Positions 1-64,000 of a stretch of 64,000 nucleotides of DNA are shown one piece after another. The stretch is from Takakia lepidozioides. Its lineage: Eukaryota; Plantae; Bryophyta. The stretch's first letter is position 1, and each line of letters begins with the position of its first letter. A program made the position numbers and the translations under genes. Below the pieces are notes generated by a model. That model had not been told where the DNA came from. It ran no database searches and saw only the letters and a list, made by a program, of their open reading frames with translations. The DNA lies in the NCBI GenBank assembly GCA_030704615.1, contig CM060733.1, positions 13,826,001 to 13,890,000 on the forward strand, given 5' to 3'.

Positions 1-329
1 CCTTGTTCTGAACTACTTGTTTGCCTACTAGTGCACTTTGCATTTCTTCATTCGGTCTTCAACAGAATTGCAAAAAGTAGATATAGAAGATGACTTTAGC
101 ATTATACACAGGAGGCTTGGTCCTATTTTACGGTAAAATATATGTATATCTTACTCTATTCTTTGATTTATTAAATCATGTTCAATCTTTGAATGTCTAC
201 TAAGCTATATGTATTTTGCAGGTTTTCTTAGGACCGAGAGTATGTCCAAGAATTATAATCTAGACGTGAACCACTGTTGGCCCAAAGATCACAGGCTATC
301 CAAACCAAACCACCCTGTTGGTTGTTACA

Positions 330-430
330 AAGGTGTCCACCTTCCTATCGGAAGGCAATAGCCCTTTTGGGTCAAGTAACACCATAAGTTACGCTTGCTT
401 CGACGTCCACTTTATTTATTTATTTTAAAT
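330..430 (+). mobile_element. 3' fragment of the tRNA-derived SINE family also at 1101 and 43516
   Basis: aaggtgtccacctt...ggaaggcaatagccctt...acaccataa.ttacgct matches the 3' half of the longer copies and is followed by a (ttta)n tail. Confidence 0.55.
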
Positions 431-1100
431 TTAGACTTTCATTTGCAAGTTTCATTTTTTTTCTAGCCCTGCATGATGAAAGGTTCATATTTTATCTGGC
501 CTTTCTTTTGAATGGCCCTAATTTTTTTGCCTTTCATATGGAACATTTTTGCAATTTGAAAGGCGTTGCAGTCTTCAAAATTGAATAGGCACGGAATGGT
601 GGGAGTCTTCTTTCTATGTACTCAACAATTAATAGGAGATTTTTTTTTCTATTTCTACCAATTTCTTCATTTATCAATTTTTGGCACATTACACCGAGTG
701 TGGATCCAAACCCAAATGGATGACAATCATCCAACAAAAACATTGGTCCCCTGAAAAGAGGGTCGCCGTCGATCGGCCAACAAAGGAAACTACCAGGCGG
801 TTTTTTTATGGCCCACAACTACTCGACTGGCTGAAGGTGGCCCCCGCAATTGACTGTGGCTCCACCGCGTTTACAGTGCGCACAAACTCGGAAGTTGCCT
901 GCTCCTCTCTGTCATGCTGGGATATTATATCATTTCTGTGTTGCTAGCAACAAGAGTAGGATTAACTAGAAACAAAGAGGCAGTGGAGATATTTCACATG
1001 TAGGTACCGCGGTTTCTATTAACTAATAGATTCATGTTTGCTGTTTTTTTTGGGGGCCTGTCTTTGCAGAGCCCATTGCTTACTAATTTAGTTAGTAGTA

Positions 1101-1280
1101 GACAACCGCCATGTAGCCCAGTGATAATGGGCACATACCACGTTGGATGTGGTTGTGGGTTCAAACCACGGTCTGGTGTGTCATGAAGGTGTCCACCTTT
1201 GAGCTGGAAGACAAGTAGCCCTTGTGGTGAAGAGACACCATAATTTACGCTCCCTTGGGGAGGCGTCATACTTTTTTTTA
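1101..1280 (+). mobile_element. tRNA-derived SINE-like element
   Basis: Pol III A-box-like tagcccagtga and B-box ggttcaaacc, T-rich tail; a closely similar copy lies at 43516-43700. Confidence 0.7.
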
Positions 1281-2294
1281 TAGTAAATAGTAAATTAATA
1301 GGTAGTAAGAGGGGGCCCTCCTTTATATACCCTCTTACGGCGGTGGGATCCTTCTAGAAGGCCCTGGACACATGTCAGCCCTACAAGACTCCCTATCTAA
1401 ATTTGGCCAATTTAATATTCCTCCCTTCTTTTTTTTGGACCCCCAGATCTCATTCCTTACTATACAGGGTTGGGTGTTTGTGCCTTGCCTGTGCATAACC
1501 TAGGTGATCCTGGGTTCAATCCTTCAACATGTGCCTTCTGACCGTCCATTGGGCCCTCCATGGCCTGTGTGTTGAGCAGTAGGCTCTACAAATTCACCTG
1601 GACGTTAAAGAAACTTTATCTTCATCTTTATCTAATTCCTGGGCCACAGCAATTCTTGGACCACTGTAGAATGAATAGGGCCCGAATGAAACTGCTCTAC
1701 ATATCTACATGTTCACCCCATGTCCTTGTCTTGGCATGTTGGTCCTTGGGTACCTCTCAACAAACGAGGCAATTCAATGCCTGTTGTCTTTTGTAAAAGC
1801 ATATTCTAGTATTACAAAAATTTATACATTTGTTTTTATTTGTATTTGTGATGTCCGGCTGGGCTGCTAGGCAGAAGGAGGATACTATGATAGCTTTTGC
1901 TTTCCGTCCATAATATAATCTTTTATAAACTTCTTGAAGTGGGGAACATCCTAAATAATCTGTGGAATGAACTGACCTCATCAAATCTGAAAAGAAAGGG
2001 TGGCGGACAAGGTAAGAAATAAGTTGGACGCGGCAGGACAAAGACAGGTGGTGGTCAACGAGGGTTGACTGAGCAGTGTGCCCCCGCAAAGTATAATACC
2101 CCGCACTCTGCGCACACTCCCTCACACCATCCCTCTCTCTCATCTCCCCGCTGCCACCACCCTCATCTCTCTCTCTCTCCGACTCGTCTGACTGATAGAG
2201 TCGCGATCGACATATTCAGATCCTTTTAGAGCACAACCTGTTGACAGTGCCAGAACGTAGCTTCGAAAGACCGGGTCTTCCTCGACAACATAAC

Positions 2295-3798
2295 ATGGGT
2301 CCGAAGGCGAAGATATCTGGGCCGGAGCCCTTCGATTACGTTGAGAAATGCAGCTCCGATGGACGAGAGAAACAGACGGTGATATCCGATTTGGATGGCA
2401 CCCTGGTCAGAGGGCGGAGCTCATTTCCCTATTTCATGCTGGTGGCATTCGAGGCCGGCGGCTATCTCCGTTCTCTCCTCCTCCTCCTCTTCGCCCCCAT
2501 TGCCTGGTTCCTTTATCACTTCGTCTCAGAAGCTGCAGGTATCCAGGTGTTAATCTTTGTCACCTTTGCTGGTCTCAAAGTGACTCACATTCAGACTGTA
2601 GCCCGCGCGGTTCTGCCAAAGTTCTACTGCGAGGATCTGCACCCAGAGACATGGCGCGTGTTTTCCTCCTTTGGGAAGCGCTATGTACTCACTGCCAGTC
2701 CCGCATAATGGTGGAGACCTTTGCAAAGGAGTATCTGGGTGCCGATGCGGTGCTTGGGTCCGAGATCGAGGTGACCAGGAACGGGCACGCAACAGGTTTC
2801 CTCAAAGCCCCCGGTGTCCTTGTGGGTGCGAAGAAAGAAATTTGCTTGAAGGCAACTTTCGGGGACGATGCACCGGACGTTGGCCTCGGCGACCGCAAGA
2901 CTGACCACCCCTTCATGGCTCTGTGCAAGGAAGGCTACGTGGTGCCCGCCAACAAGGTACAAGCCGTGCAAAAGGAGGAGCTGCCAAAGCCCATCGTGTT
3001 CCACGACGGGCGGCTTGTGCAACGCCCCACTCCTCTCAACGCACTTCTCACCCTCGTCTGGATGCCTATCGGTTTCCTTCTTGCCGTGCTTCGGATTGCT
3101 GCAGCGTCCTTGCTCCCATGTCCTTGACATACTACGCTTTCGCTGCCCTCGGGGTGCGTGTAAAGGTCACGGGAACACCCCCAGCTGCAGTGAAGGATGG
3201 AAAACAGGGAGTCATGTTTATCTGCTCCCATCGGACCTTATTGGACCCCATCTTCCTGTCGGTAGCCCTCAGGCGACCTATCACAGCAGTCACATACTCC
3301 ATTTCACGTGTCTCGGAGGCCCTGTCCCCAATCAAGACGGTTGCTTTGAGTCGCAACAGAGAGCAAGATGCTGCCAACATCAGCAAGCTTTTGGAAGAAG
3401 GAGACTTGGCCATCTGCCCAGAGGGAACAACATGCCGGGAGCCATTTCTTCTACGATTCTCGGCGCTTTTTGCGGAGCTGACGGACAAGATCGCCCCCGT
3501 GGCGATGTTCAACAGAATGTCCATGTTCCACGGCACGACTGCCACAGGGTGGAAGGGCATGGATCCTTTCTTCTTCTTCATGAACCCAAGGCCTGTCTAC
3601 GAGGTTACGTTTTTGAACCAACTGCCCATGGAGCTTACATGTGCAGGTGGAAAAACATCGGTTGAGGTGGCCAACTACATCCAAAGGGTTATTGCAGGGA
3701 CACTGAGTTTCCAGTGCACAAACTTCACTCGCAGGGACAAGTACAAGGTTCTCGCTGGGAATGATGGTAGCGTGCCCGCCAAGACCAAGTCGCAGTAA
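2295..3798 (+). CDS. GPAT: sn-2 glycerol-3-phosphate acyltransferase/phosphatase, GPAT4/6/8 (cutin) type; intronless; two -1 frameshifts (about 2701 and 3116), probably assembly errors
   Basis: Three overlapping ORFs join into one protein with HAD motifs SDLDGTL and [21 protein letters not shown], and acyltransferase motifs CSHRTLLDP and [10 protein letters not shown]. Adding one C to the runs at 2700-2702 and 3115-3117 restores ASPRIM and LLPMS. Confidence 0.93.
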
Positions 3799-3987
3799 GG
3801 ATTGTGCTGGGATATAGTCAACATTGTTCACAAGGCCGGTTTCACGCAAGCATGTCTCTTTGATATGATGATATGCCCTGGCAAATATTCTCTTGTTGAC
3901 CAATATTTGCGAGCTCCTGCGATTACTGATGACTGATACTTCCCTGGTTGCGTTGGTTGCCGTGCGGCACTATTAACGGGCTAAAGA

Positions 3988-6900
3988 TCAAAGTCTGGGT
4001 TCTTGGTCCTCCACGTCGTTCAACTCGCAGCCCTGATTGAATTCACGGTTATCGTCATTCATGATTGCACAGTTTGTGTTATCTCTTTTGAAAAAACCCG
4101 CACATACATGATCATGAATAGACGGATCCAAATCATCTCCATGTTCTTCTTGAAAGCGGGTGCCCGTACTAATGTCATTAGCCGGCCGGGCTGCAGTTTC
4201 AGCTCCATACTGCCTCACCTGGTGAGCTGAATATCAAAGTATGTTTTTGGAAACTCGGTATACCTTGGAGAAGCCTATGTACTGCTCAGATTACGTTTGG
4301 CAATTCGCAACTACGAAGCTTCTCCACCACCATCCACGGAGCGGGCTCAACTTCACATAATTCAAATGAAATCGTACCTGGGAAATGTGCATGATCCTGG
4401 GCTGGGATTCAAGCTCTTAGCGCATATCCACGATTCCACATGTATGTGCCTGGGAAGTATGATCTTCTACTGCAGCTTGTGCATCGGAGATGTATACAGT
4501 GAACTCACACGTGATGTATTTCTGCCCATTTCTGGGAAGTCGAAGTTAGAAACAGACAGCGCTTGACAAGTCATAATTTACAAGCGCTCATCGACAATGG
4601 GGCGTCCCACTGCTGGTGCTAGCAGACGTCTACAGCCTGGAAACGAATCTCCCATCTCCAGCTCATTGGGCATTCTCCCTACACCTGTGGCACAATCTTG
4701 TCTGCAGTCGAACGACTAGGGAAGCTGTTCAAAACAGGACGAGATCTCCCCAGCACTTCTGAATGAGGATGCAGCTGCATGTTTTCTCCCAGAAGACAAG
4801 TTGTGTCTTTGAATTTCATGGAACCGAGTATGACTGTACAGATCTGTACAGGTTCATTTGCTTCTGGAACCACTGCAAAATCCTCATGTTAAGAATGTAC
4901 TGCAGTTCTCCAACGCTATCGCAAATAAAACAACTGTGAAATCTTCCTCAGAACACTTCCTCAAAACCATGATTGCACCAATCTAACATCTACAGTAACT
5001 CTGTTCACGAAATTTTCTAAGAGATCAATAAGATCAAGAAAATCTCTATTCTGGTCTAAAGTTAACAGATGTAAGCTTAACTATGAAAAGTGGTCTGAGC
5101 AGACACGCTGTGGGACCATAACCTATAGTAAATTCTTCATTGCAAGTAGCGACAAGAATACACGATAACACCAAAAGATGCACACCCACGAAGAGAGATC
5201 TGAGATGTACTCAACAGGAGAGCAGCTAATGTATTCCTGGAACACCAGTTTGAACTCTGATGCCAACAAGAAGTAACTGCTAACTAATATGAGGTGGATG
5301 CCAACTCGATACAATACCACAGGTATAGATCTACAAATAATCTGATCTGGAAGTCCTCATGGAACAAGCAAAGTCCCAATGGAAGGATTACAACAAAGGT
5401 GAGCACTTACACGTACCTGGAAGTTGCTTCTCCCAGGATTGCAGGTGGAACCCTCACTCCCCTGTATCAGCTGAAAAACTGCTGCATTGTTGGGGTGAAC
5501 AGGAATCTCTTCCAAGCAAAATCAATCAACAACCAAATCTCTTCCACCGACATGTTGGGCAGCTATCTTTCATACCATTATACCAGTTGACATACACCTC
5601 ATCGTGAGCTAACATGACATCGACTCCGGCGTGCTGTGGCAGAATTGGAAGTCCTGTGGGGTCCTGTGATCATTTGGTTTGGCCATAAGTCTGAGTCTCC
5701 ACTATTGCAAGCAAGGAACTGAGAACAGCTTCCAAATTCAGGGGAATATACTCGTCTTTTTGCAACCCCACTCAAGGCCTCGAATACATCAATTGTCATT
5801 TTGATGGTGGTGTGTTCACTCAAGATTATTTCAATGGGAGATCCTAAGTCACAGATTCAATGTTCTAATAACGCACGGAGCTTGATTGGCTTTCCTTGGT
5901 GGTGGAACAGGGAAAGTGATGGACATTTCCACCAGGTAGAGAGCCATGGAGTACGAAACATGATTTTCGAAGTAGGAAACAAAGCCTCATTTTCACAAGT
6001 ACTCGATGGAAATTCCTAATGCAGAAGAAGCCCTGTTCACAAGAACCGGGAGATGTAGTTCAGATCCACACATTCTATGCTGATTGTGTCTAAAACACCT
6101 AGACTCTCACTGGTGCCTGTTCATTCTCTAAGTTCAGGTACAAAGAAGAGCCTCCTGCCTCAGGACAGAGAGCCTTGCCCCGTGGAGATGCATTCCCAAA
6201 AGTCAAAGGAGAACTCCTGCCTCCCGAGTTGAACACCTAAGAAATTCATAACAGGGGCAATATGGTACTGTAGGATATGCTTTTCTTGTTAAGAACAAAT
6301 CAATCCCTGACACTCTGTTGTTACCATGAAAGACTTTTGATTTCCCGTGGTCAATCTCCTAAAGGCAAAGAAATTACAGGTGTAGAGAGCATATTGAAGT
6401 GTAAGACATTAACCAAAGGATGTAAGTAAGAAGTTATCTGTGAAAGCTTAGAGGAAGGTAATCACGGATACTGTTGACTGAACCATTATCTACATCCATG
6501 ACACACACACAACAGGAGACAGGAACATAGTCAGATCAAAAGTCATTGTGGCATCTTGTCAGGAGGGTGAAACAACAGTGTACGTGAATAGATGACAAAT
6601 CCTGACCAGATTGTCAATGGTAAAACATGTCTGCTTCTGTCTGGTGCTACGCACTCATTCCAAAAGACTGAGGGTTTGATATATGTACTCTACTGGTAGC
6701 CTGGACATCGTGGTATAAATGATCGTTCATATGTCCGAGCATTCCATCATGTGAAACAGGACTGGTATTGAGAAGGTGCCCATGGGCCATATTACATCTC
6801 ATGTTCTCGGTAGAATCTTGGTTGCTGCTTCCAGCTGTGGCAAAAGTGCTCCCTATCTTGAGCCTTGTGCTGTTTGTTGCCACTGGAGAAATCCAAATGT

Positions 6901-7740
6901 GAACTAGGTTAATCTCTTTGAATGCCACTACTTGTAGCGTGACATATGAAATATTCCGGCACCCAGAAACCTGTTTGGATCCTGAACAGAGTCTCCAATC
7001 GACAGAAACATTTTCTTCAGAGATTGAATGGGCGACGTACTTGCTTATGAAGGGGCAGAGTGTTGCGGACGGTAACAGAGAGGGTGATAGTTGGCAACAG
7101 CTCCTTGTTCTCTTCGTTAGCTCCAGAATCTGCCATCCACAAAGACAAGTTCGACATGTAGTTTCAGAAATAAGAGTGTCACTCCAATCTGTGTAACTCT
7201 CACTTTGTGTCACGAAATTCGACGTAGTATGAAAAGTACAAAAAAAAGGAGTGACACACACTCTAAAGATGAGAAAATCCTCGTACACATTGGAAGCCTC
7301 CAAGGGATGGGAAATGGGATTACACTGCGTCGATACTCTCCCTCTCATCACGCAGGTATGGCGGTGTGCTGCGGCGCTCTACAGGGAGAGGCTATGCCCA
7401 AGGCTGTGTCTTGTGGTGAACGGGCGGGGTCATGCAGCAGATTGCCGTCCCAGGGTGTGGAGCTGGAATGGACATCCACCTTGCCAATGGCTGGCCCGAG
7501 ATTCTTGCAAGTGAAGGCGGCACACTCCCATACTCCAGGAAAAAGCAAAGGTATAGGATGGCTGTTTCCCATCTGTAAACTCTTTGGGTCGAAGTGATCT
7601 GTCCCCGCAAAAGTTGGCAAGGAGGCATCTTGAAGGGCATGGTCCTCGAGCGTTATCAATCCACCAAATTCTGCTGTTTCTACCTCCTAAACTGATCCCC
7701 AGGATGCCCTAAGAGCTCCTGCAGCAGATAACAATCCAGC
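3988..7740 (-). pseudogene. possible decayed or unidentified multi-exon gene (Ser/Pro-rich, no recognisable domain)
   Basis: Several minus-strand ORF pieces (7348-7659, 5599-5823, 4679-4873, 3988-4218), some bounded by AG/GT-like sites and interrupted by stops; no family recognised. Confidence 0.2.
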
Positions 7741-8332
7741 TAAGAGCCGGTATAGTCATCACACAAGAAACCCACTGCTTCTCTAACTTCCAATTGAACA
7801 TTGACGTTGCTGTGGGAAGGCGAGACAATCATCAGTGAGAAATACTTTAGAGGAGGGCCAGACGGTATCTCCGATTGCTCAGTCGAATGACGATTTTGGA
7901 GCTAAAGCTGGCTGCACTGTGGCTACGAGCAGGGCATGGCTGTTCAAGGTTTGTCCCTGCTGTTCGAGAGAGCTCTGGTGGTTGTAGCCTAGCTTATGGA
8001 AGGCTGTGGGTGAAGCCTGGACTCACTCAGCTGCGCACCCGTGGTTTTCTTAGAGAAGTCCAAGATCACCGGACTTCAAACAGAAGCACACAAAGGATGT
8101 CCTTTGGGTTAAGCGTCAGTCAAATCCTTCTTGGGTGAAAGCAGAGGGAGCGTGCCATGATGCAAGCTCGATCTGGTGATTGTATTAACGTCAATTTTTA
8201 CCATGGATCTCCAGGCTTACACTACAACAGGTATATATTTGAGCATTTGATCTTTGCTGACCTATCAAGGAGCTTTGAGATACGGAAGTTTAGGTGTCAA
8301 GGTTTGTAACTAAGAGGTTTGAGTCATGCAGC

Positions 8333-11182
8333 ATGGCAGGATTCAAGAAGGCCCAGAACTTTGTTGGACATCAGACTGGTGCCAGGGGTCACACCTTCAG
8401 CATCACCACTATTTCTGAAAGTGGACTAAAAGAGGGGGACCTCAAGAACTCTTCTGGCATTTGTGTGGATGGGAGGCCATCATGTAAGAAGGAAAGACTA
8501 AAAGAGGCATTGCGCATTTTAAATCAACAAGGCGTTTGGGCAGACTCCACTACCTATGTTTGTCTCTTAGAGGAGTGCATCAAGCTGAAAGATCTGGCAC
8601 AGGGAAAACAGGTGCACACCCACATTATCCAAAGCAGGTTCAAGCCAAACATCTATCTACTCAACACCCTTGTCCACATGTATGCCAAGTGCGGGAGTGT
8701 GTTGGATGCACGCGAAGTGTTTGACAAAATGCCTGAACGAACTTTGTTTACGTGGACGATAATGATAGCTGGATATGCCAAGCAAGGGTGTGGTGGGGAG
8801 GCTGTCAAGATCTATGAGCAAATGCAAAGGGAAGGAGTAAGGCCTAACAGGGTGACATTCATTTGCGTTCTAAATGCGTGTGCCGACCTGGGAATCCTGG
8901 AAAAGGGCAAAGAGGTCCATGCTGATATCATCACAGCTGGAATTGAGTCATTTATAAATTTGGAGACTGCCCTTGCTGACATGTATGCCAAATGCGGGAG
9001 CATGAAGAATGCACAAAATGTCTTTGACAACATGACGCAACGAGATGTGGTCTCATGGAACACAATGATTGCAGGATATGCTCATCATGGGTGTGGTAGT
9101 CAGGCTTTCAAGATCTATGAGCAAATGCAATGGGAAGGGGTGACACCCAACAGGGTCACATTTATTTGTATTCTCAATGCATGTACAAGCCTAGGTGCCC
9201 TGCCATATGGAAAGCGTGTCCATGCTGACATCATCAGCACTGGTATTACATCATATATCAATTTAGAGAATGCCCTTGTCAACATGTATGCCAAATGTGG
9301 AAGCATGAAAGATGCACAGCAAGTATTTGACAACATGACTAAAAGAGATGTGGTCTCCTGGAGTGCGATGATCACAGGTTTTGCTCAGCATAAGTGTGGT
9401 AGGGAGGCTTTCAAAATCTATGAGAAAATGCAGCGGGAAGGTGTGACGCCTGACCGGGTCATGTTCATTTGCTTGCTCACTGTGTGTGCCACCCTAGGTG
9501 CCCTGGAAAATGGTAAGCAGGTCCATGCTGACATCAGCAAAAGTGGGATTGCAATGGATAACATTCTGGAGAATGCCCTTGTGGACATGTATGCCAAATG
9601 TAACAGTGTAAAGGATGCACGTCAAGTGTTCGACAATATCACTCAAAAGAGTGTGGTCTCATGGAACTCCATGTTGACAGGATATGCTCAGCATGGGTGT
9701 GCTAGGGAGGCTTTGAAAATCTATGAACAATTGCAACGGGAGGGAGTGATTCCCACCAGGTTTACCTTTGCTTGTGTTCTCAATGCATGTGCCAGCCTGG
9801 GTACCCTAGAAAAAGGCAAAGAAATCCATGCTGACATCAGTAAATCTGGAATTGTGCCAGATATCTTTCTTGGAAATGCCCTTGTCGACATGTATGCCAA
9901 ATGCCGCAGTGTAAAGGATGCATATCAAGTCTTCACTGAAATGGCAGATCGAAATGTGATCTCATGGAACACCATGATTGCTGGATATGGACAATGCGGC
10001 AGTGGTAGGGAGGCTTTGCAGATCTATGAGCAAATGCAATCGGAAGGGGCAATGCCTGACCATGTCACATTCACCTGTGTTCTCAATGCATGTGCAAGCC
10101 TAGGAACCCTGGACAAAGGGAAACAGGTGCATGCTGACATCAGCAAAAGTATAATAGTGCCAGATATCATTCTACAGAATAGCCTTGTAAATATGTATGC
10201 CAAATGTGGATGCATAGAGGATGCACTTCAAGTGTTCGACAATATGGCTCAACAAGATTTGCCTTCATGGAACACCATGATTGCAGCATATGCTCAGCAT
10301 GGGTGTGGTAGGGAGGCCATCCAACTATTTGAACAAATGCAACAGGAAGGGTTTAAGCCAGATGATATCAGCTTCATATCTCTTCTCTCTGCATGTAGCC
10401 ATGCGGGCTTATTAGATGAAGGCCATCACTACTTCGATTCCATGAGTCGAGATCATGGCCTTAGTCCTACATTGGAGCATTTTGGCTGCATTGTCGACCT
10501 TCTTGGCCGGGCAGGACAATTGGATAAGGCAGAGGACTTCATCAACAGAATGCCAACTAAACCAGATGCTGGGGTGTGGAAGGCCTTGCTTGGTGCTTGC
10601 AGAATTCAAGGCAATGTCGAGCTAGCAGAACATGCGGCCAAATGCCTTCTGGAGAGTAATCCACAGCATGCTGGAGCTTATGCGGTGCTATCTAGCATCT
10701 ATGCTGCGGCTGGCAGGTGGGATGAGAAGGCCACAGTGAGGAAAATGATGGAGGAAAGGGGTGTCAGAAAGGAACCAGGGTGCAGCTGCATAGAGGTTGA
10801 CAACCAGGTGCATACATTTGTGGTAGAAGATAATCTGCATCCACAAATTAACGAAATTCATGCTGAGCTGAAAAGATTGATTGGGCGGATGAAGGAGGTG
10901 GGGTACGTGCCTGACACACGCTTTGTACTGCATGATTTGGAGCAGGAGCAAAAGGAACTTTCTCTTTGTCACCACAGTGAGAAGCTGGCCATTGCCTTTG
11001 GGCTCATAAGCACACCACCTGGGACGCCTATCCGCATCATCAAGAACCTCCGTCTGTGTGGTGACTGCCACACTGCCACCAAGTTCATCTCAAAGATTGT
11101 TCGGCGAGTAGTTGTTGTACGGGACATCAACCGCTTTCACCACTTCCACGAGGGGGTCTGTTCTTGTGGGGATTACTGGTGA
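8333..11182 (+). CDS. PLS-class PPR protein with E1/E2 and DYW cytidine deaminase domain (organellar C-to-U RNA editing factor)
   Basis: Single-exon ORF with first ATG at 8333; 20 P/L/S motifs ending P2-L2-S2, then E1, E2, PG box EPGCSCIEV, HSEKLA, CGDCH and terminal CSCGDYW. Confidence 0.97.
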   Translation: MAGFKKAQNFVGHQTGARGHTFSITTISESGLKEGDLKNSSGICVDGRPSCKKERLKEALRILNQQGVWADSTTYVCLLEECIKLKDLAQGKQVHTHIIQSRFKPNIYLLNTLVHMYAKCGSVLDAREVFDKMPERTLFTWTIMIAGYAKQGCGGEAVKIYEQMQREGVRPNRVTFICVLNACADLGILEKGKEVHADIITAGIESFINLETALADMYAKCGSMKNAQNVFDNMTQRDVVSWNTMIAGYAHHGCGSQAFKIYEQMQWEGVTPNRVTFICILNACTSLGALPYGKRVHADIISTGITSYINLENALVNMYAKCGSMKDAQQVFDNMTKRDVVSWSAMITGFAQHKCGREAFKIYEKMQREGVTPDRVMFICLLTVCATLGALENGKQVHADISKSGIAMDNILENALVDMYAKCNSVKDARQVFDNITQKSVVSWNSMLTGYAQHGCAREALKIYEQLQREGVIPTRFTFACVLNACASLGTLEKGKEIHADISKSGIVPDIFLGNALVDMYAKCRSVKDAYQVFTEMADRNVISWNTMIAGYGQCGSGREALQIYEQMQSEGAMPDHVTFTCVLNACASLGTLDKGKQVHADISKSIIVPDIILQNSLVNMYAKCGCIEDALQVFDNMAQQDLPSWNTMIAAYAQHGCGREAIQLFEQMQQEGFKPDDISFISLLSACSHAGLLDEGHHYFDSMSRDHGLSPTLEHFGCIVDLLGRAGQLDKAEDFINRMPTKPDAGVWKALLGACRIQGNVELAEHAAKCLLESNPQHAGAYAVLSSIYAAAGRWDEKATVRKMMEERGVRKEPGCSCIEVDNQVHTFVVEDNLHPQINEIHAELKRLIGRMKEVGYVPDTRFVLHDLEQEQKELSLCHHSEKLAIAFGLISTPPGTPIRIIKNLRLCGDCHTATKFISKIVRRVVVVRDINRFHHFHEGVCSCGDYW

Positions 11183-11440
11183 ACCAAGCAACATGCTTGC
11201 AAGAATGTGCACTGCTTCAATGTAGGGCTGCAATGTCAATTTTTTTGTCCATTGCATATTTATACGAAAGAGCAAAGCTGAAAGAAACAACTTGTGCCAG
11301 CAAATGCGAGAGTGGACTTAACATTCTGCAAGCTGCCTTCATGGTCACTCTTACCATTGAGAATAGGAGGAAAACCGTATCGCAGGAAATTATTGACAAG
11401 TTAGAAAGATCAGTAGCAGTTGTTTACATGAAACCATGCC

Positions 11441-11550
11441 GACAAACTTGAAAATGGGTAGCCACTGGCAAATTATGCACAACCTTAGAGGACTGACAGA
11501 CAAACTTGAAAATGGGTAGCCAAATTATGCACAACCTTAGAGGATTGACA
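11441..11550 (+). repeat. tandem duplication, two units of about 52-58 bp
   Basis: gacaaacttgaaaatgggtagcc...aaattatgcacaaccttagagga(c/t)tgaca occurs twice head-to-tail. Confidence 0.9.
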
Positions 11551-11960
11551 CTCGATTTTTTCCACAAGTGATAGTCCAATACTGTTCATGTACACTCTCA
11601 CCTTGAGATCTGCATAGCCTCAGCTGTTACATAGGCTTGCACAGGATTCAGCAAGTCTGGCATTCCTTCAACTGTAAATCTGTCAACAGGATTGCTCGAA
11701 CATTTTGAGATCCTGCAGTGATATCAATCAGAAGCTTCAAGAATGGATACAAGCAAACATTGTCACACGATTGATATGGATGAATGTTGTCGCAAATGTG
11801 CCGACGATTGGATCTACCAGTGGCTCAATCGTTGATAGGAACATCCATCCAGAGTGTCTCCTCCCTCCCGCTGCAAGTGCCAGTCTCCCAAGAAAGGGAG
11901 GGAGGGAGAGCAGACAGTGGCGCAGGAGATGATCGAAAGCGCTCAGAGCAGAGGGGGGCA

Positions 11961-14290
11961 ATGGATACTACAGCAGCGGCGGAGTTGGGGATGGGGGGGG
12001 CAGGGGGGGGTGTTGATGGAGTTGGTTTCTGGGATTCAGGAGCTGTGGAAGCAGGGGCATGGGGAGAAGAGGACTTTGAGATTGAGGAGGAATCCTGGGA
12101 GAGGGGAGGGGACGGAGGTGCAGTTGCAGAAGTTCCAGGAGCAGCAAAGGGAGTTTCAGGAATGGGGCAGCGCCGCCCCGGGCCCTCTGGCCCTGAGCCT
12201 CCGCACAAACGTATGAGATCCATGCCTGGTGAAGCTCATCAGACTCCCCCAGGTGGTGTAGGGTTTGGTGCTGGTCCCAGCCCAGGTTATAGCGCAGGTC
12301 CAGGGCCCGGTGCAGGTCCGGGAAGAGGAGGTTTCGGCCCTGGCATGGGACAAGGTGGGCCTGGTGGCAGATCCAACGTGCATCCGAGTGGCCAGGGGTT
12401 TGGTCCCGGTGGAGGGTTTCCAGGTGGCCGAGGTTCAGGACAAGGTATGGGAAGGGGTCGAGGGATGGGAAGCATTTTTTATAAGACTAAACTATGCACT
12501 CGATTTCGCAGTGGCAACTGCCCTTACAATTCAAACTGTAATTTTGCACACGGAATGGAGGAGCTTCGGAAGCCGCCTCCTGGATGGGAAGAGTTTGTGG
12601 CCTCCCAGGAATTACCACCTGCACCAAGCCCATCCCCTAGTCAAGGTGGGTCAGCTGGAGGAGGAGGAGGAGGAGGGGGTGGAGGGGGAGGTTCCACAGA
12701 TTCGCAGGTCCGTTTTCACAAGACCCGCCCCTGCAAGAAGTACTTTGGTGAGGGCAACTGCCCTTATGGAGAAAATTGTAATTTCTTGCACGATGAGCAG
12801 AGTGCACCCCGGGCAGTTAGGGAGATGAGGGAGACTGCTGCTGTTGTCCTTACCTCCACAGCAAGCGTTTCCAGTGCGGGTAGTGATGGAGGGACGCCAG
12901 CTGGTGGGGGGGCAGTGGTAGCAGGTGGGGGATTGAATGTTCGACCTCCCAATTGGAAGACCCGACTCTGCAACAAGTGGGAGACCACTGGACATTGTCC
13001 CTTTGGGGATAAGTGTCACTTTGCTCATGGGGCTGATGGTACGTTGAGATTTTCCTATTTTGGGTTGCTGGAGTCTGATTGTTCCACCTTGTGGTCTCAC
13101 TGTTGCCTTTCTCCGTTGGGATCACAATATGTCCTGCATAATATTGCTTCTGTCTGCCTTTGATGGTTGATTGACTTTGTTGTGAGAAGACTTATTAGGT
13201 TTCTGGGTTATAAATAAACCTAAAAAAGAGACACTGAGTTTGGTTTTTGCAGAGCAAGGAAGAGGGGCAGGGGAGAGGGATACAGAATGGGGGCCACTAC
13301 CATTGCAGGCTAGCTGCGATATGTCGTCTTCTAGATATAGCATAGCACCAAACTATTGTAGGGTGTATTCACCAGAATCCCTCACCCACAGCTTTTATTG
13401 TTCTCCTGAGTCCCTAATATATTGACACAGATTTCTGATGCTTTCAAGAGGGTCTCACATCTCTTTGTGTGTGTGTGTGAGTGACACAGAGAGAGAGAAC
13501 GTACTCATAAGACGTCTGCCGTAGCCTTGTGGCCATAGATCCCGCGCCCAGTTTGGGCGGAACAAAAGAGAGAGAGAGAGAAAAAAAATTGACGTATATC
13601 TACTACTGGGTACTACACTGTCTTCATGGAAGGGGATGCTTGACTGCAAGAGGGCTTGTTCCTTTCTTCAATTTCTTCTTTGCCTGCTCTGATTGTCCTT
13701 AGCAGAAACCAAAGGTTGAAGAGGAGGTTTAAGTGTGGTCTACAAAATGAGAGTCTGAAATCAGACTCTCATCAGACTCTCATTGCTGGTTTTACACTGA
13801 TTGTTTTACTCTGGGTTTTACTCTGGGCCTTTCTTTCTTTTCTCCATCTCTGTTTCTTCTTTTTTTAAAGTTATCATTACACCTGAGCAGCACAGTCTTT
13901 TCCTTGTATGTAAATGAATGAGCATTTTTTAATCATACAGAATTGCAAAGATATGGTGGAGGGCCAGTGGATCCCAATGCTCCAGCTCCAGCAGGTGGTC
14001 TGGCAGTTTCTGACTTCAAGCCAGGAGGCACATCTGCCAAAAATCATGCAGACACAGGAGGTGCCTCAGTAGCTGGCTTAGGCGCTTATGGCCACGAGGG
14101 GGCAGATCAAAGACAGCTAGGTGGTGGGCCCTTGCTGCACCAAAATTCAAGGGGGATTTACTCAGGGGCAGGAGGTCCAAAAGTGTTGGCTAATTGGAAG
14201 GGCCCGCTAGAAATTTCTAACATATATGGAGATTGGATTGGAGAAGACGACTGGGACCATTTTCATCAGACCACAGAAAGAGGAGTGTGA
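11961..14290 (+). CDS. CCCH zinc-finger protein with three fingers, AtC3H12-like; exons 11961-13038 and 13941-14290 (about 475 aa; alternative in-frame ATG at 11784)
   Basis: [33 protein letters not shown] and [19 protein letters not shown]; Gly/RG-rich N-terminus; GT at 13039 and AG at 13940 join to HGADELQRYGG; conserved C-terminal NWKGPxxISxIYGDWI. Confidence 0.92.
13501..13570 (+). repeat. about 70 bp dispersed repeat in the CCCH intron, shared with 53889-53960
   Basis: gtactcataagacgt..gccgtagccttgtggccat.ga.cccgcgcccagtttg.gcggaa at both loci. Confidence 0.8.
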
Positions 14291-15206
14291 GCATGGTGTG
14301 AACTAACATCAACGGTTGTGCCAAAGTTCCAAACTCCACTTCCACGGGAGGAGGTTGTACGCAGTAGGCAGTAGGCAGCACTGTGGTGCCAATGATGCTC
14401 GCTGCCACATCGGTTGGTAACGTCATATTTGCTAGGATTGCTTTTGTGCGAGCAGGGAAGTTTTTCCGTTAGCAACCTAATCCTGACAAATTGCTAGGTT
14501 GCATCATCCTGTGGGCTGTCCAAGCATTTGGTAGAGATGCAGTTGCTCTTCTAATGAGAATGTTGTGACCATCTGAGGTGGGTGGGAACTAGACATATTG
14601 CATTGGCTTTCTCGAAAATCCCAGCCCTCACCTCCTACCTTCGGGGCAGCCTAGGGAGCAATCTTCATTGGTACAATGGCACCATCAATGATACTTACAG
14701 GGTGCAGGTAGTTGTAACATTAAGTCCTTTTGTAACAAGCTAATCAGGAAAATTGATAGGTTACACTCTTGAAGTATTCAGGGACACTGCATTTATCCAA
14801 AATGATGGAATGTAAGGGAGAGTTTTCAAGACAGTGGTAGTAGTATATAAGTTATGCAGATTGAGTCTTAGACAGGTCTACGGTTATTGGCACACACTAG
14901 AGCTGCCAGATTGAGAAACGAAGTTTTTTATTTCGAAAAGGAAGTACCGAACTCAGTTGAAGGTCTCACAAACTTTTCCAACTGCTACACACGTCCTTCC
15001 CACCTGTACATCAAACTTGGAACTTGTACTGTAAGCCTGGTTATGCTGCCCTAGTCTCAAGAGTAATATGTCAACACTGTCAAGCACTGTCAAGTGTGTG
15101 TGCAAAGTTTTACACGGATGGTGCTGTACTCTCAGCACGTTCTGAGGTTGTGGTACAGCCCATCTTGACATTTTGTTTGCAATTCTCCAAAAGCTCCCTA
15201 GATAGC

Positions 15207-17968
15207 CTACTGCACCAACACCTCTGCGACAGGCAATTGGAATTCAGATTGAAAAGAACCAGGATTTTCCTTAGAGCTTAAAGCACGTTTGTTGCCAAGT
15301 ACAGTTTGTCCATCGGGAATGGTGTCTTTGAGTATAAGAACAAAGAAGACAATGATCTTGAAGCCTGCACTGGCAAGATTCTCAGCAGGCGGCTTGCTTT
15401 TGATGACAGTCTGGGTATTCTGCACTGAGGCAGGCATTGTTGACCAGAGAATCGTGGAACCCAAGCCTTTCTTCAAGATAGAATCCATCTGTGTCCCGCA
15501 ATATTGTGCATGAAATCCAACTTGGACAGGGTCATTTGCGCCACCAGAGATTGCTTTCACTCCGCTGCGGGTTGATCTTCGTTTTGTTGACTGCGTGAAT
15601 GCTTCTGAGTATATAGTGCAGACTCAGTCAGTGCAGAATGTGAATTTGGGAGACAACTGGAGATCAATGGATTGCCTTTCAGTATTAAGTGTCCTCATCT
15701 TACAACAAAACAGTGTGCAGGGGAATTTACATAATTTATAGCCTTGTACAGTGTCAGGTTGAGACAGATCTATCTTCACATTGATCACATCAATGTGTAG
15801 ACTAAAAAGACACATCAAACGTGAGGAAACAGGTAGGAAACATGCACCGAGCAGCGAGCTTACCAAAGACGTCTCTACGTTCAACCATAGCGTTCTCCAT
15901 GCAATCCAAGAATCGCTCATATAGTAGATGGCCACGCCGTAGATATGGATTGCGGCGCTGCGACACGATCTTCAGTGGGTGCGCCTTTGGGGGAAGCAGG
16001 AGATTAAGATTCTCCTGGCTACGAATGCTCTCCACGTACATACGGACTAGCTAGCTCCAGCACAGTCCCACAAGTATATATCATGAGTAATAAATGAATA
16101 AATGTCTGTATCACAATACCTCGCCCCCAGTGGCAAGACTACAGGTCCAGAAGTTCTGACATCATATCAGCAACTCATCTCTGGATATGAGCAAAAACCT
16201 CATGAAGATCTGTCACGGTATGTTTTGAACTATCAAGTGCAAGTTCTATCCACCACTATGAATATTTACAGAGTCTGTTGAGAGAAGGACAAGTCTCTGC
16301 GAGAAACTGTAGAGGTTGTTAAATAATACCTTTCTGCGCAACCGCTTGTCGGTGTCTAGCGTAAGGGAGGCAAGGGAAATTGGATCCCAAGGGACTTCGA
16401 TTACAAAGTCAGTCACTGCTCCTGTTAGTGCGTTGCGCTGTTTCATAGTTGACAGAGAGAATACAATGTTGGTAACCGATTCTGCGAAATCCAAGTTCCT
16501 GACATCCACATGCAGGGATCGGACTCCTGCCAAAGACGTACGAGTTATGTTTCATGCTTCTCGACAACTTCACAATTTTGTTTATCAAACTGCAGCCCGA
16601 AACCCACTCAGCTTGATCTGCCTCAGAGAAACATGAACATGCAGGCCTGTCGCCTTTGCGAAGGAAATGCGATCAACTAGTGATTAGTCAAAATGGAGAC
16701 CTCAAGGGCGACTCAATGCAGGCGAATATAACCTCTGTGGAAGCTGAATTCATACTTCAAACGAATTTAATGATAAACCATAGTGCGGTAGATTTATGTA
16801 TATAATTACAGCGGACCTAGAGATCCGTGAGATGAGTATTGATAACTGGTTATTTGGGTATGACTGACTCACATTACGTGAGATTACTTAAGCTACTTTG
16901 CGAAACTTGAAGTAGACCATGTCTATTTAAACACTGGTTCGGACAGCTCGAAACTTGGTCTTGAAAACCAGGCCTAAACTTTACAGGGGACAAGATGATT
17001 GAACTCCTCTTGATGCTGTTGGTCCGAGACCCAGGTCAGTCATGGGTATACACGAGGTATACACCTGATCTGGAACTTAATTTTACGGATCATTTTGTTA
17101 GTTAACGGCAATATGAATTTAACTTTCACGATTTTTATTTCAATTCGAGATCAATCACGCTATTGGATTTGGATTCATAGACTTGTCGAACTCACCTGCA
17201 GCTGCGGCACGCAGAAGAGCGCTGGCAACATCATCATCATATTGTCGCAGGTGACCAGTTAGAGCGTCCCTGTAATGGACCACAATACCATGTGCGTGCC
17301 TGGATGTTGACGACGGTAATAAATTCTGCATGGTGGAAACAGGATTGAAGAATGTTCAGAGCTCGAAGTATTTTAGATCAGTGACTGACTACTACCTCGC
17401 AATCACACAATTTCCTATAATCTGGTCCAAACTGTCGTTGTAGAATGTTGCACGTAGAAATATGCTTTCTCAAAGATTGGACATTTTCAAAAGCATCCAT
17501 TATTGCTTATTGCTTGCAAATCACCGAAGTCCACTTGAGTGCTTAGTATGGTCTGAAAGTAAATGCATCAGATTGTAGAGACATTTTACTACGACATAGA
17601 GAATATTCACATAACCAGGTCTCGACATAGCTATCTATACTCTTCATCAGCATCTTGGTATCCAGTAGTACCTGTGGAGGGGCCGGCCCAACAGATGGGA
17701 CTTCTGCGACACGATCAATAATTAGGATTCCCCGCCGTTGTCCACTGCTCACATTGGTTTGCACCATATTTCTTAAATCAGCAGTGTAGTGAGCACCCCC
17801 GGGATGTACAGCGGAGGCTATGGTGCCAAGATCAAGTGTATGCAATCCAGAGGCAACCGCATTTCGAATGCTTTGGGCATGACCACGGCCATACAGCTTC
17901 CATTGAGTATCCTCCCGCCACCATACCCCTGGTTCTGTTGGGTTAGCACAAGCTCCGAGGATGCACAT
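15207..17968 (-). CDS. Gene A: WWE-WWE-linker-PARP/ART-like protein, about 402 aa; exons 17968-17672, 17325-17196, 16526-16330, 16050-15864, 15604-15207
   Basis: All introns are GT-AG and the exons sum to 1209 nt in frame. WWE-like 1: GVWWREDTQWKLY..IRNA..YTADLRNMVQTNVSSGQRRGI. WWE-like 2: VHYRD.LTGHLRQYD..FSLSTMKQRNALTG. ART-like: RNPYL..LYERF / VGFHAQ..DSILKKGL / IIVFFVL / QLPVAEV. Confidence 0.8.
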
Positions 17969-19116
17969 TATGGCCGATGACGGAACAAAGTTCGGGCACC
18001 TTCAGAGCAAGAAAGTGGTGTTCCGCCACCTTAGGAATGAGAGGAAGCAGCCTCAGAGTAACAGCTTGGGGAGAAACCTAAGTTATAGATTCAAAGCTGC
18101 CGACACAGATTGAGGGGGGCGCGCACTGAGCACTCCAGTGCATTTAATGACACGTGGTATAACGCATGCACTGCGAACCTGAAGAGAAAGAAAGTGTAAC
18201 TTAGAGCCAGACAGAGGAGAGAGAGAGGTGCAGTGACGAGGCAGTGGGAACTGTAGCCGTTGCATGCATTATGTGCACGAGATTAGCAAGTCCCCACAGA
18301 TCATCCGCAGTTGTGTACCAGCTTACTGCCTGCCGTGGCCCACCATACCGGATTCTGAAATACTTGTCAGATACTTGGTGCCCACGTGTACTTGCAAGTT
18401 GCAATGAATCTACCTTTCCTGGATACCTGCCACATTATGAGCGAACTCACAGTCTTGTATAGATCGCTATTTTGGCACCATGGACAACAAACACGAAACT
18501 CTGGATGTTGAAAATTTGAATATAGGTGCAAATGTTTGAATTCTTCAAATTGCAAGGGAGGCAAAATGTCGCATGTTTAAGATCTATAAACTATCGTACA
18601 CAACAGGGGAAGACGCTCTTGTTTACTCTGAGATCCGTTGCCGTCAATTCATCAGTTGACAATACCGTACATGTGTGTTCAACTGAGATTCGATGTCCGT
18701 GGAATCTAGAAACCTCAGGACTTGATCATTATAAGATTCTTGACCAGATCCTACCATCGTCGTTTCCTCTATTTTGGAGTTGTCTCTCTCAAACGTGTAT
18801 AAGTCGTGAGATCTCCCAATCCCGGCCATACACGAAATATCAGCATTGTACAAGAGAGATCAACTGATTAGTGTCCATGGACATGGCATAGAGGAAAGAG
18901 TTTGTTCTTCTCCTAAACTCTGATTGTATCTGTCTGTCTGCTTGATCAAGGAAACTACTGTTTTTTTGAGGTGAAAGCATTAAGTCGTCCGGTCGCGCTG
19001 CATATGACCAAGACATAGTTTATGCTTTTGAAGTTTTTCAGAGAATTGCATGACGGGATCATGACATCTTCAGGAGGAGGCCAGGATTACAATCAACTTC
19101 AAATCTGTGAGTCCGT

Positions 19117-21003
19117 TCAGTGGACAGCAATCGTTCCAACAGGGAGCTGATGCGCTATTGAGCTCACTGTCAATACACCTTCCCGGGCGCCACTATATGT
19201 TCTGTGAACTTGATGCGCATCGCTTGTGATGACGAAAAAGACGAGTAGCTGAGGAGCAGGATATTGCTGACTTGGCAGATCACCATGGCGCTGGGCTGCA
19301 TACGGTATGCTCACAGCTGCCTTCAATCCAAACCAATCCCGATCCCCGGTTCCACGCCGCAGTCCAGGGTTCATGCCGTCTCTCAGGATGGGGTCTACGT
19401 TGATAGGGGGTGACCCGTGAAATACTGCTTGCAATATATCATTGGGAAAAGCAGCTGTCGCTTCCAAGAGCTCCCCTGTCCAAACGGAACAGCTCAGAGA
19501 GAATCACGTAATCCAACTAATGTACTGAATTTGGAAATAGTTCCTATGCTTCTCGAGACCGCATTGTATTTTTATTTTAGCTGGAAATTGCAATTCTCAA
19601 GGGATTCAATAACAGAAAGAGAATGGAGTCTACCTTTGTCTGATCAGATAGTAGTACATGAGAGATTTAAATAGGTTGCCCAAGCCCTGCCGAGTACAAT
19701 AGAACAAGGTTTCGCTAACCGGGGTTCTGTTTGTGAGCCCTGGAAGCACCGTCGTGCAGATCTTTCCAAATGTTTTTACATCGAAACCATACTGATCTAA
19801 ATTTAGCCAGTCAAAGGTATCAATGCTTTCGAGGACTGATATAAAAACGTTCTATATGCTCATACATTGCATATTATCGCTGGTATATGTATGCGACCAG
19901 GAAACTGTAACTCAAGTCTAACAATTTGCTCAGACAGGTGCCTGGATCAGTCTCTCACCGAATCCACCTTCCCGATTCTCGACAGTCTGAATTAAGGTGC
20001 TCAGGAACCGTTCGTAAGGAAGGTGACCCGGGGCCAAGTAGGGGTTGGCGACCGTGTTTTTGGAGACCTTGGCGCCCTGTAGCTTCTGAGAGAGAAGAAC
20101 GTCCAGGTGTTCGGGGCTACGAAGTGTATCCACCGTCATACGTATTATCTGTGCATCACTCAACAGTCGACAGTCAGTACAGAGATAACTATGTTGTGAA
20201 CTCAAAGTCTTGTCTAGACTCTCAAAAGGTCAGCTTGCTCCACTGATGCTAAACTTTCGCCGACCGGGTGCGCCATACAACAGTCTGGATTCGTCTGGTC
20301 AAGACGTCAAGACCGACCCGAGCTGATCAATCCTGGGCTCTAATGCAGAATCACCCGAATCAGTTTTCGAGCAGTTTTCCAATATACGAGTTCTTCAGCT
20401 TGAGAGATAATTTGAACAAACTTGGCTTGACATAAATTCATGAAAAGTCTGGCACAATAGTTTTCACATTGTGTCCAGTTAGAGCACATTGCTGGCCATG
20501 GTATTTGTCTGATTTAAGATTCAACCTGGCCTCTCTTTGAGTAATAACGAACAGCGGCTACACCACTGCTTGCTGCCATACCCACGAGATACTAAGTCCA
20601 GCAACCTGCAGCAAACTCTTGGTCAACAGGTAACCTCCAGAGCCTACCTGGCTCGAGGCTTACCAGTAAAATACTGCTCCCCAGCTTAAGATACAATTCA
20701 TGCAGGATAGCCTACCTTGCGCCGCAGAGCCGTGTCACTTGCAACAGCAAGAGCTGCCAGAGCAGTAGGGTCCCATGGGATCTCAATCACAACGTCTTCT
20801 TCTTTCCCCGAATCTAAGTGCACCTGCTTCATCTTCTTGAGGTCCACCCTTACATCTTCACATCGCTCATTAAGGGTTAAGGAAAGCTTATTGTCGCCAA
20901 TAGCTTTCAAGATGGCTGCAACACACACTGAATCATACTTCCGCAATCTGCCAGTGCTCACACACCGACGGTGGATAATCACATTCTTGGACTCGGGCGC
21001 CAT
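19117..21003 (-). CDS. Gene B: single WWE-linker-PARP/ART-like protein, about 278 aa; exons 21003-20716, 20148-19959, 19475-19117
   Basis: GT-AG introns at the same positions and phases as A and C (after RRK and after FG); 837 nt in frame. WWE-like GRLRKYD..VDLKKMKQVHLDSGKE; ART-like ANPYL..YERF, VFHGS..NVDPILRDGMNP, DWFG..VSIPYA, LLVFFV, VLTV..HQLP. Confidence 0.85.
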
Positions 21004-21216
21004 TGCTCAACAATTTGGACCTTGCAAGTTCAGAGATCACACAGATGCAACAATCCCTCTTCTTTCTGAATTCCCAAAAATAGAATCGGAGATTGTTGGC
21101 AACTTGCAACGCTGCACGACATCTCAAACCTCGCTCACTTTAGTGTAACAAAGCTATTTAAAAATTTGATAGCACAAACAGCACAGGTTTAGGGGATGTC
21201 GGGCGTTTTCTCACTG

Positions 21217-23188
21217 ATTGTCCTTTTATCTTCTCACACCTATGCAAGAGACAAACATAAGTGCCTCCTTGGTTCAAAATGTGCAGAGCCTCTTTCAGTT
21301 GCCCTGCCTCAGTGTCCTCACATGCCTCCAAGGGTGAAACGAAATCTTGTCCACTCCCTCCCTTGGTCCCCTTTCAGAAGAGGTTGTTATGGTTGATGTG
21401 CTTGATTTTATCAGCTGTGCTGCTGCTACTTCTAGTTGACCATCCACCCATGCAGGTTTCTGGTAATAATCAACCCACAGTAGCTCATTGGCACTCTTGT
21501 GCTTGAAATCCAGCTCTCCTGGATGAATCTGGACCCACACTCCATCCTTCCCTCAAGCTATCCCTGACTTGACAACATTCGTGCGTGTGGATCCTACCCC
21601 TTGCCATTTACAGCTGACAGTCGCGATCTCAAATTTTCTAGCACACACCCTAACCTTAACCACACACTCATTTCTATGCTGAATTGCCGAGAAGACCTAG
21701 AATGTGTTGGGAGAGAGGGAGGATAACAATATGTAATAAAGTTTTCCAAGTATCTTGTTGTCTACTTCTGCTACAACAAAACAGGCATTCACCTTTCTGC
21801 CTTGATTGTCCCACTATTGACTGGGGTTTGAGAAGTATTGTTTCCAAAGCTTCTCCTTGCCTATGTTTATGGTTTCCAGATACTTCCCTGCAATCCCATT
21901 GGTAGTGTCAAAACACTCGGAACCACCATAGATTGACCAGAGAGAGCTAAAATACAAAACCCAAGTAGGGATGTATCGGAGAAGCGGACAAAACAAGCCT
22001 ATACAAGTTGAAGAAGAGGGTGCCCACCACAGTGCACTTGACGTTGTGTCATGGAAGCAGCTAGCTTTTCTTTAACCCAAGGATCATTCAACCAATCCTT
22101 ATCCAAAGGACCTCTTGTGTGCACTGCTTATATCTGGAGTCCAGAGACCTTCGATTGATCTGTGGAAACCACAAAGGTGCAGCTGAGCAGCCATAGTTTT
22201 CACCACAGCCTCCTAGGAACAAGCCTACCCTCCTAAATACCTTGTAAGGCAATCATGGAGCATGGAATAGCACTGGCAAAACTTCTTCATAGATCGTTCA
22301 GAATGGCTGGACAACTGCAATTGCAAGGTGCTACTTTCTTCATGTGTGTTGCACATGAGTTTGTCTGTTCTGTAAAAGTGGCTCTTCCTGTTGGTATCTT
22401 TGTTCATTACTTGTAAACAGGGGAAGTGCATTTCCCAAGGGTTTTTCCAGCACCTTTATGGAGAAGTGCTAGTGTAGTTTTGGACAACATTCCCGTAACA
22501 CAATGACGAACATACAAGCATGACCAAACTTAGAGCCGCTAAACAAGCTTGTGCATGTCAAGGCTGCTCCTCTAATCTCATTGCTGAATCACTTTAAGGA
22601 GGTCCACCATCCACACCCGAATCAGAACCGCATATCTTTCCACCATCACCAGACTGTACTCGACCTTGTATCATGGCAATTAGCTTTTCTTTTTCACCCA
22701 AAAAATTTGCGCCAACCCTCACTCCACATGACCGGTTGTGGGCACCGCCTATGTAAGTAGTCTGGAGATTGTGGATTGGTCTGTGAGAACCATGAGAACC
22801 ACGAGGGCGCACCTGAGCAGCCACAGTTTCAACAACCATCGCCCCACCGGCTACCTCGCAAATTTCCGAGTAAAAGTCCTTCGCATCCTGCTGTCATGCC
22901 CTGCTCAGGAAGAACAACCTACAATACTGATATGAAGAGGAGCTCTGTAAGAACAACCGAGATTCTAACTCAACTCACCAACTAAGGGTACAACCAATCA
23001 ACAAAATATTCTCATACCAGAAACTCCCTACATAACAGACTCCTTCACCTACGTGAAAAAAGCAAACCTTGTCCATGCTGTAGTCCCACCATTGTGAAGG
23101 ATGTCCTGCCAGCGCTGATCTATGCTCCGATCATATACGTACCAGATATCCAAAAATGCTTTTGCACGACATTATTACGGCCATTGTC
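21217..23188. mobile_element. about 1.97 kb presence/absence segment upstream of gene B, probably a degenerate insertion
   Basis: Present in copy 1 and absent at about 62570 in copy 2; flanked by direct repeat ATTGTC (21217-21222 and 23183-23188); no recognisable TE protein. Confidence 0.55.
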
Positions 23189-24609
23189 TCACTATCCTAG
23201 GTGCTTCATCGATCGGATTAGATTAGGTCTGCTAGATGGGTCAAAAGGACAATTCCAAGCCTGGATCCTACAGTGCATACATCACAGTGACCCGAAAAAG
23301 AGAAACCGCAAAGCGTTTCGTGTTATCACCTAATTTCACTGGCATGCTTGAAGGCTTAAAGGCACCACGACAAGGAACTGTCCTTGGCGCATTGCCAAGG
23401 GCGATACCGCCTTCAGCTCTATAGCTCCGCCCCTCAATCTGCTGCATGGTGACTGGCCTCTCGCATCACAGAGACGTTGCCTTGGGTATGGAGTCCACAA
23501 GCTCGCTCAGGAGAACACCGGAGCACGCTGCCATCCCCACCAGTGAGCGGAAACGCCAGTAATGGCGGAAGCTCAAATAGTAGCCGGGCTGTAAAGATCT
23601 CAAAAAAACAAACTAAACATGTCTGCCTCCCTGACCGAATATTTCATGAAACATACCACTCCTCCTGAACCTGCTTCATCTACCGCAGATTGGGCACGTA
23701 TGTTCTCGTCCCTGAGAAGAGGGTCGATGAGCTCTTCGCAATGGTGGCCGTAGCTTTCAAGAGGTTGCCGAACAGATGTGAATGTGACCGTATAGCTGCG
23801 ATTTCCCCGACCTCAGATTTTAATGATGTCACTGGAATCGATTCCCACATCTGGCCCACATGCGGGAATCGATTCCCACGAGTGGCCGTGTGGGGCCCAC
23901 TTGGCCACTCCGTGAGTATGTGAGCTCATCAAGACACTAGACGCAGATATCCATCTTTGTCGGCTCTTCACATAAAGGTCGGAGGTCCCGTACTGTCAAA
24001 GGCGGCGCTTAGTGAATACATGGCTTTCATGTATACATCCGTTCTTCTTGCCTGCATGATGGGGGGATCACTGGAAAATGTAAACTGCAAAAAGCAGTAT
24101 TACAGTTTGTCCCGAAATTCTGAGTATCTGTGGGCAGTCTTCAATGGATATGTATCCCTGAGCAAGGCTCTTCAGATTCTCTAGTATCGTTGAAACTCAC
24201 TTAAAGAAAATGTGTGAAAACTCTTTGCGGCAAACTCTTAACGAGTTTATACATAGTCATCTTCATATATAATGATGCAGGCATTGAAGGGGATGATGGG
24301 GAGGCAATCATATCGTGTGTACATAGAGCCTGCAGTATGGCTTGAGTTTTGAGTATTCCATAAGAGTTCCATCGCTGTTGCAGCTGCTCAATTTCCTGTT
24401 TTGCTATTGCCTGCAAGGCCCTGTTGAGTTCTATGCGCGTCTCCGTCGTCTCACTCTCTCTCTCTTTCTCTCTCTTTCTGGAGCTTCTCAGATTATCCCG
24501 CTCGAGTGTCTCTGAGCTGGAGAATAAACTTGTTGGCAGCATCTAGATCTATTCTATTGTGTTTCCTCAGCTTTTGGGTCAGTGCCCGAGCGCATCGCTT
24601 CCGTCTTCA

Positions 24610-27080
24610 ATGTGTGTCTTGCAGCCCTGTGCCGACCCCATCCGTCCTGGTGTATATTGGAGGGAAGATCGTGGGTGGAACTGTATAGTGATGTTGCAGC
24701 AAAAAATATCCGCCATGCAGTCGCAAATGGGCTCAGTCAAATTGATCTTGGGACGATAGTTTCTACCGTGCACCCGAATGGTGCACGCTATGTGTTGAAT
24801 CTGTTTCTGGATCGTATGGAGCAGATGAATGTCCAGAGTGGAATGAAACGGCCAGTGAAGATTGTTGAGCTCGCCAAACCTGTGCCATCTACTCCGGCCG
24901 GCCCTACACGCCAGGTACCCCTACTTCAACAGAGAGGGTCCATGGCGTTCAATGAAATCGTGACCATAAACGTCGGACTCATCTCATGTGCTGAAATGGA
25001 GGAAATACATCTGTAGAAGTTGGAGTCGGACTCCACAACTTGAAATGTAGATCAAGCAGTTAAGCCATGTGCAGGTGTACCAATATCGTGTTTCAATTAA
25101 AGCATCGCTCTTGTGTTAGAAGCAGCGACCAGCGTTTATGTTAGTGATTTAGCGAATAAGTACTTGTTTAGAGTTTGTACTTGCTTGCGAAGCAAAAGAT
25201 TTGGATCGTGGTCGAAGTTCACCTTGTGAGACCAACGACCACATAGGATCTGGATCACAAGGTGAGATCTTCACACAGTCCTCATGTGATAAAACTCGTC
25301 ACATCACTAATGATCAGTCCAGGGGTTGTCCGGGGCTGAAAAGCTCTGGTCCGTTTTTGCATGGCTGTGCACAGTTAACTATTGAGGCGCCAGCTCCTCC
25401 AGCCGGTCCGAGTGGTTTGATTTTCCACTACAAGGACCCTCTTACAGGAAAATTTCGGGCATACGATGCAGATGTCGGCCGCGCTCTCCTAGATGCTGCG
25501 TTTGCAGGTAATTTGTACTGTATACAAACTCCCATCATGACAGCTGCCACTTCAATTATTCAGGTAAGCATGCGGACATCGCAGTGTTAATTGATCATAC
25601 ATTTGGGGTGTGAATTGCAGCTATTCAGATCTAATATTGCATTGTGCATAATTCTGAATGCCACGCGCTCACTAGCAGTGAAGGTTAAGGTTTTACAATT
25701 GAAGTTCTAGTTTTGCCGACTCTTTGTACTTAAGCCCGTCTGGATATGATATTCTTCACGTTTTGACAGGCAAGAAATCGTTGACACTCGATGTCAATCT
25801 CGACTACTGCAATGTCACTATTGTTTTTGACCTTACAACCATGAAGCAGCGTAACCAGAATACAGGAGAAGAGACAGAGTTTGTAGCCGAGATGCAGTGG
25901 GATCCGCTGCAACTTGCTTCTGTGGCCGAAGCATCTGACAAGTTTCTACGTAGAAAGGTAGTCCGGGAATACTTTCTACTTCCAAGCATTCGTTCTCGCT
26001 CCTACCAGTTGACACTATATTACTCTTGAAAGAAGCTTCTATAGATACTGTGACTGACTAAAGAGTTCAGATCTCTAAGTTTTAAACTGGGTTAGCAAGG
26101 TTTTTTTTTTGCATTGCTTGAGTACTGAACATCAGGCTGGGCACACTGTCCTAACTTGACTTAAGATGTCCCACAAAGCCTTATGAGGCGCCCTTGATGG
26201 ATTGTATGCTGTCAGTCAGAGTACGTTCTTGCTGGAAAAAAAATGGAATGTTTGCATTGGAGCACGCCTAATTGGAAACGAAGCTGAACAGGGACGCAGC
26301 ACTGTAATTATCAGTTTTGCTGAGGGACTTGGGTTGGCAGATTCTAGGCATGTTTATCGACAACTTTCGCAGTCAGGAAAACCTGGACCAAGTGATAGTT
26401 CCCTCCATGGCGCACCCTTTGAGGATCGTAACCAAACGTCGTAACCCTTTCCTCCGAATTGGGCTCCCACTGTACGAGCGATTCATGGATTCGATGGAGA
26501 CCGTTTTGATTAAACAGAAGAATGCCTTCGGGAAGACTGCCTTCGGTAAGTTTGGGTCATTCCTTCGACAATTTTTGTTTGGTACAGCATAGTATGCTTT
26601 TGTGGATTGTAGTCACCCGGAAAAGTGTCTCTCAGTGTTCAGTATGGAACCGTACTACTGCATGCCGCGCGTCTTCCCCCTCACCGTTTCGCTGACATGC
26701 ATGGAACAGATTCAATACTGCGTGCAACCAAGAAAAGTATAACTTGCCTGGCAGAAGGTGGCGTGATTAGTGATGACACGCCCATGCGCGTAGGATTTCA
26801 CGGCCAAAATTCAGGAGTGGAAGTAAATCCAATTTTCGAGAACGGCTTATCTCAGAAGAGCACAGTGGTGTGGTCGACCATGGGGGCATCAGTGCAAAAC
26901 ACTCTTGTCTACAGTAAAAGCAAGGCATTCGGTATGGGCGCCGGGCCTGTCAACTTCAAGATAATCGCTTTCCTCGTTTTGCTGGTTTCTCCAGGGCCAA
27001 CGTATGATGGCAATCTGGGGGGTTGCTTCAGCACTCAGCAAGAGTACTCGCTACCTTTTGCAGAGGTGGTCGTACGTTGA
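24610..27080 (+). CDS. Gene C: WWE-WWE-linker-PARP/ART-like protein, about 385 aa after correcting one -1 frameshift near 24680; exons 24610-24914, 25375-25507, 25770-25957, 26341-26545, 26755-27080
   Basis: Exon-for-exon homologue of gene A: MCVLQPCADP.RPGVYWRED; FHYKDPLTGKFRAYD; FDLTTMKQRNQNTG..WDP; RRNPFL..LYERF; VGFHGQ..NPIFENGL..WSTM.ASVQNTLVYS..KIIAFLVL..SLPFAEV. Introns are GT-AG. Confidence 0.8.
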
Positions 27081-27254
27081 AGCCCGAAGTTTTGAGCAAC
27101 GCAGAGCTAAGCGCAAGCGAGCATCAACTCCATAGAGCACATGTAGAATATGTAGTGAAGATCACGGTTGTTTTGTGTTTGTTGAAATCAACTTTCTTTG
27201 AAATGAGAGCGGACTTGAATGATATATATACAAGGAGCTTCTGGCACATTCCCT

Positions 27255-27700
27255 AAAGGAAAAATAACATTTTTCCCCTTTTAGAGTGCTTGAAAAGAAC
27301 AAGTCACAAGGAACTGTGCAACGGAGGGAATTTGGTGGGCTTTCCCTTGCAACCTTTTGGGAAAAAAAACCCCGTGGGTTATCCGTGGGGTTTTTTCCGT
27401 GTGTTTCTTTCCCTTCTGTGGTTTTTCTTTGATGGGTTCCACTGTGGCCTGGAGGCTTGTCCTGTCATAGTTATCCCTTCACGATTTTCCCCTGTTTGTG
27501 GTTTTTTTTTTTCCTTCTGCAGTTTTTCTTTGATGTCCCCCTTGTAATATCTCATGGTTTTCCCTTGGTGGGTTTTTGCATCCTAACGTGTGATTTTTTC
27601 CCCTTGAATAATAGATCTTTGGGTTTTTTCCCCTTTGAGATTTTCCCCGTGCGTTTTAATCCATTCCTCATGGTCGGTTGATGTTTTCCCCTGGGAACTA
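27255..27700. repeat. T/C-run-rich low-complexity sequence, possibly MITE-derived
   Basis: Recurrent ttttcccc and gggttttt motifs; similar composition at 31920-32290. Confidence 0.35.
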
Positions 27701-27727
27701 ACTCCCCTTGTGTGTGCAAAGACGATA

Positions 27728-27801
27728 ATGTCATTGCATACAGCAGCACCACTCCCTCAATTAAATGTCATGGCATACAGCAGCACCACTCCCTCAATTA
27801 A
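27728..27801 (+). repeat. tandem repeat, 2 x 37 bp
   Basis: atgtcat(t/g)gcatacagcagcaccactccctcaattaa occurs twice. Confidence 0.9.
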
Positions 27802-28179
27802 ACGTTCACAATCGAATTGCAAGTAGTAATATTCACATAATTGCGAGCGAGTGAACAATGGAAGAACAATAAAACTGTGAAACTCAAATATCCTCATCCG
27901 CTGGAGCAGGAACGCAGATTACATCCTCATCCTCCACTGGCAAAAAGCTTTAAAAAGGTTGTAAAGATCACCAAGGTTTCAGGAGAAATGCTACAAGTAT
28001 ATCCTGTTTGGTACAATATGGCAAAAGATTGAATAGTGATGCCAGTCATTGCACAATCAAAAAGTGGAGGTAACATTATTGTGGGCACAACCAAGTTGGG
28101 GCGATAACGGATGTATCGTGGAGCCATCAAAAAGCAGTCATCAGCTACAGCTGGCTGTGAAGTGAAAACCTGCACATGT

Positions 28180-31044
28180 TATAGCCAGAGACTATCCACT
28201 CTTTGCAGGTCCAGCAAGTACTTCTCCTCCCGCATTTTGTACTTCTCCTTTCTAATCAATTTTGCTCTTTCTTTTTTGCTCTTTCTTTCCACCTAACAGC
28301 ATAAATTACCAAAATATCCTTTTAAGCCTGTGTCATAATCAGCCATTATCAGATTGTTTGCATCCATGCAACAGCAACACACGGTGAGACCAGGTATCTT
28401 AGGAACCTCAAATTCCACAGCTGTATAGGTCACAACAGGATTGACCCCCCACCACCCAAGGAAACCACAAGGGGCTCTAACAACTGGGTTTTCTATAGGG
28501 AGCTTTAGACTTAGAGATCACATAAGCGACAAGCTGGAACAAGCTTACCTGACAAGATTCTTTTCGACTCCTGCTCCGCTATCACTGGGCTCAAAACTAA
28601 ACACTCGTTGCCACCTCCTCGAGGGACACCTTATAGACAGATCCTGCCATGGGCGAATCAGAAAGGCCAGTGCCACCAACCGGCACTTTACATTATAGGC
28701 CCCCATCTTCCAGCCAATGTCCAGCTCCCATAGTGCCTTTAAGACCTCTGTCATTATCTCTTTTGGATCAGATTGGGACTGTGATTGATGGTTATATTCA
28801 CAACAACCAAATCCAAAACGAAACACTTAGAAATGATGCTCAATTCTTATAAACCAAACAGGCCATAAAGTTTCAACCTCAATTTTTTGAACTAATATTG
28901 CAACATGTTGGCCTGATCCACATGGTCCTTACTGGCATGTCACCAGGTGTGACCGATAGTGCACCCCTTGACCAGGATATTGACCACTTCTAGGACAATG
29001 AGGAAGGATTCTATCTCCCCCAATTTTGTGGTGACGAAAAGTAGGTTGTTGGGTGAAACATGGCCATCAAAGTGGCTCTCAGGACTCCCCACAGTGCGGC
29101 CATGGTATTACTAACCAACCACCAGGCTTATCTGCTGGAACCTTACTGTCTCTTAACGGTTACATGGTTGGGGTGTCGATAGGGAAATATTCCATCGCGC
29201 AGATAGTGACACTGCCTGTGCTTCAAGCGTGGGTCTTCAATTGAAATCCTAGACTAGTAAATAGAACACCATCAACAAGTACATGAAATACAAGTACACT
29301 GGGGAATCTACCCTTGCATTTCGTAAGTGAGATACATGAGACAACGTCAAACGGTTTCAGGTCGACGGTTACAGCCTCCTGGAATCAAACTGTCTTGCAG
29401 ATTTGGAGAAAACTCTAGACAGATAGTGGGAGTGGGAGGATATGAAGGTGCCTGAAGACCCAAAGCCCACTTTCGCTCTGCGGCCACCTTATGTTGTAAA
29501 AGAGAAGAAGATGGACCCCGCCGATCCATACTAGCTGTATGCACTAGTACCTTCACTTAGGAAGGTCTCCCCAAGGGAGTTGAGCACATGAAATGCATGG
29601 GTAACATGGGGACCAGGTGTTCCTGCATGTCCATCCTTCTCAAAGCAATGAGTGTCAACATATAACTGACATCCAGCTATCACCATAACCATCAAATTTC
29701 TTTAGACCCATCTTCCACTGACTAACAGAAACAACATCACCTTCCTAAGGCTCACGTAGGCACCCAACAAAACTGCAAACCTGCCAAAAACATATACAAC
29801 CCAGCTTGAAAGGTCACGTGACATCTCTGAAAGAGTACTACAAATTTTGAACAGTCAAGGCAGGACATGTTGATGCAAAAGTTGTGCCAAACTAACAATA
29901 ACTCGAATGCCCTGTATGCTTAGATTCCCTTTTGTTGTAGTGACCATGTATCAAGGACAGGCTGTCAGCCTCTTTGACAATAAGATAATTGCAGCCATAG
30001 GTGGGCACAAGCTACTTACATGCCCCAGGTCCATGCTAAATGTCCATAACAAGTTCCTCATTCAGTTCAACTGCAACTCACCTTGGCTTCTTCAAACTCA
30101 GCCCCAAGATAGCCATTAGATAGACAACGCATGTTATCTAGCATTAGATAATATGCCACAGTTGCCTGCATCAGGCAAGCTAACTGTCAATGTTCCAACC
30201 TTTAATCCCAAAAAGATGCCAGTGCCCACTCGTCTGGTAAACTCCACACTTCATACAGATAATCCAACTGCGAGCAAATATGGACCAGCAGACTGACCTG
30301 CTCAGGCATAATCAGAACTATACCAGCCTTTCCGACTACATCAGTCAAGCCATGGAAATGGAGATAAAGATAAATCGAGAAATAGACCCTAGACTTAGTT
30401 GAGAAGCTACTACAAGTAGAACGAGGAATCCATGGAAGCTGCTGTCGACAGGAGAAATATATAATCAAACTCAGATTTCAGTTTTGTACAGCACCACAAC
30501 AATCACCGACTTGAAGCCATGTTATAAAGCCATGCCTACTGGAAAAAGTCTGTACATTATTTTGACACGATTAAGCAAGGAGTCAACAAGCTGAGATCGG
30601 TCGAACCCTAAAAGCACCACTTCCTGGAGAATGTCTTCATTGATCTGCACACATATTTCCGCACACGTCAACCACTACACATGTTCAAATTGTTTCTCAT
30701 AAACCAGAACAAGAATTATGACTTCCACACATAGGTAGACATGCAGGCTCTGGTAACATTTCTTTGCTCACCAGTGTTCTCTTCGAGCACAGCTGAAATC
30801 AAGTTGATAGTAACTAGCCTGCTATGGATATGTGGACACTAGATGCAACATCTCAACTTCAGCTACTCTCAGAGAGAGTGTACCTGTTAGCTTGCTGTAT
30901 GGTATTAGGAGGAGGATAACGAGGCAAATGAGATTGAAACGAAGGATGCTGGCGAACCTCAAGAATAATAACCCGCTTCATCGGGTCCACTAGTAGCATA
31001 CGTGCTCCCGGCAACAAATGGCTCGGTAGCGTGTAAATACAACC
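28180..31044 (-). pseudogene. SnRK1a: SnRK1-alpha (KIN10/SNF1-like) pseudogene: end of kinase domain, UBA and KA1, introns retained, most of the kinase domain missing
   Basis: Exon remnants: 31044-30884 GCIYTLPSHL..MLLVDPMKRV..RQHP.FQ.HLPRY; 30644-30556 INEDILQEVV..GFDR; 30165-30082 ATVAYYLMLDN..GYLGAEF; about 29635-29452 AERKWALGLQ; 28778-28549 PKEIMTEVLKAL..YNVKCR; about 28245-28180 YKMREEKYLLDLQRV. Internal deletions and stops. Confidence 0.9.
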
Positions 31045-33479
31045 CTGCACAAACAGGCACCCGCCATCTTCACCCCGCCACCTCCATCTCCGTCTGCCCG
31101 CTAGAGTTTCACTGTGACAGAGTTGAGCTCAGCCAGGGGACTTAGCCGATTCTAGCTCATCTCTTCGGCGCGCAATCTTGTCCTTACGATCCTTAGGATC
31201 TGACGGTGAGTAGTTCTGTAATCGTGCAGATCTGAGTACATCCATAGGACGATGGAGATCATCCAAGTGCTACATGCATTGGGTGCTTGTGGCAGAAAAT
31301 TTAAAGTTTCCAGGCCAGGTTTTTAGGTTTGTGAAAGCGAATTAGCTAACATAAATTTATTCTACAAGAATTTAAAGGTTAATAACTTTGTAAAATATAT
31401 ATAATTTAAATTATTTATTTCTGTATACTAAAATAATTTTCATGGTTTTATTTATAAAATCAATTTTATTTATAAAGGCTTGTCCCACCAAAAAATATAT
31501 ATATTGCAGTAAAAGGGGGCAGTGGCCCTGGTTGGATATATATATATATATATTGCAGAACAGGGGATATGGGCCCTGGAAATTTATTAATGGGAATTTT
31601 TAGAACAGGGAGGAAAAAATAAGCTCCGGGGCAGAGTTTTATTTTTATAATTCGAAAAATCGCACGAGTGGCTACAAAGTTTTGCAAAAATTAGGCATAT
31701 ATTCTATTCATCCATTCAAATTAGGACAGAATCATCCACATCCATACTGTCATCCATTCATATCATCCATATTTGGCAAATTCATCCATAATTTTTATTT
31801 GTTTTGGAGAAATTTGGCGATTTCATCCATGAAAAAACATGGAATTTCCTACGGAATATTCTTTTCTATTTTTTGAGGTCGCCATTTGGCGAAAATTCGC
31901 CAAAGAAAAACGCTGCTCCGGGGGCGTGAAGGCGCGAAACACGTGGGGAACTTCCCTTGGACGTCTTATAATAAAGTTAACCAGGGCTGCGATCCCCTGT
32001 TAACCCAAAAAAAAAAAAAAAAAAAAATCCCTGATAAACACAACAAAGGGGATTGGGACATTTTACCCCTACTCATCGTTTCCTCTTCCAGTTTCCTCCT
32101 TCAACTTTCCCTCCAGCTTTTCATAGCAAGGGATTATTAGTTGGAATGTTGCACTTTCCCTCCAAGTTTCCCTCTGATAAACATGCCAAAGGGGTTCTTT
32201 TAAGGGTTTTGTTATTTTCCATTTGTCAGGGGCCTAAAAAATTGGAACATACCCTCTTCCCAATAGAGGGGAAGTCCTAAAAGCTCCTTGTATTAATTAA
32301 TTAACTTTCCCCCAACTTTTCTCGCATGACCTTTGTAAGCGAAATTTTTTAGACCACTCTTTTATGGATTAATGAAATCCTATATTTGCGACTTTGGACC
32401 AGAGAGCTAAGGAATGTACAGAGAATGAAGCATCATCTCCGTATATCGGATTATAAGCAAGGCCTCGTTGCACCTCAGTGGGCTCAGACCCAGTAAATTT
32501 CTCCTTGTAGGTACATTAGAAATAACGGTTTGCTGGACAAACGTTGGAAAGATGCTTAACAACGCCTGGTCGCCATGGAGAAGCCCACACCCGAGGCCCG
32601 ATCTTTTACCCCGTACATCACTAATGAGAGCACAGATTGCGTAGCTGATAAAGGCGTCCACTTAGCATGGCATGCCTATGACACCCGCCCAGCCTTCAGG
32701 AAAAACGAAGAAAGGTTAGTATAGACATGTAACACTTTGGTTGTGGTTGGGTGTCCCCAAACTTGCTGGCGATTCAGGCCTGTGTTTTGCTTGACAATTC
32801 CCACAATCAACTACATCCAGTTTCGGCAAAGAAGTCCACAATCGACACCCTTACATCGGCATCTCCTAAGACTTTTGTTGTGCTTCAGTCTTTTCATTCA
32901 ATCATGTAGATAGCTTGACTGCGACACCCTGTTTTTGTGCACAAACTGGAAACAAGTTCAGGGAAGTTTTATGTTTATTTCTTTAGTGAGAGAGATAAGT
33001 GTTTGGAAACCTACACTAGCAGTCCTTCGTAAAGACCCAGCCAGGATTTTTTAGTTAGAGAGGATGGCACCTTACACGAAGGAATTTTCACGCCAGGTGA
33101 GCATGGCACCTTACGCCGCGTAAGGTTCCTCCTCTCCTCCAGAGGAAGGTACCTTACATCGCGTAAGGTTTCTGCTCTTGTGAGCCGTCCAATTTAGATG
33201 ATCCCAGCCGTCGATGGTAAAAGAAATCCTTGGCTGTGTCTTTACGCTGGGTAAGGCCCTCGGAGGGGGGCTTTCCTGAAACTCGGGGCCGCACTCGGCT
33301 ACCACCTCGTGGCAGGCCCCTTATTTCAGGAAGGCCCCCGTCCTCGGGCCTTACCCTATACATAAGACTTAGGCAATTGGGAGCTGCTGAATATCTATCT
33401 TTAGTGGTATTTGCATGCAGGCATGAGCATAGAACATTTGGGCAGGAATCCATGTTTGCAAATGCAGGGACAACAGGCT

Positions 33480-36400
33480 AGATAATTTGAGACAATCACC
33501 TACATTTCTCAAATTTCAGTTCCCAGGATAAAGAGGATATTGATCATTTTGTGAGTGAAGCTAAAATCAAGTTGGAGGCTCAATATAAGCAGAAGATATT
33601 AGCAAACAAACTATACCTTCTAAGACAGCTTATGAACATACAGATGCAGTCAGGAGACACCATGACAAGTCACATCAATGAGCTTAGAGAATTGTCACTA
33701 CAGCTAGATACAGTGGGAGAGTCAGTGAGTGATGGCATGTTAGTAATGGTTTTGTTGTTAAGCTTGCCAGAGAACTATCACAGCCTCATTACTGCTCTAG
33801 AGAGACTAGGACAGATGCTCTGATGTTGGAACTTGTAAGTGTGAGGTTGATGCATGAGGAGTTGGAGATGGAGATGAAGGCAGAAAGGACATCTTCAAGT
33901 GATGAAAAAGATTTTTATGTATAGAAGCTGAAAAGAAAACCCAAACAAGAGTCATATGGACAGAAAAACCAACAATCGCAGAAAAAGTTCAAGCGGAGAG
34001 GTATAGTAACAATTGCCATGAGCCTGGCCATTGGGTACAAGAATGCCCGCATCCAAAGAGGTCCGCAGAGAATGGGCAAGCACATACAGTTGAGAATGAT
34101 TTTGTTTCAGGTCCAGAAGCTTCAAAATCAGGGAGCTGGTATGTTGACTCTAGTGCGTCACAACATATGTCTTTTCAAAAAGAATTATTCTCAGATTTGA
34201 AGGAGATTCCTAAGACTAGGATTTACTTGGGAGATAATTCGATACAAGAGGCTGTGGGAAAGGTAGTTATTGACATGTTAGTCAATAACAAGGTAAAAAA
34301 AGGTCGTCTGCATGATGTCCTATTTGTGCCAGGTTTGGCCAAGAACCTTTTCTCAGTCAGTAAGGCTACAGCCAAGAACTTATCTGTTGAGTTTAGTAGC
34401 CGAAATTGTCAGATCAAAGATGATTCTGGAAATATCATAGCAGAAGCTGTGATGGATGGTAGACTGTACAGATTGCTTTGTAGCTCAGAGATGGCAAATG
34501 AATATGCTCATCTTGGAAGAGAGCAAAAGCAAGATGCGTCACTTTGGCACAGAAGAATGGGACATCTTAGTGTTCAGGGCTTTAGCAAATGCAAAAACTT
34601 GATCTAGTGGATGGAATAGATGTTAGGCCATGTGAGGCTAATCTACAGGGTTGCAAAGGTTGCTTGCTTGGCAAGCAAAAGAGACTTCCTTTTGCAAGTG
34701 GTGAAGCAAACAGAGCTTCTAAGCCTTTGGAGTTAGTGCACTCCGATATATGTGGACCCATGAAGAACAGCTCTTTGGGAGGCTGGGATGGCAAACTCTA
34801 CAAATTATGGGATCCTGAGAAGAGAAAGATGGTGACCAGCCGGGATGTAGTGGTATTGGAGAATACTATAGAAGTACCAGAGACTGATGAATAGATTCTG
34901 GAAACAAGCTTTAAGGAGGAGCTGCCATTAAAGATTTGGAATCTTTTGGAAATACAAGAACTAGTGGGAGAAGTGGAACAACAGGCAACTGAAGTGGAGC
35001 CCTTACCATCCATTCAACCTATAGTGGCAGAGTTGTAGCCAATGCGAGGTAAGCTCAAAGAAGAGATTTACATGCAACTTCCAGAGGGGTTGCAAGTGAA
35101 GGAGAATGAGCAAACACTTGTTTGTAGGCTTCTCAAGACTCTCTACAGGTTGAAGCAGGCACCCAGAGCTTGGTACCAGAGATTTGATAATTTCCTAGCA
35201 AAACATGGATTCCTGCGATGTGATTCTGATCTTAGAGTCTATGTTCTAGGAAGTAGAGAGAGCATTTTGATCTTGGCAGTATATGTGGATGATCTAATCT
35301 TGCTTTGCAAATCACTAAACAAGGTCAATGAAATCAAGAAGATCTTGTCTTCTGAGTTTCAAATGACAAACCTTGGGGAAGCAAAATACCTATTAGGCAT
35401 TCAGATCATAAGGGATAGAGTGCAAGAAACCATTTCACTCAGTCAGGCTCATTACATCAGCCAGATTCTTAAGAGGTTCAATATGGAGGATTGCAACCCA
35501 ATCTTTACTCCGCTGGAAGTTGGAAAAATGTTATCCAAACAACATGAGCCCCAGACAAAGGAGGAGCAGGATGAGATGACTGAGGTTCCATACTGTCAAG
35601 CTGTTAGCAGTCTAATGTATGCTATGACAGACACTAGACCAGATGTAGCAGTTGCAGTTGGAATGGTGAGTCAGTTTATGGCAAATCCAGGGATTGCTCA
35701 TTGGAAAGCAGTCAAGAGAATCTTCAGGTATTTGAAGGGGACTCAATAGATGGTTCTGCAGTTTAAGGCTGGAGCAAATGATGCTTTGGAAGACAGTTGT
35801 GATTCAGATTGGGGTGGGGACTTAGATAGTAGGAAGTCCACCACATGTTATGCCTTTACTTTGGGCAGTGGCGCAATCAGCTGGAATAGTAAAAAACAAC
35901 CTACAGTTGTTGTGTCTACTACAGAGGCTAAATACATGGCAGCTGCCCAAGCTGCAAAGGAGGCGATGTGGTTGCGAACGCTCTTGAATGAGCTGAACTT
36001 CATCCAAAAGAGGACAACCCCGATCAAGAGCGATAACCAAGGTAGCCTTGCTTTGATTAAACACCCAGTCTTTTATGCTCGAACCAAACATGTTGATATT
36101 CAGCATCATTTTGTTAGGGAGCAGTCTTTCATTATTGTAAGACAGAGAGCTGACAACTGACATTTTGACGAAAGGTGTTCCAAGACCGAAGTTGGAACAA
36201 TGCATAATACAGCTAGGGTTATGTGAACAATGAAGATTCACAAAGTGGGAGTGTTAGAGAGTTTGTTCACTTCAGTGTAACTGATGTTCCCTGAATAGCA
36301 AGTTGGATATTGTTAGATGCTTTTGTTATTCATGTCATGACAGACAGAGAAAAGGCAGAGGAGTGCAAATAGGAATAGCACTAGTTGAGGTTTGTGTATT

Positions 36401-36590
36401 TAAGTAGGCACTTTAGGCCATTGAATAAATCTCTTTCAATCTCTCTCTGGAATAAAGTGTGTCTCTCCAGTAACCCGTCTTTGTCTTTGTTTCTATGTAA
36501 TTAGCATAGTTGTATGCTACAGTATTCATCGTCTTTCCTCCCATGAAAATCCTAAAGTTAAGTCATCATGACTTCTGGTACAACCACCAG
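33480..36590 (+). mobile_element. Ty1/copia LTR retrotransposon, degenerate and internally deleted
   Basis: gag (LLLSLPENY), zinc-knuckle remnant CHEPGHWVQEC, protease WYVDSSASQHM, pre-integrase LWHRRMGH, LELVHSDICGPM, RT (LKQAPRAW, YVDDLI), RNase H (DSDWGGD..RTKHVDIQHHFVRE), PPT aagtgggag, then a TG-started 3' LTR at about 36252 (end approximate). Confidence 0.93.
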
Positions 36591-37527
36591 CTCTAAGAAG
36601 AATTCAGGTCAACATATGGTTGCTCAGCTGCCCAAATCATCATTTTCACATAAAAGTCCAAGCTCAATAGAATTAAGACATACAAGCAAAGATGAGGTCC
36701 ATTTGATCGAGAGTTGCTCAAACTCTTCAAGGTCTAGCACAATGGGAACATGGATGGATATGAGAGTATGGCTCTATGTTGTGACCATTGGAGCTCCATT
36801 GAAATTCCAATATGAGAGTCTAGCTTCTGGTGGGATGGCATACTATGGTTGGAGTACGAAGTTTCATCATACTCCGAGTTCCCTCTCCAAGCCTTCAGAG
36901 TGGTTGGACAACAGGTTTGGGAAGGTGAGGCTATCTGCATTTGGGACATGAGGAAGTGTCACTGACACTGGCACAAGTCTCTTTGGTGGCTCCAGCTCTT
37001 AATTTAATAAAAGTTTGCTTTTTATTTTGAAAAAGAAGCATAAGATTCTTATTGTTTCTATCAGTTGTTCTTCATTGTTCTAAGCAGGGCATTAACGTAT
37101 GTTGTTCAATGTTGTAACCAATCCGTTCTTCGGTGTTGTTGGAGGTCGCGGTGTTGTATAGTTGCCGAGCTGCCAACGCTTGATTTTCAGAGAAATGTCT
37201 AAAATCACCAAACTTTAGAGATAAGTCCTGCGCATTGAGGGTTGGTGAAACTGTCCTTGGATGATAGCAGAGCTAGCTCCAAAGGCGCAATCTGGTGATG
37301 GATCTGTTGTGGATGTACATAATGAAGGTCCAGGCGAGGATATAACAGGTATTGTGTTGATGATAATGCGAGGGTTGTTTCAGGTTATTCTCGAAAGTAA
37401 GTGACTGCAATTGTTCGAATGATCCTCTCGAAGACATCTTTCTTTGGAAGCAGATAGGAGCTTTGAGATATTTTATGAGTATTAGTGTCAAAAGATTGTA
37501 AATAAGAAGAGGTTTGAGGCATGCAGG

Positions 37528-39680
37528 ATGGCAAGGTTGGATCAGGCGCAGTTATTTGTTGAGCATGAAATTGGGGGTTTTGCCTGGAGCCTCACCACAG
37601 CTTTTCAAAGACCCAGAGAGGGAGTCAACAAGCGGTTTTCTGGCATTGCTGGGTATGTGAGGAAACTATGTAAGGCAGGACGATTGAAAGAGGCGGTGCA
37701 CATTGTCAACCAAGGAGGCTTCCAGGTGGACTCAGTACCTACATCTGTCTCTTGCAGGAGTGCATGGACATGAAAGACCTAGCAGAGGGAAAGCAGGTGC
37801 ACAACCATATCATCCAAAGGGGATTCAAACCGGATATCTTTCTACTCAACACCCTCACCAACATGTATGCAAAGTGTAGGAGCATGATAGATGCGCGCCA
37901 AGTGCTTGACACAATGCCTGATCGAGATATGTTTACATGGAGTATAATGATAGCAGGATATGCCAAGCATGGGTGTGGTAGGGAGGCTCCAAAAACCTAT
38001 GAGCAAATGGAAGGGGAAGGGGTTATTCCCAATAGGGTCACATTCATTTGTGTTCTGAATGCTTGTGCCAGCCAAGGAGCTCTAGAAAGGAGGAATGAGG
38101 TCCATGCTCACATCATCAAATCTGGAATTGCATCATATATTAATTTGGAGAATGCCCTTGTGGTCATGTACACCAAATGCGGGAGCATAAGGGATGCACA
38201 GCAAGTTTTTGACAGTATGGCCCATAGAGATGTGGTCTCTCCGACAAAGATCACAGCATATGCTCAGCATGCGTGCGGTAGGGAGGCATTGAAGACTTAC
38301 GAGAAAATGCAAGGTGAAGGGGTAGCGCCCAACAGGGTTACTTTTATTTCTGTTCTAAATGCATGTGGCAGCCTAGGGGCCCTGGAAAAGGGTAAAGAAG
38401 ATCACCAAAGCTGGAATTGCATCAAATGTTAAGTTGGAAAATACCCTCATCGATATGTATGCCAAGTGTGGGAGCATGAAGGATGCACAGCAAGTGTTCA
38501 ACGGGATGGCTAACCAAAATGTGGTCTCATGGAATGCAATGATAGCAGGATACACTCAAGAGTGGTTGTGGTAGAGAAGCTTTTGAGATTTATGAACAAA
38601 TGCAACGGAAAGGTGTGGCACCTGACACAGTCACATTTACTGGCGTGCTCAATGTGAGTGCCAGCCTAGGAGCCCTTGGAACGATGAAAGAGGTCCATGC
38701 TGAGATCATGAAAACTGGAAGTGCATCAGTCATTTTAGAGACTGCCCTTGTCGTTGTGTATGCCAAATGTGGGAGCATGAATGATGCACATGAAGCATTT
38801 GATAATATGGTCACACGAGATGTGATCTCATGGAATGGCATGATCACAGGATATGCTCAACATGGGTGCTGCAAGGAGGCCCTTCAACTTTTTGAACAAA
38901 TGGTACAGAAAGGTGTCAAGCCAGACTGTATCACCTTCATATCCCTTCTCTCTGCATGTAGCATGTGGCCTCATGGATGAAGGCCTTCACTACTTTGATT
39001 CCATGGGTCTAGATCATGGCCTCACTGCTACAGTGGAGCATTATGGCTGTGCGGTGGACCTTCTTGGCCGGGCAGGACAATTGGATGAGGCTGAGAACTT
39101 GATTAATAAGATGCCAATTGTACCGGGTGTTCGGGTCTAGGGGTCCTTGCTTGGTGCCTGCAGGGTTCACAGTAATGTGGAGGTAGCAGAACGTGCCGCA
39201 AAGAGCTTTATCAAATGTCCATAGCAAGCTGCACCTTATGTGCTGCTATCAAATAATCTACACTGTGTTTAGAAGATGGCATGATAAAGAGGACACATAC
39301 GAAGAATGTAGGACAGGTGTTAGAAAGGAGGCAGGGCACAGCTGCATTGAAGTCAGCAATCAGGTGCATACCTTTATTCTGAAGACAAATTGCATCCACA
39401 AACTGGGGAAATCCAAACCAAGCTGAAGAGATTGTCTGGGCAGATGGAGTAACAAACTCTTTGTAATGCATGATTTAGAGGAGCAAAAGGCGCTCTCTGT
39501 GTACCACCACAATCAGAAGCTGCCCATTGCTTTTGGGCTTATCAGCACACCCCCTGGGGCATCTCTCCGCACTATCCAGAAACGTCAATTGTTCACACTG
39601 CCTCGGAATTTATTGCCAAGATTGATGGGCGCACATAATACCTTCCAAGATGGTATATGAATTTGTGGGGATTACCATTG
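37528..39680 (+). pseudogene. PLS-E-DYW PPR pseudogene, paralogue of 8333-11182
   Basis: Same motif series and homologous upstream sequence (ggagctttgagata...aagaggtttgag.catgcag.atggca); many frameshifts, an in-frame TAG near 39138, HSEK changed to HNQK, degenerate CGDYH terminus. Confidence 0.92.
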
Positions 39681-42600
39681 AATCCAGTAACGTGCATTAA
39701 GTGGTTTAGAAAGTTGTGCACCAAAAGGTTGAACCCGGGGGATCCCCAGAAGACTCAAAGAAAAAATCTTTGTAGTGGTCCGGGAACATCTTGCATTGCA
39801 CTCTATGTTGCCACTTTCCACATCAGGATGCTTTCAAATTGGCAGCTCTCTATATGGTATTCACCAGAGTTGTAAATGTCAGGGTTGATCTAGACCCACT
39901 TCGCCGACCCACCACCAGCTTAGTCTGTATGTGATTCTCTCCATATCTGAATCCTTGTCTGGGGTGATGGCAAACTGCACTGGCCCTCAGAGCACCTTCA
40001 CCAGAAAAGACATTTAAGGTGGCATGACGTTGGTGAACTATGAGTATCATGAGTATGTCTTGCAAATCCTGTACCAAACAATCTTAACAATCCCAACAAT
40101 CTCTTTCCTACCACCTGTGCAGGTCTCTTCCCTGTTCATTTATGTTCAGTAATCCATACGTACAAATAACTTGCCTTGAATGTGCTTTAGATAGGTCGTC
40201 TGCGCGCACAGCTTTGACCAGATCCAACAGAGCTTCTCTAGTTCAATTAACTTAACGAGACACCGTTTCCTGCGCTGACGATTGTAGGAGAAGAGCGCCA
40301 ACTTGTGCCCCTCATCATGCCATGCTCCTGTCGAAGAAAGGCGGGCAACACCATGATTGTTTGCGTGGCTGTGGTGGGCCAACAGGTGCCCTAAGAAGAC
40401 TTAGAGCCTACGGGTAAAGAAGTCCCAAATAAGTCTCATTCAAGCTCACACCTGACTTCTTTGGATTAATCTGTGCAGGCTCTCCTGCTTGATGTCTACA
40501 TGTTAGTGGTGGAGACTTGCCAGAACTAGTGCCTTTGGTAGATGCAGAGAGTGAAGGAGCAGATTTGTTGATGTTGCAGTCGTTCATTTTTGTTATGTAT
40601 ATGGAAGGGGCTATCTCCAAAACATTGGTTGCTATGCGAACATGTTTTACCAATGAAGATTTTAAATATGATGGTCTCAAGTCTCAACCGTTGAAATCCT
40701 CAAGAAGGAAGGTCTGTGCTCCAGTGCTTTTAATGGTTTAACAGAGAAGACATCCTTGGTTCTCATGTGGGGAAACCCGACCAAAGACAAGACTTGAGAG
40801 ATGATACATTTTATAGCTCCAACTGGTGAAATTTGGCAGAACCCTATATCATATGTCTGAGATGCTTCTGATAGATTGTCCAAGTTTACTTGGGGATCAA
40901 CTGGATTTGCTTGTGTACATATCTATCAGTGTACCGATGCAAACTTTCAACAAACAATCCTTCACCACTGCACATTCCCTCCGTAGTCAGTTCTTTGCAG
41001 CAGATCATGGAAGAGTAATCAAATGGGTCCGAGCCTTTTCCAACCCTTTGATGTTGTGCCAAGAGCGGATGCAAGCTAGCCTATACCAGTCCATATCTGG
41101 ATTTCCTGAACACTGACAAAGCTTCGCAGTCTCAAGAGGACAAACTTAAATGTGCAGCTTCCCTCTGGATCGGTGGATTGTAGATTGCATGGCAGGAAGA
41201 GGGAGGGTGGCCTGCTATGGCTGATGTGCAGCTATCCTCTCTGTTCTCTTGCCCTGCGACCTCTGCCATAGCGATTCTTGCAATTGGTTGCTGAATTGTT
41301 GGGTTTCTCATGTCCTGAAGTGAAGTCTTCCTAAATTGGGAATTGGGGCACCTTGAAGCGCGTGGCGTGGCATTCGTGATTTTGTGCGTGGAGGTCGAAG
41401 ATTGTCTATTGAAGCATTCAGGTTCAGTTTCATGCACAGTGTGGAACAGGACAGATGTATAAGGCTTTCAGCTTCCTATGTCTTACTGGGCACTTGTACA
41501 ACTCTGGAAATCTAGGCACCTTACGTGTGTGTGTAGAAGCATGTCTCTGCAAGCAATCAGGGTTCACTTTCCTGCACACTGGACGGGTATAGGATGGATT
41601 TAGTTTGGAAAAACCCAAACTGGCTGAGGACTTAGAGGGGAAAGCATAGAAGTGAAGCAGGACCTGGACTTGCCTTGGTCACTCTTGGATATTTGTGTCT
41701 GAAAGGCGTCTCACGCAATTGTGAAAGCGTAGCGGGGCAATAAGCTCGTACTTTGGAAGCTACATAAGGTGGATCGCGGCCCAGGGTTCATGTGAAATCG
41801 ACCTCAGAAGATTGTGAAGCAAGCTCCAATGTTGCCCGGTGCGGTTGCGTGCATTCGGTTGCAGTAGATTGCGGATGTGAACTTGGAGAAGGTCCTGGCT
41901 GGGTACCTTGTTTTGGCAGTTGTGGTAGGGCATTTCCAAACTTCTAAATAGAACTTCTTCCAGGGGGCAAATGTGTTTGCAGGACTAACTTGTCAGGGGA
42001 TCCCGCTGAAGCCTCTGTGTAGGTATATAGCATACTTCCAGATTCAGCATTTTAGATCAGACAGAACGGGAGAGAAGGTTACGACTCCCAACGCATCAAG
42101 TGGTCACCTTGGTTGCAACAGCTTTCTGAACTGACTTGTATTGTCGCCTTCCGTAGCTATCAATTCATCCACTTTTGTAAGAAGAGAGTACCCGTCTCCC
42201 CCGACTTGAAGTTGGCGGCAAATTCACAGAATCCTCCATCCCAAATGCAATTTTGGTTCTTTTTCATACTCCAAGGCAGGTTTAATAACGCGACAAAGCA
42301 TGGTTTTCTTGACCTCAGAGTTGATCCCTCTGCAGGTTTGTTTGCGAGTAGTATTATGTGTGATCTACACCCACTGTCAGGAGCTGATGAGGTCGCCAGG
42401 GAGTGGTGGAGGCTTGTACAATGACGAGGTTGATGGTTTGAGACTTTGTGATTGACAACACAATGTTAAGTCTGCAACTCTATGTTGGGCTAGTCTAGGT
42501 CTTAACTTGGACTGGTGCAAAATCTGTTTGAGTTTCTTGTTAAAGCCTGCATGGAGTTGGCACTCAGTACCTACCTAGATCACTTCTGTTAATGATGGGA

Positions 42601-43515
42601 CCTGAACCATTTGCTTTGGAAATTACCACTTTTGAGCCCCATTGCATTCACATAGAAAGCAAACCCCCCCCCCCAAAACCAATTTGGTATGAGGGTTTGG
42701 GATGCGGCAGTACAGTAGAATATGGCTGGGATTCTACCTGCAAGAAAAAATTATTTTATTTTATTTTATAAAAAAGGAAACCTGGGAGCGAGTGCTCACA
42801 ATTCAGGCCCTTGAGGAGGGGGAAAAATTAACCCCCTTTCAGATAAGCCATTAGGCACACAGGTGGGAAAAATCACCATCAGACCAACCGGTAAATTTTG
42901 CAACATTGATTGTTTGCTTTGGTCAAAGGTGACGTTTTCGTTTTTATTTTTATTTTGCTGAAAATGCACCTTGTTCAATTGTTATAATATCCCAAATAAA
43001 TCGGTGGAATCTCCCCAAATTTGGGGTGCTTGTGCATAGGGATGACTTCGTATGGTTCATCCATGTGGATGAAAGGGGGTTAGGCAGCTACAAGGTGACG
43101 GGTGAGGTTGGGCCCAGGTTTTGTCCAAAAGACAAAAACATGTCTACTCTCTTAGGGGTTAACATGTTCATGTTACGAAGATATTGGAACGACTAATATC
43201 TGCCATCAGTTTGACATACCAGCAATGATATCTCGAAAGGATTTGGAAATGACAATGAATGGTTTTTGAAGTAGGGCAGAATGGGATCTACATATTATAT
43301 GATATTATGTATATTGGGAGTTAGAAAATTCAAGGGTTTTCTTAATATGTATGATATTATGTATATATTGGGAATTAAGAAATTCAAGGGTTTTCTTTTT
43401 TCTTTTTGCTTTTTTAAGGGAAACCTGGAAACGACACCCCACAATTGGGGTCCTTCAGGAGGGGGAAAAACTAACCCCCTTTCAATCGACCATCAACGCC
43501 TATACATATCATCAT

Positions 43516-43700
43516 GACAACCAGCATGTAGCCCAGTGGTAGTTGGCACATACTATGTTGGATGTGGTTGTGGGTTCAAACCATGTTCTGGTGTGTCATT
43601 AAGGTGTCCACCTTTCAGCTGGAAGGCAGTAGCCCTTGTGGTGAAGTGACACCATAATTACGCTCCCTTCGAGAGGTGTCATATTTTTTATTTTTTATTT
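43516..43700 (+). mobile_element. tRNA-derived SINE-like element
   Basis: A box tagcccagtgg, B box ggttcaaacc, (tttta)n tail; homologous to 1101-1280. Confidence 0.72.
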
Positions 43701-43729
43701 ATCGTCACGAACAAATCCCAGACACAGGA

Positions 43730-43799
43730 CAGGGCAGCTGGTTTGAACCCCGAATCACCAGGGCGAAACATTGTGCACTTATCAGTTGAGCTACCAACC
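43730..43799 (-). mobile_element. second, different tRNA-like SINE head on the opposite strand
   Basis: Reverse complement reads ggtagctcaactg (A box)...ggggttcaaacc (B box); no complete cloverleaf evident. Confidence 0.5.
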
Positions 43800-43819
43800 A
43801 ATGCATTTTTCTTTCCTTA

Positions 43820-45022
43820 TCTTTCTTCTATTTAAACAGGGGAGTCAAAGTAATTCGTGTAGGACTCGTGAGAAAAGCTTTACAAGGCATCAGATTGCGG
43901 ACAATGCTTCTATTGTAGGACCACTAACTTGCTTTATATGTCAACATAATCATTTGAGCTAAATTGTTCTACCGTCCATTGTAGGTGTAGTATTATAATG
44001 TCACGATTTCAAGCTTTCAGATCAATATATAAGCCATTAAATTGGTTAGATCACGTATCAATTGTGGCTTTTTCTTCCCTTAGCTAGTGCCACCAAAACC
44101 CCAATGACTTCTTCATTTGGATTGCACTAGCTATAAAACTAGAATTAAACTATTGACAGTTGTCTAGTTGTAGCATTGTAATGTACAACAATACACTATA
44201 TAGTAACTGTTCACGCATCTCTGAATCACCCTAAACTGGGACTTGTTGTGCCTGCCACTTGTCCAGTCAACTCAAGAAATCCAGCTCGTTTTGGGCTTTT
44301 CGTAGATGTCTTCATAAGCATCGTAAGTCTTTTTCTCTTCTAATAGTAGCATAGTTAGAAAAATTTATGTTAATTACAAAGAAATCAATAAAAAATTTGG
44401 ATGATATAATTAAAACTAAAGCATATTATGTATATTACGAATTAAGAAATTCAAGATTTTTACTTTACTATTCTTTTCTATTTAAACAGGGGATTAGAAC
44501 TCATGAGAAAAACTCTTGAAATCAAAGATTTATTTACAACATGCATGATCATTATCTTTTTCGTTTGATCCTAATGAGACTTTGCATGTTTCCTGCTTTT
44601 TTTTTAATTGTATAGATTAAACTACCTTGTACATCATCTTTATCTGCAAATCAGATATAGATGGTGTGTCCAAGAATCAACAAAAGCAAATAATTTGTAT
44701 ACTCAACTAGGGGAAAATGATCATGTTGACTTTCAATATAAAACATGTTAGTGGTCCTAGTATCCGACAAAGCATTGTCCGCACAATTTGATACCTACTA
44801 ACAGTTGGCAACATTCACCAAGCTAAAATTGTTCCGCCGTGCATTGTATGTATTAGTATTATAATGGGATTTCAAGCTTGCATTAGAAGCCATTAAATCG
44901 ACTAGATCACCTAGCAATTTTGGCTTTTCTTCCCTTAGCCACTGCCACCAAAACCCCCAATGTCTTCCTCATTTGATTTTGCACTATAAAACTATAATTA
45001 AACTATTGACAGTTGTCTAGTT
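43820..45022 (+). repeat. diverged direct duplication upstream of the lectin gene (core 43957-44169 vs 44821-45022)
   Basis: agctaaa.ttgttc...aagccattaaat...tggcttttcttcccttagc...gccaccaaaacccc...aattaaactattgacagttgtctagtt occurs twice; ttctatttaaacagggga occurs twice. Confidence 0.85.
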
Positions 45023-45470
45023 ATGTCTAGTATATATATATATATAGGCCGAATTGCTGATTTTAACTCTCGTTTGGAATATAGACATTTTCTTATTTAT
45101 GTATATTTAGTGCATTGAGCTGATTATGCAATTGAACCAAGTTGGTCCATTAATAAAGAATGTTATAAGAATTTTACTAATTTTCGTCATTAAAAAATCT
45201 TATCTCACATTCATTTCTTCATGCCATTATTATTTACAACACATTATTCTATTATTATTATTTGTTAATAATATTTTGTAATAGTTTTAATCACATCAGG
45301 TAAAAAATGGAGCTACATGATTACACACGCAGTTAAATCTTCTTCCCAAAATACATACTTAATAGAGCTCTACAATTAGCAACAAGGAGCTTTACTTGTC
45401 AAATATCTTTATCTTTACATACCCCCAAGGTTTTGTGGATCATAGCAACATTTGTATTCAGACTTGCAAC

Positions 45471-45947
45471 ATGGTTATGACAAAATTTGTCAATTTCTCT
45501 CTAGTATTAGTTCTATTTTTCATATATCTAACTTATGTTGGAGCTGATGCAAATGGTGAATGCTGCATGGAGGCTGAAGGTCAACTAAATAGTGGCAACT
45601 TTCTCATTAGCTCAAATCAGCGGTATACGCTCTCGATGTTGGAGAACTGTGATGTACGACTGCAGAATATGGACGAACTAGGAAAACGGTTGTGGGATAG
45701 CGGCAATGGAGGTGTAGGCGTAAATTGTTATCTCACCCAACAAGATGATGGAAACTTGGTGGTTTACGATCAAAATAATCAACCTAAATGGGCTTCGAAC
45801 ACAGTAAATGCCGGAGACTGTGTTGGTGTTGGACGGTACTATCTGAGGTTGCAAGATGACGGAAACTTGGTACTTTATTGCATTCCTATAGTATTAGATA
45901 GCTTTCGTGGTTATCCTGTGTGGAGTACTGGTACAAATGGTCAGTAA
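45471..45947 (+). CDS. secreted GNA-related (bulb-type) mannose-binding lectin
   Basis: Hydrophobic signal peptide; two intact QxDxNxVxY sites (QDDGNLVVY, QDDGNLVLY) and one degenerate site (LENCDVRLQ); WASNT and VWSTGT motifs. Confidence 0.93.
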   Translation: MVMTKFVNFSLVLVLFFIYLTYVGADANGECCMEAEGQLNSGNFLISSNQRYTLSMLENCDVRLQNMDELGKRLWDSGNGGVGVNCYLTQQDDGNLVVYDQNNQPKWASNTVNAGDCVGVGRYYLRLQDDGNLVLYCIPIVLDSFRGYPVWSTGTNGQ

Positions 45948-46149
45948 ACCTCCAAGAAACTACATATGCATGACATTGGTTATCATACAAAAAAAAATTG
46001 TAAGGTTGTTCATAGAGGAGCTGAAGAGAGCCATTTTGGCATATTTACATATGTGTGAGAGGCTTGCACTTGTTCTTTAGTTTAATAAAATTTAACGTAT
46101 GGTTTGTGGTAGTTTATGGGTGATTTGGTGAGAAAATTTGTTTGAGCTA

Positions 46150-49100
46150 AATCACGTCAAGCCCAGATCAATAATAAAATGATTAGATTCAGTATTACTC
46201 AAGACTGTCAATGAATACAATGCTGATCTAACTTGTATACCAACTGATTGCTACAACTTCACATGATCCCAAAAGCTACAACCAAGCAATCTACTGCTCA
46301 TGTAAGCATATGCTGAGCAACTTCCAAGCTACCTGCAAATTATGTTAATCGCAGAGCAGTGAGAGAGTGTGTATGTGACAACATGACGACCAGACAATGT
46401 AGCCTAACTACCTTGTGGTTGGTTACAAGCGATTAGTGAGTAACTAGTTATTATGCCAAGAAACTGTCCAGATGTCGTGAGAAAATTGCATCCAAAACTC
46501 CCACTCTACAAATGGGGCAGTCTTCTTCAGCTGAAATCTCCACACACATCGACAATTTGATCCTCAGTATGAATGTATGTGACATGCATTTGGTCTTCCT
46601 TGTGCTTTTCACGAATGATATGAAAAACAACGTCAATATGTTTGGTCCTACGATGAAACACAAGATTCTTCACAAGATGAATGCATGATTGGTTGTCAAG
46701 GTAATTGTAGGCTTGAGTGGACCAAAAACAGCAGATGTTGCATTCCATGGAAGTGCATGACCAAATTTAAAGTTGACCATATTTCCCCAAATAATTCAAA
46801 TGATGATAGACAATGGTATATTCAATATTTTTAATAAAGGGTCTTATAATTTTTACTATAAATTTTAGTTTTTAATTTGAATAAAATTTGACATATCGAA
46901 AATTAGAATTTACATCCATTTGTCTATATACAACGAAGCCATTGTAGATTATTTTCTTGTATCATTTGTAGTAAAATATGACACCTTAAGATCAAAATCA
47001 GAGTACACCATGGACTTGGCAAAATAAACTACATTTTTGGGACATATATTAGTCTATAGGATCCAAATGGAGAGGGATTTTTGCCACTTCAAATCCATAT
47101 CTATGATGTGGACCAAAATGACTACTTTATGTCCAAGTTTCAATGGAATTGACCAATGGCACATAGGACTTCTTCAGTCCATTGTAATTCCATTCACTGC
47201 AGAAACAAGTCCACTGTATGATCTTCAAAAGTCTATAATTTTGTCATTTCTTATCAGATTCATGATTGGAGAGTTGTTATGGGTGCGTATTGAAGCTATA
47301 AATCCAATGACATATATAGTTCCTAGTTTTAATGAGTTAATTAAAAAAAAAAAATTGATGACACCATCAATTGCAGTCATCTAAAACTGTGCCAGGTAAC
47401 ATCCATTTTGGTCCAGTCATTCCTGCATTCACCCGTCACTCATCAGACTGGTTGGCTCGGACTGGGGATAACCAATGTTGCTCAGCAAACGATAAAGCCA
47501 GTGTGAAAGCAAGCTACGGTGGCTCAGAAAAGTCCTCATTTGTAGTCCTTAAGAAGTACACAACATTTTTTGGTAAAAGATCCATATCTTTCTTGGTGGT
47601 CCTTTGTAATAGGCAAATATACATTTCAATGAAAGGAGTTTATTTAATTCATTCATTTTTCTCCTATAGAACAATTTGAAAATTCACTATTGTTTAGAGT
47701 ATTTAAAAGTACATGAAATTTACATAATTAAATATTAATCCATTAGATTTGTCATTTTAGTCTCTTTAAGAAAAGTGTCTTTTTATAGTGAGTCATTTTT
47801 TTCATTTTGGTATGTACCATGAAAAAAAAAACCCCATAACGATAACATTTGTGTACTATTGCGTTTGGCCACGACTTTTTCAAAAGTCCAATACTTCCAA
47901 ATATTTATGAATTGACTGATGATGCTTTAAAGTGGGTAAGTATGTTATAGTATGAGTACACCTATATGAGAATGTAAAGAGTATGGGTCGATAGAGAGTA
48001 AGTATGTACTGCAAAAATGATGTTGTTACAGTTTTACTGAGCCACCCTAGCTTGTTTTCACCCGCCACACAATCTCATTGGTGGCAAGAGCTCCATCAAT
48101 ATATTCTGGACGATTCAGTTGTATTGCTAGATGTACAGGGTTGCTTTCGACTAGCCTAGGCAACCGATTAAGGAAGAGCTCCACTCCCGATCAAGACTTC
48201 CGGTCATCAATATCCGTAGTATAGTCACTATCACAGTAAGCCGTCAAGATGTGAGGAGAATCAGAGGCCCTATAAGTGAGAGCAATGTCGGTGGAAGACT
48301 TCACTCATCAAATTGGGTGATCTCAAAGTCTTCCACTGACATTGTTCTCACTCATCAAGTCTTCCACTGTCGCCACCGAGAGCAATGTCCTCATCAAGTC
48401 AAACTTGGCGACATGTGAGAAGGACTTTGTATAGTCAACTCTTGCACGTTGGTTGTATCCCTTAGCACAAAGTCTAGCTTGATATCGATCGATTTCACCA
48501 GCGGCATTGAGTTTCAACTTATAAACCTACTTACAGCTATACGTTTGCGGTCCTTGGGGAGTGGTTGTAATTCCCAAGAGCCGTTCTCCAAAGATACTCG
48601 TATTATTCGACCACTGTGCAGATTCATGACAATGTACAGTGTCAGTGTAACTTGCTGGCTCCTCCAGTAGCATAGGCTCTGCATGATTTGTCACCAAGCA
48701 TGCGTGGTTCGTCCTGGATAGTACCAGTCACCATATCTTGTTGGCGGATTGCACACTCTTGGTTCCAATGTTGAAACCAATTCTCCTTCATTAGGCTGAC
48801 CGCACCTGGGACGCACGTCACCGCCTGCTGGGTCTAACAATGGATCAGTTTATGGGAGACTGTGAACCACTAGCACTGCTGGGATGACCGCCTGACAGTT
48901 CTTGGATTTCTTGAGCGAACAATGGCTTTTCGTCCTCTTGCGCTGCTCCTGGCGCTACAACGTGGTGGGTATGGCTTCCACTGGCCCTGCACTCTCATTT
49001 TCACCAATGAGAAACGTTGCATGGCTTGCCACCCATGCATCGCAATCAAAGCTCGATATTGGGACGTCTTCTTCACTAAAAAGTATGTCACGACTTTCTT

Positions 49101-49640
49101 CAATGCAACACTTGTCATTTAATAGCCAAACCCTGTAGTTGCTTATATAGCTATATCGCATGAAAACGCTCTTCCAACTTTTTGCCTCCAGCTTCGTTCT
49201 CAGTTCTTTTGGCATATGCACGTGTGCATCGCAGCCGAACACTCTCATGTGAGCTATAGACGGCTTATCTCCTGTCCAAAGGGTGTCTTGTAAGGTACCG
49301 TATGAGTATGCGTATGGTTCAGAGTATATACGACAGTATGTGCAACTTCCCCCGAAAAATGTGGATGAACGTTGCTTGCGTGGATCATGCTTCGTACCAT
49401 TTCCACAATGGTCCTATTTTCCCGCTCATAGGCACCATTTTGTTCAAGTGTGTAAGTTGCTGGCATCTCATGCTTACAATCAATGTCTTCCAAAAATTGT
49501 TGGATAACATCTCCAGTGTACTCACCCACCCCTATCGGATCTCAACACCACAACTAACTGGCATGTCTCACGCAACATCCAACAAATATTTGTTGAAGTT
49601 GGTTAATGCCTGTGACTTCTTGGTTATACAATTATGCATT
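46150..49640 (-). mobile_element. Ty1/copia retrotransposon remnant interrupted by an AT-rich insertion (about 46750-48060)
   Basis: Integrase YTLEQNGAYERENRTIVEMVRSM and MRVFGCDAHVH; RT start RYQARLCAKGYNQ..VDY; RNase H AYCDSDY and DNQSCI..FHRRTKHIDV; PPT-like agagtgggag near 46500; boundaries approximate. Confidence 0.88.
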
Positions 49641-50135
49641 TCCGTCCAACGTTGGGCAATGCCCCCGAAGAGGCTCCTATTTCGCTAACTTTGAAGTTTG
49701 GTTGGCGTCAATCTCTATTTCTCTCTCTTTATAATGTCATCTAGTACTAACGGGGTGAATGGATCACAAAGATTGGATGGCCCCTCTTTTTAGTATTAAA
49801 GTATCACTAGAAGGAATCGTGTCTTTTCCGCCTTGACTGGGGTTGACTTGGTGTCGGAAACTCATAAGTGAACTTAAGGACTAGACAATCGCAAAAGACA
49901 AATTCATGCCACGGTGGCGGCATGGATCACACACATCATTGTATAAAAGACTCCGGGAATGATGTCAAATTTTTGGCGAATTTCATGGCATGAGTAAATA
50001 AAGTGAATATACATTGCAACAAATGGAAGTGGTTTTAAGTACTGAAGAACGACTCCAAACTTAACCAAATCTGCAATCCATTTAATTTCAGTTTTTTATA
50101 TTTATTAATAGGGGTGAATATATAGTTCTTTGTAC

Positions 50136-53100
50136 CACTAGTTTAACGACGGTTTACACTAGACATGGATGGGAGTTGAATGCGCGCGTGCGAAGCTTGC
50201 CGGTACAAGCCCTGGAGCTAACCGGAGGGCCCCGTGGGCCCGCGGTCAAATCCCCACCCCCCCCCCCCCCCCCCCCCCCCCCCCGGCTTCCCTCGAGTAT
50301 GTTTCACGCCCATCCGAGGGTCCCACGCTCCATGTTCCCGCTGCGGCCATTATAGGAAAAGGGGGGCCTTTGCGACGCCCGAGCCACGCCGCAACGTCAG
50401 GAAAACGCCGATTTCGGGCAGGGGGTAGGCGCAGAATTTGCGACGCCTGGCCGTCGCCCGGCAGTCGCATGGGCGTCGCCAAAATGACGTCGCAAAAATG
50501 CGATGTATGGGGGTCGCGAGCCCCCGCCCCAACTCCCGCAACTGTCGGACGTCACTTTTCAGGCCGTCCGTAGGGGCCTCCTTCGAGCGACGTCTCGCCG
50601 TCGCGGCCCTCCAGCCGACGGCGTTGGTGGGGGCGCTGGCGCGGCGTCGCATCCCCTTTTTTTCTAACCTGCCCGGGAGTCCCATCCTAAAACCCAAAAA
50701 CACGTGGCGTAAGCCGGGTGGTACGCCAAGCGATGCCAGTGCGTCGCTGCAAGCGACTATTGGGCATGGCCAAAAAAAACAGCGGGAGCAAGAGTCGGGC
50801 TCCGCCACGCCCGGGCGTGGGTTTTGGCGACGCTCTGGCGTCGTTTTTTTTTTTTTTTAAATACATAAAAAAAAAAACGTGGCGCACGCAGGGTGGCGGG
50901 CTATGCGACGCCAGGGCGTCGCAGCTTGCGACCCCCGGACCAAAAAAACACGTCGCAGGGGGTGTCGGGCGTTGCCGCCCGCAAATGGGATTGGCGACGC
51001 CCGACCGTCGCGACTTGCGACCCCCGCCCAAAAAACACGTCGCCATTGGCGACGTCCTGCAGTCGCAAGGGCAGCCTGGGAGGGAGGTTAGGGGTTGATT
51101 TTGGGGGTGGTTTTTTGTTTTTTGCCTGGTTTTGTTTTTGGGGATATGAGACCTTACAGTTCCCTTTCTCTGATTCAGTAGGTACACAATTGAGCAAGCA
51201 TAAATCGAGGGTGAGGACGGTGGACACATGAATAAGATGGAAGATGGAAAGATGGAAATATATTTACAAGAAATGAGCTAAAAAACTCACAAAGGTTCAG
51301 TAGGCTGACCCTGGGACCTACATGGACTAGGACTAGTCATCCTCATCCTCATCCTTAGTGGAGGACTCAGAGCTATCCGATGAGCCTGATGACTCCGCGC
51401 CCTTTACTAGAGCACCTAAATGAGGCGGCGTTCCCCTAAGTCCCATAGAGCTCTCATCCAATCCCTGGCCATGACCCCCGACCTCATCCATACTAGTGCC
51501 ATGTAGTGCCCCTCCGTGTTGGCCATGTTCTTCATGAGGGATTGCCAACCATGCTCCTTGGCGTAGTTGTACTCTACCGGAGATGGCTTCCTCTCAAACG
51601 CGCGTTGCTATACATGCCACAAGTTAAAGTCAGTTCTTCGCGATGATGGAGCCAGAAAAAAGACATAACAAAATCCATATGGAAATACGACTTACAAATC
51701 GCAAGATAAAACCCTTAGATCCGCCGGCACCCCACTTGTGTGTGGATTCGTGCTTGTCAAGGCGGACTGTTGTTGCTTCGCGTGCCCGGTCAAATTTGGC
51801 CTTGTTTGCGGCATCAGTCTCTCCCGCAATGAATGCATCCCACGATACCTATCCCCCCCCCCCCCCCCCCCAATAATTAGTGAATTACACACATACGTTG
51901 CATCGAATCCACCTCATTAATGCACATGCGACAAATGGAAGGTGACATGATTCAGGATTTGCCAACCTGTGTAATTCCATAAGGTGGTTTGGGTATGGCC
52001 CTCTTTTCCATTGCCCTTCGAACGATCTGTCTGGCACGACACCTCCTGTCCTTCAAGTTTCGCCCCACCATCTCTATCACCCTTGTGTCACTCCAATTGC
52101 CCGGAAACCAACGGTCTAACTCACGGGCATACGCCCACTTCACGCCAAAGTGCTGATCAGCCCACTCGATGTGCAAAGGGAACCACTTCAATGCGAGTTC
52201 GAAGGCTGGCTTCTTCATAGCCTCCCAGAACGCACCGCAGGGATCATCATGGCGATTCACCTCCACCAGTGGCACCACGATCTTTGCCAACTCCACGTCA
52301 TGTATCGCCAAAAGCATATTCTTCTTCCCACCCTCTCTTTTCTTTGTAGCCTCCTTCCCCTGCTCCTTTGTTACCCCACTGCCCTCCCCCGCATGCACAT
52401 TCACCCCTTCCTCTCCATGGGACTTCTTTTTCTTCTTCTTCTTCTCCTTCCCCTTCTCCACGAGCATCTCCTTCCCCTTCCCTGCTATTTCCTCTCTCTC
52501 CTTCTCCCTCTCCCTTCTCTCTCTCTCCTCGGCAGCCTCTTCATTGATGGTAAAAGAGATCTCGGGGGCGCCTCTTCTTCTTACCTTTAGTGTTCGGGTC
52601 CTTCATGAACACCACGTGCTCTCCCTCATTGGCAACCCCACTAGAGTGCACCAATGAGGCCAGCCATGTTGCTGCCTCCTGAAGACAAATAACCCCTCCA
52701 AATTCAAAAAAAGAACAAACAACAAAGAAAATCATGCATGCAAAGGAAAGGATAAAACATGGAACAAGGTGCGACAGTTGTACCTTTGCAAGCTTGTCCG
52801 ACTTGCCCCCGGTGTCACCCGATGTGGCAGGAGCCCCCGTTGCCGGATGTGCCCGCTCTATCCTCTCCCGGAGCGCCACTATAAGTAGATTCCAGATGTG
52901 GAGCATAGCCGGTGGCGGCTCCCCGTAGTCTAGGCCATTCTTTGCTGACCGCTCAAGCTCAGGGGGCGGCATCGCTGATCGGCTAGGCCGCTCCGAACCG
53001 GCCCATACCTCCTCATCTCCCCCCCCCCCCCCCAAATGTGTATCAAGGTAGAAGCCCTCACCCGACTTGACTTCTTCGAGGCGCTTCGCTATCTTGGCCA

Positions 53101-53850
53101 CTTCATTGACATTCCTCGTCTCCTCCTCCCTCATCGACAACAATGGGCTAGCAATGGAGGCTTTCAAAGGCGCTTGAACCTGACGTTGGGCCTTGGCAAG
53201 TGCAGCCGTTGCTGCGGAGGAAGGGGTCGCTATGGGGGTGACATCCAAAAGTTGCCCATACCAGGCCCCTGAACGTGTGATGTGCTTGCCAAGGTACATT
53301 TCACCCGTCTTGGTGGCCGGGGTGTGCTCAATTGAGCATCCGGATCAGCAACAACCTCCCGAATATGAGAGCTGGCTGAGCCGGCCCCTGGTGCATCCAA
53401 GATGTGGACAAAAGGAGGGGTACTGGCCTCGGAGGGCAGACGAGCCCTCCGGCCGCGGCTGTCGACGGGGCTGGTTAACCATGAGACGCCCTGGCGTGTC
53501 ACACGTGCCGGTAGAGCAAACGGATTGTCCGCCCCTTTCTTTGGGGCAGGGGACTTCTTCTCTTTCCCCATAAGCTGGCACCTGTCATGCAAACCCACAA
53601 GTCGGCCTCATTAGGAAACAACCTCTACATTCCAGATCAAAAACAAAAACCAAGCATGTCGAGGGCTAAGAGCAGCAAGTGCTCGGGGTCTCGAGAGAGG
53701 GCAACAAAGAGAAAAGAAAAAGGTGGGGGGGAAGTGACTGAGCACCACCACTAGCTGCTGGGCACCACGAGCTCAGTCACTCCCCCCCCCTCCCCCATTT
53801 GTTTTTGTTTTTTTTTTTTTTTTTCGGCTACTCACAAAAATAAACAAACC
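50136..53850 (-). mobile_element. CACTA (En/Spm)-like DNA transposon derivative
   Basis: CACTAG at 50136 and 50157 followed by about 900 bp of CpG-rich gcgacg/cgtcgc repeats in both orientations. The spliced minus-strand ORF 51952-52467 (IEWADQ..FPGNWS..GRNLKDRRCRAR..PPYGI) resembles TnpA/Ptta-type proteins. Far TIR not found. Confidence 0.5.
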
Positions 53851-53889
53851 ACTAGGGAGAGAAGGTGCAGGAAAAAGTTAAAAAGATTG

Positions 53890-54670
53890 TACTCATAAGA
53901 CGTTGTTTGCCGTAGCCTTGTGGCCATTGACCCCGCGCCCAGTTTGAGCGGAAACTAAAAGGACAAAACCTACCTCTGTCAGGGGCTGACATTGGTAGTA
54001 AGACTCACCTTCATATATAGAATTAATCTGGGTTTTCCAGATATCCTCTAGAAATCCCTTCACACAAGTATCAATCTGTTGTGTGTGATTTGCCCAAGAA
54101 CTAGGTCTCAGGAGGGCCTGGGCTTTTGGCTCAGCCTTGAGACTTTCAAAGTTGGTAAACAGAGGTACAGACACAATTCCTTTGATAGATTTGAAGAGAG
54201 CGTCTCTTTGGTGAGAGAACCCCGGACAATGTATACATCCGCAACGTCTCATCCTTCTTGTCTGCGAATAGCACCAGGGCTCCGTAAGGTGACTTACTCG
54301 GCCGGATGTACCCTTTTGACATTAGATCCTTGAGCTGGGTCTTCAGCTCGACCAACTCTCTGTGGCTCAACCGGTAGGGCCCCTTGGCGATCCTGGTATC
54401 ACCTCTATCTTGTGGTCAACTCCTCTTCGCGGAGGCAAGCCGTTTGGTAAATCCTCCCGCATCACATCTTGATATTTTTCTAGGATCCCCTTGATCCAAT
54501 CTGGGCTCGGCTCGCTATTGGGCCTAGTGGAAATTCCCTTTGGTTGTTGGCAGTCCGGAACAGCTCCCCATACCTTGGTCGTTTTCCGGCTCGTACGCTT
54601 ACTCACTAATTTTTGGTCACCAACGGGCTTGCACCATTCTCGGGGTTACTATTCCATATATATACTTTTG
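53890..54670 (-). mobile_element. Ty3/gypsy pol fragment (linker plus RT N-terminus)
   Basis: ILEKYQDVM.EDLP.GLPPRRGVDHKIEVIPG and ELKTQLKDLMSKGYIRPSKSPYGA.VLFADKKD.TLRM. Confidence 0.9.
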
Positions 54671-55979
54671 TGACTGTCCGCGGGGGTTTCACAAACAACA
54701 CCATTCTTTTATGGGGAACCACCACAAAGACTCTTGACTCCCGGTGATGAGTCGCGGTGAGTCTTGGCCCACGCACCACGGCCCCAATTGACCGTGATGA
54801 GTCCCAAGACTCCCCACGACTCCCACCACAAGGTCTCCGCCCCATGGTGAGTCCTAAGTCACCCCCACTAAGACCCACTAAGCTACCACCACCCCTCGTG
54901 GAACCATCCCCACTGCAACTCGGTGTGCGGGGCTCCACCTAGTGAGTGCCTCTGCCTCCTTGAGTGCCTTGGGCACTCAAGGTTGCTTCAGCCCCCATAC
55001 CCATTAGGGGCAGCCCATCTTATGTCCCGACCCCCTGCCCTAAAGGCAAAGGGCCGCGACACAAATTGTCTATTTTCGGATTTTGTTTCCGAAACCACTC
55101 ATCTACCTTGGATCGTAAGTTCAACCGGGCTACCTTGAAGATTTTATCCTCTGTCACGTCACGGACATCTCCAGACATTTATATGGTCTCGACCCCAATC
55201 TATCATGTTTTCACTATCTCTGCCATAAAACGGAGCATCGATCCCTGAGGGGCTCGTCATTCTAGTGAACACTTCTACACTAAACTTAGACTACTTAGTA
55301 CACATTGGTCGACTGATATCGCACTCAAGCTATACTAAGAATGAGTACTCCAGCAAGAAATACAGCATTCGATCACACAGACCTGTGCTAAACTAATTTT
55401 GACCTATGGGTGATTGCAAACTAGAGTGGACCAAAAACGGCAGATCATAAGTACATAAAGAGTACGTAAAGGAGGATATGGCGAATCCTCTACCATCGGA
55501 TTTGCTTCAACTAACAATCTTGACTGTTAAAACCAAGATTTTCAAATTACGATAATATCAATTCACAAATGTTTTTTTGAAATTTGATCATAATCAACTC
55601 TGCATTTACGGTGAATGAATGCGTCTAATGAAAAAAGTTTTGTTATTTCAAAAGAACTTAGTCATAAAGGACTTTATGAAAATAGCTATTTTTGAGGCTC
55701 AATAATACATATGTTTTTTAACTTCATATTTTTTAATGATAGTTTTCATCCCAGATTCCTAATAATCCAAAGCAAGCAAGTCTCTTTTCTTGACTGTGTT
55801 CTAACTCCTATATTAAAAAAATCCCATCTTTTTTTATGGACACAATTCTTTGTGGACTTTTTAAAAGTCCATAGCATCTAGAGATTCTGGTTTTTGATAA
55901 TGAGATTTAAAAGTGTGAAAATATATGTAGATGAGCCTCTATATATTAGTTCAGTTTTATTGATGGCATTGTGATGTAG

Positions 55980-57888
55980 GAGTATGATAATTTACCATTA
56001 TTCTATGTCTGAAAAAAACGGTGTTGTGATAGGAAAAAATGGACAATGTAGGTTGTCCATTACGCAGCATTTCTATTCTACCACCCTAGGTTACCTCTGG
56101 AGCAAGGGCATTGACAAGTTCCCATCTTCCAGCTTCTCTAATCCACATAACAATCGTACTTCTACCACCCGCATAAATTACCCTCAAGCACAAGTCACCG
56201 TCATAAAGTCTCCACGCAGGGTTAAAGAAATATCTGCGCGGTTCTGAGTGTGTAGATGAGCTCTCTGGCTGAAGCATATAAGAATGTCACCAATACTCGG
56301 CTCTCCAGGAATCAAAATGTGATCCCGTCCAGCCATGATGCACTCCCACACTTTCAGCAGCTCTCATATTTCTTTATGCACAGAGAGATTCTAATTCCAA
56401 GGATCGAATCGCTCTGATACCAAAAGGAGCCCTCGCTAAGTGGACTTGTATCATTCAATCATGTCAGAGATCTAGGACTGGCTAACCATACAAAGCTGCA
56501 ACGGAAGAAAGAAAACCATGTATGGTCATTGCTTGCAATAAAAGAAACTCAGTTCAGGAAGATGACATTGCACGTGCCTGGAGGTATCTGTGCACAATTC
56601 CATCCCACGTTAGTACAACGTTGCACATGTAGGATACACATTTACTAATATTGGAGGTAGCTCTTCACTGGTTCAGACATCCACAGTGAACCCTTTAAGT
56701 CATATCCTCGAGCTAGCATGTGACTCTGTTTCATGTGATCCCACCCCGGCCAACCTTCTGACTGCAAATTGTAAAACAGTGCACAATGCCCTTTTCAGCG
56801 TTTCCAAGAGATGATCTTCACATGCACCTGGGGTGATTTGTCATGAAAATCTACTTGTTCTCACTCGCAGCAATTCAAAGATACTCTCTCATTGCTGACA
56901 ACCACTCAAAGCAGATTCTTATACTTAATCCTCACACTCGTGTACTCTTTGCTGGTTGCAAGCTCCCCACTTCGATTTATATCATGCTTCCTCAAATGGA
57001 AGGTCCTAAGACAGGCGCTAAGGCAAAATCAACCATTTTCTCCTACTCCAGCTCTTTTCTCTACACAATAGCCTTCTTTCACTCTGGTTTCTACATGTCA
57101 AAAAGCTGCTAAGTATCTCTGCTCCTCTGCATCATATACTTTTCTCTTCACCCCTTTCCTTCAGATATTTCTCCTCAGCGGCGTCGCCCTACCCCTGCAG
57201 ATACCATTGTTGCCACATTTATCTATTTCATGATCAATTCCTTCCCTGGTGACCAGGCACATCTTCTGCCCAAATACCAGCCAACAGATCTCTATTTGAT
57301 TCTATGAGTCTATCTCAACTGAGGCTATTAACTTGGCCCCTCGATCTGCGAGCTGCCCACTGCCCCTGCAATTTCCTTTCTTACTCCTATATGTTATGAG
57401 AGATGCTACTTTTGCCGCCCTCTTGCTGTGCAAATACTCCATTCAGGATGGTAACACTCGTTTCCTGCATATGCCAGCCAATCATCCCCATCCCCTTGAT
57501 TTCACCATAGTGCTCAACAGATTTCACCATTCTCAGCAACTGCCCCCATCATGCCTTGTCTCTATGAATTCAAGAGCCGCTCTGAGCAGTCATGCAACTT
57601 AACTTCTGCTGCTCTCCCCGATATAGTATCCAACACACATATCCGCCGCTCCACGATCTCTCAAGAGGATGATGGCCCCTCTCTGTCAGGTGGTCACATA
57701 TCTGCTCATGCCACGCACTCGCTTCACATTCATCTCTTCCCAGGTCATCCAGATGAAAGGCCAGATCAGAAGTCCTCCCCCATTCCAATACTTATCGGAT
57801 GTTTATCCTGGGCTCCCTCTCATTTCATCAAGTATAATCCTTATTTGATACTGCCTGATTGATATTTTTACCTCAAAAATTTGCTACA
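55980..57888 (-). mobile_element. degenerate TE-like sequence abutting the truncated gene A'
   Basis: Stands in place of the 3' half of A'; contains TGGTATCAGAGC (tRNA-iMet PBS-like) on the minus strand at 56411-56422; no intact ORF. Confidence 0.3.
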
Positions 57889-59390
57889 CTGTTTCATAGT
57901 TGAGAGATTGAATACAATGTTGGTAACCGATTCTCCGAAATCCAAGTTCCTGACATCCACATGCAGGGATCGGACTCCTGCAAAAGACTTACAAGTTATG
58001 TTTCATGCTTCTCAGCGACAACTTCACAAATTTCTAATCAAACTGCAGCCCGAAGCCCACTCAGCTGTGCGTTATCTGCCTCAGAGAAACATGAACATGC
58101 AGGCCCGTCGCCTTTGCGAAGGAAATGTGGTAAACTGGTGATAAGTTCAAAATGGAGACCTCAAGGGCGACTCAATGCAGTTGAATATAACCTCTGGGGA
58201 AGCTGAATTCATACTTCAAACGAATTTAATGATAAACCAGGTGCGGTAGATTTATGTATAATTACCTAGAGGTACGTGAGATGAGCATTGATAACTAGTT
58301 ATCTGGGTATGACTGCGACTAATTACAATACGTGAGATTACTTAAACTCCTTGGCGAAACTTGAAGTAGACCATGTCGAAACTTGGTCAAACCAGGCCTA
58401 AACTTTACATGGGACAAGATGATTCTTCCTCTTGATGCTGTTGGTCCGAGACCCAGGTCAGTCATGCGTATACAACTGATCTGGATCATTCTGTTAGTTA
58501 ATGGCAATATGAATTTAAGTTTCACGATTTATAATTCAATTCGAGATCAATCACGCTCTTGGCATTGGACTCATAGACTTGTAGAACTCACCTGCAGCTG
58601 CAGCGCACAGAACAACACTGCCAACATCATCATCATATTGTCGCCAGTGACCAGTTAGTGGGTCTCTGTAATGGACCGCCGGGACAGTACCAGATCCGTG
58701 AGTGGATGTTGACAACGGTAACAAATTCTGCATGGTGGAAACAGGATTGAAGAATGTTCAGAGTTCTAAGTATTTTAGATCAGTGACTGTCAACTACCTC
58801 GCAATCACACAATTTCCTTAATCTGGTCCAAACTCTCGTTGGAAAATGTGGCACGTAGATGTATTCTTTCTCAAAGCCTGGACATTCTCAAAAGCATCCA
58901 TTAGAATTGCTTATTGCTTGCAAATCACCAAACTCCACTCCCGAGTGCTTAGTATGGTCTGAAAGTACATGCATCAGATTGTAGAGAAAGTTTACTACGA
59001 CATAGAGAATATTCACATAAACAGGTCTCGATGTCCATAGCTATCTATAATCTTAATCAGCATATATGTATGGCTTGTCTGTCTTGGTATCCAGTAGTAC
59101 CTGTGGAGAGGCCGGCCCAATACATGGGACTTCTGTGACACGATCAATAATTATGATTCCCGCCGTTGTCCACTGCTCACATTGGTTTGCACCATATTTC
59201 TTAAATCAGCAGTGTAGTGAGCACCCCCGGGATGTACAGCGGAGGCTATGGTGCCAAGATCAAGTGTATGCAATCCAGAGGCAACCGCATTTCGGATGGA
59301 ATGACCAGGGCCATACAGCTTCCATTGAGTATCCTCCCGCCACCATACCCCTGGTTCTGTTGGGTTAGCACAAGCTCCGAAGATGCACAT
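57889..59390 (-). pseudogene. Gene A': 3'-truncated copy of gene A (WWE region only); exons 59390-59101, 58727-58592 and 57977 to about 57889
   Basis: Homology to A stops inside exon 3; CCC vs CCCC frameshift at 59159-59161; no ART exon downstream. Confidence 0.85.
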
Positions 59391-60480
59391 TATGGCCGAT
59401 GACGGAACAAAGTTCGGGCACCTTCAGAGCAAGAAAGTGGTGTTCCACCTTAGGAATGAGAGGAAGCAGCCTTCAGAGTAACAGCTTGGGGAGAAATCTG
59501 AGTGACAGACGCAAAGCTGCCGAAACAGATTGAGGAGGTGAGAAAGAAAGTCGTTAGAGCCAGACAGAGGAGAGAGAGAGGTGCAGTGACGAGGCAGTGG
59601 GAACTGTAGCCGTTGAGTGCATTATGTGCACGAGATTAGCAAGTCCCGACAGATCATCCGCAGTTGTGTACCAGCTTGCTGCATGCCGTGGTCCACCATA
59701 CAGTACCGGACTCGGAAACACTTGTCAGATACTTGGTGCCCACGTGTACTTGCAATGAATCCACCTTTCCTGGGTACCTGCCACATTATGGGCGAACCAG
59801 TTGACAGTCTTGTATAGATCGCTATTTGGCACCATGGGCAACAAACACGAAACTCGAATGTTGAAAATTTGAATATACTGCAAATGTTTGAATTCAAATT
59901 GCAAGGGAGGCAATAAGTTGCAAACTATCGTACACAACAGGGGAAGAGGCTCTTGTTTACTCTGAGATCAGCTGCCGTCAATTCATCAGTTGACAATACC
60001 GCAGGTGTTCAACTTCAATGAGATTCGATGTCCGTCGAATCTAGAAACCTCAGGACTTGATCATTAGACCAGATCCTATCATCGTCGTTCCTCTATTTTG
60101 GAGTGGTCTCTCTCAAACGTGTATAAGTCGTGAGATCTCCCAATCCCGGCAATATACGAACGATCAGCATTGTACAACTGAGATCAACTCATTAGTGTCC
60201 GTGGACATTGTGTAGAGGAAAGAGTGTATTTCATATGGGCCTGCTCCTAACTGCGATTGTGTGTCTGTCTGCTTGATCAAGGAAACTACTCAGTTCCAAC
60301 TGTTTTTTCGAGGCGATCAAAGCATTAAGTCGTGCAATTTCTCGCGCATATGACACCAAGAAATAGTTTTATGTTTGTGAAGTTTTCAGAGCATTGCATG
60401 GAGATCACAAATGGGATCATGACATCTGAGGAGGCAAGGAGAGGCCAGGTTTACAATCAACTTCAATTTTGTGAGTACGT

Positions 60481-62350
60481 TCAGATGCAGAGAGTAATCG
60501 TTCCAACAGGGAGCTGATGCGCTATTGAGGTCACTGTCAATACACCTCCCGCGGCCTGAACTTGAGCCGCATAGTTTGTGATAATAAAAAAGACGAGTAG
60601 CTGAGTAGCACAATATTGCTGCAGACCACCAATATAGTTCTTCAGTGCATACGGTATGCTCACAGCTGGCGTCGATCCGAACCAATCCCGGCCGTCTGAA
60701 CGCCGCAGTGCAGGGTTCATGCCGTCTCTCAGGATGGGGTCGACGTTGATAGGGGATGTCCCATGAAAGACAACTTGCAATATATCATTGGGAAAAGCAG
60801 CTGTCGCTTCCAAGAGCTCCCCTGTCCAAACGGAACAGCTCAGAGAGAATCACGTAATCCAACTAATGTACTGAATTTGGAAATAGTTCCTATGCTTCTC
60901 GAGACCGCATTGTATTTTTATTTTAGCTGGAAATTGCAATTCTCAAGGGATTCAATAACAGAAAGAGAATGGAGTCTACCTTTGTCTGATCAGATAGTAG
61001 TACATGAGAGATTTAAATAGGTTGCCCAAGCCCTGCCGAGTACAATAGAACAAGGTTTCGCTAACCGGGGTTCTGTTTGTGAGCCCTGGAAGCACCGTCG
61101 TGCAGATCTTTCCAAATGTTTTTACATCGAAACCATACTGATCTAAATTTAGCCAGTCAAAGGTATCAATGCTTTCGAGGACTGATATAAAAACGTTCTA
61201 TATGCTCATACATTGCATATTATCGCTGGTATATGTATGCGACCAGGAAACTGTAACTCAAGTCTAACAATTTGTTCAGACAGGTAGCCTGGATCAGTCT
61301 CTCACCGAATCCACCTTCCCGATTCTCGACAGTCTGAGTTAAGGTGCTCAGGAACCGTTCGTAAGGAAGGTGACCCGGGGCCAAGTAGGGGTTGGCGACC
61401 GTGTTTTTGGAGACCTTGGCGCCCTGTAGCTTCTGAGAGAGAAGAACGTCCAGGTGTTCGGGGGTACGAAGTGTATCCACCGTCATACGTATTATCTGTG
61501 CATCACTCAACAGTCGACAGTCAGTACAGAGATAACTATGTTGTGAACTCAAAGTCTTGTCTAGACTCTCAAAAGGTCAGCTTGCTCCACTGATGCTAAA
61601 CTTTCGCCGACCGGGTGCGCCATACAACAGTCTGGATTCGTCTGGTCAAGACGTCAAGACCGACCCGAGCTGATCAATCCTGGGCTCTAATGCAGAATCA
61701 CCCGAATCAGTTTTCGAGCAGTTTTCCAGTATACGAGTTCTTCAGCTTGAGAGATAATTTGAACAAACTTGGCTTGACATAAATTCATGAAAAGTCTAGC
61801 ACAATCGTTTTCACATTGTGTCCAGTTAGAGCACATTGCTGGCCATGGTATTTGTCTGATTTAAGATTCAACCTGGCCTCTCTTTGAGTAATAACGAACA
61901 GCGGCATCCCCGCTGCTTGCTGCCATACCCACGAGATACTAAGTCCAGCAACCTGCAGCAAACTCTTGGTCAACAGGTAACCTCCAGAGCCTACCTGGCT
62001 CGAGGCTTACCAGTAAAATACTGCTCCCCAGCTTAAGATACAATTCATGCAGGATAGCCTACCTTGCGCCGCAGAGCCGTGTCACTTGCAACAGCAAGAG
62101 CTGCCAGAGCAGTAGGGTCCCATGGGATCTCAATCACAACGTCTTCTTCTTTCCCCGAATCTAAGTGCACCTGCTTCATCTTCTTGAGGTCCACCCTTAC
62201 ATCTTCACATCGCTCATTAAGGGTTAAGGAACGCTTATTGTCGCCAATAGCTTTCAAGATGGCTGCAACACACACTGAATCATACTTCCGCAATCTGCCA
62301 GTGCTCACACACCGACGGTGGATAATCACATTCTTGGACTCGGGCGCCAT
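60481..62350 (-). CDS. Gene B': WWE-PARP/ART-like paralogue of B, about 272 aa; exons 62350-62063, 61495-61306, 60821-60481
   Basis: 819 nt in frame with GT-AG introns; VFHGTSPINVDPILRDGMNP..DWFG..VSIPYA..LLVFFII..VLTV..HQLP. Confidence 0.85.
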
Positions 62351-64000
62351 TGCTCAACAATTTGGACCTTGCAAGTTCAGAGATCACACAGATGCAACAA
62401 TCCCTCTTCTTTCTGAATTCCCAAAAATAGAATCGGAGATTGTTGGCAACTTGCGTGCAGCGTTGCATGCACGACATCTCAAACCTCGCTCACTTTAGTG
62501 TAACAAAGCTATTTAAAAATTTGTTAGCACAAACAGTACAGGTTTAGGGGATGACGGGCGTTTTCTCACCGAGTCTCACTATCCTAGGTGCTTCATCGAT
62601 CGGATTAGATTAGGTCTGCTAGATGGGTCAAAAGGACAATTCCAAGCCTGGATCCTACAGTGCATACATCACAGTGACCCGAAAAAGAGAAACCGCAAAG
62701 CGTTTCGTGTTATCACCTAATTTCACTGGCATGCTTGAAGGCTTAAAGGCACCACGACAAGGAACTGTCCTTGGCGCATTGCCAAGGGCGATACCGCCTT
62801 CAGCTCTATAGCTCCGCCCCTCAATCTGCTGCATGGTGGCTGGCCTCTCGCATCACAGAGACGTTGCCTTGGGTATGGAGTCCACAAGCTCGCTCAGGAG
62901 AACACCGGAGCACGCTGCCATCCCCACCAGTGAGCGGAAACGCCAGTAATGGCGGAAGCTCAAATAGTAGCCAGGCTGTAAAGATCTCAAAAAAACAAAC
63001 TAAACATGTCTGCCTCCCTGACCGAATATTTCATGAAACATACCACTCCTCCTGAACCTGCTTCATCTACCGCAGATTGGGCACGTATGTTCTCGTCCCT
63101 GAGAAGAGGGTCGATGAGCTCTTCGCAATGGTGGCCGTAGCTTTCAAGAGGTTGCCGAACAGATGTGAATGTGACCGTATAGCTGCGATTTCCCCGACCT
63201 CAGATTTTAATGATGTCACTGGAATCGATTCCCACATCTGGCCCACATGCGGGAATCGATTCCCACGAGTGGCCGTGTGGGGCCCACTTGGCCACTCCGT
63301 GAGTATGTGAGCTCATCAAGACACTAGACGCAGATATCCATCTTTGTCGGCTCTTCACATAAAGGTCGGAGGTCCCGTACTGTCAAAGGCGGCGCTTAGT
63401 GAATACATGGCTTTCATGTATACATCCGTTCTTCTTGCCTGCATGATGGGGGGATCACTGGAAAATGTAAACTGCAAAAAGCAGTATTACAGTTTGTCCC
63501 GAAATTCTGAGTATCTGTGGGCAGTCTTCAATGGATATGTATCCCTGAGCAAGGCTCTTCAGATTCTCTAGTATCGTTGAAACTCACTTCAAGAAAATGT
63601 GTGAAAACTCTTTGCGGCAAACTCTTAACGAGTTTATACATAGTCATCTTCATATATAATGATGCAGGCATTGAAGGGGATGATGGGGAGGCAATCATAT
63701 CGTGTGTACATAGAGCCTGCAGTATGGCTTGAGTTTTGAGTATTCCATAAGAGTTCCATCGCTGTTGCAGCTGCTCAATTTCCTGTTTTGCTATTGCCTG
63801 CAAGGCCCTGTTGAGTTCTATGCGCGTCTCCGTCGTCTCACTCTCTCTCTCTCTCTCTCTCTCTTTCTGGAGCTTCTCAGATTATCCCGCTCGAGTGTCT
63901 CTGAGCTGGAGAATAAACTTGTTGGCAGCATCTAGATCTATTCTATTGTGTTTCCTCAGCTTTTGGGTCAGTGCCCGAGCGCATCGCTTCCGTCTTCAAT

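What the first reader, a model, noticed from the sequence alone, without database searches (positions are those of the whole stretch)
15207..27080. Cluster of an apparently undescribed WWE(-WWE)-PARP/ART-like gene family lacking RST
Seen: three spliced paralogues (A and B on minus, C divergent on plus) can be assembled with canonical GT-AG introns at conserved positions and phases. All share a WDP..LA......D..LRRK linker, NP(Y/F)L...YERF, FH(G/A) and a terminal LP motif. Established: WWE domains bind ADP-ribose/PAR and follow the pattern W..W..Y...I..A...Y.IDL..M.Q.N..TG..R; PARP catalytic domains have N..L..RF, FHG....I...G, a YF strand, S..Y and a terminal LP strand. The known plant WWE-PARP proteins (RCD1/SRO) have at most one WWE and a C-terminal RST domain, whereas tandem WWE plus PARP is typical of animal antiviral PARP12/13. 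Inference: this is a lineage-specific ADP-ribose reader/writer (or NAD-binding) module, and its clustering and turnover resemble defence gene arrays.
Basis: partly seen in the sequence, partly recalled or inferred. Interest (0 to 1): 0.92.

Follow-up and report, generated by a model that had tools for sequence, protein, structure and literature searches.

The report
Overlooked plant ADP-ribose reader–writer genes
These three neighbouring plant genes belong to an old, apparently undescribed family (also present in a freshwater green alga and in conifers) that joins ADP-ribose-binding WWE domains to a stripped-down ADP-ribose-transferring enzyme domain; one copy looks like the enzyme and the other two like binding partners that lost the enzyme site.

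Summary
Genes A (402 aa, open) and B (278 aa, open) on minus and C on plus splice with GT-AG introns in matching phases, but C has a 1-nt frameshift in exon 1. Both WWE repeats and a PARP-type ART fold are confirmed, and the stop codon follows the last ART strand, so there is no RST. 'Lineage-specific' is wrong: Klebsormidium genes have the same five exons, intron positions and WWE-WWE-ART layout, also clustered head-to-head. Cryptomeria has a B-like protein, Taxus has partial ART relatives, and presumed protists have the ART alone. It is not SRO/RCD1 and not PARP12/13: the catalytic domain is about 115 aa and shortened. B keeps a mono-ART-type site (H-W-V, S..Y, short β4-β5 loop) but has a degenerate WWE. 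A and C keep all five WWE1 ligand residues, but their ART has lost the family's R and D[YWF]F motifs. Best reading: B is a writer and A/C are pseudo-enzyme readers. No activity was tested, and a defence role rests only on copy turnover. No paper describing the family was found. The scan had already noted the duplicated copy at this window's end and an H-W-V gene on another piece of this genome.

The parts
17672..17968 (-). Gene A exon 1: start codon and WWE1 (about 17929-17726) with all five ADP-ribose contact residues
   Evidence: Pfam WWE E 5.7e-8, 33.5 bits, above cut-off; aligns to TRIP12/HUWE1 WWE; residues from PMC11269756
17196..17325 (-). Gene A exon 2: N-terminal half of WWE2
   Evidence: frame check; WWE2 profile hits DTX1 E 1.4e-6, HUWE1 7e-5
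16330..16526 (-). Gene A exon 3: C-terminal half of degenerate WWE2 and WDP..LRRK linker helix
15864..16050 (-). Gene A exon 4: N-terminal part of the ART domain (NPYL...YERF)
   Evidence: 41% identity to Klebsormidium P0005, E 4e-9
15207..15604 (-). Gene A exon 5: degenerate ART core (FHA at 15515-15507, WSTM at 15446-15435), stop directly after the last strand
   Evidence: hhalign to B-type profile P 96%, E 1.6e-9; model pLDDT 73, top 28 fold hits nearly all ART-fold proteins but Z at most 5.3
20716..21003 (-). Gene B exon 1: start codon, single degenerate WWE (WWE2 type, no internal intron) and linker
   Evidence: Pfam WWE E 0.053; first row of the WWE2 profile; covered by a contig with the B-specific letter
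19959..20148 (-). Gene B exon 2: N-terminal part of the ART domain
19117..19475 (-). Gene B exon 3: minimal ART core; H 19419-19417, G, R 19359, W 19335-19333, S 19311, Y 19302, V 19176-19174
   Evidence: model pLDDT 82; Foldseek PARP10 E 2e-4; VIA Z 9.3 to PARP10; residue map
21217..23186 (.). About 2-kb insertion between B and C, absent from the duplicated copy; origin not identified
   Evidence: self-blastn; no informative Pfam match
24610..24914 (+). Gene C exon 1: WWE1 with ligand residues kept, broken by a 1-nt frameshift near 24680
   Evidence: two-frame tblastn match to A exon 1; Pfam WWE E 0.012
25375..25507 (+). Gene C exon 2: N-terminal half of WWE2
25770..25957 (+). Gene C exon 3: C-terminal half of WWE2 and linker
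   Evidence: Pfam WWE E 0.015
26341..26545 (+). Gene C exon 4: N-terminal part of the ART domain
26710..27080 (+). Gene C exon 5: degenerate ART core (FHG 26796-26804, WSTM 26871-26882, TLVY 26901-26912)
57889..59390 (-). A': broken duplicate of gene A (7-nt deletion in exon 1, cut inside exon 3, no match to exons 4-5)
60481..62350 (-). B': intact duplicate of gene B (272 aa), 99% identical up to 19429-equivalent, catalytic exon only 70-75% identical in protein
63998..64000 (+). Start of C', which runs off the window
   Evidence: self-blastn 23186-24611 vs 62573-64000, 99.6%

Best explanation
An old streptophyte family of small WWE-ART proteins, separate from SRO/RCD1 and PARP1-3. The Klebsormidium members (and by inference the ancestor) are WWE1-WWE2-linker-ART, with a ligand-binding WWE1 and a mono-ADP-ribosyltransferase-type site (H-Y-V). 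In this genome the paralogues have split the job. B is the writer: it binds NAD+ through H-G-S, W-F and S..Y and transfers one ADP-ribose (no catalytic glutamate, short beta4-beta5 loop), with variable loops around the acceptor site choosing the target. A and C are readers: WWE1 binds ADP-ribose or poly(ADP-ribose), while the remodelled ART domain serves as a conserved non-catalytic surface. Shown here: gene structures, folds, residue patterns, homologues, purifying selection on A versus C. Inferred: NAD+ binding and transfer by B, ligand binding by WWE1, inactivity of A/C, any partnership between them, and any stress or defence role.
For: Fold of B exon 3 is PARP-type. H19, W47 and V100 fall at the end of strand 1, middle of strand 2 and start of strand 5, with a 7-residue beta4-beta5 loop; PMC2848248 gives 6 for mono-ARTs and 36-38 for polymerases. 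H-G-[TS], R, [DE][YWF]F and S..[YF] are conserved in nearly all of 25 family rows, and the third position is hydrophobic in most. In A/C the R and D[YWF]F are lost, A has HA instead of HG, and the branch to A/C is about 4 changes per site while their WWE1 and exon 4 stay about 41-42% identical to Klebsormidium. WWE1 keeps the equivalents of HUWE1 W1619, Y1658, Q1667, N1669 and R1676; WWE2 and the WWE of B lack Y1658 and R1676. B versus B' changes fall in loops and spare the core.
Against: No biochemical data. W in place of the second-position Tyr may block activity, although it recurs in several Klebsormidium-type rows. The register of A/C around WSTM is ambiguous, and C keeps H-G and a T..Y, so it may still bind NAD+. 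The A model is modest (pLDDT 73, Z 5.3 or less). No transcript of A or C and no splice junction were seen. C is frameshifted. The closest sequence match of the first motif is Tpt1, not a PARP.
Confidence: 0.47

Rival explanations
1. The ART domain acts on nucleic-acid ends or small molecules, or simply hydrolyses NAD+, as Tpt1/KptA, DarT or Arr-like minimal ARTs do, rather than modifying proteins.
For: Best sequence matches of the family profile are Tpt1/KptA (E 4e-6 and 7e-8); 16 of 27 rows match NCBIfam RNA 2'-phosphotransferase weakly; short D-loop with an invariant Arg; Tpt1 Z 7.8, Arr 6.9.
Against: The Tpt1 match covers only about 35 residues (the HGT..I..G..P motif); the Tpt1 RNA lobe and second His are absent; whole-domain fold matches are PARP10/12/14/15/16; the PARP-type N..L..RF segment and Q/E-L-P strand are present.
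Confidence: 0.22
2. All three proteins are catalytically dead ADP-ribose or NAD+ binding scaffolds, like RCD1 or PARP13.
For: No catalytic glutamate in the window's proteins; B has W at the Tyr position; A/C are degenerate; RCD1 is a precedent in plants (PMC2848248).
Against: H-G-[TS], F and S..Y are conserved from Klebsormidium to conifers and presumed protists, a pattern expected from NAD+ binding; mono-ARTs also lack the glutamate.
Confidence: 0.2
3. The cluster is a decaying array without current function.
For: C is frameshifted, A' is broken, and a third A-like copy seen in contigs has frameshifting deletions; B versus B' dN/dS is 1.3, compatible with neutral drift.
Against: A, B and B' are fully open; A versus C shows strong purifying selection; B' indels keep the frame and core residues; contigs cover B exons only.
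Confidence: 0.07
4. These are SRO/RCD1 genes that lost RST and duplicated WWE.
For: Plant WWE plus PARP-like domain; RCD1 and wheat SRO1 are in the fold list (Z 7.5 and 7.3).
Against: Only 6-8% identity in those alignments and lower rank than animal PARPs; neither appears among all 60 profile hits at E up to 1; the domain is much shorter; no RST; the family exists in Klebsormidium with its own exon pattern.
Confidence: 0.04

Closest known systems
Klebsormidium nitens GAQ77964/KFL_000060290, KFL_000060300, KFL_000060320 (uncharacterised 'WWE domain-containing' proteins); Cryptomeria GLJ48846; Taxus KAH9312189, KAH9303956
   Same: Same family. Klebsormidium genes have WWE-WWE-ART, five exons with introns at the same places, and a head-to-head cluster; the Cryptomeria protein has B's single-WWE layout.
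   Different: All are database hypotheticals. They keep H-G-T, R and D[YF]F; the A/C-type remodelled ART was found only in this window.
Animal WWE mono-ARTs PARP7, PARP11, PARP12, PARP13/ZAP, PARP14 (clade 3 of PMC2964712)
   Same: One or two WWE domains before a C-terminal ART with a hydrophobic third triad residue and short beta4-beta5 loop; includes a pseudo-enzyme member; best fold matches are in this wider group.
   Different: No CCCH, macro or RRM domains; ART core about 115 aa against 170-200; W at the second position in B; WWE1 rather than WWE2 keeps the ligand site (PARP13: PMC9720839); 11-19% identity.
Plant SRO/RCD1 (PARP clade 2)
   Same: Plant WWE plus PARP-like domain; RCD1 is a PAR reader with an inactive PARP domain (PMC2848248, PMC10115779), as proposed for A/C.
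   Different: No RST, tandem WWE, shorter ART, intact H-G in B and C, no profile match to RCD1/SRO1 structures.
Tpt1/KptA NAD+ lobe and minimal bacterial ARTs (Arr, DarT, TreX/TreTu)
   Same: Small ART core, HGT..N..SIL..G..P..R motif, short D-loop.
   Different: No RNA lobe or second His; PARP-type N-terminal segment and C-terminal strands; fused to WWE; spliced eukaryotic genes; no bacterial or viral locus found.

Membership tests
WWE domain (PF02825) | Profile match above cut-off or to solved WWE structures | tested here: met
   A exon 1 33.5 bits vs 21.1; WWE1 profile to TRIP12 E 3.9e-5; WWE2 profile to DTX1 E 1.4e-6
WWE domain (PF02825) | ADP-ribose contact residues (HUWE1 W1619, Y1658, Q1667, N1669, R1676) | tested here: met
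   All five kept in WWE1 of A and C; Y1658 and R1676 lost in WWE2 and in B
WWE domain (PF02825) | Measured ADP-ribose/PAR binding | not testable with these tools
   needs a binding assay
PARP-type (H-Y-x) ART superfamily | ART fold | tested here: met
   B: Foldseek prob 1.00, Z 9.3; A/C: homologous by hhalign P 96%, weak fold Z 5.3; 17 of 27 family rows hit PF00644 at E up to 0.05, the window exons alone do not
PARP-type (H-Y-x) ART superfamily | NAD+ site H-G, second-position aromatic, S..Y | tested here: inconclusive
   Met in B with W for Y; partly lost in C; largely lost in A
Poly(ADP-ribose) polymerases (H-Y-E, clade 1) | Catalytic glutamate and 36-38-residue beta4-beta5 loop | tested here: not met
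   V in B, loop of 7
Mono-ARTs of clade 3 (PARP7/11/12/13/14) | Hydrophobic third residue and short loop | tested here: met
Mono-ARTs of clade 3 (PARP7/11/12/13/14) | CCCH/macro domains and full-length 170-200 aa catalytic domain | tested here: not met
   Pfam finds only WWE in the full-length relatives; about 105 aligned of 170-200
Mono-ARTs of clade 3 (PARP7/11/12/13/14) | Placement in clade 3 on a tree | not tested
   no reference PARP sequences could be fetched with a usable id
SRO/RCD1 (clade 2) | C-terminal RST domain | tested here: not met
   stop codon follows the last ART strand in A, B, B', C and relatives; no PF12174 hit
SRO/RCD1 (clade 2) | PARP domain closest to RCD1/SRO1 | tested here: not met
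   absent from 60 profile hits at E up to 1; rank 17 and 19, 6-8% identity in fold search
Tpt1/KptA | RNA-binding lobe and H-H-h triad | tested here: not met
   match limited to about 35 residues; second position is Y/W/F

The most novel reading that the evidence does not exclude
A head-to-head gene pair encoding an ADP-ribose sensor (A/C: WWE reader on a pseudo-ART) and an executor (B: mono-ART or NADase with fast-changing acceptor loops) forms a plant innate-immune module, working like paired NLRs and independently mirroring the animal PARP12/PARP13 writer-reader pair, inherited from streptophyte algae.
Probability: 0.14. Interest if true: 0.88.

Novelty: new variant of a known kind. Interest (0 to 1): 0.62.

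Why it matters
Plant ADP-ribosylation is known from PARP1-3 and the mostly inactive SROs; few plant mono-ADP-ribosyltransferases or ADP-ribose readers are described. A separate family, old enough to share four introns with Klebsormidium, with a mono-ART-type site and a textbook WWE ligand pocket, gives small proteins (270-420 aa) that can be assayed directly. The apparent split into writer and pseudo-enzyme reader paralogues, and a W at the triad's Tyr position, are testable predictions. If they hold, they add a branch to plant NAD+ signalling outside the flowering-plant models.

Tried and rejected
The joined (spliced) proteins were not handed to any search or folding tool; models were searched exon by exon by reference, and joins were only checked for frame in a script. 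Pfam on window ART exons: no hit. Atlas search with C exon 5: no usable hit. Pattern scans of metagenome, prokaryotic genome and viral contigs: nothing confirmed (searches failed on a too-diverse alignment), so no support for a bacterial or viral source. PADLOC: one weak DarT hit, rejected. Hits P0010, P0014 and P0015 are bacterial repeat proteins matching only 'DWF', rejected; P0012 (6725 aa, 23-residue match) was not examined and not used. Positive selection on B versus B': dN/dS 1.34, bootstrap P 0.23; the core differs more than pooled non-coding DNA (17.7% vs 8.9%, P 1e-5) but not more than the adjacent 3' flank (14%, P 0.22), so a mosaic of tracts of different age explains it as well. Exon-wise trees are too short to settle whether A, B and C arose in this lineage. 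An upstream WWE1 exon for B was looked for and not found. Literature searches found no description; the library lacks most subscription papers. The host species was not identified.
Full report
Setting. The window is from a land plant: it holds a PLS-type PPR-DYW gene and a CCCH zinc-finger gene, a RAM2-like acyltransferase and a copia-type retroelement. The species was not identified.

Observation. Gene A (minus, five exons, 17968-15207) gives 402 aa without a stop. Gene B (minus, three exons, 21003-19117) gives 278 aa. Gene C (plus, five exons, 24610-27080) is open from exon 2 on. All introns are GT..AG, with phases 0,1,0,1 in A and C; B's two introns match the last two. C exon 1 is 305 nt and matches A exon 1 in two frames, so it carries a 1-nt frameshift near 24680. 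A versus C shows purifying selection: dN/dS 0.14-0.42 where measurable, dS saturated elsewhere. The joined proteins were not used in any search; every search was exon by exon or with database proteins.

Surroundings. The stretch 16438-24611 is duplicated at 57889-64000. A' is broken, B' is open (272 aa), and C' starts at the window's end. A 2-kb insertion between B and C is in the first copy only. The copies are over 99% identical from 19429 upward and about 85-93% below; the switch lies just before the catalytic His. B/B' changes fall in loops and leave H-G, DWF, S..Y and LP intact, but positive selection is not established. In two putative RNA runs, contigs cover B exons 1 and 2 only inside exon limits, with no junction. 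Another contig comes from a third A-like copy whose letters match neither copy here. Expression of B is therefore suggested, not shown.

Relatives. B exon 3 against 1.84 billion representatives gave 21 hits. The named ones are from Klebsormidium nitens, Taxus chinensis and Cryptomeria japonica. Klebsormidium GAQ77964 (417 aa) and KFL_000060300 have two WWE stretches before the ART. They have five exons with boundaries at the same places as gene A, and lie in a three-gene cluster with a head-to-head pair. A second Klebsormidium-like locus has the same pair and is probably orthologous. The Cryptomeria protein has B's single-WWE layout; the Taxus proteins are partial. Environmental relatives, presumed protists (an Atlas cluster is mostly Haptophyta), carry the ART without WWE. 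No angiosperm, prokaryotic or viral member was found, but these searches are insensitive and absence is not shown.

Domains. WWE1 passes the Pfam cut-off and aligns to TRIP12 and HUWE1 with the equivalents of W1619, Y1658, Q1667, N1669 and R1676, the ligand contacts reported in PMC11269756. WWE2, split over exons 2-3 in A/C and whole in B exon 1, is a WWE by profile but lacks the Tyr and terminal Arg. B exon 3 folds with pLDDT 82 and matches PARP10, 14 and 12 by Foldseek. By VIA-align it matches PARP10 (Z 9.3, rmsd 3.1, 105 aligned), PARP16 and tankyrase; RCD1 scores 7.5 at 8% identity and Tpt1 7.8. H19, W47 and V100 sit where PMC2848248 places the triad, and the beta4-beta5 loop is 7 residues, as in mono-ARTs. 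Across the family the pattern is H-[YWF]-mostly hydrophobic, with a conserved Arg in a short D-loop. The last exons of A and C are homologous to B's (hhalign 96%) but have lost the Arg and D[YWF]F, share a new WSTM.ASVQNT motif, and sit on a very long branch. A has HA for HG and no stacking Tyr, and its model is a weak ART match (pLDDT 73, Z 5.3). The stop codon follows the last strand in all, so there is no RST.

Mechanism. Most likely (0.47), B is a mono-ADP-ribosyltransferase and A/C are ADP-ribose readers on a pseudo-ART. Folds and residues are shown; activities and partnership are inferred. Rivals: nucleic-acid or NAD+-hydrolysing activity of Tpt1/DarT type (0.22; the first motif matches Tpt1 best), all inactive scaffolds (0.20), a decaying array (0.07), derived SRO (0.04).

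Comparison and novelty. It works like the animal WWE mono-ARTs (PARP7/11/12/13/14) and, for A/C, like RCD1, but it fails membership of SRO (no RST, no specific match), of polymerases (no Glu) and of Tpt1. It lacks the CCCH fingers and full-size domain of PARP12/13, and its binding WWE is the first, not the second as in PARP13 (PMC9720839). The plant PARP surveys read (PMC2964712, PMC2848248) list no such group in the passages examined, and no paper was found. No tree against SRO or PARP clades could be built. Verdict: a new variant of a known kind, an old and apparently undescribed family rather than a lineage-specific one; the defence role is a hypothesis. Interest 0.62.

Noticed in passing
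window 19429 (and 60775 region in the copy): The boundary between the near-identical tract (11 differences in 1672 letters) and the older tract of the duplication falls just before the catalytic His of B, so only the catalytic core and what follows differ between B and B'.
   Followed up: partly
window 17722-19253 (contigs of runs X1, X2): Contigs of 1343-1351 letters join a B-exon-3-like end to an A-exon-1-like stretch with a 27-nt and other deletions; the letters match neither copy in the window, so a third B-A unit exists.
   Followed up: partly
window 21217-23186: 2-kb insertion present only in the first copy, with broken reading frames and an internal repeat (22025-22199 vs 22647-22829); looks like a decayed mobile element, no Pfam match.
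   Followed up: partly
window 8294-11182 and 37456-39581: Intact PLS-type PPR-DYW gene and a 73%-identical, apparently fragmented paralogue 29 kb away.
   Followed up: no
window 11784-13163: Intronless ORF with several CCCH zinc fingers 2 kb from gene A; animal PARP12/13 carry CCCH fingers in cis, but no link was tested.
   Followed up: no
window 34167-36160: Broken copia-type retroelement (Pol_BBD, gag_pre-integrase, RVT_2).
   Followed up: no
window 2348-3798; 45396-45947: RAM2/GPAT-like acyltransferase gene; a weak B-lectin match.
   Followed up: no
proteins P0024, P0027: Environmental relatives carry the same ART behind repeated (V/I)IDL.D.E motifs that resemble SUMO-interacting motifs, and P0027 has an N-terminal RanBP-type zinc finger: a different reader module on the same enzyme (resemblance from own knowledge).
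   Followed up: no
protein P0001; L002:1211-8348: Klebsormidium GAQ83764 and a metagenome locus hold tandem repeats of a related WWE-like plus H-W-V ART unit, a second subfamily in these algae.
   Followed up: partly
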